The position numbers were made by a program, and so were the translations under genes. A model generated the notes under the pieces. It did no database searches and had not been told where the DNA came from. It worked only from the letters and a program-made list of their open reading frames with translations. Source: Bispira polyomma (Eukaryota). Taken from it: a stretch of DNA of 64,000 bases. Below, piece after piece: positions 1 through 64,000 of this stretch. Every line of letters begins with the position of its first letter. The stretch's first letter is position 1. The stretch lies in NCBI GenBank assembly GCA_965649765.1, contig OZ287752.1, positions 11,470,001-11,534,000 of the forward strand, given 5' to 3'.

Positions 1-18
1 TGGTCTTTACATCCTCAA

Positions 19-579
19 GTGTTCAGACTGATTTGCCAAACCTGGTACACCCCAATGGTGGACATGTTTGCGACCAGTCTGAACAAGAAGCTTACAATGT
101 ACATTTCCCCTGTCCCAGACGATCAGGCTCGGGAAATCGATGCATTGAGCATATCCTGGGAGGCTCTGGACGTCTATACCTTTTGTCCAGTGGTAATCAT
201 CTCAAAGTTGATTCAGAAAATGGTCACCTACAGGTGCAGCATGATTGTGATAGCACCAGGGTGGCCAGGGATGTCGTGGTTTTGGGACCTGGTCGATCTG
301 TCGACCAGACCATCGCTTTGTCTTCCCCTGTGGCCAAGATTGTTAAAGCAGCCATTCGGGAACAGATTCCATCAGAATCTCGAGTTCCTGAATCTGCATG
401 TGTGGCACCTGGATTCCAGATCCAAGAAACCACGGGATTCTCTCATGAGCTGGCAGACAGAATTAACGCACCTCAGAGAGCATCCTCTAGGAAAGTCTAT
501 GAATCAAGGTGGTCCATTTTTCAAGAGTAGTGCGGAGAAAGTAAGGTGGACTTCTCAAAGCCTTCTATCTCCAGCATAG
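19..579 (+). CDS. DIRS pol C-terminal DNA N6-adenine methyltransferase-like domain (5'-truncated by window)
   Basis: DMFAT (DLFA-like), DALSISW, YTFCP (YxFPP-like) and IAPGWPGMSWF motifs, as in DIRS1 MT domains. Confidence 0.85.
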   Translation: MFRLICQTWYTPMVDMFATSLNKKLTMYISPVPDDQAREIDALSISWEALDVYTFCPVVIISKLIQKMVTYRCSMIVIAPGWPGMSWFWDLVDLSTRPSLCLPLWPRLLKQPFGNRFHQNLEFLNLHVWHLDSRSKKPRDSLMSWQTELTHLREHPLGKSMNQGGPFFKSSAEKVRWTSQSLLSPA

Positions 580-1461
580 CTGATTTCCTTATTTATTTAT
601 TTAAGGGAAAAGATCTCAAACCTTCTACAATAGCTGGCTATAGAACTGCTATTGCAGATGCTTTGGGTTCATCTGGGGAAACTGTGTCCAAGTGTCTAGA
701 CTTGAATAGACTTTTGGCCAGTTTCCATAGAGACAAACCAGCAGCTTATCGGTCAATTCCTAGTTGGGATCTGTCTCTTGTATTACTTACTCTCACTAAG
801 GCTCCCTTTGAACCCTTAAGTAAGGCTTCTTTGAAACTCTTGACCTTTAAGACGGGTTTTCTTATGGCCCTAGCCTCAGGAAGGAGAAGGAGTGAAATCC
901 ATTCTTGGACTTTCAACTCCTTCAGTAGGAAGGATGACTGGTCAGAGGTGACTTTTTGTCCTTCTCCAGCCTTTTTGGCTAAGAATCAGCTGGCTTCAGA
1001 TGGTCCTTTGACTATACAGCCAGTGGTGATTCCAGCTTTGAAACCTACTTTAGATCCTTCATTAATTGAGGATAAGTCACTATGCCCTGTTAGATCTCTC
1101 AGATATTATCTTGACAGGACCAAGGGTTTGAGGAATGGTAAGAACCTTCTGTTCATAGCAATTAAGGAAGGTTTTACTAAGGATATCTCTAGGGTGACAG
1201 TGTCCTCTGTGATTCTCTCTTATCAAGTATCAGATAAAGGAGACTCAACAAGTCACACAGGTTAAGGCCCATGATGTAAGGTCCATGGCGGCCTCATTAG
1301 CCTTTAGAGGGGGAGTGACTCTAGATGAGATTATGTCCCCCTGTTACTGGAGATCTCACTCAACCTTTACAAATTTTTACCTTAAGGATGTGTGCTGGCA
1401 CAATGGGGACATTATAAAGTTAGGGCCCATTGTAGCTGCTCAACATATTGTAAACCCTTAA
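420..1461 (+). pseudogene. DIRS tyrosine recombinase, disrupted
   Basis: RASSRKVYESRW..TIAGYRTAI..GRRRSE..LCPVRSL..HDVRS..W..TFTNFY. In-frame TAG at 528-530 and a frameshift near 1205-1260; the C-terminus continues in another frame to TAA 1459-1461. Confidence 0.88.
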
Positions 1462-2343
1462 GTGAGTCTAGACTTATTCTTTGTGTTTTTTCTCAAGAAT
1501 ATGTTTTGCCTTTGTCATTGTAATTTTTAAGTGATTAATTTCATATGACTTATACTTGTCTTTCTTCTGTTTTGTAGATGATCAGAACAGTAGATTGGCA
1601 AATATTTGGCGTGCATATCTTTAAGATGCATTGATATTGGTATGCATGACTTTATGATGCATGGGTTTGGAGTGCATACAGTTGAAGATGCACAGACTTC
1701 CTTGAAGTGCATGCTTTGAAGGTGCACCTAGTATTCACAGACAACCAGGAAATTGTTAAGGTTGGTGCCATACAGTTTTTCTGTTCTCTTTGTTTGATAA
1801 TCTTTACTGTAAGGACATAGCTTTATCTTACTTCAGTATTGAATTATTATGTCACTAGGAATTTCCAGTGAATTTTTAGTCTGTGTTATGAATACTTTCC
1901 CACCTTCCGATATGGCTGAATTCAGCTATTGTTAGGAAATAGTAAGGGCGATTTTCGCTATAAAATTGCCAAATTTAAAAATTAATTTTAAATTTTATTA
2001 GATAATTACTTACTATTTCCTAACAAGGAAGAGTCCCTCCCTACCATCCCCGCAAGTTAAGTCTTCACAATGGTCTTGCTTGCAACAAAAATGATGAGGT
2101 TTGCCGCCTATTGGCTACCCACGTGACTTATTATTAAGGGGGGGACTGACCATTGTCCACTACACAGACCTTAAATTCACTGGTTATGCTTAAGGTAGCA
2201 TAAAATGTTTATCTTCGTTGGCCAGTGAATTGGACGGCTCCAACACGTAAGCTATTGTTAGGAAATAGTAAGTAATTATCTGATAAGATTTAAAATTAAT
2301 TTTTAAATTTGGCAAATTTAATGAGCAGTATGTACAATTTTAG

Positions 2344-2640
2344 TTAATGCAACCAGCATCAGCTTAACTCAGTCACCCTATGGACAAGTATCTGAAGGTA
2401 CAGAACTTGCACTCACCTGTATCACGGATGAAGCTAGACCTGATGTACCTGTTGTATGGACACTAGGTGGCAACACTATTGATTCTTCTGCTGACTATCT
2501 TGATACTGGAAGATTTAATAGCAATGTGACAAGAAGTGTTCTCATGTTGATAGCAAACAGGATACTCAACAATGAAGAGGTTACATGTGCTTTACAAGCT
2601 GATTCTGGTATATTGGATTCCACAATATTTGATATCACAT
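2344..2640 (+). CDS. Ig-EGF-SEA receptor gene: Ig-like domain exon 1 (first in window)
   Basis: tttag|...T|gtaag, 297 nt, phase 1-1, open: NATSISLTQSP..LTCITDEARP..VVW..EVTC..FDIT. Confidence 0.9.
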
Positions 2641-2914
2641 GTAAGTTCTGATGGTAACCCGTAATCATCACCTTTAACATGTGTAATGTAATTTTGTGTG
2701 ATGTTTATGGTCTCTATGGTTAAGTGGTTAGAGTGTTTGACTTTGGGCCAGAGTATCCCAGGATCAATCTTCCCTACAGGTCTGGTGGATGTACCATTGC
2801 ATAAGGTACTTCATCAAAGCTGTAGCTTGCTGCTATTGGATGTTACTATTTACATTGTATTTGGTAGCATGGCTAGTACATGTATATAACAGTTGGCTGG
2901 ACTAAGTAGAAGAA

Positions 2915-3166
2915 TTTGAATTTGGATATTTAACGTCCACTCCAGTACCTTTTAGTAGGTTATATTGGGATGGGTAGTTGGAAACTCTGGAGGAAACACT
3001 GCATACAGTCGGTCAAGGTTCTGCAGAGAAACCAGCGGCCCACAGTAAGGAACTACCACCTTTCCCACATAGGCATCGACGGGATTCGTACTCACGCCGC
3101 CCAGAGGTGAGAGACCAGTGATTGTGAAGCGCAATGCTTGCTAACCACTAGGCCACTGCGGCCCCT
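2915..3166 (-). mobile_element. tRNA-derived SINE with 15-bp TSD, nested in an older + strand SINE (~2708-3250)
   Basis: Minus strand starts GGGGCCGCAGTGGCCTAGTGGTTAG (A box), has a B-box-like GTACGAATCC and a CAAATT tail. TSD GACTAAGTAGAAGAA at 2900-2914 and 3167-3181. Confidence 0.9.
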
Positions 3167-3732
3167 GACTAAGTAGAAGAACCTAAGCTGTGGGTATAAA
3201 CAGTGAAGTCAGATAAAACCTTATTTGGGGTGACATCACACTAACATTAACCAACTATTACATTGAATGCACCATAAGCTAATTAATATGTAATGCAGTC
3301 ATGTAACTGAAACCTATTTAATCCAGGAAGATCATGAAAGTTCATTGTAATAATATTACCTTAAAATATTTGCACCTAACAGTAACCATAACAGTTAATG
3401 TGGCAATGTTCGTAATACATCTATACTTCATTGTTGAAGGTTTGACAGACTAAAACCTCTGTTTTTGCATGCATGCCAACACACCTGTTTAGATTCTGAA
3501 TTGTTTTAAACTAAAATTTTTGGAGTAAAAAAATATCTTCTGACGACTTTTAAAACATTAAATATAATTTACATGATATTCTTGTTATTTATTGTCAATT
3601 CTAATGTATATGTTTGAGACCTTTAATATTATTTGGGCTTTAAACTTCCTTTACATATGAATTTACCACTGCAGAAGTTGTATTCATTACTTCTATTTTA
3701 ATTACTTTTTATTTATATCTGTCGTATTTTAG

Positions 3733-4032
3733 TTCCAGCCAGGTACATCAATTTATACCGAGATGCCGACAATCCTATCCCTGAAAACACATGGACACAC
3801 TTTGTCTGTCACACTGACACAGCTAAACCAGCAGCTAGTGTGACTTGGACATTATCAGACAATATAAATATAGTTTCAACTGATGATTCCATATACCCTG
3901 GATCTTATGGTGGAGCTAATACATATAGTAATGTAACATTAAAAGTCAACCGGACTGTGCACTTTGGCCAGCTGCAGTGTGCAATCAGTGACAATCCTGA
4001 CGTTAGTAATGTTGAAGTTCTGGAAATCACCT
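3733..4032 (+). CDS. Ig-EGF-SEA receptor gene: Ig-like exon 2
   Basis: ag|..T|gtaag, 300 nt, phase 1-1; FVCHTDTAKPAASVTW..LQCAI. Confidence 0.9.
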
Positions 4033-4396
4033 GTAAGTAAATCAACTAAAGCCATGTTGTTTTGTTTAAAGAGCAAACAAATATTACCATAACATGGTCT
4101 TCAGAGCTAACAGACTAAAGCAAATTTAAACCAAGAAATTTGAACAAGTGACTATGGTTCTTTTGATAAGCGGGTTAACTTTACATGCTAATTGTGCCTC
4201 TCAATTGGTATGTAATGGTATTGACTTACATTGGTATACTCAGTTCTACAAAATATGTGTCTGACTTCACCAATGTTGTATAATTTTAAATGTTAGTAAA
4301 TAAAAAAATACATATTAAATGTTTATGTTTTTTTTATATCATAATATGTACATTAAAAAAAAGTTTGCAACAAAACACAGTGTATCTTCATTCTAG

Positions 4397-4696
4397 TCAA
4401 TGCTACCACAATTTCGATGACCGAGTCTTCTTCCGGACAAATCTTGGAGAATACAGAGGTCACTTTTACCTGTCAGACTGATGAGGCTTATCCAGGCCCA
4501 ACTACTGTTATGTGGTTTGTGGATGGCAAGGCTTTTAAGTCTACTAGTGATAATGTTCATAGTGGTGATTATATGGAAATAACAGTCACCAGTGAACTAA
4601 CTATAACATTGAACAGAACACTGAACAACAAGGATATTGTCTGTCTGGTAGAAGAAGATCATGATGTGAATTCCAGAGTAACATTACATGTGACAT
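4397..4696 (+). CDS. Ig-EGF-SEA receptor gene: Ig-like exon 3
   Basis: ctag|..T|gtaag, 300 nt, phase 1-1; FTCQTDEAYP..MWF..IVCLV. Confidence 0.92.
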
Positions 4697-5119
4697 GTAA
4701 GTAGTCTCAGAGATAAGTTCATTGTCTTACTGGATTCCTGTCATTAATTTTCATCACCCTTCCATTTAGTAATTTATTAAAGAAGTTGTTATTTTAGCAT
4801 CTGGTACACTCGGTCAGTTAAAATCACATGATGAGCTTTCCAGCTTCTGTACTTAAGTGTACTCGGTTGTCTCTATTGATTTGTTTATTTATTCTTAGGA
4901 TAAAACTAAAATAATTTTAAGGACAAAATGCATATTTAGCACAAAAAATTTAAAAAAAATTCAGTTTCACTTTGTTTACAGAACATATATTTGTGATAAA
5001 AGTGTAAAATTTTTGTAACTTAAATTAAACTGATAACAGTACATAATATAATTGTAACATAATAAAAGTTAGCAGTTTTTCATCCAGAAATATTTTAATC
5101 AATATAATTTATATTTTAG

Positions 5120-5416
5120 TTAATGCAACCAGCATTTCAATGACTCGGTCCCCCTCTGGACAAGTTCCTGAGAACACAGAAGTCACATTTGTTTGTGTCA
5201 CTGATGAATCTCTACCAGCAGCTACTGTAGGCTGGTTTGTGGGTGGTGAGAGTACCAGCTCAACTAGTGACTCTGTGGAGAGTGGGTTGTATAATGCAGA
5301 AACAACCAGAAGTCAACTCACAATAACAGTAGACAGGACTCTGAACAGTGAGAATGTACAGTGTATTGTTGGAGAGGACTCTGCTATTGCAGACAAAGCT
5401 ACACTGGAAGTAACAT
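5120..5416 (+). CDS. Ig-EGF-SEA receptor gene: Ig-like exon 4
   Basis: tttag|..T|gtaag, 297 nt, phase 1-1; FVCVTDESLP..GWF..VQCIV. Confidence 0.92.
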
Positions 5417-6030
5417 GTAAGTTATGCATTAAATATTGGGTATGATGTACTAGGATAGGCCTCTCAGCATTTTTTGTACTTGTTGACTGATTATATCGAT
5501 AAATTGAGATAAGTATAAGGATTTACCGAGATAGTATCTTGATTTATTGACTTAGTAGTTCAATTTATGTATTACTATAAATCAACTTACATCACCTGAA
5601 CTATTGACTTACTAAATCTATAATATTAAATTTTGTATTTTACATAAAAGTTTTGAAAGGTTACATATATAAACAATTTCTATTGGTTTACATATTATCT
5701 TGATAAATCAATTTAATTATCTTGTTTTCTTGACTTATTATCTGACAAGTTTTATTATCTCAATCGAGTTGTTATCTTGATTTATCAAGATAATAATATG
5801 ATCAATATAATAAAATAAATTTTATTTGATTCATTCATTCTATTTGTTAACTTATTAGCTTGATATGTCATGGTAATAAGTCAACAAATATACAAATAAG
5901 TTGACAAATATAGAAACATATAATATGGCAGAGTAGAAGAACCGAGTAAGTTGATGAATTGAGATAGGCAAGTCCATTTATTGAGATACGCAAATTGGTA
6001 AATCGAGATAGTATCTCAATAAATCGACTT

Positions 6031-6530
6031 CTACTCCTCCATAGACCACTGGAATAACAGTAAGACACTGATATTCGGGGGTTCTCTCCCCTGTTCAGGT
6101 ACATAAAATTAAATATGGTAATACAAAATTCCTTGTTGTTATTTTGACGACGGACTCACGAAAAGGGACAGAACGGCTACCATAAGCAAAACATCGTAAA
6201 TTTAGTCTGACGTAACATGGCCGACAGTGTTGTGCCAATGATTGTGATTTAGTTTTTTATTTATAATTATTGACATGTACCATGTTGGTATGAAGTAACA
6301 GAAAATCGGCTACTTTATCATATATAAGGAATGAGAGGATGTAGTTATTTTTAACATATTTTGTCTCTATATATGCCGATTTTGATTTACAACGTTTTGC
6401 TTATGGAAGCCTTTCTGTCCCTTTTTGTGAGTCCATTGTCAAAATTACAGCAAGGAATCTCGCTAAATAGGGACAGATTATTCGGTCTAGAAGGTAACCA
6501 ACACTGCTATTCTGTGCAGAGAGAGAGTAG
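6031..6530. mobile_element. Palindromic MITE-like element
   Basis: CTACTC..GAGTAG ends; internal inverted pair GGACTCACGAAAAGGGACAGAA (6152) / TTCTGTCCCTTTTTGTGAGTCC (6413). Confidence 0.55.
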
Positions 6531-6665
6531 AAATGAACTCATCTACAAGGACATCCAGTGTATTGCATACCTCTGCCAAGCAGTGCCAAAAAAGGTATGA
6601 AAATCCTTCTACCTAAATCTCACCTTCCAGTCTTGTGTTTGAACATCATGGTGTCTATGTTTCAG

Positions 6666-6962
6666 ATTTTCCGACAGTGATTTACCTGATTCAGTCTCCC
6701 TCTGGACAAATCCCTGAGAACACAAACCTAACACTGATCTGTATGACTGATGCAGCTCGGCCACATGCCACAGTATTATGGAGTATTCACAACAAAGCAA
6801 TTGCATCCAGTGATGATGTTATACAAACCGGGGTGTTTAATGGAGAGATAAGCAGCAGTTTGTTGTATGTTACAGTTAACAGGACACTGAATGGTGTAGA
6901 GGTGGTCTGCAGTGTGGAAGGTGTACCCGGTGTAAACAATGCCACTGCTCTGGATATTGTGT
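6666..6962 (+). CDS. Ig-EGF-SEA receptor gene: Ig-like exon 5
   Basis: ttcag|..T|gtaag, 297 nt, phase 1-1; LICMTDAARP..LWS..VVCSV. Confidence 0.92.
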
Positions 6963-7395
6963 GTAAGTTTGTTATAATTAAATGGTGCTCACAAATCGAG
7001 TCGCGACGTTGTTGTTTTTTAGAATTCTTTTTTTTGTATTATTTTAACAAATTACTTGATCTACTTATTCACAGGATTAGGACAGGATATTATCTACATG
7101 TATATTATTATCAAACATGTGAAACTTACAGTTACAAAAGTAAGTTCTGTTTCTTGTCACTTTTGGAAAATGAATTGTCCTACAGAAATCAATATGTAAA
7201 AAAACATCCTTTTGCAAAAACTTTTCAGTTTTGACATCCTTAACCCACAAATTATGTCAGACATGTACTTGTCAATCCTTCCATACATACTTCTGTTACT
7301 CAAATTCACTCACATCTGTCTGTTACTGTAAAAATTATATCAGCAAGCAACACACTACAATTCGGCAGAATTCTTTGTTTATAATCCTTGCACAG

Positions 7396-7692
7396 TTACC
7401 ACCACAACAGTCACTGTGACTCAGTCTCCCCAAGGTCAAGTTCCTGAACACTTAGAAGTGACCTTCACCTGTGTGACAGATGAGGCTAAGCCTCCGTCTT
7501 CTTTGGCATGGTTTGTGGATGGAAACTTTGTGACCTCCAGTGGGGAAGAAATCATGGAAGTAATGTACGATTCACATGTAGTAAAGAGCACTTTAACGCT
7601 GACAGTGGATGAAACAGATGACAATAAAGAAGTGATGTGCAGTATTATTGACGTACCACACATCACTGATAAAACTGTCCTGGATGTTTCAT
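7396..7692 (+). CDS. Ig-EGF-SEA receptor gene: Ig-like exon 6
   Basis: cacag|..T|gtagg, 297 nt, phase 1-1; FTCVTDEAKP..AWF..VMCSI. Confidence 0.92.
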
Positions 7693-7929
7693 GTAGGTAA
7701 CATGGGGTCAAACTATCTAATTGGGATTGTTACATTCAAACATATTGAATGAGTAGCCTATATTTAATTTCACTGGCAATTTTGTCTACTTAATTTATCC
7801 ATAAATTGTATAATAATTCATGTTTCTATCATGGTTATAATAGGGCTTTATTGAATTAAAGAAGTTAACACTGGTGTGATGTATGCACAATGAATGAATC
7901 GGAGATGTCACACATGAGCAAATTTTTGT

Positions 7930-8762
7930 TATTAACCTCGCCTTTTAGGAGAGGTTATTGTTTTCGATCTGTGTGTTTGTGTATGTGTGTGTGTACAAAC
8001 CATTATTACACAAACTCTACTATATCAAATGCATTAAATTTACAGATATGTTTTAAAATGGGGACCTCTACATTTGTGCCAAATTTCATACAAATCGTTT
8101 GTGAACTGTAGCTTTAAGAGAAGATTTTCTTTTTTTATACACAAAACTACCACTGAAGATCACTTTCCTTCTACGCCATATACAAGAAACGAAGACAGCG
8201 TTCGGCAAACCGAAGCTACACTAACTTCGCGATTGGGGATCATATGCATACAGCGAACACCGAAGACACCGCTCGGGGATGTATCACCTAATTTGTATCC
8301 AGCGAAGACAGCGTTCGGCAAACCGAAGCTACACCAACTCCGAGATCGGGGATATATACAAAATATGATGATGTCATCAATACGTCATTTACGCACTATT
8401 TCTGATTATGACGTCACAAGCTTTTTTGTGACATCATATTGGAGTTTATATATGGAGTATATCCGCTAATGTAATACATGAAGCATATCAGCCAGAAACG
8501 GCCCATTTTATTGTATGTAAAGTATACTTTACTTTAAAATATGAAGTTAGGGTTATTATGTTGAATATATACCCCATTTTTAATACATTCCTCTTCTAAA
8601 AATCAAATACAAATGGTGTGTATATTAAACATAATAACCCTAACTTCATATCTAAAAGTAAAGTACACCTTACTCCATATATTAACCCCAATCGCCAATT
8701 TGAGAGTACGTGATTAAAATTCCGGGCGAGGTTTTGAAGTCTCTGACTGCTTTCCTCTTGTT
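7930..8762 (+). mobile_element. Non-autonomous Helentron-associated (HINE/DINE-like) element
   Basis: Subterminal inverted repeat ACCTCGCC..GGCGAGGT, (TG)-rich microsatellite, internal tandem copy (8190/8303), long hairpin 8519-8668, TCTTGTTT end. Confidence 0.7.
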
Positions 8763-9035
8763 TAATTTGTTAAATTTTTTTATTTGTTGGATTTTTGGTG
8801 TTCAAATTTATCATTGGACAATAGCTATATATGTATTCTGACTTCATTAGAGACTTTAGATATTAGAGACTTAAATTTTAGAATCCATTCTTAAAATTAA
8901 TAAATTTACTAGGGTTTTATTGGCCAAGCTCACTGAAATGCAGATTTTATTACAATTCTACTTAAATATGATATTTTACTAGGTTATGAAAAAAGCATTG
9001 TATGTTTTTAATAGCTTGTAAAATTTTGTGTTTAG

Positions 9036-9146
9036 ATATTGACTGTGAAGAGTCTACCTGCTTACATGGAGGTACCTGTAGCGAGCTGAGTAATGACTTT
9101 AGGTGTGACTGTGTGACTGGTCATACTGGGAAAACCTGCAGCTTTG
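9036..9146 (+). CDS. Ig-EGF-SEA receptor gene: EGF-like exon
   Basis: tttag|..G|gtaag, 111 nt; IDCEESTCLHGGTCSELSNDFRCDCVTGHTGKTCSF, canonical 6-Cys EGF spacing. Confidence 0.92.
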
Positions 9147-9436
9147 GTAAGACAGGATTATCGTGTAATGACTGATTTCACAGATTGACTATAACACAAT
9201 TATATCAAAATCAATCGTGCTAAAGTAAAACACATAGGTTTTGTTTTAAGGTAAGTTTATGGTATTAGTTTTAAAAATCATATTCTAAACTAATAGAATA
9301 TGTAATATGCTAATAAAGGCTGGTTTGCTGCATTAGTAGGTTGCCAGTTGTAGTGTCATACACAACGATGGTTTTAAAAGCATTGTTAAACCCTAACTAA
9401 CATTCTGTATTTTAATATGATCTGCCAATGTTTCAG

Positions 9437-9553
9437 ACTGTTCCTCCATAAACAACTGCATTGATTGCAATGATGCCAATAATAATGGGGTTGCATCATG
9501 TACTGAGTGTACAGCTGACTATGACTTGGTGAGTGGGGCATGCATTGCACAAG
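9437..9553 (+). CDS. Ig-EGF-SEA receptor gene: CxxC Cys-rich (furin-repeat-like) exon
   Basis: ttcag|..G|gtagg, 117 nt, phase 1-1; DCSSINNCIDCNDANNNGVASCTECTADYDLVSGACIAQ. Confidence 0.85.
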
Positions 9554-10012
9554 GTAGGTAGTCAAACTATTACTATTGTGTTATCTCTGTTCAAATCTCG
9601 GCCCTTGTGTCTAGGTAGGGTATTTACCCACAGAAGTACAATGTACCTACCATAATTTTTTAATAGTTGTTTTTCGTAAAATGAGCCAATTAACAAATAA
9701 ATGTACACTAATAGAAAGAATAATCTCTTAAACCCATTTTTATTATATTTGCTATATACATGTACACTTTTAGATACACTTTGGCTTAGTCTTATTCCAG
9801 AACAAGCAAATAAAAAGAAAACCAAATGGAAGTACCTGCCATAATGATTTGATAGTTGTCTTTTTCAAAATGCACCAATAAATGAATAAAAGTTACTAAA
9901 TAAAATAAACAATTGATGTGTAATATTTTAAAGTCTTGTACTTTTATAGATTTAATTTGTCACAAAATGTTTACAATACAAGCAACAATTGCTCTTTTTT
10001 TGTTATAACTAG

Positions 10013-10125
10013 AATCTACTGCTCTTGAATGCACTGTGGCCATTGCTAATAAGAAATACAGCGAAGAGCTGACGGATAAGTCATCTCCTGAGTACAAGAC
10101 ACTGGCAGAACCACTGATAGAAGGG
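10013..10125 (+). CDS. Ig-EGF-SEA receptor gene: SEA1 N-half exon
   Basis: ctag|..GGG|gtaag, phase 1-0; NKKYSEELTDKSSPEYKTLA matches the SEA helix motif Y/FxxxLxDxxSxxY/FxxL. Confidence 0.88.
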
Positions 10126-10459
10126 GTAAGTGTGGAACTACTAAGGGAGGAACATTATGTTGAAACATCAATATGTATCCAAGTGATATATTTTGTGAAA
10201 CAACATATTGCAATATACTGATCAATTATATATTACTCTAATTTTCATAATTTTTTACACTTTGTTAACTTTCTTACAAGATCCTTGATTCCGATTTTAA
10301 CTGAGTAAGGATTTGCTCATGGTCAGAAACTCACTTTTATTTTTAGGTATTAATTGTAGATGATCCAATATTTTACAAATTATACATATTGTAAATATGA
10401 CTGGAATATTGCAATGTAGTGTAATACGATTTTCAGGCACAATACTCACTAACTACACC

Positions 10460-11050
10460 TGTCTATGTCCATATTTGTCTTACTGAGTGTTTACATCCCT
10501 ACTCTACATAAATACTGTCCATATCTGTGTCCAATGTTTATATCCATGCTCTACATAAATACTATATCTATGTCCATTTCTGTGTCCACTGTTTACATCC
10601 CTACTCTACATCAATACTATATACTGTCTATGTCCATATCTGTGTCCAATGTTTACATCCCTGCTCTACATAAACACTATATATTTCAGTCCATATCTGT
10701 GTCCAATGTTTACATCCCTGCACTATATAAATACCGTCTGTGTCCAATCTGTGTTACTGAGTGTTTACATCCCTACTCTACATCAATACTACATACTGTC
10801 TTAATAATAATGTCCATATCTGTGTCCAATATTTATATCTGCTCTACATAAATACTATATCTATGTTCATATCTGTGTCCAATGTTTACATCCCTACTCT
10901 ACATAAATAATATATCTATGTCTATCTGTGTCCAAAGTTTTCATCCCTGCTCTACATAAATACAGTATACTGTTTATGTCCATATTTGTGTGACAATGTT
11001 ATGATCCCTGCTATACATAAACCACATCTGTGTCCACTGCACTGTCTACA
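10460..11050. repeat. Intronic minisatellite, ~50-60-bp degenerate unit
   Basis: About 10 copies of TGTCCATATCTGTGTCCAATGTTTACATCCCTGCTCTACATAAATAC-like sequence. Confidence 0.85.
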
Positions 11051-11374
11051 TTCTTGCTCCATGGAAATATCATTACATCAATGACGGTCATTTTTATGCT
11101 AGGCATCTTCTAAAGTGGAACAGGAGAATCGATAAACCAAGAGATAATAAATACAGCCAAGTCATAAGGAAAAATGTAGCCGCGCATGATCACAAAACAA
11201 GTAGGTTGCGTAAGCAAATTGATAAAGATGGGTCATATAGGTACAATTTAAATTATTTCAGTAATTGTTTTCATGCAACAGAAGTTTGTTGATTTGTTGA
11301 GACAATGGTGTTTAGTTATAAATATAGAAAATAATTTCTAACATTAAAGAGCTTATTCACTTTTTAAAAATTAG

Positions 11375-11579
11375 ATGAAGAAAACCTGCGCGTGCCAAGT
11401 ACTCGATGTGGAATTTAAGAATGGCAGCATATTAGTGGAATTTACACTTGAAGTACCCAAGACTACATCTGAGGAGGAAATCCAGTTTGAAGTCTTATCT
11501 GCTATAAGTACTGGAACTTTTATACAAAATAACACTGTTGATATTGAGTTGGATCCAGAACATGTGACATTTGACAATG
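11375..11579 (+). CDS. Ig-EGF-SEA receptor gene: SEA1 C-half exon
   Basis: ttag|..G|gtatg, phase 0-1; FKNGSILVEF, the SEA autoproteolysis motif. Confidence 0.88.
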
Positions 11580-12425
11580 GTATGTATAGCTCGCCGAATG
11601 GTAAAAACCATGGCAGTTTCGAAACAGCCACCTATTTGCGCAGGCCATTTCAGGACCTACAAAATTTATTTTTTTTTAAATTTCATGTTCAATGAATGCA
11701 AACATAGTTTATTAGAGGAGTATTTCAGTCATTACACTAGATCTTGTTGTATTAGTTTGTCTACATTACCATCATAACATGGAAAATCAATTGCAACATA
11801 TATCTATATCTATATATTAACATGGTTTTAACCATTTAAAATGGGTTTAAACAATTAAAAATGTCAACTATTACATTAGAACAGAGTAGGTTATATAACA
11901 TATCAATTTATAAATTCACAGTAAATATTTACATATAGTCTTTTATATACAGTCTTTCAAATTACTAATTGCGATATAAAGCCTTCAAATATATTGATGT
12001 TATTACCATTTTGTTTATGGGTTATTTGTGTTATTGAATTAAAGAATCTTTATTAGTATTTCTGTTTCATTCAAATTGATTTTTGTAAAAAATCTTTGTC
12101 CCTGCTTGCTATACATTTAACATTTAAAAGGATTAATTTAACTGTAGTTGATTAACTCTCAAAAGGTATATCAATCCTAAAAGTTAATCAGCTGGTATAT
12201 AAAAACAGACATATAATGTCTGAATATGTCAATAATGCCTCATAAATTATTTCGAAGATGGATAAGTGATTATTCAACATTTAAGTTTGGAAAATTAGCA
12301 AATACTATAATTTAATCAGAACACCAGTTTGCGGTAAATAGAACAGTTGATTCTGTTAGTCATGAAAAGCAAACTCATTTGGAAAGTTTATGACTAATAT
12401 CTGTCTTCTTATTTTGTACTTTCAG

Positions 12426-12446
12426 AAACCCTGATATTAGAAAATG
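12426..12446 (+). CDS. Ig-EGF-SEA receptor gene: 21-nt micro-exon (ETLILEN)
   Basis: Strong acceptor ttttgtactttcag| and donor G|gtaaga; phase 1-1. Confidence 0.65.
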
Positions 12447-13260
12447 GTAAGACTTCTTTTCCCCCTAATATTTCCAAGATTGCTGTTTTGTATTAAACAT
12501 CTGCTGGGTATGCATCCTAGTATGATCATAATGAGTTTGTAGCTTTACATCTAAGTAATTTGTCATTGATAAACATTGATTATAATTTAAAAAAACAATT
12601 TCTGTAGTGGCTGATGTTATAATTTAGCACAGGGTGTTGTAGTTTGGCACAAAAGTTTAACCTTTATTAAACCACATTTCAAAATTATACTGATGGACCA
12701 AAATAAGGTTAAACTGATAAAAATTGATAAATTTACTCTTTAAACAAATATGTTTTTAATTTTGATTTAAAAATATTAACAGTTTGACAGTACATGATTT
12801 TTTGGTTGTGCCAAATTATAACTGTTGTGGCAAATAAAAACGGCAGGCACTAGAGGTGAATACTAATATACCAGCCAAGTGACAAATGGTAGTTAATTCT
12901 TCTGCATTGAGTGTTTCCCCTGTTGTCATCTTTGATATTGGTCTCACATGGCCTAGTAGTTAAGGAGTTTGTCTGGTGATCAGAAAACCCTAGTTTGACT
13001 CCTCTTTGGGGGTATTTATCTGCTGATCAGAAGGTCCTCATTCAGTTTGACTCCTGTTAATGTTACAAGGTTTGTTGGTGGGATAACATCCTCAGACAAG
13101 TTATTGTCCACTGATGATAAGTCTGGTTATGTCTTCCTTTCGGAGAATGAGGTACCTTAGAGAATGATATACCAATAAGGCTCTAGTATATAAATTCATC
13201 AATGGTGATAATATGTTTCAGGTGTTAACATTGTGTCAATACTGCTTTTTAATGTTTCAG

Positions 13261-13352
13261 CTTATAAATTTATCAATGGAAGCTTTACAATCATTAACAA
13301 GAATTTGGATGAAGTTGATGAGAATGATCTTGCAAGTAAAGTTATAGCTGCG
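13261..13352 (+). CDS. Ig-EGF-SEA receptor gene: SEA2 N-half exon
   Basis: tttcag|..GCG|gtaagt, phase 1-0; YKFINGSFTIINKNLDEVDENDLASKVIAA. Confidence 0.8.
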
Positions 13353-13706
13353 GTAAGTCTGCCAAATACTAGTTGATGTGTCACTGACTGTGGGTTTTGT
13401 TAATTAACATTGCTAATTATATCATGTTCAATTTGTGTTAGTTGTAAGTAAATATAAGAAAAAGTGTGTAAAAAGGAAGAATTTATTAATTAAAGAGTAC
13501 ACCTAGGTAGTAGGGTAGGTAGTAGGGATTCATTTCACCTTTTCCCACTGTGGAACTGTGGCAGAGGTAAGTGTGCTACTGGGTCCCCTTCAAGTTTCGT
13601 AAGGACATATTGTGATGACATTTTAACTAGCATAGCAGCATGTTTAAGCAAGAAATGTTCATCTGCATCAATATGTATTACTCAAAATGTTGATTATTCT
13701 CTACAG

Positions 13707-13926
13707 TTTGAAGATGACTTCTGCCCTAGTTATGAGGAGGTTAGATTTTGTGCAGTGACTAGCCTGTCTTTTACCACTGGGAGTATCATTGTATTGTTTA
13801 CCATGTCTCTGGAAGTATCGATAGACCAAAGCCTGTTCTTTGACCTGTGGTACAGTGATGTTAAAGATGGCACATTCACACTGGAGGGCTACACTATAGA
13901 CCATGAATCCTTGTCATTTGGAAATA
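13707..13926 (+). CDS. Ig-EGF-SEA receptor gene: SEA2 C-half exon
   Basis: ctacag|..A|gtatg, phase 0-1; LSFTTGSIIVLF..GYTIDHESLSF. Confidence 0.85.
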
Positions 13927-14169
13927 GTATGTCTATATGTGACCATTTCGATATGTGTTTAATATCATTGTTTAAACAAATTGCATAGAGCATAATTATT
14001 AATATAACTTAACAAGTTCACTGGAACGTGGTAATGATAAATAAATTGCAATACGAGTAAAAGTAAGTGATTAATACTGGTCTATGGACATAAACTTTCG
14101 AATACATTTGATTTTAATATATTTTTAAAGTTAAAATACACAGTCATATTGCAAAATATATGTGTGTAA

Positions 14170-14658
14170 TACCCTGGTCCCACCGGCCGTCACGTAAACA
14201 GTCGTGACAAAAATCAATTTGCGTAGGGTTTGCAGGAGCTGACATAATATACATAAACATACATAACCTGACGTGAGAGATGACACGCAAGAAATTTATA
14301 ATTTCAAACCGTTTGAAATTTGGACACGCAAGAGATGCAAAAGTATGACGTACTAAAACGTGGATATGCGTCACAGTGTGTACATGTGCGTCATTATGAC
14401 GTCCTTTTACGTGTATTTGCGTACTCATACATGTCATACAGGGGTTAAAATACGTACTTTGACGCGAACTTATGCATCCCCTGCGAGACTTGACAGCTTT
14501 TGATGTACTAATACATGAATTTTAACATCTGTTGACGCCTTTAACGTGAAGAAAAGCAATATATTTGGGATTTGCATCCCAAACTTTTGCAGCGAATATA
14601 TTTACACGGCCCTTGCGTGACTAACCTAACCCAACGTACATCCGGTGGGACCAGGGCA
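14170..14658. mobile_element. PIF/Harbinger-type MITE
   Basis: TIR CCCTGGTCCCACCGG / CCGGTGGGACCAGGG, flanked by TAA/TTA. Confidence 0.75.
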
Positions 14659-14771
14659 TTAGAATGAATAATAATACAACATGTCAAATCATATCCCAAC
14701 AAAAATATGAAAGTGTGATATGTAAGAAAAATAGCAATACTATGTTATAACTTCATTATTATCTTTTTCAG

Positions 14772-14786
14772 GGACGGCTAACCCAG
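14772..14786 (+). CDS. Ig-EGF-SEA receptor gene: 15-nt micro-exon (RTANP)
   Basis: atctttttcag|GGACGGCTAACCCAG|gtaagc; phase 1-1. Confidence 0.65.
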
Positions 14787-15405
14787 GTAAGCATAAGTAG
14801 TAGGAATTATTTCTTTTTCCTAACAATGATTTGTTATCCTGCTAACACTTTTAATACACTATTGGACAATTAAAGTAGACATCGAGGTAACAATGTGGAT
14901 GATATTTTGATATAATGAATATCTTCACCAGTGGGATGGTATCAGTCGTGACTATGTGGATAACAGATTTACTCATTTTTGTCACAGTTCTTGTTATGTC
15001 GATGGTGTTTGTAATATAGTGATCATGAAAAAACTGTACCTGTACTTCCTGCCTGTATAAAACTACAATAAAATACACAATGTACTTCAGTGCAGAAAGA
15101 TATTCTATTTTAAAGCAACACTCACTGAGAAAACAGTAACCCAAGAGAAAACTATAATTTTTAAACAGTGAAATCTGCTGTTTTGAGGAACTGAAGGACA
15201 ATACAATAATGCTGTTGATTTCTAGCTGACATCATAGGGGTCGAAAGCATTACCATTTAATATGTGACACTATCTGTCATATATCACTCTTTCTGTTTGT
15301 AGGACATTCTTCCTATTAAAGGAATGACACATATCACTTTTATAGTGTAGTAACACCCTATCGTCTTCTATGTCACCACCATATATTATGTATTATTACC
15401 AACAG

Positions 15406-15531
15406 ATTTAGATCCTTTATCAAAAGGAGAAATCATTGGTATAGCAGTTGGATTGCTGTGTGGCATGGCGGCCATAATCGCCTTCACAATAGTCATGATA
15501 CATGTCATCAGAAAAAGCACAAATACACAAG
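15406..15531 (+). CDS. Ig-EGF-SEA receptor gene: transmembrane exon
   Basis: aacag|..G|gtatg; LSKGEIIGIAVGLLCGMAAIIAFTIVMIHVIRK, a hydrophobic helix followed by basic stop-transfer residues. Confidence 0.9.
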
Positions 15532-15782
15532 GTATGATCTTACATGACTTTCAACTAGTTCCATTTGCTGCTGCTTAAACCTTTTTGGATGTATATATAT
15601 ATATGTATGTGTAAATATTGAATCTGATTCAGTATTCCTTAAAGTACACTAAATTCAAATGTCTTTTCTTGACCTTGGTGTGTAATAAGTGCATTTTATG
15701 ATTCAGAATAATGTACAATAATAAAAAGGTTTTAACATAGTCACTGCATTAGATTTTCTTTGCTTTTTTTAATACAATCTAG

Positions 15783-15897
15783 AATCACCAACTAACCACA
15801 GGATAAAGAACCATATCAGTTCTGACAGACATATTAAGTCAAAGAAACGAAAGAAGCAAAATGACCTTTGGAAGTCTCTACCAGAAGAAAGCACAGG
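15783..15897 (+). CDS. Ig-EGF-SEA receptor gene: cytoplasmic exon 1
   Basis: ctag| acceptor; open frame ESPTNHRIK..KSKKRKKQNDLWKSLPEEST; the phase-2 donor gtttga is weak. Confidence 0.65.
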
Positions 15898-16621
15898 GTT
15901 TGAGTTAAACATTGTCTTTTATTGAAGTATAGAAGTTTTTATTTTACCCAACAACCATTTCTGGTGGATAGGTACTAGGTGTGTATCACAACAACAACAA
16001 ATAAAATGGCCAATATTTAGGATTTGCTGAAATGTGACACATGAAGACAACCAAAAATTTGACTTCTTGTCTTGTCTTTGACTGACCAAAGAAAGATTCC
16101 TTTCTTGCCTAAATTAAGAGTAAAACATATTTCACTCATGGCTGTTGGGTTCAACATCTCTGATGCTATTGTATGAAGGTGGTAATAGATACATATAATG
16201 TTTTCAAAAATAATTTTGTTTAAAAGATCTCCAGCAAATTTTGCAGTTAATAAAGAGCCAGTGAAATTTTATACTACAAGGGATAATTTACTGAAAGACG
16301 TTTTAGTCGTAAGGTACACTAGAATGAAAAAATAAGGGATTCTTATTTATTTCCCTCAATGCACTACTAAAATGAAGACAGGCAGGTTATAGAACTAACT
16401 TTTCATATAACATCTGCCTCATGCTTTACTGAAACAACTTTTGATTGGTGTGGAACATTAGTGCCATTGACACCAGTCTTTTATTAGTCAGGTATTTCAG
16501 GTTTATTAATTTAGCTAAAGTACCGTTGATGCATTATTGACAAGTAAGTAATTACATCGAAACAACCAGTGATTCAGTGTTATATTGGATTACCTATGTA
16601 CTAGTACTCCAATTCTTTCAG

Positions 16622-16718
16622 AAGAAAAGGGCAATACCATGAGAATATCCTACAACCAAGGGACCATTTCTACAGAGCGTCTCCTAAATATAACATGGAA
16701 AATGCATGGATGTACTGA
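16622..16718 (+). CDS. Ig-EGF-SEA receptor gene: last coding exon
   Basis: ctttcag|, phase 2; RKGQYHENILQPRDHFYRASPKYNMENAWMY*. Donor cag|gtaatg 25 nt after the stop; AATAAA at 17989. Confidence 0.6.
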
Positions 16719-19049
16719 CAACTGGTTTCTGCAATAACCCCAGGTAATGGCAAGCATATTTCATTCATGTACACTGAGGATTCTGTATTGTGAAAAGATA
16801 AATCCCATCTGAATTCGCTTAGATCTCTTTCAAGGTCATATAATTCCAAATAAAAATAAAATTCTGATCAAACAGAATGTATCTCATCTGTAACAAGAAA
16901 CACAGTGATTACTTAAGAGCAATATTGTCCATTACACTAGTGGGGGAAAGATTTACTACCTTCTGATAATGTCAAGAATGTGGGTGTTCCTTTTGCCTTT
17001 GCATTCTCAATTGATACAGCAATATATGTAGCACCTGTTTGTATCACATTTGTAATATTAAAACAAACTGAAATCACTTTGCTATTATTGTGTCTAATGC
17101 TCTTGCAAATAGCTGTCTCGACCACTGTAAATTTTTTTTTTGGGGGGTAACAAGTCTTAGAAACACTTTCTAAGTTTAGGAAAAAAACCTAAAACATATC
17201 TCTTTAAACTCGCTTACTCAACTTAATTAACTCTGTGTTGACCGGGTGATGTTTTTTGAGTATACAATGTATTTATTAATTTGGTTGTTGCACTTTAGAA
17301 AAGGCTTTGCATCAATAAGGCATCTGTGTATGTGAATGCAATATGGTCAAATGTGACCTCCCATTGGAATACAGCATTGAAAACTCTAGTAAAATAACCA
17401 GTCATAACTGCATGTTGTATGAAATATGGCTTGCCAGACAGAGCTGAACAGTTTTATTATGAGTATATTTGGATATAGAGGCCCATTGCTTGAACCTTAC
17501 TTTAACGGTACTTACATAATCTTAGTTTTGTAACATTCTAGGGAAACACGTGTGTAAGTTCTTTGTGCCCAGCAGTATAATGATATATAATATTTCAGAA
17601 AAATGGGCTTTTAAAATGTTATATCATCTATTTGCAGGCTTCCATGAAACTTACTTAGTGACAGAGACACCATACACACCATACATCTGAACAGAAAGAA
17701 AAAACCCAAAACTAGACAGAAGAAAAAACACATTGACTGGTGCTACATTACGATTTTAACGAATTGTCAATATTGTGCTTTACAAGAAGTCTGGCATCAA
17801 CTAGGCTTGTTAAATCATATCATAACTGCATAAAATAGACTAACTGATAGGATACATTTAACTGCAACTCAATATAATATTTACTAATTAGTTGATATAA
17901 ATGTTATTTTATCTTACCTCATCTATGTTCTCCTGTTGCATAACAGTAATATGTGTACATATTTTGTACAGAATTAATCTATTACTAGAATAAATAGCTA
18001 AATTAAGATGAGTAGGGTGTACTTCATAGTCAGGTCTTATAGTTTTACCTATCTATGACAAAGATTTAGAAAACATCATTTAACCAAACATAGCTGCTTT
18101 TATTCCTACCCAAAACCAGTCACTGGGTCTTTAGAACTTCCTGTTTTACCAAACTTGTAAGGTATCATCGATGTCAGATGATTTGACTTAACATTGTGTT
18201 TGCTCTCTGTAGCTATCAAGTACTTTGTTTAGGATGTTTTTTTGTTTCCTTTACAAAGTTATTTTACTGTTAACAACACAAGAATGCTTCTGTGGGATAC
18301 AATGATATTAATTAAAGGAAAGCTGTGTGTACTCTATACAATATTAATGATAAAAGGCATACTGTAACCAGCAAAATGATTTCAACTCCATGTAAAGAAA
18401 GGCATTAGGTTTTCAGATGTAAAAAAGAAATATAGCAGAAAATTTACAATTCACACAAAAACTAAATAGATTTCATGCCTAATTATGAGCTTTACCCTGT
18501 TAACACACATCAATGAAATCAATTTATATCTCTATCAAGTTGGATATATTAATTAAGGTCATATCCGGATGGAGATATTAAACCAAATCTGTGCCAAAAT
18601 TATAATGGATTCTTCTGTGACCCATGCCGCATTCCTCCATCCAATTTTATGTGAATTGGTTAAGTTGTTTTTGTGTCATTCTGTATTGTGTTTAATAATA
18701 AGCCACAACATTTAGATGTGTGTAAAAAATCATAGTGTTAATGAGAGCAGACATTTACTTTACTGCTGTACCAGTTGACTTCCACTTCAGCCATTAATCA
18801 TAATTTCACAGTAACAACAGCTGGAGACTCTTTTATAATCACTATAAGGAAGCAACATTTAATAATATTTTCTCCTCAATTTCAGAATCATCTTCCTTTC
18901 AGAAACTGTTTAATGTTTAATTTTTTAGAAATTTTTGTTTAATGTTTAATTTTTTAGAAAGTTTTGTAGCCGTGCGTTTGTGATGAACTAAAACCATACA
19001 GAATCAACAATTAACTACACAAACAGCTAAATTTTTTGACATGCCTACA

Positions 19050-19345
19050 ATGTGTTTTTGTTATAGCACACTTATACAACAAAGGGCCATATCAAATGTG
19101 CTTCATCGTATACAGCCACCATGGGCTTTGAGGCTTGCTTGAGGATGACCATTTATCAACATCCCCAAGTATCTTTAAACTGCTACTGGAGATAGTACTA
19201 TGTGACAGAGGGCTGTCATTTTAAGTGGCCAACCAAGCCATTAGGCAAACTTGTGTTCACATCTTGCTCAAGGATGTTATCCCACCAAATGAAACTAGCC
19301 GTCGGTACCGGGAATAGAACCGGGGACCTTCCAATCATCACTATT
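19050..19345 (-). mobile_element. Degenerate SINE (CORE-like box)
   Basis: CTTGCTCAAGGA and CCGGGAATAGAACC on + correspond to a CORE-like box and B-box on -. Confidence 0.5.
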
Positions 19346-19747
19346 AGACCAGCAAAATCTCACCTAATGGCAAGCTTATCAGGCACCTGTTTGAACGGCA
19401 AAATGTTATTGTTATTTTAGACTCTTAGTACATAGATGTTTTCCCTGTTTAACCCACCAAGAGGGCTGGTTGTAGAGTTTTCTCAATCGTTGCCGCTTTG
19501 TTGTGGAAAAGTCTAAGCATTAAGCTTAGATCACTAGAAACACTTGCTGGTTGATGAGGAAAAGTGATCACTTCAAACTCGCTTACACCAGCTCTTAGTT
19601 CCCTCTGTGTACACGGCCACATCCTTCCCTATACCTAGGTCTCATTGATACGGATGGCCATTATGAACTTGGCACAAATTAGTTTGTGACAATAGGTATT
19701 AGTACTTGGGCGGTACGTTTGAAAAGGTTTCATATATGTCTTGGTTA

Positions 19748-20317
19748 TGTCCTAGTCTCACCTACACATTCTGGAGCTACGTTTGTGTCGCGTGTTAATT
19801 TAAGAAACGTTTTGAAACGTTGTAGGAAGTAAGGATCCCTTCTGTGATTGTTTCTTTACGTTTTGCGACGGATGATATCGTTCTGAAAACGTCTCCGTTT
19901 TGTCTTTTTCGTGTACTGCTTCAAACTGTTTGAAACACTACAGTCACAGCTCCCGTTTCTCCGTTTCTCTGTTCGTCCCTAAACGTTTCCGATAGACGTA
20001 TCAGTAAGTAGCTATATGGAGTAGTAGGTAGCGATAAAGTCTCAGTAAGTAGTGAGATCGTCTCCGTTAGTCGACAAAGTAACAGCTGTAAATAGCAGTA
20101 CATTAGCTCTACGTAGATATCCTACCAGTAAAGTGTCCGTTTTTTGCCCCCTTATCGCGTGTACAAGTACCAACATCATCACGGAACGTCATGAAACGTC
20201 ACAATCGACTGCACCTTTATGGAAATGATGTCACTTTGATACAAAACTGCCACGTTTTCAGTGTATATTGCTTAGGTACGTTAGGGGACATTAGCACGTG
20301 TAGGTGTGACCAGGCCA
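19748..20317. mobile_element. PIF/Harbinger-type MITE
   Basis: TIR TGTCCTAGTCTCACCTACAC / GTGTAGGTGTGACCAGGCCA; TTA TSD on both sides. Confidence 0.7.
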
Positions 20318-21224
20318 TTAGTGAATAATCGTATCACTATCATGAAAGTTTTGAACTTTTGATAACCTTCATGACAGTTCTACCATCCGTGGGGGGTTAT
20401 AGGGGGGTTTCCTAATTTCTTGCAGATACGTTGGCAAATTTTTCTTATTAGGGATAGTCTGCGATGGCTCGTCGTAGTTAGTTTCGCCTTAGTGACAAGC
20501 TTAATTGTTATTGTTTGTCTCTGTTCAGGACACAACAATCCAAGAGTTCAAACACATGAAAAACCACAGTAAAATGTGAAGCATCTAAGTTTTGTTATTA
20601 TTATAATAGGACATGTAAACAATGTTGTTTTACTAAAATAATAATAGTATTGTTCTACCTACATAACAGGCACCTAATTGCACATTACACTAATTTTTTA
20701 TGCACAGATATAGACAATTAGGTGCATAGAACCACAGGTTACATATCCCATAGATTAATATACTAAGATTAAAATTAGTGCACCACCAAGTTACACAACT
20801 ATTAAAACACATAAAAGAGGTATGACCTTGTTCCAACCACTAAGGTAATTGGGGTCAAGCTGTCAATTCGGAGTTCATGCATCAGTAAGTTGCCCCGGAA
20901 CATATCTAAGGGTTTTGTAGGTACTCCGGTTGTTCAGGAGTAGTAGTCAAAAGGCACTTGTAAATCCGAAACAATAGTGAAGGTTCAGTGTTGTGCTTCT
21001 ATTTTAGTTCTAATTCTTAGTGATTGTGGTACACAGTTCACTTCTGACTTAATGTGTGTGATGCTTGTAGGTTGTAATCTCATCCCATCTGGTCTTTAGA
21101 AAAGTTCAGCGGTACCCTTAAGAGTGTGTTGAAAAAGTTATGTGAAGAAGGGTCTAAGGATTAGGATTGATATCTTTAACCCTAATGGTTCGCATACAGG
21201 GAGGTTCCGCAAAAAACTTTAGGA

Positions 21225-21540
21225 TTTTTTCCTTTTGAACTTTTATATGGGGGATCAGTCAAAGGGCATCTTGCCATTCTGAAATAGTTATGGACCAATG
21301 AGAGTACTCCTCCTGACGTTAAGCTTTCTTATAAATATGTCATGGATGCTAGGCATAGGCTGGAATGCTACCTTGATCTTCCTAAGGAGAAATTGAAATC
21401 TAAAAGTGATACATACAAGAATTATTATGATAAAAAGACAAAAAACTGAAAAACCAGGCGACAGGGTTCTGTTATTATTACTAAAAGTGAAAAGAGGTTC
21501 TTGCTGCAATGCAAAGGTCCATTCGAGGAAGCAAAGTGAA
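21225..21540 (+). pseudogene. Gypsy LTR-retrotransposon integrase C-terminal relic
   Basis: Across frameshifts: PFELLYG..ILK*LWT..YKYVMD..KNYYDKK..KPGDRVLLLL..LLQCKGPF (GPY/F module). Confidence 0.7.
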
Positions 21541-21554
21541 TAACTAGATGATAA

Positions 21555-21760
21555 TTCAACGTAGTGGAGTCAAAATTTCCCATGCAAACTTGCTTAACCT
21601 GTACCAATCTCAGGTCTGATAGATAATAGTTCAACGTAGTAGAGTCAAAATTTCCCATGCAAACTTGCTTAAGCTGTACCAATCTCAGGTGTGATACATG
21701 AAAATTAAACATAGGGGAGTCAAAATTTCCCATGCAAACTTAACTTAAGCTGTACCGATC
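21555..21760. repeat. ~75-bp tandem repeat x3
   Basis: GAGTCAAAATTTCCCATGCAAACTT..CTGTACC occurs three times. Confidence 0.9.
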
Positions 21761-22704
21761 TTAGTATCCAATGTTAGTTGGTTGTGATTTCCTTGAGACA
21801 TTTTGTTTTGCTGTTTTTGCTTTTTTGTTTTTGCTTTCTTCCAGTCAAAAAAAAGACAAACTTACAAAGATGTATCGGTCAATTTTGAACTTAGTGGAAG
21901 GCAAAAGCAGCAAATTGATTGAAATTAATTGAAATTAAATTCTTAGGGCACACATTCGTCCAAATATTTTGGTTCGGAAAAGCATTTACGAAGATTTAAA
22001 GAAATCAAAACTGCCTTAGTGACACCACTAATATTGAAGTTGCCAAAGAGAAATAAGGTGTTATCTTACAATCAGATGCAAACCTCATTGATACCAAGCA
22101 ATATTGAACTGATTCTGTCTCCACCACTCATCAATTGGCTAGCCTCTGAGATGAAGGACTGGGATGTTGGCCTGTTTGAGGATTTCAAAGTCCAGAGTCT
22201 TGCTCACGTGCACCAGTTCAAGGCCAAGCACAGAGTTAACAAGTCAGCCACACCTATCACCATTGCACCCCACAGGTCTTTTTGTCTGTCCAGCCCCCCT
22301 TGTCCCAATAACCGCTGCCAAAGTTACAGGCACACCACGTTTTGTACACTCGTTCTCGATGTACTTGCACATTTCCCACCATAATCTCCACCATTTCCGG
22401 TTAAACTGCTACCATCACTTATATCACGCCTCTCAGGCATATCACACCTATCAGTACCATACCTGGTACTGAGATTGGGTAAATTGGCCCATGTCAAACA
22501 GCTACAGTGGTTAGAGACACAGCTTCCATTAGTGACATCAGTGGTATGAGTGAAATGTTTCCCAGATATGGCCAACAACTCCTTTGCAAGTGCTGCTTTT
22601 AAGTCACCTGAACCACATGTAGCAGACCACTTTAGCTTGTGTAGGTTAGTGTCAAGATGTCAAATTGCAGGTTAAGTTGGATGTACCTTATTGATGTTTG
22701 TAGA

Positions 22705-22959
22705 GTTTTGAATTTGAATTGGAATATTTAACGTCCACTCTAGTACCTGTTTAGGTTATATTGGGACGGGTAGTTGGAAACGCTGGAGGAAACACTGCAT
22801 ACAGTTGATCAAGGTTCTGCACTGAAACAGCGGCCCACAGTAAGGAACTACCACCTTCCCACATAGGCATCGACGGGTATCGAACTCATGCTGCCCAGAG
22901 GTGAGAGACCAGTGATTGTGAAGCGCAATGCTTGCTAACCACTAGGCCACCGTGGCCCC
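22705..22959 (-). mobile_element. tRNA-derived SINE, same family as 2915-3166, 14-bp TSD
   Basis: Closely similar to the 2.9-kb copy; TSD TTGATGTTTGTAGA at 22691-22704 and 22960-22973. Confidence 0.9.
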
Positions 22960-23277
22960 TTGATGTTTGTAGAAGAATACACAGTAATTTACTGCCTTGT
23001 ACATGGGATTTAATTCAAAGTAAATATTATAGATATTTTTATGGTTACAAATTTATGACAATACTGCATATTTCTTGGATATGGTGGCTCCCTAGTCGCT
23101 TCAGTAAATACCAAAAAATGACAATGTTTTATATTCTTGCATTTTTAAACATTTTAAATTTCATTAAAATTGTATGTGAAGTAGAGCTGGTCATGCTTTA
23201 GCCATAATCTTTTGCGTGGACCCAGTGATCTCCTTAACCCCTTAAGGTCTCTGTCAGTATTATATGCTGACCCTGTG

Positions 23278-23494
23278 TTACACGTAACATTCACAGCTTG
23301 TGGGCAACTCCACTCCGTGAAACTTCAGACGCAGTTTAGTAATGTCTACCTTTACTTTTTTCCCCGCATTGATAAAGATCACATAGAGGAATCCAAAAAA
23401 TTGTTTAGGTTTGAGTGTTGTCATCAGCATATTTAAGAAAGTTTTGTGTGGCTCGCAGCTAAATCCTTGCTTGTCCCTACAGCCATCAGTAAAC
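23278..23494 (-). CDS. Cystine-knot gene last exon
   Basis: ttttag|, phase 2; FTDGCRDKQGFSCEPHKTFLNML..KFHGVELPTSCECYV*, with the PxxCxC knot terminus. Confidence 0.78.
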
Positions 23495-23785
23495 CTAAAA
23501 AGCAACAGTAAAATCTAAACAGGCTTTGTTGGTAGATGGGTATCCATAATACCGGTCAACTCATTATATCGTCTGTTGTGTTTTTAAAGAACTATATGCA
23601 ATGGAAATTAATATTGCAAACATTGGCCACTTCATGACTGTGAATTAAAATACAGAATACTTTATTTTATTTTAAGAAAATCGATATATTACACACTGAA
23701 ATGTGTGGCAACCAGTATTATAACCCGACCAGTATTATGAACGCCTATGTAAGACCTTTAGTGTATCATCCTAATTAGCTGTTAA

Positions 23786-24202
23786 AGGTAGACTCACACT
23801 GAAGCGCATCAGGATAGGAATCAGTATGTCCGTAAGATTTTCCCAAAACAGATAATATTAGTTTCAATTCAGATTGGACAGAAAATCTGGACGTGCGATA
23901 CTCACACAATGTGTGAATAAACAGTAGATTATTGTAAGAAAAAGTAGAATGAAAGTATTGTTAGAGATCTTATATTTTGTGTCTGTGTACTTTACTGGAA
24001 CAATCTTCATACTACTAAAGGGGATTGTTTTTGTTGTTGACATCTGATTTTGAGACATTTTACTTACTTTTAAATCGGTGTACAATTTTATCCGTTCCAG
24101 ATTGCCAGATCCGGAACGGTGATGAGTGGACACTCATACTCTCTGCTCTGCACTAGGTGGTTTCCATCATGGAATTCTTATCTTACATGTGTGAATCTAC
24201 CT
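23786..24202. mobile_element. PIF/Harbinger-type MITE in the last intron of the cystine-knot gene
   Basis: TIR AGGTAGACTCACAC / GTGTGAATCTACCT; TAA TSD. Confidence 0.75.
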
Positions 24203-25541
24203 TAATAACTATAGTGTCAGGATATTTATTGTCTTTGTAATTATTTTTATTCATTATGTATATATTGAACCCAATTCGCAAAAAACACCCTTAGAATACA
24301 TATAGGAAAAAATAAGACAAAGGACATACACTTATAATATATATATATATAAATAGGTTTGTTTTTACAACTAAATAAGAGATTATGTTACACAAAAGTA
24401 TTTAAGTTTAAAAGTAATTTCACCTTTTGAGAGAAATACACTGTCATTGAATCTATTGCATCTGAGACTGTATCTGATACTAAAAAGACTTGCGATATTT
24501 TTAACATTTACATAATCGTCAGTTGTACAACCTTCAAAACATGTTTTCTTTGTACAATTATGAATAAAGTCATTACTGTAGGACAGACTATTTTCCAAGC
24601 TGATACCACATTTGAATCTAATTTCTGAAATTGTATTTGCTTGTTTATACTTTGACCAAATACAATAAATTTTTTTTTTTCTAGGATAAAAATTGACATT
24701 ATATTCTTTTCTATACTGGCCCATAACATTAGTCATACGTTTTAAACTTGATAGTTTATAGTTACCAGTTTAAGGTTTTATTCACTACCTCATACCTGAA
24801 TGTTTGTAAATATGTAGATACCTTAAATCTTTACCTTTTCAAATTTAAGAATACCTCTTGTGAACAAAAGAAAATAATTTTTGTACTTAAAAATTTAATA
24901 TTTATTATAGAGGACATATGGGTCTGTTGCTGTATCAAGATATGCAAATATATATCAAGCTCTGAGTAATTTTCAAAAAAGCATAAAAGTCATGTCTTTT
25001 TGGGTCTCAAATTGACTTTCAAGATTCAAATTCAAATGGAAAAAAGCTTCATCCCCCAATTTATCCACATACCAATTCTAAATCAATTGCATCAATTATC
25101 TTTTTTAGTTGGAATTAGGATGTCATCACTATGGCCTCTACTTTTCATTAATGCTAAGAATGTTGATAATTTTTACTTGTTTGTAGGATTTGCAAGGAAC
25201 TGACTCTTGTTTATTACTGCTTTTAGTGGAAGAATTGTTGTTATCAACACCTTAATGTGATGTTGGCCATCTGGTATCACAGGAGCAGAAGTTAACGATA
25301 ACAATTTTTGCCAACAAAGATGCTGTTAATATTTGACACCTGCATTCCTTAACTACCTTTACATATCAATGTTATAGATGCATTTCCCTTTTAAAGGAAC
25401 TAATATATTATGCAAATCTGTTTCCCATTGGCCACTGCTGTGCTGAGTAGGATATTACTTAATTTGAGTTATTTAACTCTACTAAGTAACTACTGGGCCA
25501 ATATATATATTTGCATTGTGTATAAGTTTGCTAACCCTTAC

Positions 25542-25706
25542 TTGCAGCATGCATAGTCATACTTCTGGACATAGAGTGGAAGGTCAGCAGGATCCTGGAC
25601 ATAATATGTGATCCCTGTAATATTTCTAATAGTCCGAATCCACACCGCATTACATTTCTGGCCATGATCATTTATACTGCCGGTATATGCATCACATGAG
25701 AAAATG
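25542..25706 (-). CDS. Cystine-knot gene exon 4
   Basis: ttgcag|..AA|gtaagg, 165 nt, open in phase 2-2; IFSCDAYTGSINDHGQKCNAVWIRTIRNITGITYYVQDPADLPLYVQKYDYACC. Confidence 0.78.
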
Positions 25707-25840
25707 CTGCAACAAGATAAATATATATCAACTATATCGGTCGGTGGCTATATATTAGTGCCTTAATTGATACTTGTTTCTGACAGGACTGTAAGTTCAC
25801 ACTCATTTTAGTCCCTATAAATTTTCCTTACAAGCTAGTT

Positions 25841-26021
25841 GGGGGCTGTGGTCGTTAATGTGGGTTCGATTTCTGTTCGTTCCTTCATGTGGGAAAGTTT
25901 GTGAGGTAGTTGCTGTTGGTCGTTGGTTTGCAGCCCTTCATCACTGATTTTTATCCACACTTCAACCAGGCCATCACAATATGAACTAAACTGTTGGAAG
26001 CGACGTAAACCAAATTCAAAT
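25841..26021 (+). mobile_element. Degenerate tRNA-derived SINE (related copies ~36806-37030 +, ~46580-46760 -, ~46928-47185 +)
   Basis: GGTTCGATT B-box, shared CATGTGGGAAAGTT central motif, CAAATT tail. Confidence 0.6.
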
Positions 26022-26220
26022 ACAAGGTAAGTCTTGAATCTGACTCACATTGTTTTACAGTGTTTATTGTACATATTAGAATTTGTCTGTATATTATATT
26101 AACCAGGTTCCGGTTTTTAACCTGTTATTGAGGAAACCTTATGGCTTGAGTACCCTTAATGAATTGTACACGGTTAATTGTTGAATACTGACAGAGAGTG
26201 GAGTGAAGTGGTTAATATAC

Positions 26221-26481
26221 CTTATGCAGCAGATGTGGTTTGACAAGCATTCTTAGTGGGACAATCTTTCTTGGTGACACAAATATTCTCGGTGGCACGT
26301 TTTTGAATGTCTGGCCAGTTATTCTCGGTGGCACGTTGTTCAATGACAAATTCACCAGTTTTGTTATCATAAAGCTTGAATAGACCCGGATAGAGTCTCA
26401 GCCAGACTGGTTCCGGATATGGTTCTATACTATCCTTTCCTTTGCACCATTTCTTGGTGGTTTCGACACAGTTTCTGCATG
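26221..26481 (-). CDS. Cystine-knot gene exon 3 (prodomain, KR site, frameshifted end)
   Basis: tttttcag|..G|gtatat; CRNCVETTKKWC..IQKRATENICVTKKDCPTK, then either NACQTTSAA* or, with one base added, ECLSNHICCI. Confidence 0.75.
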
Positions 26482-26794
26482 CTGAAAAAAAATCAGTTTT
26501 ATTTGTGACTAATGAAACAGTTTCTACACTCCAAACAAAAAGAAAATATTGCAAATTAACAAGTATGAGAGACACTTTATGTCATTCACAGTTGGCTGTA
26601 CAAACCATTTTACATAAAGACACATCTGCAGCACAGATCTAAATGTATTTGAGACTATACAATAACAAACATAGGTATTTGGTACAAATCAACGCTTATG
26701 TAAATACACACATATAACGGGGGTATACAGCTTATTATATAATATTAAAGTTTAAGACAAATATTAAGTTCTAGTTCAACAAATATATTTATAT

Positions 26795-27308
26795 ATATGC
26801 AGTAAAAACACCTATGAACACATCTGAATAGTAAACATATCTATATAGTGCACACATTTAAATAGTGAACACATCTGAATAATAAACCCATCTGAATGAA
26901 TAGTGAACACATCTGAATAGGGAACACATCTGAATAGTGAACACATCTAAATGAATAGTGGTCGCCCTTAACAGTAAACACCTCTGAATAGTGAACACAT
27001 CTGAATAGTGAACACATCTGAATGAATAGTGAACACATATGAATAATGAACATATATGAATAGTGAACACATCTGAATAGTGAACACATCTGAATGAATA
27101 GTGAGTACATCTAACTAGTGAATACATCTGAATGAATAGTAAACATCTCTAAATAGTTAACACCTCAAAATAGTAAACACCTCTGAACAGTGAACACCTC
27201 TGAAAAGTGAACACTGTTGAATAGTGAACACCTGTAAATAGTGAACGCCCTTAATAGTGAACACCCCTTCATAGTGAACGCCCTTAATAGTGACACATTT
27301 GAATAGTG
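26795..27308. repeat. 17/21-bp satellite (GTGAACACATCTGAAT[GAAT]A), left part
   Basis: Visible tandem units; the array resumes at 32110. Confidence 0.92.
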
Positions 27309-30300
27309 ACAAGATAAGAGTGGCCCAGGGGGCCACTTCGGCAGATGATCAGGAGAATGTTTGATAGATGTTTGTATTAGATGAAGGTGTTAGCTTGATA
27401 AAAATGTGAGATATGTATGATTTTGTAAGGGTAGGTTGTAGTTGTAGCCAAAATCATAAAATTTGTGAAAAGTTGTCAGACTCTGAACAAGATACCCTGT
27501 GGGCCAAAAATCAGGTCGAAATCGCTCTATCTCGCACTGTTTAGGAGATAGCAGACATTTTTCCGGAAAAGATGCGGAAATTCAGGAGGCCGCTAAAATT
27601 ATAAAATTTGTGAAAAGTTGTCAGACTTCGAAAAAGATGCCCTGTGGGTCAAAAATGAGGTCGAAATCAATCTATCTCGCACCGTTTAGGAGATAGCGGA
27701 CATTTCCGAAGAAGAACTGGAAATTCAAGCTGGCCGCCAAAATCATAAAATTTGTGAAAAGTTTTCATAGCCCCTCAACCAGATGCCTGATGGCCCAAAA
27801 ATGAGGTCAAAATCGCTCTATCTCGCACCATTCATGATATAGCAGACATTTTTCTGGAAAAGACGTGGAAATTCAAGATGGCCGCCAAAATCATAAAATT
27901 TGTGAAAAGTTTTCATAGCCTGCCTATGTGTGTTAAGACAGGCCTGGAATAAGAAAAGACCTATCAGACAGAACGTAATGACAATAGCATCAAACTTATT
28001 CGACGATGTCAACCTTTCTGTTTTTAGAGGTCGGGGAGGTAAGTCGGGGTACTTTTAGAAAATATCAAACCTGTTGAATATCCTTCCAAACTACCGCGAC
28101 AACCCCGTTTTCACCCCTTAAAATCGGCAAGGTTGAGGGCCAAATTGGCATAGTGGAACCACCATTTAAACAAGAATGTAGTGACCACTGTAGCGGTCAG
28201 AGATTAAAAATTGTTCAAGCAAACGAACAACAAGATGTGAATGCCTGAATGGGCATATCGTCAGTTTCCATCTGATTTATGACCTTCATGACATCAACTT
28301 GACCTTGATCCTAAGGTCGTAGTTCAAATCTCTGGTTTCGTATAGGCTCACAATACATTGATTACATTCCAAGTTTAAAAACTCTTGTTAATAAGATATA
28401 AAGCAAAAACATAAAAATTGGCCTTTTTGGGGCCAGAAAAGGGACCTTGACAGATCCGTTTTTTAAAACCTTTACCAGTAAGGCTGCTGATTGTTAAAAT
28501 AATATACCAGAAAGTTTGGTGGCATTGTAAGTAACCAATTAAAGAGAAGACACAAACTCCTTGATTCCAAGGTCATAGGTCAAATTTGACCAGTGCATTA
28601 GCTTCTCTGACCTGGTTTTCTATATGTTTATAATACATTCAAAGTGTCAAAATGCAATAATTAATTATAGTTATTCATGTTTCATAGATTTAAACAAAAA
28701 AATTTTAAAAAAATATCCAAAATTTAAAATCTGAGCAAAATGCCATAAAGTGTTTTTAATATCTATGTGGTAAAGTATACATTTGCAAAATTTCAGACTG
28801 ATCCTTCAGTCATTTTGGAGAAGATTAACCTGCAAATATTTTGAATAGCCTGACTAATATATGTTTTCTACATTATCATGTTATGAATAAATTTGTTAAT
28901 TATTGTTCTCTACAAAAAAAAATCAAAATTAATGTGGACTTTTCCTCCCCCTCAATAAAGCTAATAGGAACTTTTCCTGGTGGGGAACTTCTGATTCAAT
29001 TTATGGATGGGGGACTTCTCCGTACACCTATTACACAGTTTTTAATAAAGTAGGTATCTTCATCTTTAAAAGCCTAAGGGTATGTATATATCATGCCTTA
29101 ATATCAATATTATATAAAATATATGCTGATTATACATTAAAATAAATAAAATATTGCATGTATCAGGTGAAAATTCTGGATGACTTATAGTATTATCAAC
29201 TACCGTATTTGACATAATTACCGCATATGCCCCATTAACCGCACATCCTGTAGTCCTCTTCCTGGGAGTTGATGCATCCATCCTTACGATCTGGCTATGT
29301 TTTTCATTTTTCTATTGGCTGATTGTTGCGCCTTAGAAGATACCTAGCATCAATAAGGCTCGTTAAAAATGCATCATACAATCCCCTAATCTTATGTTTG
29401 GTATGGTTCTCTATTTAAGATATTACTTCAGCCTTATGTTAAGTATCAGCATGTACCTATGCATATGAGAATTTATAGAGGAAAAAAATAATTCTGCAAT
29501 AAATACTATATAAAATTTTGAGTTAGTACTCCGGTTATTTTCCAATACAAATGAATAACTGCAATCAAGACTTTTAGTGCCTGTGAAAGTAAACTTGTCA
29601 TAGTGTTACGGTGACGGGAGCAAGCGCGGTAGCAATTACCGGTTGCTTTGAGGTTGTAACAGGAAAAGACAAAAAGTTTCACTTAACAAATTTATTTAAC
29701 AAATAAAATAACAACTACAGAATTACAGAATTATAAAATTACAAAATTACAAAATTACAGAATTACAAAATTACAGTCAACTGAGATACCCTTAATAGCT
29801 CACACAATAATACAATAATGAAATCAATCTGACCTGACCACAGTCCTGTCCACTCAAATAACAATTAAACCAGTTTGTCCACTGTATCCAGCAATCTGTC
29901 TTGAGATCCACTCAATGTCCACACAATGCCTGTATCCTGTTATCTGTTTAGCGTCCACGCACACAAAATGTATATATCCAGAGAATCTGCACAACTAAGC
30001 TATCCAGTCCAGGATGCAAACAATATCCAATATGCAGTAAATCCAATCTCTGGTAGATCCACAACTTTTATCTAGTTCACTCCAATGAGTTCACCACAAA
30101 TGTATATAACAAACAGTATAGTAGTTCATATAGCATTCATATAGCACCTCAGCTCAATTAAATCTCTTCTGTGGCCAGACTGTCAACCCTTATATATACC
30201 ACTGCTAGAGAAGGTTGCTAGAATGTGTAAGCAATCGCTAGGACATTCCAGAGATGAGATATACATATGAATACAACTTTAATAACCTTCAGAAATAAAA

Positions 30301-32109
30301 TAGAACCGGTTTCTAGAAGCTTAGGGGTTTCCCCAAATCTATAAATAGCTCACTCCAGCAGAGTGTAAAACCATTAGTACTAACTAGACCGGTTTTTCTT
30401 CCACACACCACAATGTCCCCATATGTAACAATAGTAACTGACAGCTTCCTGCACTCAGGTTTACAAAGCTAGAAATTAGTCATAAATTTGAATACTGCAG
30501 AAAGTGACTGATAAAGTAGCCTTGTTGAAAGATATTTAAGGCTCAACTTTATTGTATTTAGGAAAATCAGTATGCACCCCTATTGGTGGCAAAATAATGA
30601 CTTCTAATGTGTTTAGCATGATTAATGTAATTATAATATAATCTGATATATTATTTAAACAATAATGTTAAATTTAAATGAATAAATATACTATTTAGAT
30701 CAATGGTGAGAAAAACAAGCCCAAGCAAGGTTACTATTTCTGTCCTTCCATTAACTGCAGCAAATGGCCATTATAATCCAGTAAAAATTTAAAGTAAATG
30801 ATCAAAATTTTGCTTCAAGTTTCATTCGCCAAGTACATATTTTATTTCTTGTTGTAGGCTGTAGAAGTTTGAAACACTTATGCCTTTAAAGGCTAAGCAA
30901 ATTTATCATACTGACAGCAAGAGAGTAAGTTACTACAGTTACCAAATAAATTTTTCAATAACTTTTTACTTTTTTCAGTTTTACAGCAAATTTTAATAGT
31001 AATACTTCATTGTGGAGCTTTCTATTATCAGATAGATTGTACAATTTACCAGTGTGAACACACCTGCAAAAGATATGCTATATATTTTAAAAACCAAGAA
31101 TCAGCCTTAAACTAAATAACAATTGCTGCAGATTTATTACATTTTTAATCTATCTGTGTTCAATCAAACCACTTATTTTTTGGCTTAGGAATAATTTTTA
31201 ATATTTTTATCCTGTAGTGACATTATTTAAAATATATATATCCCCCATATATATACATACATTGTAACACTTCAAATAGTTCAAAACAGAATGCTACATT
31301 AGTCAATAACATCATATTGTACTATTTGAACCCTCTACTATTAACAGCAACTGGCTTGTACTAACTGGACCCTCTCTACTTCAAAGAACCTTTAATTGGT
31401 CCCGCCACAACACATACACATCTTCTATATACTACAAGGACAGGTAACACCCATAAATAGCCCTCCAACATCAAACATACTTTAAATTGATTCGTCCAAA
31501 ATACACACACACATGTTCTATATAATACAAGGGTAGATACCTAGCAACAAAACAATTAAAACACTAGTAACAACACACACAAACACACACACTATTTGTG
31601 CACAAACCAAGGACAAGTAGTGGGGGTGGGGGGGGAGGGGGGAATTGGCCAGTTGCCAATTACATGTAATTAAGGCACATGCATAAACACAGCCTATGTA
31701 AAAAGATGAAAGACAATTAGGCCTTGGGTTAATTGGTGATGACTCATGCCACTCACACCACAGTACAGAGTTATAAGAATAAGAACACAATCAATGAAAG
31801 GTATTGCCTTTGAGGCTGTGTATTGTATGGCAAGTCATAGCTGTCAATCATATTCTCCTTAGCAACAGGCAGTGGTTTTTATAAAAACCTAAATAAGTCA
31901 TCACAAATATATCAGATCAAGAAGCCAATTCAACGGCAGCATATACACAACACATAATGTACCCATACCAATTTTCAGGTCACAATTTCTTCATTTACTG
32001 AGAAAATTTGCTGTCATCAAACGGTTGCTAGGGAACAAGACCTCTAGTAAAGTTAATACAGCATACGTAACTTCAGCTAAAGCTGAAGTAACGTCATCTG
32101 CCGTAAAAA
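27309..32109 (-). mobile_element. Non-coding Helentron-family element inserted in the satellite
   Basis: Minus-strand 5' end TTTTTACGGCAGATGACGT plus hairpin (32070-32109); 3' end TCATCTGCCG-AA-GTGGCCCCCTGGGCCAC-TCTTATCTTGT (27309-27348). Both nearly match the termini of 54073-59226. Internal ~146-bp repeats at 27450-27920. Confidence 0.82.
29604..30430 (-). mobile_element. Solo LTR (Gypsy-like), 827 bp
   Basis: TGTTAC...GTAACA termini, 4-bp TSD ATAG on both sides; minus-strand TATATATAA (~30190) upstream of AATAAA (~29691). Confidence 0.85.
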
Positions 32110-33178
32110 TCTCTAAACAGTGAACACCTCTGAATAATAAACACCTTTGAATAGTGAACACATCTCAATGATTAGTGAACACATTTAAATGAATAGTGAA
32201 CACATCTAAATAAATAGTGAACATCTCTGAATAATGAACATATTTGAATAGTGAACATATTTGAATGAATAATGACCACATATGAATAGTAAACACATCT
32301 GAATGACTAGTGAGTACATCTAACTAGTTAACACATCTGAAGAAATAGTGGGCACATTTGAATGTTGAACACATTTAAATAATAAACAAATCTGAATGAT
32401 TAGTAAAAAGATTTGAATGGTGAACATATGAGAATGAATAGTGAACACTTATAAATAAATGGTGAACATATTTACATAGTGAACACATCTGAATGAATAG
32501 TGAACACATCTGAATGAATAGTGAACACATCTGAATGAATAGTGAGCACATCTAAATAGTAAACACATTTGAATAAATAGTGAACACATCTGAAAGGTGA
32601 ACACATCTTTAATAAGTAAAAACATCTAAATACTAAACACAACTGAATGAATAATAAACAGATTTCAATAGTGAACATATCTGAATGAATAGTCAACACG
32701 TCTGAATGAATGGTGGACACATTTGAAAAGTAAACATATCTGAATGAATAATGAACACATCTGAAGAAATAGTGAACATCTCTAATTAGTGAACATATCT
32801 GAATGAATAGTGAACACGTCTGAATGAATGGTGGATATATTTAAAAAGTGAACATATCTGAATGAAATAGTTAACACATCTGAATAGTGAACACTTCTCA
32901 ATAGTGAACACCTCTGAACAGTGAATACCTCTGAACAGTGAACACCTCTGAATAGTGAACACCTGTAAATAGTGAACGGCCTTAATAGTGAACGCCCATT
33001 CATAGTGAACGCCTTAATAGTGACACCTCTGAATAATAAATATCTCTAAACAGTGAACACCTTTGAATACTGAACGCCTTTGAATAGTGAACACCTCTGA
33101 ATATCGAACGCACTTAATAGTGAACACCTTTGAATAGTGAACATCCTAAATAGTGAACACCTCTGAATAATGAACACC
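32110..33178. repeat. 17/21-bp satellite, right part
   Basis: Same GTGAACAC unit as 26795-27308. Confidence 0.92.
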
Positions 33179-33471
33179 CCTCCATGTTTTGTCTCCATTG
33201 CATTCATACTAGGGCTTACCCATGTGAAGTGAACACTTCTCTACTAATATTGTTTTCCCCTAAACAAGGGGAACCTAGTGAACCTAGGTTCATTAAATGG
33301 ATAGAATGTTGATAAAATTTTGCAATACAACTGGGTAAAATCTAGGGAAAGCAATTTTCTTAATTTTATATGCACCCAATCTAAGAAATATTTCTTTGGT
33401 GTGACCTATAATTCAATAACAAAACTGATATGAAGTTACTGACCAAATAATGATGAGAATGTGCTACATAC

Positions 33472-33588
33472 GTTTGTTACATGGAGCTCTGATGTCCAAG
33501 GGTCCAGAATATAGATAGAATATTTGCCTGAGACAATCTATCTCTCCAGGGTCGACCGGACATTTCCTGTTGGTGATCTGAAGTTCCA
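33472..33588 (-). CDS. Cystine-knot gene exon 2 (prodomain)
   Basis: tttttcttattag|..C|gtatgt, 117 nt, phase 1-1; VELQITNRKCPVDPGEIDCLRQIFYLYSGPLDIRAPCNK. Confidence 0.65.
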
Positions 33589-34357
33589 CTAATAAGAAAA
33601 ATCAAAAAGCAGAAATGGATCTTCTTGTGGATTAACAAAACTTATAGCAGGTTATACTGTCTTCTACACCGGTTTTCATAATATTCATTGGTTACAATGC
33701 CATCTATTGTGTGAATGTAGAAACTCCATGAATTATCTTTGAATATTTAAAGGTTTTAGAAGTATATAAACTAACTTAACGTATTTGGAAGATATCTTTC
33801 CCTTTGTGTGACAAATGATGCTTTGGGCTGCAAAAATGACCCAGTTGGTATGATAAAGACAGTGTGTAACAATAACACTGCTTCTTATTTGTTTACTTTA
33901 TTACTATTTTACTTGGGTACATTTCACAATTGACGGCAATTGACTTTCATGTCCTGCATTCGAATGAGAATACACTTGTTGTTGGTTTAAAGCTTACACA
34001 ATACATTGTAATAATAAACAAACACACATACATAAGCAAAATGGCCAATACTGTTTCAGTTTGTGCCGTGGTCACACTGAGCATGCTCATGTTTTTATTC
34101 GCTTCGTTTTAAACAGAAGCAAACAAAAATAAACGAAGTGAAACGTAACAAAAAATCGATGTATAGGCCGTTTTTCACTTGTTCTGTACACGTTTGTACA
34201 CACATTCAACATGTTTTAATAGTCGCTTCAATTATGTTTGTACTGTTAGCCATGTTTGAAAATACATTAACCATGTTTTAAAATACATTAGTCACGTTTC
34301 TAAACACGTTTTAATCTCATTCTCCTCGTTTTAAATAGGTTGCATTCAATTCATTTA

Positions 34358-34978
34358 TGCCGTGGTCAAACTGAGCACGTTTTTTTGTAAACGGGAGAAA
34401 ACAAAGTGAAAATCGGGAAACGTAGCAAAAATCTATGTATGCGCCGTTTTGTAGACGTTCAGTACGCACCTGTCAGGTTTGTACACGCATTTAATATGTT
34501 TATATAGCCCTTTAAAATATGTTTAATTTGTTAGCCACATTTTAATAATATGTTAGCCTCGTTTTTAGAAATACGTTAGCCACGCTTCTAAACATGTTTC
34601 AGGCTCGTTCTCTTTGTTTTTAACATTTGTAAACCCGTTTCGTCCTTATTTTCCTCGTCCTTAATAATGTTGGTAGGTATAGTTCCTTTTACTCCCATCC
34701 TTCATGTCAAATATGCAATAAATATGTGTCATACATTTGCCGCGAACGTACCACCCGTTTTTGGGAAATTTTCAGTAAATGACTAAAAACGTAAAAAATT
34801 TTGAGCAGTCCGAAAATTAAGACATTCAGGATATTAAGGAACCATCTTATCCCCGCATGCTTACGTTTTCTTACACACACTACGTTTTGCTTACGTTTTG
34901 CTTACGTTTACTTACGTTTTACCTTACGTTAGCTATTTTCGTGCGTGAGCAAAGCGTAAGCTCAGTGTGACCACGGCA
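34358..34978. mobile_element. PIF/Harbinger-type MITE, preceded by a truncated copy at 34064-34345
   Basis: TIR TGCCGTGGTCA(A/C)ACTGAGC / GCTCAGTGTGACCACGGCA; TTA TSD. Confidence 0.85.
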
Positions 34979-35813
34979 TTACATCATTAACGTTTCTAGT
35001 TATTATTTGGATGAATTGAATGTCTGATTGCTGTCCTTTAAGTCATATGCGCATTGAAGGCATGTCATACGTTACCGGCAAATGCACCAACCATTTTAGA
35101 AAAATGTTGTGCAGCATGAAATTATGAGATTAAGGGACCATATTTACTTCAACCCACTACGACCATTCAAATGCTTATGTTTTCACCTTACGTGTGCTAT
35201 TTTTAGCCATTTTTTTGTGTGTAATCGAAAGGTAAGTCCAGTTTGACCACATTATTAGTGTGGTATCCAAAGAATAAGTACATTAGTGCTGCTATAAAAA
35301 ATCTGCAATTATCAATTATTATTAATTCAAGCTATTTTTAAATTACTATTTATATATGCTGGTACAAATATTGTTAATTTATTTTGAAAATTTGAATAGT
35401 GTCTTTAATTAAATGTCCACTGTCCTGTCCACTAGATTGCCCACTTGTTATCTACAAAGTCAACTATAATGCTTTTAATTAGATTAGGTATGGTCTATGT
35501 CCTATCGATCATTTTGACTCAAGGAGTTTTAAGCAAGAGGTGTCAGAAAGGTTTTCATCTAAAATCCTGTATCAGTAGGAATAAAAGTGTAATCTATTAA
35601 ATGAAGAAAAATATCAAGAATGGATGCTTTAAGACAGTCATTTTCAATTAAGAAATTAATATAAATTAAAATTACCACTACAAGTTAAGTTATTTTTTTC
35701 TCTGAGGTTATTAGCTAATCAAATAAATTCACGGTCAGTAATATTGCAATAAAGAATAAAATTTCACTGATTCAAGTCCAATACAGAATGTAAAATGTAG
35801 AAGTGATATTTAC

Positions 35814-35931
35814 CTGGCCCTATTTTATACGGTAGCGTTGGTAGACATCTGATGCACTTCTCACAACTGTGTCCAGAGCAATTAGACACAAATAACAGGA
35901 CCAACAGAACAGAGACTTGACAAGTCCACAT
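35814..35931 (-). CDS. Cystine-knot gene exon 1: signal peptide
   Basis: MWTCQVSVLLVLLFVSNCSG-HSCEKCIRCLPTLPYKIGP, donor G|gtaaat, phase 1. Confidence 0.75.
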
Positions 35932-37570
35932 ACTGTACAGCCGAACTCTATAAAACGATGACACTTTCTCTGTGACCACTAACTAACCACCCAACACTAT
36001 AATGGTCTTTTTCTTCTCAGTTTTAGTTGCCTATTTCAGGAAAATGTATGTGTGCAAAATAGAAAAAAAAAAAACAACAAATGAATGGGGTATACTGTTT
36101 TCTTAAAGGCTATTAAGTCAGCAGTTTTATCGTTTACATTAAAAGCACTATAATTAGCTGAACTAACGGCTTGAATGTGTTTTCATTTGACACACAATAA
36201 ATTGAATCTTTTATGTTGTGTCAGCTGTTTAATCTGCCTGTGTAATTTTTCAAGCAAGAAGCTGTCAAGTGCTAAATATGATTTCAGTCATTACATTTGA
36301 TGTTCATAAATGTTCTTTTTATCCATTCAGATTCTTTCATTATGTTTTAATTAACACAAAGTTGGAAAATCTATGAATTCACATTTAAAGGAGCAACCTG
36401 CATTTGTAATGACAAACTCAAAGGAAAATAGTGTACTCCCTGAAGAGATGTATTCTAAGTAAAATGTGTTATCTGTAATCTGCATGTCACATATAAAATT
36501 AATCATTGTTTTCAGGTACAGAATGACATGTTGACTGGGTGATACTCTTATTCACTGAAGCTTCCTTCTGTCAAATTGGTCCACTAAAATATATAACAAT
36601 CTGCTGGCCACGGCAGAATAAGCATTACTTAGATGACTACATTGTGGATTTATGATATATTTTCAATTGAGCTTTGTTCACATGCTTACCAATACGACAT
36701 ATCCGTACTGATCTGTACCAACATTACATACTGACGTACTGATCCTCAGGATGTCAAATTTAAAGTTTTTGGTTTTCAAACTATAGTTATCTTAATTTTG
36801 AAGGGAGGGCTACGGTGGCCTAATGGCGAGAAGAAGCATTAGTTTCACAATCACCAGTCTCTCACCAATGTAGGTTTGAATTTAGTGTGTTGCTTCAGGT
36901 GGGAATGTTTGTCCAGTACTTACCATAGGCCAGTGGCCATATAGTGTCTGCACTGGTTTCTTCCACCATTGAATCTGACCGTCGTCATATGACCTAAGCT
37001 TTTAAAAACAATGTTAAACCCAACTATATTTAAGTTCAATTTCTGAATCATTTTAGATACCAAACCAGCCTCTGTTTCCTGTTGTATATATGTATTTTCA
37101 TTAAATTCTCTATGGCAGTCAAAATTGCTGACTGCCTGATTTTTTCAGTATACACAATCTGTACTGGTATACATACTGCAGGGATTAGAACTCTCCAAAT
37201 AAATGCATAAGGGTGCCATTATTTTACACACTGGTGATTAGTACTGAGGTATGCCATGCTCGCATGCATGTAAACGTAGCTTTACTTCCAATAATTTTTT
37301 GACAAACCTATTAACCTCAGGTGAAGAGGGCCAACCAAGCTAGTCAAACTACAACACTCGTGACCTTAAAGGGTCTGCCTGACTTGCCCTCTATCATATC
37401 TATGACCCCTTTGAAGGTCAAACTCATATAATTTGACTTGAATGAAACTATCAGTTGCATGCTGCAAGGCATTTCAGTCGCACAAATTTACTATTTTGAG
37501 TATCAACAATTTTGTTATTGGTAACTGGCAAATTACATAAACCATATATAACCAATCACATTATTTTTTG

Positions 37571-39745
37571 CAGGGGGTCTATATCTACCAGTGTAGTGAA
37601 TACAGGGGTCTATATCTACTAGTGTAGTGATTATAGGGGTCCATATCTACCAGTGTAGTGATTACAGGGGTCTATATCTACCAGTGTAGGGATTACAGGG
37701 GTCTATATCTACCAGTGTAGTGAATACAGGGGTCTATATCTACCAGTGTAGTGAATACAGGGGTCTATATCTACTAGTGTAGTGATTATAGGGGTCCATA
37801 TCTACCAGTGTAGTGATTACAGGGGTCTATATCTACCAGTGTAGGGATTACAGGGGTCTATATCTACCAGTGTAGTGATTACAGGGGTCTATATCTACCA
37901 GTGTAGTGATTACAGGGGTCTATATCTACCAGTGTAGTGAATACAGGGGTCTATATCTACCAGTGTAGTGAATACAGGGGTCTATATCTACCAGTCAAGT
38001 GATTACAGGGGTCTATATCTACCAGTGTAGTGAATACAGGGGTCTATATCTACCAGTGTAGTGAATACAGGGGTCTATATCTACCAGTGTAATGATTACA
38101 GGGGTCTATATCTACCAGTGTAGTGATTACAGGGGTCTATATCTACCAGTGTAGTGATTACAGGGGTCTATATCTACCAGTGTAGTGATTACAGGGGTCT
38201 ATATCTACCAGTGTAGTGAATACAGGGGTCTATATCTACCAGTGTAGTGAATACAGGGGTCTATATCTACCAGTCAAGTGATTACAGGGGTCTATATCTA
38301 CCAGTGTAGTGAATACAGGGGTCTATATCTACCAGTGTAGTGAATACAGGGGTCTATATCTACCAGTGTAGTGAATACAGGGGTCTATATCTACCAGTGT
38401 AGTGAATACAGGGGTCTATATCTACCAGTGTAGTGATTACAGGGGTCTATATCTACCAGTGTAGTGAATACAGGGGTCTATATCTACGAGTGTAGTGATT
38501 ATAGGGGTCTATATCTACCAGTGTAGTGAATACAGGGGTCTATATCTACCAGTGTAGGCATTACAAGGGTCTATATCTACCAGTGTAGTGAATACAGGGG
38601 TCTATATCTACCACTGTAGTGAATACAGGGGTCTATATCTACCAGTGTAGTGAATACAGGGGTCTATATCTACCAGTGTAGTGAATACAGGGGTCTATAT
38701 CTACCAGTCAAGTGATTACAGGGGTCTATATCTACCAGTGTAGTGAATACAGGGGTCTATATCTACCAGTGTAGTGAATACAGGGGTCTATATCTACCAG
38801 TGTAGTGAATACAGGGGTCTATATCTACCAGTGTAGTGATTACAGGGGTCTATATCTACCAGTGTAGTGAATACAGGGGTCTATATCTACGAGTGTAGTG
38901 ATTATAGGGGTCTATATCTACCAGTGTAGTGATTACAGGGGTCTATATCTACCAGTGTAGGCATTACAAGGGTCTATATCTACCAGTGTAGTGAATACAG
39001 GGGTCTATATCTACCACTGTAGTGAATACAGGGGTCTATATCTACCAGTGTAGTGAATACAGGGGTCCATATCTACCAGTGTAGTGAATACAGGGGTCTA
39101 TATCTACCAGTGTAGTGATTACAGGGGTCTATATCTACCAGCGTAGTGAATACAGGGGTCTATATCTACCAGTGTAGTGATTATAGGGGTCTATATCTAC
39201 CAGTGTAGTGAATACAGGAGTCTATATCTACTAGTGTTGTGATTACAGGTGTCTATATTTACCAGTGTAGTGATTACAGGGAGTCTATATCTACCAGTGT
39301 AGTGATTACAGGGGTCTATATCTACCAGTGTAGTGAATACAGGGGTCTATATCTACCAGTGTAGTGAATACAGGGGTCTATATCTACCAGTGTAGTGATT
39401 ATAGGTGTCTATATCTACCAGTGGAGTGATTACAGGGGTCTATATCTACCAGTGTAGGCATTACAAGGGTCTATATCTACCAGTGTAGTGATTACAGGGG
39501 TCTTTATCTACCAGTGTAGTGAATACAGGGGTCTATATCTACTAGTGTAGTTATTACAGGGGTCTACATCTACCAGTGTAGTGATTACAGGGGTCTATAT
39601 CTACCATTGTAGTGAATACAGGGGTCTATATCTACAAGTGTAGTGATTACAGAGGGTCTATATCTACCAGTGTAGTGACTACAGCGGGTCTATATCCACC
39701 AGTGTAGTGAATAAAGGCAGTCTATATCTACCAGTGTAGTGATTA
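37571..39745. repeat. 31-bp minisatellite, ~70 copies
   Basis: ACAGGGGTCTATATCTACCAGTGTAGTGA(A/T)T, head-to-tail with no spacers. Confidence 0.97.
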
Positions 39746-40759
39746 AATTACCCCCAGGTAACTTAAATCAATTTTAAATATTTTATGTTGTTGTACCCCT
39801 CTATTACCCTCTATTTTATTACTTTTGTTAAAATCTTACACCAGGTATATGTATAGACTATAATTTTCACTGTAAATAATTTCTTTCTAGTTTTGTGAAC
39901 TTATCGTGCCAAATGCTTCCTGCTAAAAAATCCTTTTTAATTTTTGTATGAATCCTATGAATAAAACACGATCAGAAACGAACATAAATACAAGGAAAAT
40001 CATAAAAAAATATAAATGAGCTATTTTTGGCCAGTTAAAAAAAACAATAATCACAATAAGATAACCTTTCTCATGCCATTCAACTTCAATATCCGACCAG
40101 TCCTCGTTTGGTGCCATACCAAGTCTTAAGTGTGAAGTTGAAAGGGGAACTGATAAGTGAACACCAAGTCATTAAAAGGCACTCTTTGGGCATTTATTAA
40201 ATCTACAACATGTATCTATAATTAGTATTTGTTAAAACTACATATTTACAATTGTCTGATAGCAATAATATATAAAACAATCACAGTTAAGTAATCCAAA
40301 CACAGCCTTAACTCTGGTTCATTGCACTAATCATTATTGCTGCATTAACTAAGGATGCACTTAACTTTTAGTTAATAGCACTTTATAAGTTATCACTTAA
40401 CTTTTAGTTAATTGCACTTTTCAAGTTATTATGATCAAGCATTTAAATTCATTCAGTTAAAGTTCATTAGCATGAATGAGAGAGAATGTATGCTAATAAA
40501 TATGAATTGATGATGTTAGAATTAAGTAAATAATACTTTAGGATTACATATATCTATACAAGTTACAAAAGCATGCGCTCATACAAGTTATGGTTACCTC
40601 AAACCCAAAAGGGGTTTTCAACAACAAGAACAGTAATAATAAATTATATAGTTATACCAAGTAAAATGACATTAAAACAGTAGTATGTAAAATTATATAT
40701 GTACATAAATGAAACATTGCCCCAAAGAGCCCAGACTTGGTGTAACTTGTTGTAGGAGT

Positions 40760-41704
40760 TGTTGAATGTAGGTTGCTACTGTAGAAGCAGCATTTGGAGT
40801 TAATTGTAAGTAAGCCCAGACGGCTTGAGACCTTCAGCCCCCATCGACCATGATTGACTGAAGGTCGATGTTGTTTTCAAATGCGAACGTCACCCCCGAA
40901 CAACGGAAAGCACAAAAGTAGAAAGCTGTAAGATTGAGTTGAAGTCACAGTATTATTTGCCTCAGTATAGCTGGCTTTATAAGCAGTGAGAGGAACATTC
41001 TTTACTGAAAACAATGGAGTTGAAGGTTTTGGTTGATTAATGTGGATCATAACATGTAAGGCAGTTACTGGACATAAAATTGAATTTTCAATGAAGGGTA
41101 GTTGCACGACATGGAATTGGTTATGGCGTTGAAGGTTTTTTGCCCATTTTATGACAATATGTACCCCTGGGTGTCCCGATATTAGATCCTGCCTGAGGTG
41201 AGGTGCCTGTCACAGTAGATTTGTGATGAGGATGTGGGTACTAAGTTAGACAATCTAAACAATCCAGAAAAAGCTGTAAGGAATAACGCTTGGAAGACGT
41301 GAGAGTTATTGAAGTGTTCACATTGCTGAATTATAGCAGTGAGAAGTAAAATTGAAATAATCAATTTTAACTTTGGGTTGTAAGGGGTAGAGAGAGAAAG
41401 TGATTTCAAAAACAGTCTAATGTGTGGGTGTTGAAACAGGTTAGTGCAGGCACCCCATAATTGAAAGTAAAATTTTACAGCTGAAAGGTAATTTTGAATT
41501 TAAGGTGGTTTAAGCCTTGCTGAGCAAGGTATTCAAGAAATACTAGTATATAGTTTGTTGTTGTGTAGTCAGGTACTTGTAAAGCAATAGCTAAAGCTAA
41601 ATACAGTCTAATGCATTGCAGATATGAACGGTTGGTCTTTTCTGTGAAGGCATTTGGAAGCTTTTGTAATGCATCAGAATAAAGGTTTTGTTGGCAGGAT
41701 GAAC
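40760..41704 (-). pseudogene. Tyrosine recombinase of the Ngaro-like element, frameshifted
   Basis: AFTEKTNRSY.., FLTAFSGLFRLSNLVP, KWAKNLQ, LCPVTAL, SQAVWAYL. Confidence 0.82.
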
Positions 41705-41724
41705 CTGAAAATTATTTAAATGTC

Positions 41725-43697
41725 ATAATTAAGAGTGAAGTCATTATCATTTACAGGCCACCACGATTTGTGCGACAATTCTGATAACAGCTGGTGGGGT
41801 ACTCTTTTGTGTGAAAAGATTCTTGAAAGGCAATCAGCCATTACATTTTTTACACCGGGAATATGTTATAGCTGTAGCTTTATGTTATATATGGCGACCT
41901 CAAGCCATATAGCTCTAGCAATGAATGCAAGGGAGTCGTCCCTTTTTTTTCCTGTATTCAAAGTGTATACCACGGCTATGTTATCACACCATATATGTAG
42001 AACAGAATTGCGACACAAATTACCCCATTTTCTAAGTGACACTAAAATGTTCCACATTTCGTAATGAACAATAGTGAAATTAGTGGGTGTATTGTTTGGG
42101 AAAGTGGAAGCATACACATTGTTTTTAAATACAGCCCCCACTCCCATGAGGGAGGCATCCACAAAGAATTCATAATTAGCAGTGGCTTTTGTGTGCATTT
42201 CCACCACCCCATTAAAGGAGTGGAGAAAAACCCGAAACCAATTAAGGTCACGCTTGAATTCATTGTTGAGGGAAATGTTAACTTGTGGGTAAGAATCATG
42301 TAGTAATGCAAACATCCTATTTAAAAATACACGCGCTGGTTTACACACCGGTGTATGTACAGGAATTTTCCTAATAGAGACTGAAGTTTTTTTCTGGTAC
42401 AATTAGAACGGCCTTGCCATTGTTCACACATATCACGAATATCTGCCATTTTTTGTTCAGGTATTTTTAAAACTCCAGTACGCGCATTCACAATTATACC
42501 CATACACGTAATGGACTCAGAAGATGTTTCAACAAGTGCTCGATAAGGGAGTACAATGTTTTGAAGGACTGTTCTGCTTCCTTAGGATTATTTCCTGCAC
42601 TATATCATCAATGTAGTTGTAGATAGGGTAGTTTTTACTGCTCATAAGCCGGCGTATAAAATCTGTTACTATTTCACAGATGGCGGTGCCGTGCTTATAG
42701 CCCATCATCACGAACAGATCGATGTATGTTTTGTTGTTCCAATTTAAAGCTGCATAATTAGAGTCGGCAGGGTCTATTCTTAGGTTCCTAAATGCCCTAG
42801 ATAAATCGTTTTTCTATAACATGCAATTAGGACCTAACTCAATAATTCTGTCTACTAACACGTCAATATTAGGGAGGGTCAAACGAAACTCATGGTTGTC
42901 ATAAACACCATTTAACGCTGAATTGTTGACAGATGAATGGTCATACGGCCAACAATTATTCAACGTGTGTTGTTACTCTTTGGACGCGTCATAACAGGTG
43001 AGAAGTGTATATTGGTAAAGGGGGGTGAGGTGTTAAATGGTCCCGCAATAGCCTTGTGCAGGCATTCAGTTATAAAGTATTCATCCACACTACTTTTGGG
43101 TTGATTGGCAGAGTCATGGTTTTTAGCCATGTTATTAACTTTAAAACCTTGTTTTTCTATACACAAAGGAAAACTGAATTCCAGATATTCTGGCAATAGT
43201 ATATTGGAGTCTTGAGACATTAGGTTTCTCCAAGCAGGGATGTTTAACTCTGATGGTACTGGGATCCGTGCTCCCATGTAATTTGGGCCCCCAATTTTGT
43301 TTACTCTGTTATTGGCTAAAATAGCCCATTGTTCTAGAGTCTGATAATGGATTTTGTTTCTACCTTGAGGTATGCTATATACCGGTTTGTAAATACACAT
43401 GAAGCCAAAATTGTCCTTAGACTTGTGAAACTGATTGGTTTTGTGTAATTCCCGCTTTACACATGTGTCAATTATAGGTTCTGAAAGGGAGCTACCCTGA
43501 ATGTCAGATTTGTTGACAGAAGGAAAATGGTGTTGTACCATAGACTGTAGTGACACAGGACTTATGGCAATATCCCCCCTTGAGGGGGAGGAGAAGAGAC
43601 TTGCTGTATATATTTCTGGGACACTAACTTGTTTACGTTTTGGTTTAATTACACTTTTTCTGGAGTCAATAGCAAGAGTTGTGGAGGGTGCACACAC
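41725..43697 (-). pseudogene. Reverse transcriptase-RNase H of the Ngaro-like element, frameshifted
   Basis: ORF pieces 42960-43697, 42529-42711, 42321-42503 and 41866-42402 carry consecutive RT/RH motifs. Confidence 0.88.
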
Positions 43698-45832
43698 CCC
43701 TTACAACTTTTCTCAGAACCTTTTTGGTTTTCAATTTTTTAGTTTCCAAGCAGTGTTCCAAAAAGACCTAGTTTTTATGCTTTTGGGGCTTGCTGGAGGC
43801 TTTTCCCGTTTTCCGGACACTTGCAATTGACTTCCCTATGTGCATTAAATTTACTAGTGAGGCCAAAGCACTTGGCACAACCATGTTTTAGAATCATAGC
43901 AGCAAAGGCATGGTCACCTGTTTGGGTACAAGTGCCTTTGTTATAGGCAAGTGCCTTTGTTATAGGCAGTACAGGGTATAGTTATACTTTTTCCATAATT
44001 TTTTGTGGTAGCAATTAAAGCAGTTTCGTGACTATTTTCTTTTATAGTGCGCTGCGTTAACCTAGCTTGAATTTCATGAACAGATCTCATATCATGCCAA
44101 TTAACCTCTCCTTTTCCATTTCAAGTAACAGAACACAGTGGGCGCTTTTGGCTGTATACCATGATGTTTCCATGGCATCCCTTATTAACTGTACCCCGTA
44201 CTGCATCATGTTATTTTTGACTACATTTTCTGGTTCTTCTAACATAGATTGTAAATATCCCTGAAACCACATCAGTGGAGTAACTTCATCATAAGCTGGA
44301 TACTTTCTACTCGAATTAACATAACAATGTTCATGTGAGCAATTAATATGCTCTTTAATGTTATGTTCACCAGTACATAATAATCCAGACTTTAGTTTCT
44401 TACCATGCTCTTCTGGTCAGGAGGCCAGCCTGTTTTTATGTTGTTTCAGGCGTGCGCCGACTTGACGTTGGATGTGGTCGTTCTGACGCAGAAATTGTTG
44501 GCTAGGTGGTAGTAAGTCCTCGGAATCTTGGCAGTTGTAGTGTCCATGGTCAGCTGGTCTGGTTTCCTCATAATGGCCTCGTTCAGCAGCAGTTCTCTCA
44601 GCTCATCTGTTAAAAACAGGAAGGCCCCCTCGGCGCTCAGACTCCATGTCGTCCATCAAACGATTCCAGTCTTTGTCACACATCAGTAATTCATCACTGT
44701 CGTTGTTGTAACTCGGACAGACAGGGGTACGTCTATGGGACATATCCGGATCTTTCTGGGGACCGACGACGGGCACTGTTGGGAGCGTACTCACTTCTGT
44801 GCTTGTCCAGTTGCTCGCTCTGCACGCTGTTGACCTTGTCTTCTAGCTTCTGGAGCTTAGATATGATGAAGTCCAACTTCTGTGACCCAGCTGGGTTCAT
44901 GGGTGAGCGAGAACGAGGCATAGAGTCCAATTCCACACAACGAGGACGCCCTCTGGTTCTAGCAGGCTGAGATCCTACAGACACAGGCGAGTCATTATTT
45001 AATACAGCATCCAGAGCACAAGGCCTTCCCACAGGCTTTGGGCGATTTATTCCACATTTTTTGCAATAAGCACTTGGCCTAGCCATTTTATATCATCACA
45101 AGTATAACACAGGGATCCTCCTTCTACAACTTTCGCTGTGACAGGTATTTTAAATTTGACGATACTTAAATTTAATATGAACAACATAAACTAAAATAGA
45201 CTAAAATCATGTAAAATATCATTCATAAATCTGTCAAGTGCTGGAGTTGGTAGGAGTAGGGTCTCAAATGAGACCATGATTTTTGACAGCACTTCCAGAG
45301 GCAAATGAATATTAATAGTATTTGCTAGAAAACAGGGGTTTCTAAAGGCAAAAGCCTGGGTGACAAGTTAGCAATCTTTCAAAAGTGAGAGAGTCATTAA
45401 GGACCTGAAAAAAGAAAGGGGAAAGAGGGGGGGAGGTGGCAATTAATGTCACCTTCCTGGGACTGAACTCTAGTGCTGTCAACGCCCTAGCTCCCGAATA
45501 TTGAGTATGTATGGAATGAAAACTATGCCTGTTATAGCATATTTGCATCCACTTTTGTCTCAAAATCGGTCAGTCCTTCCGATTTTTTCTCTCCCTGACA
45601 GATAAAAACTGTTAGCCAAACAGAAGTCGGCCGACGTCTGATCGGATCTGATGCAAATCTGATGAAAGGAAGCAGATGGTAGCATTGTGTAATGAGGGGA
45701 AAAATCGGTCGACGTCGGCCGATAAAAGCATGCTGAAAGGAAGTGTAGGCTAACAGGTTCAAATCTCAGCGACTGTATATATGTGCATGTGTGTGGAAAG
45801 TTACTACTAAAATTGAAAAATGTAAACACTAA

Positions 45833-46398
45833 TACCGTGGTCACACTGGGCTTACGTTACGATTACGAACAAAAAATAGCTAACGTAGGGTAAAACATAA
45901 TGAAACGTAAGCAGAACTTGGTATACTTAAGTAAACGTAAGCATGCTTAAGTAAAATGGTCCCTTAATATCCCATTTTTTCAAAAACATAAAAAATGTCG
46001 CACTGCTCGATATTTGTTATATTTCCGGCGGTTTTTTAAAACTTTCTGAAATGGTTGGTGCGTTTACGGGAAATGTATGACATGTATTCAATGTGTATAT
46101 GACATAAAGGACGGAAATAAAACGAACTATACTTCCAAATAATAACTAGAAACGAGGAGAACGAGAACGAAACGGGTTTAAAAACATGGCTAATGTATTT
46201 TAAAACGTGGCTAACGATAAAAAAAATAATTGAAACGGCTATTAAAAACGTGCTTAATGCGTGTACAAACGTATACAAAATGTAAACAAAACGGCCCATA
46301 CATTGATTTCCTCCAAATTTTTACTTCTTTTTTTTCCCGTTTTCTTACGTTCATGGAATTTTAAACGTAATGGGAACGTGCTCAGTGTGACCACGGCA
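45833..46398. mobile_element. PIF/Harbinger-type MITE, same family as 34358-34978, opposite orientation
   Basis: TIR CCGTGGTCACACTG / CAGTGTGACCACGG; TAA TSD. Confidence 0.85.
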
Positions 46399-48329
46399 TA
46401 AAAGTCACAGGTATCTGGGATAACTGAGAAAGCCTACATACAAGAGCATTGTACATTGATTCTTTTGTAAATTGGTAGGATAACACTGAAACGATTAAGA
46501 CCTTTCACCCCCCCAAAAAAACACCATCTGGACCTTTTACTAACCAGACGTACACTACACTGTGTAGGTTTACAGGATCTAAATTTAGTTGGGTTTTATG
46601 TCGCTTTCAACAGCTTAGGTCATATCATGACGGCCAGATTCATTGGTGGAACAAATCAGTGCTTAAGCACTGTAAACCACTGACCTAAGACAAGTACCTC
46701 ACAAACATTCCGACACAAAGAAACAAACTGGATTTAAACTAACATTAGTAGGTGGCCCACTTCTCGATCTTTATTGCTAACTTAGCTATAGGAGCAGATC
46801 TGTGAAGTAGGTATACATGAATCAGAAGAACACATTCTGTTATTCAGGCATGTATTCCTATGAATACAATTACTTAATATATATATACCTATAGACTTAA
46901 ACCTAGACTTTTTATATATAGAAAGCTGGGACCTCAGTGGTCTATGGGTAACACTCTCGCTTCCCATACTCTATAGTTACAGGTTCAAATCTCAGCGACT
47001 GTGTGTGTATATATGTGCGTGTGTGTGGAAAGTTGACAGCAGACTTGCTGAAGGCTGTACATGGTTAGCATTTCAGAAATCTTGACCAACTAGACTCTCT
47101 TCTGCTTTTTCTACACCAATAAACTTCCCATTGCGACATATTAAGGATGTTTAACGATGTTAGAGTCTCAACTAAATAAGTAAATGGGGAAGTTAAGCCT
47201 TAGAATTTAATTAAGGTTTTTGTACAGCAAACCGAGTTGAAATATAAGGTGAAAATGAGCACACATGGCCTTTCACAAACTCTTTACTTAATTGTTCTAC
47301 GTCTTAAATGTAAAGATTGCTCTTTGAAAATGATACAATGCTCTTGTTAAAAGGAACAAAAGTAAAGAGTACTTTCTTAAGTGTTAACCCAGGTTGTGGC
47401 ATTTTATTGAAACAAAAAGAAAGAAATATCATTTAAAATAATGTAGAAGTTTTGTCCTTTCAAGTGGTGGGCGATAGTCTAGTATTGATTCCTTCTTTTT
47501 TTGCATTCAGTCGTGTTTGTGAAGTGTATCTATATATTTTATGTTGTGGAAAATTTTGTTGCAAAAAAAAATCAAAAATATATCAGGTAATAAGTGGATT
47601 CAATATTCTTTCTTTGAAAAAGTTTATTGTTGGAAATTTAAATATAAGAATAAATACTGAATTTACCTCAGCAATAGCAGTAGCACATCGATTTATATAA
47701 CAGCCTTTTCTACGTAAAGTGGTCAAGTGGCTTTCATTTTGTGTGAACATTTGTATAATGCCCTGTTTATATGCATGTCTGTCATCCATTCATTTAAGCC
47801 CTGTCCGTCAATGTGGCCTTATTTTATATCATATTGTTTGTAAAGCATACCTTCTTAGAATATCCATAAACTACATTAAACTTAATCGCGTGTCACGTTT
47901 CTGTCACATATTGTCATATAAATGCATCTCTTCTGCACACTTTTTCTCACTTTTGGCAGATTTATACAGACATATAGAAACAAAACCACACATTATGTTA
48001 CATGCCGCAACGTTTACAACACATACTCCGTCCATCTCGTTCTTGTCACAAATGCTCTCTTTTAGTAACTTCTTGACACTTTGCCCGTTTTTACAAACTT
48101 ACTATGTGTTGTTACATTGACGATACATAATAATCACTAATGAGGGATTTTCCACGTTTTTGCATTAATTTCACTCAGTAATCACAGCTAGCTGTAACTA
48201 ATTTAAATAGACTGGAAATAAAATATAAAAAAAAACTATTTGAATTTATTTTTTAATTTCCAGCGAAGAAGATGGATTCCACGCACAGAAATGTGGCATT
48301 GATCATAATGGGATATCATGTCATGGATA

Positions 48330-49290
48330 TAATATCACTGGTTAACCTGTAAGAAGGAGGAGGACGCTCTGGGTTCAACCATGGCTACTTATTTAGACTT
48401 CCCATCGCATACAGTGAGTATGACCACTTAATGGCCAAGCTAGAGAGGGAGGACCTCAATTCATTAAACAAACTTTGGGTCAGAATTAGCCCCAGAATAG
48501 TCCCGGAGAAACTCTGACTGAAGACTGCAGACTAGCCATTACACTCAGACATCTAGCTATATATATTTATATTATGGCTTCAGGGTGTACACAACACCAT
48601 CTACATCATTGTCAAGGAAGTACTGCAGGCTATCATCAATAAAAAACAATCAGGAAACCATCCATCTACCCACCACCTTGAAGGATTAGCAATCTGTGGC
48701 TGACTTATATTCCAACCAGTGGAACTTCCACCACACATTGGGTGCCCTAGATGACAAGCATGTGAGTGGCCTCCCATTGATGGCTTATTCTATTCCAGCT
48801 TCAAAGTTTTTTTTCTATTGTGATGCTAAATGCAGACTATAAGTTTATCTGGTTTTGTGTCTGCAATAATGGTGCCTTCCCAGATGCACATATTTTTAAT
48901 GACTCCTCAGACATATGATGAATGATGATACCATTTGGATGACGGTTATGCTTTTGCCCTTAAAACCTGGCCCATGGAACCTTTCTCCAATTGTAGCTTA
49001 ACTGTTCCTGAGAGGATATTCAATTACAGACTCTCTAGAACCAAGAGAGTTGTTGAGGATTTCTTTGACATCCTGGCAAACCGTTTTGGATGCCTTGCCT
49101 TCAACAGCACCCTGAAGTCATAAATTTAGTATTGTGCTGATGTTGCCTTCACAACATAATAAAACTGAGATACTACAGATGGACGGCTGCGGGAGATGTT
49201 CAACAACAGCAGGGTGGCAATAGAGACATTCTAGCTGCCAAGAGACATAGGGTATATCTGAAGCACTACTACAGGAGACCCTCTGTATGT
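48330..49290 (+). pseudogene. PIF/Harbinger DDE transposase relic (HARBI1-like)
   Basis: RRRTLWVQPWL, LAITLRHLA, WNFHHTLGALDDKHV, ADYKFIW, FALKTWPMEPF, RIFNYRLSRTKRVVEDFFDILANRF, across frameshifts. Confidence 0.85.
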
Positions 49291-52200
49291 GTGGTTCTTT
49301 GACAACTGCATAGTGTCTCTAATCAACTTCAGTCTGTCTGTCAGTGGCACAAATCCTGAACCGAACTTAATGTTGGCGATCTTTCATACTGGTCCATACG
49401 AGGACAACCAAATAAATTTGTATTCAATTGCAAATTAATGCATGGACATAGGGTTTCTCACCACTGATCCAAATTGTTGAATTCAACTGGCAACAACTCA
49501 CAGTAAATCTGTTTCAAATTCATATCTGTATAAAATATTAGTAAACACACATAACAATAATTACAAGTATTTACTCAGCATTATTTTACAACTGAAAAGT
49601 ACAGTTTAGATTATCTGATAGTGAGGGGTTGAAAATTGTTACAAAATCATAAACTGGAATACTTATGGTACTGTTCCACTATCAAGAATAGTCAGGGTGA
49701 TGTCCCTGTAATCTGATCATGGTCAATTGTGGGTATTTTGCCCCGATGTGTGTCGAAAAGGGTGGGAAAATTTGCATTGCATCATCTGAGTATACACGTA
49801 TTGGTTAATGACTAAAAAGATAAGTCATTCGCCAGAACAAAATATCTATGACCCCGACCTCTCCGACTGACCAAGATAAGTTGTTCCAGCCAGTAACGGC
49901 CCAAAATATAAGTCGTAACCACACCACGACACTATTCTTTGTACCCAAGGATAACTCGCCACCCCTAACTAATGCATTATATTATACTAGCTAACTAATG
50001 CAACACCTAAAATACAATCTAACCAACAGTGATATAACGACAGGCATTTTTAAAAGGTATATAAAAAAAGTTTTTAGCTTTGTACCGTATACGTAATTAA
50101 TTGAGAGCGCCTTGACTTTGGACGTTATGGTCGTGGGAAATTGCGAAATTGTATGTGGTTTTATATTTATGCGAATTGATGAAAAACGTAAAACCATATT
50201 TGTATATTGTCACTTTCGCACAACAAATTATAACTGTTAACCACACACCTAGTTTGGAATTACGGTACTAGTGTTAAAAATACATAATTATATGTATCTA
50301 CATGAATATATCACAGGGTGAAAAAACTTATTTTTAGACTTTTCGCACAACAAATTTACTTTACGGTATGTTACGTACTTAGAGCTATAACCACACGCAT
50401 TGTCTAAAATTACGGTAGTGTAAACGTTAAAAATACATATTTAACGTAAAAGGTTCCATTAAGCTCTCCTCAGTGTTAAGGGTACTAAAGGTTGTAAATG
50501 CTATTTATCTTATATAATAAGATATACCAGCTACCTAATGCAACAAATAAAAATACAAATCTATCTATAACGACAGGTACTTCAAAAAGGCATAACTTCA
50601 CAGTTTTCAGCTGTGTATCAAGTGATTAAGGAGATCACTTGGTTGTGGATGTTATGGTCGCGGGAAATTCCAAATTTCTATGTGGTTTTATCATTTTCGA
50701 ATAAGGAAATACACATATACTTTACAGATGCAGTTTAAAAAAAAAACATTATGATTCATATATGCTTGTGAAAATAATCGGTTGTGATTTATTTAGAGAT
50801 TTTACAAAGTATAATTACTCCTTTTGAAAAAGTAAATCATTGAAAAATAGTAAAACTCGTTCCCAATAAGTAGCAATCATATTGTCGTCATTGGTGCTAT
50901 ATCAAACACAGCAGAAATTAGGCTTTGTTCCTTTCAGATTTACTCAGAGATCATTGGTGAAAGCCATGTAAACCCTATATACACACTTATAATTATATCC
51001 ACTTATTGACAAGCAAAATAAAACGTCTACGAATCATAAATGACACCAAAGCGACATTGAAATAATTTCACAAGATTAAACCAGACCGATACATAATGTG
51101 TTTTTGTTTTTAAACCTGAGAGCACTAGAAAAAAACCCAGTATAGAACAAAACTTACGTGGAATATTACGTGAATAACCTGATCTGTGACGTCACAGTGT
51201 GTATGACGTAATTTTTAATTTGCATGAAACGGCAAACAAACGTCTTTGCGTTGGCAACGTCATGTAAACAATACACAGTGACGGATTTAGGGAAATACTG
51301 AGGTTACAGACACATAGTTTTATTTTCTACAAATTTTTTGTTGTTGGCACGAGTAAGCATAACACTTTAGTGTATTTTATGGGAAATATTTTACTGCCAA
51401 AGGATCTAAATAGGTTAGTTAGCCCAAAGCACGTTATGTAGTGAAAGTCGCGTGTCAGCAGTCATAACGTCCTATCTTAGGGTTCTAAAAGTTCGCTAAA
51501 CTTGTGCATACACGGGTGGACAGCTTAGCGGACACTTTTTGCCGTTTTTGCAACTCTATCATAACATATTAAGTTGTATATATCGTTGGGTGTTGTTGAT
51601 TCGAGGGTCTTGTAAATTCGATATTTGCCGTTTTCTTCAATAACCAAATGTGTTTTATATCTCTTACATTACAAAATAATATTTCAACATCTCTAGATTA
51701 AAATACAGCTCTAATTTTCGCCCAAACGATCTTTTTCAATGTGAAATAAGCCCTTAAAAAAATGGTTAAAACTCGCGAATCTACGAGACACAAGGCTACA
51801 ACAAAAGGTACTTAAAATGGAGAAGAAATATTAAGCTACACTGTACATATAATTATTCTTTTATATATTATGTTTTTACTAAAGATTTATCTTTCTAAAA
51901 GACCTTGCCCAACAACATGATTTTCTTAGGAAGTGGACAGACCAGCGGAAATGTTTGTTTACATCTAATGAACAGTTCAGAAGAGCATGAATTTGTTCAT
52001 ATTAATTATTTTTGAGGATAACAGCAATGTTAAAGATAAAATTGGGAACAGGTTTTGTATTTTTACGACAAATAAAGTTGTAAGTGGCTGTATATGAATT
52101 TTTGTAAGCAATAGTAGACTGTTTTAAAGAGTACTTTTGCTGTTACCAAGTTTTTCAAAAGAAATGCAATGACAAATGGAACAGAAATATCAAGAAAGGT

Positions 52201-52779
52201 GTATTTCAAATAGAAGAAAGTAATACAAGAAATATTTTCTTACCTTTTCAGTGTACCAAGTAGATAGAACCTCAAATTGATTACAGGTGGAAAGCATTAA
52301 AGGCTTGAAATTATGAGAGAAATGACTATGCAAGATGTTGATTACTAACATTTAAAATTTCAGTGGAAAATCCCCTTTTCTTTATTGTAACAATATAAAT
52401 AGAAAATGAAAAAATGTACAAAGCATTACAAACTGTTGTATACTATTATTAAGACTTGATGTTAAATTCCCACACGTTTTCATGTATCCTGGTAACTGTC
52501 GGATTTTATGCAAAAATATAAACCAGTGAAACTGGTCATTAATTAAGTAACGGGTAGTTTGAAATTTTCAATCTTAGAATAGGTGATAATTATGTTTTGT
52601 TAATTAGTGTACAAATTTTTTTCCCACAAACAAATATCCACAACAATAGGGTCTACATTTCTTTATTATGAAGCTCAATTCAAGGTTCTTTTTGTTTTAC
52701 ATATTTACTTTGTATATAGTGCATATATGTTAGTTTTTCAAATTAATCTTGTCCAAGTTCTTGACAAAACTTTAGCCTC

Positions 52780-54072
52780 TGAGGTGTCATACAAGAGTAT
52801 GGTTTTTAACCCATGTTAGATAGTTATAATTATTCAAATTTAAATAATTTGAAATCTCAAACAGTTATGTTAAATACCTTGAAAGAATATGACTTAGTGG
52901 ATACTTATAGGTTTTTTAAACCCAATTGTAAGCGATATAGATGGAGTAGACATAATCCATTGAAACAAACCAGACTAGATTATTTTATTGTTTCAGCAAA
53001 CCTAACCGACTTGATCAGCGAGATAGATATCACACTTGGCTATAAATCAGACCATTCTATACTGGAGCTAAATATATTGATAAATAACTTTAAATAAGAA
53101 AAAGGCCTATTTAAATTTAATACCAATTTGCTAAAGGACACAAAGTATCTTACAATAATTAACAAATGTATTACAGAAGAAATCATATAAGATGCTGTTC
53201 CAGTGTACAACTTGGACAAAATCAATGAGATTCCTGGAAAAAAAAAATCCACTTGATCATAGTGGATCACATGACCTGTTTTAAGAAATGCTCACAGTCG
53301 GAATCAGAGGATAAAGTATAAAATTCTCTAGTATCAAGAAAAACCAATATAAGGTCACTGAAATGAGATGTGTATCTGAAGTAGAAACTTTAGAACATCA
53401 AAATGACTTGGTAAATCAAAATATCATTGATACTAAAAAGCAAGACACCTGAGGGAATAGATAATGAAAGGTCACTCTATAAGGCCAAGGGTTCATAAGG
53501 TTTTATTATGGGAAAGGCCCACAAATTTTTTTGCTCCCTTGAACATCATAACTTCCTTGATAAAACAATTAAAAAGATAAGAAGACTGGGACCGTATTCA
53601 CAGAGGCCTTAGCCTTAACTTAGTCATAAGCTTAACATTTATCTCTAAATATTTAAGATTTCCTACTGTTAACTGCTTTAATGTTGACAGTAAAGTTAAC
53701 ACTTACCAAATATTTTTTCTCACTGACACTGAGAAAAATATTAAAGTCCTAATATTCACAACCAAAATCAAACACCAAGTCTTAAGCTTAGGACTAAGTT
53801 AAGACTAAGACCTTTTATGAATACGACCCCAGGATGATAGCTGCATTACAGATCAAAAAAGAAATTTTGGCAAAAATTAAGAGGTTTTATAGTCAGTTAT
53901 TTCAAATATACGACCATAAGCTTAAAGATCTTGAGGTTATGTTAAAAGATATTAAAATAATAGGCTCACTGGACTGCAGGCAAAATCTCTTGAAGGTAAA
54001 TTAAAAGAAGAAGAATTGAGCAAAGCTTTAAAATATATGAAGAACAATAAAACACCTGGAAGAGATGGCTAG
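52780..54072 (+). pseudogene. L1/Tx1-clade LINE ORF2 relic, 5' part (endonuclease C-term to RT start)
   Basis: DLVDTYR..KQTRLDYFIVS..YKSDHS; PTNFF..LE; ALKYMKNNKTPGRDG. Confidence 0.85.
53589..53829. mobile_element. Short palindromic MITE inserted in the LINE
   Basis: TIR GGACCGTATTCA / TGAATACGACCC extended by CTTAGCCTTAACTTAGTC / GACTAAGTTAAGACTAAG; CTG/CAG flanks. Confidence 0.8.
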
Positions 54073-57000
54073 TTTTTTACGGCGATGACGTCATGTCCGG
54101 TATGGAATACCGGATATTACGTTTATCAAGTTGTAGTTTTAATAGAAGCCATCGTGGGTGGTTACCGTTTGAGGACAGGAAGTTCCCCTGGAAGTATGGG
54201 GACTGTGTGTCTAAAAGTTTTGTGTATGTGTGTCTCATGGGTCATATATGCTGCCGTTGTAATTTGAGTGCTGTCCGTTCTATGGGTCTAGAGTATTTAG
54301 TAATTTAATAGCAATCGGGGGGGCCGTTGTTAGGTTCAAGTTTGAGCGATAGGTATTTTTCCTGTTCAAAGTCTCACGAGTCAGCGCCCCCCTCATTTGG
54401 GGGGGTAGCCTTCGTAGATATCAATTAACGAATGTCCCGTGAAACTTCCTCCTTCATATCATCAGCAGTGTTGTGGTGGTGAAAAGTAATTATATAAATG
54501 TTGTTTTTTTCATTTTCATGTCGGTAGCATTGCTGGAGGGGGAAGGGGGGTCGTTATTTTTGTGAAATATTAACACACACTTAAAAAGGCAAGGTTGCTT
54601 TCCCAACACGTGTAAATATAGATGGGCTCTAATTGAAGCCATTCCTAGCAGTCTGTCAAAGTCAATCAATAAATATCAAGAGGCCAGCCCGCTCTTTCCT
54701 ATGTTGGCACGAGTCCAATCACACAATGAAGTAGTACAATATGACGTCTTCATCTATAAATAGACATGGCCTACAATTGAACTCGTTTTCATAGAAGGGG
54801 GTCAATTACAGGCCATGTATACTTAGGGGATAGGGGGGGCAGCCTCTGCTTTTGTAAATGCGTCTTTATGGTACTACTTTTGTTTTGTTTATTGATTTCT
54901 TGGCTTGTCGTGTGTGTGTGTGTGTGTGTGTGTGCATATGTATTGGGGAAGGGGGAGGGGTGGTTATTTAATACTAAGTCGTATAATCTTGGCAAAAGGC
55001 CAGGGGTGACTTCTTTAAGTGCATATATCATAAATCTGTTTTTCTTTTTTTGGTTGGTGTGTGTTGCTCATGTCAGGATGGAATGACAGAGTCATCGGTT
55101 GGGTGTACTATGCCTACACTATTTCTTATGTCCTTTTCCTTTTACTCCTTCCACAATATTTCTTATCACAAATATTTTGATCTCATTATTGTTGTAGCTA
55201 GAATGTTTTATTATGAAATCTATCAGAAGAAATATACTTTTCTTATTGTGATAAATGTACTTACCACAACTTGTGACTAAATCTTTTTCAAGGCAAGTCC
55301 CTAGCGATAAATAGAATTTTTTATTGTGATAAATGTATTTAACATAACTTTATTAATGCAATTATTTCTTTTACTTTGAACAATGTACGATACAATGGAA
55401 GGTAGTGCTTCATAAAATTATGCTGTGCAACTTACGAGCTGTATAATAATTATGTAGTATGTTATTTCTCTACTTGCTATTTGTCATGCATTTTATATGT
55501 GCACAGGTGGTTAATTATAGCGGAAAGGGTGAAACACTTATTACTTTTGGAGTAAATATAAAAGAATTTTTTCATCTCGTACTCCCAAATTAAACCAATA
55601 TTTTTTTTTGTCGTAGCAAAAACTCCATTCGGGGGGGAGGGGGGGGAGCAAGGTAATAATTGGGTGTAATTGGGGAGGGAGGGGGGTGCCATAATATTTT
55701 ATTTAACAACAAGCATGTATGTTACTAATAAAACAAAAAGAATAAAAGGCATTTTAAATTTTTTTTCCCACCCAAATTTTTATTTTTTTTTCTTTCTTGT
55801 CATTAAATTGGTACGCCTGGGCGTACTGACGTTAATGGTAGCTATGCCCCTGCATGGTTAGTGGAATTGCTTGTGTCTAATTATATTACTTGAACAAAAT
55901 ATGATTACTTTAATTTGAACTTTGTAATTACAAAAGAAGCCTGTAACAAAACAATCAAATAACGAAATCATAAACAAGGGAAACCTGTATGGAGAGATAA
56001 ACACATGGATGCACTATAATAATACATGTTGATGCAATATATAATACATTTACAACACTGATATCGATGAATAGCAAAACAATAGAAATAAAATGTGAAC
56101 GATTAGGATTCATTTGTGGTAATGTATCATCGTATGTAATAGTAGACATGTGCCTGTGATATTCGGTGTTCTGCGAGGTAATATCTGTTTTTGTCACGTT
56201 CAACAGTTCTTTCTTGGTCTGCACCAAAGAGACTCTGTTTGGAATGTCTTGTCTACATCTGTTCTTACAATAAAGTATATAAGCTATATTTATTAATGTC
56301 GCGAAAATACAGTATCTTGATCCTCTAAATTTATTTTTTCTTATTTCTCCTATTTATAGCTTCTACCTGAAACTGTATCCTTTGTATTACAACTTTTACT
56401 TAACACTGACGATGACAACAATTCCGACACCGACATAGATGATGATGAAACAAACAACATCACTCTAACTACACCTATCAATATCGAGCTAAAAAATGGC
56501 ATCACAATTACACAACGCAAAAACCCACGTGTAATACGTACAATCAGATACAACAAAGAACGTGACCCTGACAACTACTACAGAGAACAATTAATGCTAT
56601 ATATACCTTGGCGAAATGAAGAACACGACCTCCATAGTGAAAACTGTTCCTATGCTCAGCATTATGAACAAAAAAAAAACATCATTCAAGAAAAGTCACT
56701 GCCTTACAACTGGTCAAGTGATGTATTAGATCAAGAACAAGCAGAAGCCGATAATTTTGAAGATATTCAAGCACAAGTTGCGCCTTCTACTGGATATGAA
56801 GACTTAGAAGATGAACAAACAGGCACCTTAGAAAGTCTCAATTTTAAATACTTTAATCCAGACACCCATGAATATCAACAATCATATGACATTGCACAAG
56901 ACATGGGTATGGCACCTCAATCTACACAAGCTGAAAAGCAACTATTAGCAGGTTGTATTCCCGATTGCGAATACAGGAAACATATACAATCTCTCTACCC

Positions 57001-59226
57001 TGAACAACAAACAATATTTACACATATCTTGCAACATATTCATAACAATGACAACCCATTGCATCTTTTCCTCACAGGTGGTGCAGGTGTTGGCAAAACC
57101 ATGCTTATAAAAACACTGTACCAAGCTTTACTCAGACTACTTTGCTCTGAAGAAGGACACAACCCTGAACAATCAACAATACTTTTATGTGCTCCTACTG
57201 GTAAAGCTGCATACAACATTCAAGGCACTACACTTCACAGTGCACTTAAAATCTTACCTAATCAAGCAACATATCCCTACACAAAACTTAACTTTGACAC
57301 AAAATCGACTCTTATGGCAAAATATGCAAACCTCAAAGTCCTCATCATTGATGAAATTTCAATGGTAGGCAACAGATTATTCAACTGCATCAATGAAAGG
57401 CTAAAAGAAATAAAAAAATACACCTCACCCATTTGGCAACATACACATACTTTGTGTCGGAGATCTCTGTCAATTAAAACCTGTCATGGACACCTGGATA
57501 TTTTCAAACCTACAACAACAATATGGTCCTTAGCTAGTAATCTATGGCAAGACCATTTCTCATATTTTGAACTGAAACAAATTATGCGCCAAAGAAATGA
57601 CCTACCCTTTGCTCAGTTACTTAATCGACTACAAAATGGTACACATACTTCAAATGACATCTCAACCTTGCAAAGTTGCACCATACCTGACCCATACCCA
57701 ACAAATGTCATGCACCTCTTTCAACAGAACATTGACATTGATCAATATAACCTGTCCCTATTCCAACAAACAAACAATGAAAAAATAATGCTTCCAGCAA
57801 ATGACTTCATTATCGCTGATATCACAAGTTCCCTGAAAAAAAATATACTTGGAAAATTAAAACACAAACCCTTGCCCACATCACAAACTGCTAATTTACT
57901 GACATCTGTACCTGTCGCCCTTGACCTAAGATACGAAATAACTTGTAACATTGACATCGAAAATGGATTCATAAATGGTGCTTCGGCCATTATCAAGAAG
58001 ATCCACTACTTAGAAAACGTCAATATTCCAAGCATAATATGGGTCCTCTTTGACAGGCCTCAAAGTGGAACTATAACATGCCAAAAATATAAACACTTCT
58101 ATGAATCAAACAATCCTCACACATGGACTCCTATTTTCGCAATCTCAAGAACCTTCTACTATGGCAAAGCACATGTCACCATTTCACGTCAACAGTTCCC
58201 TATCAGGCCTGCGACTGCAAAAACGATTCACAAATCACAAGGTTACACGTATGACCAAATAGTAGTGTTCATGAAAAACTGCCGCGCACAAGAACATTCT
58301 CACTATGTCGCACTAAGTAGAGTCACTTCCATTTCAGGATTATATATCAAAGAATTAGCTCTAACAAAGATAAAAGTTGATCCCAAAGTACAAATAGAAA
58401 TCAACAGACTACAACATGACACACCAGTCCAACTTTGTTACACACCAACTCATACAATTCCGAACACAAAACACAAGATAATATTCCAAAACACAAGATC
58501 ACTACACCTTCATTATGAAGACATATTACATGATCACAATTTCATACAAGCTGACATTATAGGTCTCTGCGAATCACGACTAACATCAAACGATGATTCA
58601 CAATCATACCTACTCCCACACTTTTCCTGCATACGGAATGACCAAACCAATTATCAAGGACCCCACAGACCTCCCCATGGTTTATTCGCATATATCAGAG
58701 ATCAATACAACATACTCTCAGAACATCATCTAAGTACACCTCTTTTAGAATACACAACAATCCTCCTACAACTACCACCCAAACCTCCATTCGTTTTTGC
58801 TCTACTTTATTCGGCTCCACGATGTACCATACCCCATTTCAAACAAAACATTGCACAATTAGCTACTGATATTCTTATACATAATACACAAAAATACATC
58901 ATTGTTGGAGATTTCAACATTGACATTCACAAAGCTGAAAACAATCACTTGTTACAATACATGGAACAACATTTTGCATCCATTCAACAATCAAAACACA
59001 TTTCATCGCATGGAACTATCATAGACCTATGCTTTTCCACTCACCCGTTACAAGTTTCGACCATGTTTTTTTCCTTCTCTGACCACAACACTATGGTACT
59101 ATCATTAGACAAACAATAACATCAAAACATACCACAACAATATCCTGTCTTGATCCTTCATGTCCTCTGTTTATAACTATCATGCGTCATCAGCCGATGT
59201 GGCCCCATGGGCCACTCTATCTTGTT
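54073..59226 (+). mobile_element. Helentron (endonuclease-encoding Helitron), internally deleted, Rep domain absent
   Basis: 5' TTTTTTACGGCGATGACG plus hairpin TCCGGTATGGAATACCGGA; 3' subTIR CGTCATCAGCCG, hairpin GTGGCCCCATGGGCCAC, then TCTATCTTGTT. T-rich target, no TSD; LINE sequence resumes afterwards. Confidence 0.87.
56594..59119 (+). CDS. Helentron Pif1-family (SF1B) helicase fused to an APE/EEP endonuclease; 5'-truncated, in-frame from ~56395
   Basis: MLYIPWRNE, GGAGVGKT, APTGKAA, IIDEISM, QIMRQ, QFPIRPATAKTIHKSQG, YVALSR; then NTRSL, LCES, VGDFN, IDLCF, SDH. Confidence 0.92.
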   Translation: MLYIPWRNEEHDLHSENCSYAQHYEQKKNIIQEKSLPYNWSSDVLDQEQAEADNFEDIQAQVAPSTGYEDLEDEQTGTLESLNFKYFNPDTHEYQQSYDIAQDMGMAPQSTQAEKQLLAGCIPDCEYRKHIQSLYPEQQTIFTHILQHIHNNDNPLHLFLTGGAGVGKTMLIKTLYQALLRLLCSEEGHNPEQSTILLCAPTGKAAYNIQGTTLHSALKILPNQATYPYTKLNFDTKSTLMAKYANLKVLIIDEISMVGNRLFNCINERLKEIKKYTSPIWQHTHTLCRRSLSIKTCHGHLDIFKPTTTIWSLASNLWQDHFSYFELKQIMRQRNDLPFAQLLNRLQNGTHTSNDISTLQSCTIPDPYPTNVMHLFQQNIDIDQYNLSLFQQTNNEKIMLPANDFIIADITSSLKKNILGKLKHKPLPTSQTANLLTSVPVALDLRYEITCNIDIENGFINGASAIIKKIHYLENVNIPSIIWVLFDRPQSGTITCQKYKHFYESNNPHTWTPIFAISRTFYYGKAHVTISRQQFPIRPATAKTIHKSQGYTYDQIVVFMKNCRAQEHSHYVALSRVTSISGLYIKELALTKIKVDPKVQIEINRLQHDTPVQLCYTPTHTIPNTKHKIIFQNTRSLHLHYEDILHDHNFIQADIIGLCESRLTSNDDSQSYLLPHFSCIRNDQTNYQGPHRPPHGLFAYIRDQYNILSEHHLSTPLLEYTTILLQLPPKPPFVFALLYSAPRCTIPHFKQNIAQLATDILIHNTQKYIIVGDFNIDIHKAENNHLLQYMEQHFASIQQSKHISSHGTIIDLCFSTHPLQVSTMFFSFSDHNTMVLSLDKQ

Positions 59227-59650
59227 GAAAGTCTTTGAGCAAATGGATACTAGAGCCCTAAATTATATTTTTAAAAGGGGGACACTTCCCCTGTCACAAA
59301 GGCAGTGTCTTTTAATATGCCTTCCTAAAAATGGAAAGCCTGGAGGATATATTCGGAATTTTTCGCGTATTATCAATGTTATCTGTAATGCACTGGTGAG
59401 GTTGTAAAATTTTGAAAAGTCATTCAAAATTATATTTTGGACAGATCAGGTGTAACAATTAAGTTCAGTAGTTTCAGTATTATATTTGGCCATCATTTAA
59501 TGGACCAAAATAAAATATTTCTTAATGCATTACTCTTAGTAGCTAAGAAATATATATATGATTGTGCTTTGTCAAATAATAACATTTAATTTAAACTTTT
59601 CTGCACAAATTGTTACTGATATAAAGAACATTTAATGTGAAAAAGGATAT
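59223..59650 (+). pseudogene. L1/Tx1 LINE ORF2 relic, 3' continuation with a large internal deletion
   Basis: LKVF..RALNYIFKRGTLPLSQRQCLLICLPKNGK follows PGxDG in L1/Tx1 RT; later LLVAKKYIYDC C-terminal motif. Confidence 0.75.
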
Positions 59651-59871
59651 ATTTGTATAAGATTAACATTATCAAAGCACTAACACAGACCCTTTGCCCT
59701 TTTTTTAAACTCCTTACAAAAAACATGATAAATCAAATCTATTGAACACACTTATTCAAAATGAAATAATGCATACCTCATGCCATGACGTCATAGTCAT
59801 GTGACCTACATTAACTGGGCTTTCCCCATTTCAGAAAGTTGCAACAACATACTTTTTTCGAGTGTATTTAG

Positions 59872-61935
59872 TTATTAAGCGTCCCGTAAGGGCGCTTGTT
59901 TGTATATAGGAGGTAAATTTATGCATTTTCGGTCATAAGACTTTTTTGATTGGTCGAAATGTAATGACACTATATTGAAAATTAGCCCAAGGTCTACTGG
60001 ATACATGTGCCAAATTTGAAGAGAATCCATCCAGTGGTTGCTGAGTTACAGCCAATTGAAAATGTGTGACTAAATAAATTTGCCTTGTTTTGTATACAGG
60101 AGACGATTCACGCGGAAGGGGCCGCCGGCTCCGCCGGCTCCCGCCTTTTCTATTGGCTATAGCTCAGTAACCACTGGGCGGATTCTCTTCAAATTTGGCA
60201 CATGTATGCAGTAGCCCTGGGAAAAAATTTTGAATATAGTGTCATCACATTTCGACCAATCAGAGAAGTCACATGACCCGAAACACGTTTTTTAAAGGGG
60301 TGTGCTTGTCCGGATGATAACTTAAAAAGCGCTTTACCTATTCTCATGAAATTTGACAAGTAGGTTTCTTGTATAGATGTCCGGAACTAGATAACTTTGA
60401 TAAGTGATCCGATACAAAATAGCCGACTTATTAACGATTAATTAAACGTTACGATTTTTCGAAACAAAGAAAATGAAAAATCCTTAATATCTCGGAAACG
60501 GTGCGAGATAGAGCGATTTCGGCTGAATTTTGGGCCCGGAGGATATACTCAGTATTTTAATTTTAAATTTTTTTAAAAAAGTCAATCTCAACGAATAGAA
60601 AATCCTTAATATCTCAGAAACGGTGCGTGATAGAGCGATTTCGGCTGAATTTTGGGCCCAAAAGGCATACTCAGTATATTTAAAACTCAGCAACTTGCCC
60701 AAAAATTTCAAAAAATTTAATTTTTTTTTAAAAATTCAAAAAATTTTAAATTTTGTTAAAAAAGTCAAAAAATTTTAAAAAGTCAAAATTTTCAAAAAAA
60801 TTTTAAATTTTCAAAATTTCGGAAAAATCCTTAATCTCAACAAAGAAAATGAAAAATCCTTAATATCTCGGAAACGGTGCGAGATAGAGCGATTTCGGCT
60901 GAACTTTAGGCCCACAGGGTATACCCAGTATTCTCAAAATTCAGCAACTTGGCAAAAATTCAAAAATTAAATTTTTTTTAAAAAATTCAAAAATTTATTT
61001 TAAAAAAAATCAAAATTTTTAAAAAGGTCAAAATTTTCAAAATTCCTCAATCTCAACAAAAGAAACGAAAAATCCTCAATATCTCAGAATCGGTGAGAGA
61101 TAGAGTGATTTTGGCTGAATTTTGGGCTCACAGGGTATAAACATTTTATAAAAATGTTAAAATTTTGCAAAAGTCCTCAATCTCTACAAAGGAAACGAAA
61201 AATCCTTAATATCCTGGAAACGGTGAGAGATAGAGTGATTTTGGCAGAATTTTGGGCTCACAGGGTATAAAAATTTTATAAAAATGTTAAAATTTTGCAA
61301 AAGTCCTCAATCTCAACAAAGGAAATGAAAAATCCTTAATATCTCAGAAACGGTGAGAGATAGAGTGATTTCGGCTAAATTTTGGGCCCACAGGGTATAA
61401 AAATTTTTTTTAAATTTTCAAAATTTTGCAAAAGTCCTCATTCTCAACAAAGGAAATGAAAAATCCTTAATATCTCAGAAATGGTGAAAGATAGAGTGAT
61501 TTCGGCAGAATTTTGGGCTAACAGGGTATAAAATTTTTTATAAAAATGTTAAAATTTTGCAAAAGTCCTCAATCTCAACAAAGGAAATGAAAAATCCTTA
61601 ATATCTCCGAAACGGTGAGAGATAGAGTGATTTCGGCTGAATTTTGGGCCCACATGGTATAAAAAAATTTAAAAAATTTTTAAATTTTCAAAAAAGTCAA
61701 AATTTTTAAAAAATTTAAATTTTCAAAAAAGGTCAATTTTTTTTTTTTTTTGGAATTTTTAAAAAAATCGCTTTCTCCCCATTTTTGGCCGCCAACTTGA
61801 ATTTCTGCATTTATCTTGGAAACGGTGCCAGATAGAGCAATTTCTGCAGAATTTTGGGCTCGGAGGGTATATGCAGAAAATTGCTCAATGTCTTATTGGG
61901 ACGCTTTGTTTTTGCTTTGCAAAAACAATTTCCTT
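59872..61935 (+). mobile_element. HINE/DINE-like element with an internal tandem array (~123-bp core)
   Basis: subTIR AAGCGTCCC..GGGACGCTT, 3' hairpin TTGTTTTTGC-TTT-GCAAAAACAA, ~9 copies of AATATCTCGGAAACGGTGCGAGATAGAGCGATTTCGG. Confidence 0.8.
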
Positions 61936-62260
61936 TCATTTGCAAAGCAGTACTCTAGTTTGTGATTGGATATTGACAGGAAAGCATCAAATAACGTAAG
62001 TTAAATACTAATCTATGGTTTTAGTGTTGGTTATGTTGAATGTTTGTGGTTGATCAGTATATTTAGAAAAGTGTCCGCTAATCGCTGTCCCGTCCACTAA
62101 GCTGTCCACTCGTGTAATGGTTTGTTTAGACATTGTGTCTACAGACCTAATGCAAGGTCTTTCCATGATTGAGGGCATTATGAGTTTTTCACTGAATTTT
62201 TCGCTGAAATTTTGGAATATACTGAAGAAAATGTCGGTTACAATTCAACTTTTGGCTGAA

Positions 62261-62880
62261 CTGTAGAATCCGCCTGACGGAAGTGAAAATATTATAATTA
62301 GGAAATACAGGAAGTATAATTAGAAATATTTAATAATTAATTTATGTAATAATTAAGAAAAAACAACTGAATACTGAAACCAATGTTTGAAAAAAATAAG
62401 TTTCATAGGTCGACAAGGTTGACAAAGTCGACAAAATGTTACATTTCATATGTGGTACACATTTCATTGCTTTACAAGGTCAACAAAGTAGGTTAGGGTT
62501 GGAAATAATCAAAGTTAACATTTTATCGACCTTGGTCGATCTGTACACCTATATGTATTTAAAATAGGCATTATAATATTGAAAATTTTGTCGGCTTTGT
62601 CGACCTTGTCGACCTGTCAACCTTTATATATGAATGCATTGCCATAATAAATAACATCAGAGTTAACATTTAATATTAGTATACAAAAATTTCCCCCTTA
62701 TTATTTCAGTTTTTTTTTTTAATTTGTCAATCTTGTCGACCTTAATATCTCAAACTATTTGTATACAAAAACATTCCCCCTTATTACACATTTCCATAAC
62801 TAATTTGCATATTTTATGCACATTAATTAACTTTATTTCCTAATTATAATATTTCCACTTCTATCAAGGGGGTTGTACAG
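62261..62880. mobile_element. Foldback/MITE-like element with GTCGAC-rich internal inverted repeats
   Basis: CTGTA..GAAGTGAAAATATTATAATTAGGAAATA / TATTTCCTAATTATAATATTTCCACTTC..TACAG. Confidence 0.65.
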
Positions 62881-63329
62881 TCGATCCGTTAATTTAGCTA
62901 AGTAGTTTTGAGAATTCGAGTACGGTTTGGTTTATACTAATGATTAATATAGTTCAGATTAATATAGGGACATATATCAGTGTCTAATAAACGTCAGATA
63001 ATTGAAATTAAATGTTGTAAATATACATGTATTGCCTTTTTGCATGATTATGCCAATGCTTATTGGCATAATCGTGCTTTCCTATGGAAAGAGGGGGGAG
63101 TTTGTGGGGGGGGGGGGGGGTATAGTCGGGAAAAAAAAAAGGTAACCATGGTTATTTTATCTCCACAGGGTAATCTCAGAACTCACAAGGATTACAGCTT
63201 TTATATTTGGCATACATATGGAATCTGTTTCAGTGACAGTCCATTTTAAATTTAATGTCAATATAGTTAGAAATAAGTCAGAAACATCCATTTTCTGTTT
63301 AGGGATCGTGAGCTTTGATTGAAGGGTCT

Positions 63330-63600
63330 ATCACCGCCCATTTCCGGTTTCTCGGTTTCTAGAACGATCTCATCAGCTGATTCATTCATGGATAGTTTTC
63401 GTTGTTTTAGTGAATGAATTTTAGAGTACGTAGTAAGGTCACGTGATCTTCCGAGCATGCGCAGTAAAACGATCGATACCCTCTTGCTAATTTGTTTCCA
63501 CGAGAACGTTGCCAGAACCTTCTACTGATCGAGATCGCTTCTTTGATGTTTCCGGAAACAGCTTCGTCACTTGTCTGGGTTTGTAGTAAAAATTCTCCGA
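63330..63600. promoter_or_regulatory. CpG-enriched island with promoter-type motifs
   Basis: E-box GGTCACGTGA (63437), NRF1-like GCATGCGCA (63455), ETS-like TTCCGG/CCGGAA. No transcript evidence. Confidence 0.35.
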
Positions 63601-64000
63601 TAACCATGTAAAAATAGAAATAAGATACGTTATTTAAGGAAATTGCTCCAAACCTTCTACTTCATAGATATATTAGCAAATGCTTGAAGTCCATTTTGAA
63701 ATATTTCTCAACATGTAGTTTAATCACAGTGTTTAACAGATCTCGGCTCATTTATATCTCCAGACAGGGGCCTGTTTCGACAGTATAATCAGTTCCAGGT
63801 GAAAGTTGGCAAGAGTAGATATGTATATACAATAATGTAAGATATTTTAATTAAAATCAAATATTAAAGATATATAAGGGCCCTTGCTTCTATTTAGTGT
63901 TTTTGTCTAATTTAATTAACGAATATTAATAGATTTCTAATAAAAACAATATACAAAAAGTTAGTCGCTCTCAACAAAAACAGGCCTGAAACTGACGTCA

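Follow-up and report, generated by a model that had tools for sequence, protein, structure and literature searches.

Gene structure and annotation

The window, that is, the whole 64,000-nucleotide stretch of Bispira polyomma DNA that was analysed, carries the 3' part (17 exons) of a predicted 29-exon gene, here called the Ig-SEA gene (Table 1). The complete model encodes 2,248 amino acids (aa) with a single stop codon and canonical splice sites throughout. Within 2344-16718, the acceptors are AG in 17 of 17 exons and the internal donors GT in 16 of 16, and chaining the phases gives a frame of 1,005 aa with a stop codon at its end only. An earlier note on the window had correctly described these 17 phase-compatible, stop-free exons, and its expectation of a signal peptide and more Ig exons farther upstream was borne out by the 12 exons found there. 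Polyadenylation-like hexamers lie 131-339 nt downstream of the last coding exon.

The predicted product is a type I receptor that comprises, from the N to the C terminus, a signal peptide, a V-type Ig domain, 17 further Ig domains, EGF, a six-cysteine module, two SEA domains, a single membrane helix, and a 77-aa tail. Pfam recognizes a C2-set_2 Ig domain in all six in-window Ig exons (five above the cut-off) and an EGF domain above the cut-off in the EGF exon, and it gives no Fn3 match in the in-window exons. The membrane helix is the sole 19-residue hydrophobic peak (KD 2.57). Together with the alignment of the joined SEA halves described below, these results confirm the order Ig-EGF-CxxC-SEA-SEA-TM that had been read from the sequence. 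The claim that the ectodomain is free of a PTS mucin tract is likewise upheld: P/T/S content peaks at 46% per 50-aa window, and the ectodomain is made of Ig exons throughout. By contrast, the in-window Ig domains cannot be called rich in N-glycosylation sites, as they had been, since the six contain 10 sequons versus 8.7 expected by shuffling (p=0.37); for the entire ectodomain, the figures are 38 versus 29 (p=0.04).

A candidate signal-peptide exon in the two sister copies of the gene, A1 and B, was rejected: it is the terminal part of an Ig exon read in a different frame. No splice joints appeared in three contig sets whose kind is not on record, and these sets have no bearing on expression.

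Table 1. Exons of the Ig-SEA gene model; positions are those of the window unless a chromosome is given
Feature	Position	Strand	Evidence or remark
12 upstream exons (signal peptide and 12 Ig domains)	C5:11453582-11466062		Before the window
Exon 13 of 29, C2-set Ig domain 13	2344..2640	+	Pfam, splice sites
C2-set Ig domain 14	3733..4032	+	Pfam 20.4 bits, slightly below cut-off
C2-set Ig domain 15	4397..4696	+	Pfam, splice sites
C2-set Ig domain 16	5120..5416	+	Pfam, splice sites
C2-set Ig domain 17	6666..6962	+	Pfam, splice sites
C2-set Ig domain 18, predicted final exon of cluster origin	7396..7692	+	
EGF domain, exon opening the mucin-type cassette	9036..9146	+	Pfam
Six-cysteine module, two CxxC	9437..9553	+	No Pfam family above cut-off
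SEA1 first half	10013..10125	+	Pfam below cut-off, profile alignment
SEA1 second half, G|SILV, Gly1969 of the 2,248-aa model	11375..11579	+	
Linker micro-exon, 21 nt	12426..12446	+	Present, splice sites included, in A1 and B
SEA2 first half; its SEA1 counterpart is longer and less divergent	13261..13352	+	
SEA2 second half, G|SIIV, Gly2083, predicted beta-hairpin turn	13707..13926	+	
Juxtamembrane micro-exon, 15 nt	14772..14786	+	Retained in both sister copies
Single transmembrane helix and start of tail	15406..15531	+	
Tail exon with basic stretch	15783..15897	+	No counterpart found in A1
Last coding exon, four tyrosines, stop	16622..16718	+	

SEA domains and the Gly-Ser motif

Taken singly, in-window exon 9, which holds a half domain, scores 22.6 bits against a Pfam SEA cut-off of 26.4, and exons 10, 12, and 13 give no match. 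When the halves are joined, hhalign gives SEA1 a 96% probability of matching vertebrate SEA domains, with 82 columns aligned; for SEA2 the probability is 80%, and the alignment covers only 37 columns. The vertebrate protein used in this comparison had itself been retrieved by the SEA profile. All eight paralogous SEA domains outscored every one of 200 shuffles. In protein searches, the SEA profile retrieved a single mucin-like protein, from a turtle (E=0.005), and the SEA2 exon retrieved nothing among longer proteins; both outcomes are weak negatives. Neither the SEA exon nor the profile had a sequence match in the PDB. Fold searches were made with a half-domain model of SEA2, the domain being split over two exons, and they reached the SEA structure 2e7v only at E=1.9 (Z 3.6).

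The motifs FKNGSILV and FTTGSIIV occur as the earlier note quoted them, with L or I at the third position, a slight departure from G|S[V/I]VV in both domains. Across 16 aligned SEA halves, Gly is present in all and Ser in 15; Gly-Ser is retained in six of six SEA1 halves and in nine of 10 others, even though these are only 21-53% identical to those of the window. SEA2 of copy B has Gly-Arg in a gene that is otherwise intact, which suggests that SEA2 either is not cut or need not be. The half-domain model of SEA2 places Gly-Ser in the turn that joins two predicted strands, and it is at a turn between two strands that SEA domains cleave, according to the available parts of PMC9478142 and PMC13643018. 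SEA1, and likely SEA2 as well, is predicted to self-cleave. The Asn preceding the SEA1 Gly-Ser forms a glycosylation sequon, which might affect cleavage.

Origin of the two halves

The chromosome on which the window lies, C5, carries dozens of clustered genes for V-type Ig receptors. The Ig-SEA gene matches these genes in its V-C-I-I head order, in its C2 exons, and in having one domain per phase-1 exon. Its V domain is predicted to fold as a V-set (pLDDT 88.6), and Foldseek returned 332 matches to the model at E<=0.001, the best being P0, VHH, and CD8. Only C30, W41, and C103 are invariant among the V-domain columns, and the residue after C103, Thr here, is variable across 26 rows; dN/dS on V exons exceeded 1 in three of 26 comparisons and was significant in none. 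In cluster genes, TM and a YENV/YEM/EYxxL tail usually come directly after the Ig domains. Those inspected end Ig-TM-tail (with four TM exons of such type), and the cluster tail exon has 70 matches, 33 of them at E<0.001, with xEYxxL in 19 of the 20 fetched. In each of the three copies of the Ig-SEA gene, the interval from the last Ig exon to the EGF exon is free of TM and tail exons of the cluster type, which speaks for the Ig and SEA exons belonging to one gene, as the earlier note had assumed.

The EGF-to-membrane cassette is 41-53% identical to mucin-type genes on other chromosomes, and its exon boundaries are identical in those on C8, C13, and C3 at all intron positions tested. PTS or repeat tracts are carried by the C3, C8, and C13:18.16 genes. 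Homologues of the six-cysteine module were found only before SEA1 of three mucin-type genes and in the two sister copies. A Pfam SEA search of the genome gave six other loci and missed the split SEA domains of the Ig-SEA gene. VWD and C8-3 domains occur in SEA paralogues on C1 and C13, and none of the 3,815 ORFs in seven fetched SEA-gene regions matched Ig.

Judged from these similarities, the gene is chimeric: the Ig part is kin to the C5 cluster and the EGF-to-membrane cassette to the mucin-type genes. It was likely made by exon shuffling. The phase-1 intron after Ig domain 18 would be the shuffling junction, and we infer the direction of the shuffle from copy numbers rather than from a rooted tree. 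The interpretation in the earlier note is partly supported: the architecture holds, shedding is predicted, and the gene's origin (a cluster head on a transmembrane-mucin anchor) had been missed.

Exon order and phase are the same in all three copies (the window's, A1, and B), which differ in the number of Ig domains (10, 18, and 20). Relative to the older copy A1, both halves are under purifying selection, with a pN/pS of 0.33 for the cassette (p=9e-6) and 0.35 for two Ig exons (p=5e-5); relative to copy B, selection falls short of significance (p=0.08 and 0.28).

Cytoplasmic tail

The tail holds a lysine/arginine run and four tyrosines, and to this extent the "Tyr tail" of the earlier note stands. 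It has no match to [ILVS]xYxx[ILV], the ITIM consensus given in the available part of PMC9546547, and no YxxL or YxN motif. All six changes that separate it from copy B are non-synonymous (none synonymous), and the middle tail exon was not found in A1, so that the last exon of A1 would be read in another frame. The signalling role implied by the label is therefore weakened, as the tail has none of these motifs and is not conserved between copies.

Comparison with known systems

The gene is made of known parts in an unusual combination. Searches of the literature (papers rather than architecture databases) found no described family with the architecture Ig-EGF-SEA-SEA-TM, in keeping with the first impression that this is not a named gene.

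Nephrin, SYG-2, and Kirrel have a C2-set Ig array followed by Fn3 (nephrin) or by TM directly, whereas here EGF-SEA-SEA follows the array, with no Fn3; SYG-2 matches the Ig-SEA gene only at E=0.016. ADGRF5 (Ig-Hepta) holds Ig domains and a cleaved SEA module within one ectodomain, but it is a seven-helix GPCR with GAIN, and its SEA is distal to two Ig domains and is not a membrane anchor. In place of the GAIN and seven helices of the ADGRF adhesion GPCRs, the Ig-SEA gene has one helix, with the stop 77 residues on. MUC4-like (AMOP-VWD-C8-EGF) proteins have VWD and C8-3, both of which are absent from the Ig-SEA gene in the Pfam search. Siglec, SIRP, and CD22-type receptors are clustered and have a V-set head, C2-set repeats, and tyrosine-motif tails, features shared by the parent cluster on C5. 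The Ig-SEA gene has the N-terminal V-set and C2-set repeats of Siglec-type receptors, but its canonical two-cysteine V domain is without their conserved sialic-acid-binding Arg on the F strand, and its tail is without their ITIM; relative to this parent-cluster pattern, it has lost the tail motifs and gained an SEA anchor.

IMPG2 is a proteoglycan that is not known to have an Ig array. As described in the available part of PMC9478142, it is single-pass with two SEA domains, like the Ig-SEA gene, and cleavage has been demonstrated at its GSxxV-bearing SEA; the motif is on only one of its SEA domains, whereas here it is on both. The SEA transmembrane mucins (MUC1, MUC3A/B, MUC12, MUC16, and MUC17), as far as they are covered in the accessible text of PMC13643018, share with the Ig-SEA gene the juxtamembrane SEA with a G|S motif, EGF, the single helix, and a short tail; the Ig-SEA gene differs in having 18 Ig domains instead of a large, O-glycosylated PTS domain, and two tandem SEA domains after a six-cysteine module. 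In these mucins, SEA undergoes autoproteolysis and its fragments are held together non-covalently. Its cassette is nonetheless homologous to PTS-bearing genes in the same genome. Hydractinia Alr is an analogue, by description, of the parent C5 cluster: it spans several megabases and holds divergent V-type Ig receptors that are single-exon and have tyrosine-motif tails. Its polymorphism among alleles is tied to allorecognition, with homophilic binding. Its receptors have 1-3 Ig-like domains and, before the TM, an Fn3-like segment where the Ig-SEA gene has SEA-SEA, and the available part of the source mentions no SEA (PMC9546547).

Proposed mechanism and alternatives

We consider it moderately probable that the gene encodes an exon-shuffled, single-pass receptor in which a cluster Ig rod sits on a mucin cassette and predicted SEA self-cleavage makes the rod releasable. 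At the tip of the long rod, the N-terminal V-type domain would bind a partner (a microbe or a neighbouring cell). SEA1 would be cut at G|S while folding, its halves remaining associated as in MUC1, until shear or pulling parts them and about 1,950 residues are shed with the bound partner, the membrane being spared. SEA2 would provide a second, partly redundant cut site. Given the loss of the family's tyrosine-motif tail, the protein may be mainly a releasable decoy or adhesion fuse and less a signalling receptor.

It is unlikely that the SEA pair of the same chimera is a rigid stalk, uncut or cut but never released, in a tall cell-coat adhesion or spacer molecule with Ig repeats in place of a mucin brush. 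Such a stalk would fit with the Gly-Arg tolerated in SEA2 of copy B, with Ig numbers that vary among copies much as mucins vary in length, and with the failure of certain SEA domains to cleave (available part of PMC9478142), but the retention of Gly-Ser in domains of such low identity argues against it, and the serine is not obviously needed for a purely structural role.

A Notch-type force-sensing switch, in which a pull opens the SEA pair and juxtamembrane and intramembrane proteolysis then frees the tail as a signal, appears quite unlikely. An SEA domain with a structured neighbour can act as a proteolytic switch (PMC6586460, in the part available), EGF and the six-cysteine module do precede SEA1, and the tail has its basic run and tyrosines; yet the exon with that run is the one not found in A1, with the shift of frame that follows, the changes relative to copy B are non-synonymous without exception, and the tail has no recognized phosphotyrosine motif.

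That the Ig exons share no transcript with the SEA cassette, or that this copy is silent, the locus being a broken Ig gene beside a truncated mucin gene, is very unlikely: although the duplications are recent and unstable and a 6.3-kb retroelement lies inside intron 12 of the window's copy, all copies agree in exon order and phase, the regions have no cluster-type TM or tail exon, none of the 263 intronic ORFs is an Ig, TM, or tail-type exon, both halves are under purifying selection relative to A1, and the micro-exons are retained in the sister copies.

Wider significance

The likely exon shuffling is clean and traceable, as both donor families persist in the genome and intron positions match. 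The gene also points to a large lophotrochozoan cluster of Ig receptors that have tyrosine-motif tails, and this bears on recognition diversity in invertebrates, which are without adaptive immunity. As a broader and tentative reading, which we regard as rather doubtful, a lophotrochozoan may have independently built a locus resembling the leukocyte receptor complex, with dozens of V-type Ig receptors that diversify. One recognition ectodomain would there be joined to a tyrosine-motif tail, to a tyrosine-kinase-like domain, or to a mucin anchor that cleaves itself, which makes three outputs; the heads would be swapped by unequal crossing-over and exon-limited conversion between copies, and the Ig-SEA gene would be the break-away decoy. 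If cleavage holds, the mechanical fuse of mucins has been moved below a variable Ig recognition head, and the copies offer a natural series for the role of SEA cleavage, with two intact sites, one Gly-Arg variant, and 10, 18, or 20 Ig domains.

Gene structure

The 17 exons at window positions 2344-16718, predicted in the earlier note to be phase-compatible and stop-free, all have canonical splice sites, and the chain, entered in phase 1, gives a 1,005-aa frame with a single stop at its end. The window covers C5:11470001-11534000. Pfam finds C2-set_2 Ig domains in 6/6 Ig exons of the window (five above the cut-off), an EGF domain, and a partial SEA domain in exon 9, with no SEA match in the remaining SEA exons taken singly. 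The same note had advised looking upstream for a signal peptide and more Ig exons, and 12 further exons were found there: the first, at 11453582, encodes a putative hydrophobic leader (called by eye) and a V-type Ig domain, and the next 11 encode Ig domains. The full model of 29 exons encodes 2,248 aa with 18 Ig domains, and every junction is AG/GT; the predicted structure of the first domain is a V-set Ig (pLDDT 88.6), and a screen of 263 intronic ORFs revealed no extra Ig, TM, or tail-type exon. The predicted exon chain is real and is assembled from known kinds of parts. The richness in N-glycosylation sites proposed for the Ig domains did not hold in the six domains of the window (10 sequons vs. 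8.7 expected, p=0.37), and is marginal over the whole ectodomain (38 vs. 29, p=0.04).

Intron 12 holds a 6.3-kb retroelement, which is missing from the 358-bp intron 12 of copy B, a sister copy. By eye, its ORFs are reverse transcriptase/RNase H-like and recombinase-like; Pfam made no call.

SEA domains and the cleavage motif

Both SEA domains are split over two exons apiece. Once joined, SEA1 aligns with vertebrate SEA domains at 96% probability (82 columns, with Gly-Ser in register), and SEA2 at 80% (37 columns) and with SEA1 at 93% (88 columns), in agreement with the original call of two SEA domains. All 8 domains score above all 200 shuffles, though this test is not fully independent because the vertebrate reference protein was retrieved using a SEA profile.

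The Gly-Ser motif is retained in both domains, as had been claimed, and sits at a predicted hairpin turn; among 16 aligned halves, Gly is conserved in 16 and Ser in 15. The sole exception, SEA2 of copy B, reads Gly-Arg, a two-base change also seen in one read contig that may derive from the assembly's own source, and SEA1 would therefore be the better candidate cleavage site. Mucin SEA domains are reported to be cut at G|S[V/I]VV while folding; the halves remain associated, and force unfolds them (PMC13643018, PMC10556640). In IMPG, GSxxV predicted which SEA domain is cut (PMC9478142).

The start of the exon for the first half of SEA2 is also present as a short duplicate. This duplicate has a separate AG, resembles the acceptor of mucin-type paralogues, and is not in frame with the main exon.

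Two parental families

The head of the gene belongs with a receptor cluster on chromosome C5. Searches of the assembly gave 69 matches to the V exon among 79 scored, with E<0.001 for 54, a location on C5 for 65, and stops in 7; there were 110 matches to the C exon and at least 150 to a C2 exon. In the four regions inspected, cluster genes share the V-C-I-I head, and four TM exons lie directly 3' of Ig exons, followed by a short tyrosine tail. The cluster tail exon has 70 matches among 73 scored (33 at E<0.001); in the 20 inspected, xEYxxL occurs in 19, TxYxxV in 7, and a strict ITIM within the exon in 4, leaving out two regex matches located in introns. The V domain aligns with fourteen unnamed database proteins, for one of which the focal V exon is the sole match in this assembly at E<=1e-8 (46%); the family is therefore present in at least one other assembly. 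In a cluster-type member on C6, the Ig exons and a TM exon precede two tyrosine-kinase-like exons; their catalytic-loop and DFG-position motifs are altered, and the gene possibly encodes a pseudokinase receptor.

The EGF-to-TM cassette belongs with the transmembrane mucins, and its SEA exons have relatives on C1, C3, C4, C8, and C13. EGF, six-cysteine module, SEA1, SEA2, and TM are contiguous in the C8 and C13:18.91 genes; in the C3 gene, EGF exons intervene between SEA1 and SEA2. In 3/3 mucin-type genes, the four SEA exons and the exon of the cysteine module have the same boundaries as in the focal gene, and the TM acceptor position agrees in 2/2 checked. In a short tree (75 columns), SEA1 halves cluster together (support 99/97), as do SEA2 halves (98/94). 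The upstream part of the C3 gene contains a tract of 308 aa with 86% P/T/S, that of the C8 gene a 314-aa repeat tract, that of the C13:18.16 gene a 591-aa tract, and those of the C1 and C13:18.96 genes VWD and MUC4-type C8-3 domains; no tract is clear in C13:18.91. No Ig match was found in 3,815 ORFs of the seven SEA-gene regions. Given the VWD domain (with GDPH on C1) and the Gly-Ser SEA, the MUC4-like genes possibly have two self-cleaving modules per protein.

The Ig part and the cassette meet within an intron of phase 1, like the introns on either side of all Ig and EGF exons, consistent with exon shuffling. Judging from the cassette's 41-53% identity to mucin-type genes, the graft is old; we infer its direction from the numbers of genes, three with the graft versus dozens of the standard type.

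Copies and local duplication

Copy A1 (10 Ig domains) lies in tandem upstream of the focal gene; copy B has 20. The first three compared exons of B best match A1, those from the fifth on mostly match the focal gene, and its flanks match at 95-97% as far as 17.014 Mb, as unequal crossing-over within a segmental duplicate would give. It is possible that the duplicate is instead a second haplotype; the 424 kb examined contain no assembly gaps.

In A1 and B, the V exon in use differs from the focal one, of which a deleted remnant is retained. Between these two copies, the V exons share 72% protein identity (dS 0.26) and the following intron is 94.9% identical, which suggests exon-limited conversion. 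No V exon comparison gave significant positive selection. Compared with A1, the cassette has a pN/pS of 0.33 (p=9e-6) and a pair of Ig exons one of 0.35 (p=5e-5); compared with B, the values are 0.42 and 0.72, neither significant. Among named proteins, the neighbouring F-box exon is closest to annelid sequences (72-74%), followed by molluscan ones (up to 72%), which places the host among the lophotrochozoans.

Proposed function

The tail of the focal gene has no ITIM, YxxL, or YxN and differs between copies. This speaks for a decoy or fuse that can be released, a reading we hold to be slightly better than evenly probable: the SEA domain would be cut at Gly-Ser, with the halves staying associated and parting under force, as in mucins. 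A plain stalk is unlikely, as the motif-free, variable tail counts toward the decoy or fuse instead. The same tail makes a Notch-type switch (PMC6586460) more doubtful again. That the Ig and SEA parts are separate genes is improbable on this evidence.

By inference, the anchor works like that of MUC1-type mucins and the head like that of clustered Ig receptors. The gene nevertheless falls outside the transmembrane mucins, having no PTS, and is not a member of the Siglecs, nephrins, ADGRF, or Alr; Ig and SEA reportedly occur together in Ig-Hepta. Titles and abstracts from mostly open-access papers on invertebrate proteins combining Ig and SEA, on double SEA domains alongside Ig, on the shuffling of mucin exons, and on the expansion of Ig receptors in lophotrochozoans describe neither the C5 cluster nor this architecture, in keeping with the first reading, which did not recognise the combination as a named gene.

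Other features

Coordinates of features in the window and elsewhere in the assembly (C, chromosomes; L, stretches of the assembly)
Feature	Location	Strand	Remarks
ORF, 919 aa, PIF1 helicase and endonuclease domains, Helitron-like	window 56360-59116	+	domain search
Fragmented ORFs resembling second recombinase-type retroelement	window ~40600-45100	-	by eye
Tandem repeat arrays	window ~26800-27300, 32100-33200, 37570-39750		last one ~31/62-nt period
Intron 12 retroelement	window 1-1460 (3' part), upstream to C5:11466.4k		DIRS-type, by eye
Duplicate of 5' end of SEA2 first-half exon	window 13187-13206
V-type Ig receptor genes	C5 ~10.6-27.4 Mb, outside window		dozens; YENV/YEM/EYxxL tails
C6 receptor	L067:4795-5150 and L068 (C6:14.465-14.478 Mb)	-	V-C-C2x4-TM-kinase-like
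MUC4-like gene	L076-L078 (C1:34.99-35.02 Mb)	-	VWD (GDPH), C8-3, EGF repeats, one Gly-Ser SEA
MUC4-like gene	L044-L046 (C13:18.95-18.98 Mb)	-	VWD, C8-3, EGF repeats, one Gly-Ser SEA
Copy B	C5 16.93-16.96 Mb
Two partial tandem copies of Ig exon 5' half, then intact exon (copy B)	L025:7775-8431 (C5:16937.8k)
F-box/LRR gene exon, twice (98% identity)	L022 (C5:16905-16910k); C5:11286.8k		marks 5' side of duplicated segment

Near 16.97 Mb, the duplicate of this region has shorter tandem arrays than the window.

What the first reader, a model, noticed from the sequence alone, without database searches (positions are those of the whole stretch)
23278..35931. Hidden five-exon Spaetzle/neurotrophin-like cystine-knot cytokine gene
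Seen: five minus-strand GT-AG exons spread over 12.6 kb of repeats join into a signal peptide, a 9-Cys prodomain, a dibasic KR site and ICVTKKDCPTKECLSNHICCIS..RNITGITYYVQ..YVQKYDYACCKFTDGCRDKQGFSCEP..VELPTSCECYV*. Known: the N-x2-G-x3-aromatic/V..Q..C..C..C..PxxCxC layout is that of Spaetzle-family cystine knots (Toll ligands with the neurotrophin fold). Inferred: a divergent invertebrate cytokine with an extra C-x5-C-x4-C-x5-CC module. Its 13 mature-region cysteines leave one free, possibly for a covalent dimer. Two of the exons are absent from the ORF track.
Basis: partly seen in the sequence, partly recalled or inferred. Interest (0 to 1): 0.82.

Follow-up and report, generated by a model that had tools for sequence, protein, structure and literature searches.

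The report
Frameshifted copy of orphan knot-like cytokine gene
The five hidden exons are real and belong to an unannotated family of at least 18 secreted, cysteine-rich pro-protein genes in this invertebrate genome, but this copy has lost one base and cannot make its ligand domain, and neither a Spaetzle identity nor the cystine-knot fold is shown.

Summary
All five minus-strand exons exist at the stated coordinates with canonical GT-AG borders. They do not join into an open frame. The spliced length is 878 nt, and the frame from exon 2 ends at a TAA (26222-26224) one base before the exon-3 donor.

A 94-98% identical twin locus 5.5 Mb away on the same contig has all five exons, one more A in an A-run (window AAA, 26239-26241) and an intact 292-codon frame reading ..PTKNACQNHICCIS... 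The window copy is therefore a frameshifted paralogue or allele, or an assembly slip. Reads could not be consulted.

The gene belongs to a real family:
- At least 18 last-exon homologues in this genome, all with the same intron phase.
- Distant paralogues keep collinear exons 2-5 and an RRKR/RKKR site followed by CC.
- The core has seven cysteines.
- Last-exon dN/dS is 0.18-0.55.

No Pfam or PDB sequence match exists, whether Spaetzle, NGF, IL-17 or PDGF. Models of the last exon alone draw almost only cystine-knot cytokines in Foldseek, led by VEGF, IL-17 and PTTH, but none is significant. A cystine-knot ligand is plausible, Spaetzle membership is unsupported, and the family is an orphan.

The parts
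35814..35931 (-). Exon 1: ATG at 35931, hydrophobic signal-like leader (MWTCQVSVLLVLLFVSNCSG), start of the Cys-rich pro-region. Ends one base into a codon; donor GTAAAT.
   Evidence: 100% identical protein in the twin locus.
33472..33588 (-). Exon 2: pro-region, 117 nt. Begins and ends one base into a codon. Acceptor ttttcttattAG, donor GTATGT.
   Evidence: Twin 97%. Homologous exon in C10 paralogues at 46-50% identity.
26221..26481 (-). Exon 3, 261 nt where the twin has 262: rest of the pro-region, KR processing site, C-x5-C-x5-C-x4-CC module. Broken by the missing base.
   Evidence: C10 paralogues have the homologous exon ending RRKR/RKKR + 3-4 residues + CC.
26297..26302 (-). Codons AAA CGT (Lys-Arg), the putative pro-protein convertase site. 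Window PDIQKR, twin RDIKKR, C10 paralogues SRRKR and GRKKR.
26239..26241 (-). A-run AAA that is AAAA in the twin locus. This one-base deficit shifts the frame.
   Evidence: (alignment)
26222..26224 (-). Premature TAA created by the frameshift, one base before the exon-3 donor. It removes exons 4-5 from the product.
25542..25706 (-). Exon 4, 165 nt: first long hairpin of the putative knot (..KCNAVWIRTIRNITGITYYVQDPADLPLYVQKYDYACC). Donor GTAAGG.
   Evidence: C10 paralogues have a 132-nt exon with the same phases.
23278..23494 (-). Exon 5: C..C, LMTT..KP..FG motif, long hairpin, C-x-C, stop TAA at 23278-23280.
   Evidence: 18 homologous last exons in the genome. AF2 model of this exon alone has pLDDT 71.6.
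27310..32102 (.). About 4.8 kb present in intron 2 of the window copy and absent from the twin. It splits a 17-nt minisatellite (26815-27309 and 32114-33178).
   Evidence: No terminal inverted repeats found.

Best explanation
The window holds a frameshifted copy of a genuine five-exon gene.

Intact form (twin locus, G000:C5:16969107-16976792, minus strand). It encodes a 292-residue secreted pro-protein in three parts:
- a signal peptide;
- a pro-region of about 120 residues with 9 Cys;
- a basic (K/R)-R processing site, followed by a mature part of about 150 residues with 13 Cys.

Family. The gene belongs to a lineage-specific, unannotated family of at least 18 loci in this genome. The mature core has seven conserved cysteines: CC at the end of exon 3, one C at the end of exon 4, two at the start of exon 5, and C-x-C at the C-terminus. 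Their order and spacing fit a growth-factor cystine knot (I ~50 II 3-6 III 1-9 IV 43-70 V-x-VI) with one spare cysteine for a covalent dimer.

Inferred mechanism. The protein is secreted as a pro-protein, cleaved by a furin-type convertase, and the disulfide-linked dimeric knot acts as an extracellular ligand. The receptor is unknown.

Window copy. It lacks one A (26239-26241), stops at 26222-26224 and can make only the pro-region. It is a pseudogene, a null allele, or a homopolymer error of the assembly.

Shown: exon structure, frameshift, family, purifying selection and the conserved processing site. Inferred: secretion, cleavage, knot fold, dimer and ligand role.
For: - Splice sites and frames.
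- Twin locus: all five exons, identical borders, an intact 879-nt CDS and one extra A.
- Family of 18 last exons with one shared intron phase and the conserved motif C..C......LMTT..P...YGH......N[IV].F..V..P.YC.C.
- Distant C10 paralogues keep collinear exons 2-5 with the same phases, RRKR/RKKR + CC at the end of exon 3, and 7 core Cys.
- Last-exon relatives occur in other assemblies (P0001, P0004, P0005). On the ENA contig L037 only the exon, and not its flanks, aligns to this genome's C9 copy.
- Last-exon dN/dS is 0.18-0.55 between presumably intact pairs, and about 1.06 for the pair that includes a copy with an internal stop.
- AF2 models of the last exon alone (pLDDT 71.6 and 79.0) show two long paired strands.
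- In both Foldseek searches nearly all of the top 50 PDB rows are cystine-knot cytokines: VEGF, PDGF, IL-17A/F, PTTH, NGF/BDNF, Spz1C, FSH, GDF. The top ESM Atlas row is an IL-17C cluster.
Against: - No statistically significant link to any known family or fold. Pfam and PDB sequence searches are blank or E>=0.3. Foldseek E>=1, and VIA Z<=2.3 or no match at all.
- Only one exon (half a domain) could be folded. A long beta-hairpin alone may attract knot cytokines without being one.
- The large protein search found no spliced full-length relative.
- The twin is so similar, introns included, that its agreement does not itself prove selection on the exons.
- The nonsynonymous:synonymous codon count between window and twin is 13:9 (about 0.5), which is compatible with relaxed constraint on one or both copies.
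Confidence: 0.6

Rival explanations
1. One reading: a divergent member of the Spaetzle/neurotrophin family proper, that is a protease-activated Toll (or Trk/p75-type) ligand.
For: - It has a pro-protein with a basic cleavage site, seven core Cys including a terminal C-x-C, and one spare Cys, as in Spaetzle.
- II-III spacing is x5-x6 in the window, twin and L027 copies, close to what I recall for Spaetzle (from memory, not tested).
- One paralogue ends in PSCC.
- NGF/BDNF and Spz1C appear among the weak Foldseek rows.
Against: - Pfam Spaetzle (PF16077) and NGF models match no exon.
- The whole-genome PF16077 scan finds one 25-bit site on another contig and none of the 18 family loci.
- The PDB sequence search finds no Spaetzle or NGF.
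- Spaetzle and NGF rank below VEGF, IL-17 and PTTH in the structural lists.
Confidence: 0.12
2. A divergent offshoot of the IL-17 / Trunk / PTTH branch of cystine-knot ligands. These signal through double-FN3 receptors (IL-17R, Torso) rather than Toll.
For: - The best structural rows for the more typical family member are IL-17F (prob 0.66, TM 0.47), PTTH in complex with Torso (5aoq; VIA Z 2.3) and IL-17A.
- The top ESM Atlas row is an IL-17C cluster.
- Invertebrates carry IL-17 structural types with the full six-Cys knot, and Trunk/PTTH are processed pro-proteins (PMC11087794).
Against: - The genome's 27 canonical IL-17 exons are found easily with PF06083, and none lies at this family.
- A profile-profile comparison of the last-exon family with those IL-17 domains gives a probability of 0.4%.
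- All structural scores are insignificant.
- Canonical IL-17 domains here sit in one exon, whereas this family splits the domain over three.
Confidence: 0.18
3. Not a cystine knot at all. It would be another disulfide-rich secreted protein, such as a matrix, adhesive or antimicrobial component, whose last exon merely forms a long beta-hairpin.
For: - No significant sequence or fold match.
- A neighbouring case in this genome that was read as Spaetzle-like turned out not to be a knot on follow-up (note s1-577503; not checked here).
- The family is large, clustered and fast-evolving, as effector families often are.
Against: - The conserved seven-Cys order with terminal C-x-C, the conserved furin-type site directly before the first core Cys, and the odd Cys count are all typical of knot ligands.
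- Both Foldseek top-50 lists consist almost entirely of one superfamily out of 350,542 chains.
Confidence: 0.22
4. The frameshift is an assembly artefact (a homopolymer miscall), and the window gene is intact in the animal. Alternatively, the two 'copies' are the two haplotypes of one locus, one of them misplaced 5.5 Mb away.
For: - The only frame-breaking difference is one A in an A3/A4 run.
- Window 3203-51440 is collinear with the twin region at 94-98% identity, introns and neighbouring genes included. That level is plausible for haplotypes of a highly heterozygous invertebrate.
- All splice sites of the window copy are intact.
Against: - A 3-base run is short for a homopolymer error.
- The window copy also differs at the processing site (RDIKKR to PDIQKR) and carries a 4.8-kb intron insertion and 25 substitutions. 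It is therefore a distinct sequence and not a duplicate of the same reads.
- No reads could be examined.
Confidence: 0.35

Closest known systems
Spaetzle (Pfam PF16077) and neurotrophins (NGF family)
   Same: Secreted pro-protein with a basic cleavage site in front of a C-terminal Cys-rich domain. Cysteine order I..II-x(3-6)-III..IV..V-x-VI plus one spare Cys. Two long hairpins (I-II and IV-V).
   Different: No profile or sequence match at exon level. Longer IV-V hairpin (43-70 residues). The domain is split over three exons. The window/twin gene adds six more Cys (the C-x5-C-x5-C-x4-C module and a pair in exon 4). The family has at least 18 members.
IL-17 / PTTH / Trunk group of cystine-knot ligands
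   Same: Nearest, though insignificant, structural neighbours of the last-exon model (IL-17F, IL-17A, PTTH 5aoq). A terminal ..C-x-C preceded by a long strand. Pro-protein processing in PTTH and Trunk. Gene-family expansion in molluscs, as for IL-17.
   Different: hhalign probability is 0.4% against this genome's own IL-17 domains. PF06083 does not detect the family. Canonical IL-17 domains here are single-exon. No R..SPW / RYP-type motif.
PDGF/VEGF family (PF00341)
   Same: Top Foldseek rows for the window's own last exon are VEGF-A/B. Short III-IV spacing, and one paralogue has C-S-G-G-C between II and III. An odd Cys count suggests an interchain disulfide.
   Different: The only sequence hits (E 0.35-3) align the family's C-terminus to the N-terminus of VEGF, so they are not collinear and are probably chance. 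There is no P-x-C-V-x-x-x-R-C-x-G-C-C signature.

Membership tests
Spaetzle (PF16077) | Match to the family profile above the curated cut-off | tested here: not met
   hmmscan of each exon and of 21 last-exon homologues gives no Spaetzle hit at E<=10. The genome-wide PF16077 scan finds one 25-bit site at C2:73.72 Mb and none at this family. Tested exon by exon only; the joined domain was not scanned.
Spaetzle (PF16077) | C-terminal cystine-knot domain with 7 Cys, released from a pro-domain by proteolysis | tested here: inconclusive
   A seven-Cys core and a conserved (R)-(K/R)-K-R site are seen in the sequence. The fold of the whole domain was not testable, and the last-exon models give only insignificant knot-cytokine neighbours.
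Spaetzle (PF16077) | Binds and activates a Toll receptor | not testable with these tools
   Needs binding and signalling assays.
Neurotrophin (NGF, PF00243) | Match to the family profile or to solved NGF/BDNF/NT sequences | tested here: not met
   No Pfam hit. No NGF-family chain in PDB sequence searches with profiles A2 and A4 at E<=10.
IL-17 (PF06083) | Match to the family profile, or profile-profile similarity to bona fide IL-17 domains | tested here: not met
   PF06083 finds 27 exons in this genome and none at the family loci. hhalign of A4 against the alignment of 13 own-genome IL-17 domains gives probability 0.4%.
PDGF/VEGF (PF00341) | Collinear match to PDGF/VEGF sequences including the C-x-G-C-C region | tested here: not met
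   Only non-collinear VEGF-A hits at E 0.35-3.3. No Pfam PDGF hit.
Cystine-knot growth-factor superfamily (structural) | Six Cys in the order I..II-x(n)-III..IV..V-x-VI, forming a threaded knot between two long beta-hairpins | tested here: inconclusive
   The Cys order and spacing are conserved across paralogues. The last exon is modelled as one long hairpin. Foldseek top-50 lists are almost all knot cytokines, but E>=1 and Z<=2.3. Disulfide topology was not testable without the joined domain.

The most novel reading that the evidence does not exclude
The family of at least 18 loci, seemingly absent from protein databases, is a mollusc-type lineage-specific class of furin-activated, disulfide-linked cystine-knot ligands. 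Such ligands could be the so-far unidentified endogenous partners of the expanded Toll-like, IL-17R-like or Torso-like receptor repertoires of these animals. The window/twin gene would be a variant that carries an extra N-terminal three-disulfide module.
Probability: 0.15. Interest if true: 0.75.

Novelty: new variant of a known kind. Interest (0 to 1): 0.4.

Why it matters
Which endogenous cytokine-like ligands, if any, drive the expanded innate-immune receptor families of molluscs remains an open question (my own background knowledge). A sizeable family of processed, knot-like secreted proteins that profile searches do not recognise would supply concrete candidates to express and test. For annotation, the case shows two things. 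A real multi-exon gene is invisible to ORF-based tracks. A single-base homopolymer difference decides whether a copy is functional, so the intact twin at C5:16.97 Mb, and not this window copy, is the one to study.

Tried and rejected
- Word search with exon 5 found no candidate.
- ESM Atlas feature search with exon 5 gave no usable hit.
- The exhaustive profile search returned only six hits, three of them exon-fragment ORFs and none a spliced full-length protein. No database protein could stand in for the joined model.
- The contig of P0001 (L037) shares only the last exon with this genome's C9 copy. tblastx found no upstream exons within 10 kb.
- A candidate exon-4 homologue on C2:85.42 Mb was rejected. 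It ends in a stop with no donor.
- VIA-align against 48,161 chains gave no Z>=2.
- Rescue of the frame by an alternative donor was rejected. By inspecting the sequence, no GT upstream of the TAA leaves the phase that exon 4 needs.
- Rfam on 20-40 kb found nothing.
- The 4.8-kb intron insert has no terminal inverted repeats.
- The joined (spliced) protein was never sent to any search, family scan or fold tool. Joining was done only inside scripts, to check length, frame and cysteine counts.


Full report
**Setting.** The window is G000:C5:11470001-11534000 of a 1.035-Gb, 75-contig eukaryotic assembly. It has 30-42% G+C and is rich in transposons and minisatellites. This is an invertebrate-style genome with an expanded IL-17 repertoire.

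**Observation.**
- Reading the minus strand at the five stated intervals shows canonical borders everywhere: ATG at 35931..CCAG|GTAAAT; ttttcttattAG|TGGAAC..AAAC|GTATGT; ttttttttcAG|CATGCA..ATAAG|GTATAT; cttgttgcAG|CATTTT..TGCAA|GTAAGG; tgctttttAG|GTTTAC..GTGTAA.
- Exon lengths are 118, 117, 261, 165 and 217 nt, a total of 878 nt, which is not a multiple of three.
- In the frame handed on from exon 2, exon 3 reads ..NICVTKKDCPTKNACQTTSAA and stops at TAA 26224-26222, one base before the donor.
- Exons 4 and 5 are open only in the frame that would follow ..HICCI at the end of exon 3. That frame has a TAA just upstream of ECLSNHICCI.
- The other quoted peptides, the 9-Cys pro-region and the KR (26297-26302) are there.
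- The same reader also filed the missing base as a separate note (s1-637154).

**The twin locus.**
- Exon-wise searches of the whole genome find all five exons again at C5:16969107-16976792, on the same strand and in the same order. Protein identities are 100, 97, 96, 98 and 87%.
- Alignment of exon 3 shows GTCAAAACC in the twin against GTCAAACC in the window.
- With that extra A the twin's exons sum to 879 nt. They give an uninterrupted 292-codon frame with 24 Cys, reading ..CPTKNACQNHICCIS.. (joined only inside a script to check the frame).
- The window copy differs by 25 substitutions (13 nonsynonymous and 9 synonymous codons). Two of them lie in the processing site, RDIKKR in the twin against PDIQKR in the window.
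- The similarity is not confined to exons. Window 3203-51440 is collinear with C5:16948302-16990543 at 94-98% identity. The window has an extra 4.8 kb in intron 2 that splits a 17-nt minisatellite.
- The two are therefore either a recent segmental duplication or two haplotypes, one of them misplaced. Their agreement proves the exon model is reproducible but not that it is under selection.

**A real gene family.**
- Weak exon-wise hits led to a cluster on C10 (56.27-56.47 Mb) and to further loci.
- A profile of seven last exons finds 18 sites in the genome: C5 x2, C6, C9, C11, C13, and C10 at 23.2, 50.9 and 56.3-56.5 Mb.
- Every site has an acceptor in the same phase and the motif C..C......LMTT..P...YGH......N[IV].F..V..P.YC.C.
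- Two C10 genes were followed upstream. Each has a homologous exon 2 at 46-50% identity. Each has an exon 3 that starts CRxCV..., carries YPG.F, and ends SRRKR-QAALCC or GRKKR-EVDPCC. Each has a 132-nt exon 4 with the same phases as the window's 165-nt exon, reading ..AY.G..T...TWYGV.F.HNSS..PP.NYQ.YN.VNC.
- The mature core of the family therefore has seven Cys: CC, C, C, C, C-x-C. The window/twin gene adds six more.
- Last-exon dN/dS is 0.18-0.55 among apparently intact pairs. It is 1.06 for the pair that includes C10:56.345 Mb, whose exon 4 carries a stop.
- Outside this genome, the exhaustive profile search found three ORF fragments with the same motif (P0001, P0004, P0005).
- P0001 lies on a 1.4-Mb ENA contig. 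There only the last exon, and not its surroundings, aligns to this genome's C9 copy: 82% nt and 76% aa, with dS saturated and dN 0.23.
- Chance ORFs are excluded.

**What family?**
- Sequence methods give nothing. There is no Pfam hit for any exon or for any of 21 last-exon homologues beyond noise.
- No PDB sequence hit appears with either profile, except non-collinear VEGF-A rows at E 0.35-3.
- PF16077 (Spaetzle) finds one sub-threshold site elsewhere.
- PF06083 finds 27 canonical single-exon IL-17 domains, none of them at this family.
- hhalign of the family against those IL-17 domains gives a probability of 0.4%.

**Fold.**
- Because a spliced model may only be searched exon by exon, the joined mature domain was not folded or scanned. 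That step is left out here.
- Two last exons were folded alone with the 21-sequence alignment. The window's has pLDDT 71.6 and the C13 copy's has 79.0. Both form two long paired strands with a loosely modelled connection.
- Foldseek finds no significant match (E>=1). In both searches the top 50 of 350,542 chains are nevertheless almost exclusively cystine-knot cytokines. For the window exon these are VEGF-A/B/E/F, PlGF, PDGF-B, IL-17A/F, NGF, BDNF/NT-4, GDF-11, myostatin and noggin. For the C13 exon they are IL-17F/A, PTTH bound to Torso, VEGF, FSH, Spz1C, PDGF, gremlin and activin.
- VIA-align gives Z<=2.3, and nothing at all in the wide search.
- The top ESM Atlas row is an IL-17C cluster at TM 0.45.
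- I read this as a consistent hint at the fold class, not as proof, and as no basis for choosing Spaetzle/NGF over IL-17/PTTH/PDGF.
- Background on how these families relate, and on invertebrate IL-17 types, Trunk and PTTH, is in PMC11087794.

**Mechanism proposed.**
- Inferred from sequence: the intact gene is translated with an N-terminal signal peptide (hydrophobic core, small residues before HSCEK) and folds with a Cys-rich pro-region.
- Inferred: it is cut after the conserved basic site by a furin-type convertase.
- Inferred: the C-terminal domain of about 150 residues forms a knot-type, disulfide-linked dimer through its odd cysteine and acts as an extracellular ligand.
- Shown: the window copy stops before the knot. 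Its stop lies about 170 nt upstream of the last exon junction, so its mRNA would be expected to undergo nonsense-mediated decay (general rule, inference).

**Verdict.**
- The window copy is broken, so the intact twin and the wider family are the real finding. Interest is moderate (0.4).
- It would rise if the joined domain folds as a knot and transcripts exist.

Noticed in passing
window 37568-39745: A long tandem array with a period of about 31 nt lies just upstream of the gene. It spans about 2.2 kb here but only about 0.7 kb in the twin locus (C5:16978468-16979182), seen as a ladder of offset BLAST hits.
   Followed up: no
window 26815-27309 and 32114-33178: A 17-nt minisatellite (TGAACACATCTGAATAG) in intron 2 gives the long 'MCSLFIQMCSLF' pseudo-ORFs. 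It is one continuous array in the twin and is split in the window by a 4.8-kb insert without terminal inverted repeats. The insert itself holds a 145-nt tandem repeat at 27447-27921.
   Followed up: partly
Segments of this gene recur at 75-91% identity 25-45 kb upstream (C5:11425-11447 kb), suggesting a tandem duplicate.
   Followed up: partly
window 56594-59119 (+): An 841-aa ORF with PIF1-like helicase and endonuclease/exonuclease/phosphatase domains is a transposon-type protein. The adjacent stretches 51.8-56.2 kb have many 94-99% identical copies on other contigs, so they are recently active repeats.
   Followed up: partly
window 41869-42402 (-): An ORF fragment with a reverse-transcriptase RNase H-like domain (PF17917, just under the cut-off) is a retroelement remnant. 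The surrounding 40.1-45.5 kb has 77-83% copies on several contigs.
   Followed up: no
G000:C10:56345617-56345745 (L028): The family member at C10:56.345 Mb has an in-frame TAG in its exon-4 homologue, and its last exon evolves at dN/dS of about 1 against its neighbour. It is probably a second dead copy in the family.
   Followed up: partly
G000:C9:57.62-57.76 Mb and C11:11.3-25.7 Mb: At least 27 canonical single-exon IL-17 domains (PF06083) sit in clusters, a large IL-17 expansion in this genome.
   Followed up: partly
window 23278-23494 vs L025 804-1020: Exon 5 carries 16 of the 25 exonic substitutions between the two copies (7.4%, against 1-3% in exons 1-4). They are concentrated in residues 227-257 of the twin protein. 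The adjacent intron (23.7-24.4 kb) is also the least similar part of the duplication. This may be gene conversion from another copy or local fast evolution.
   Followed up: no
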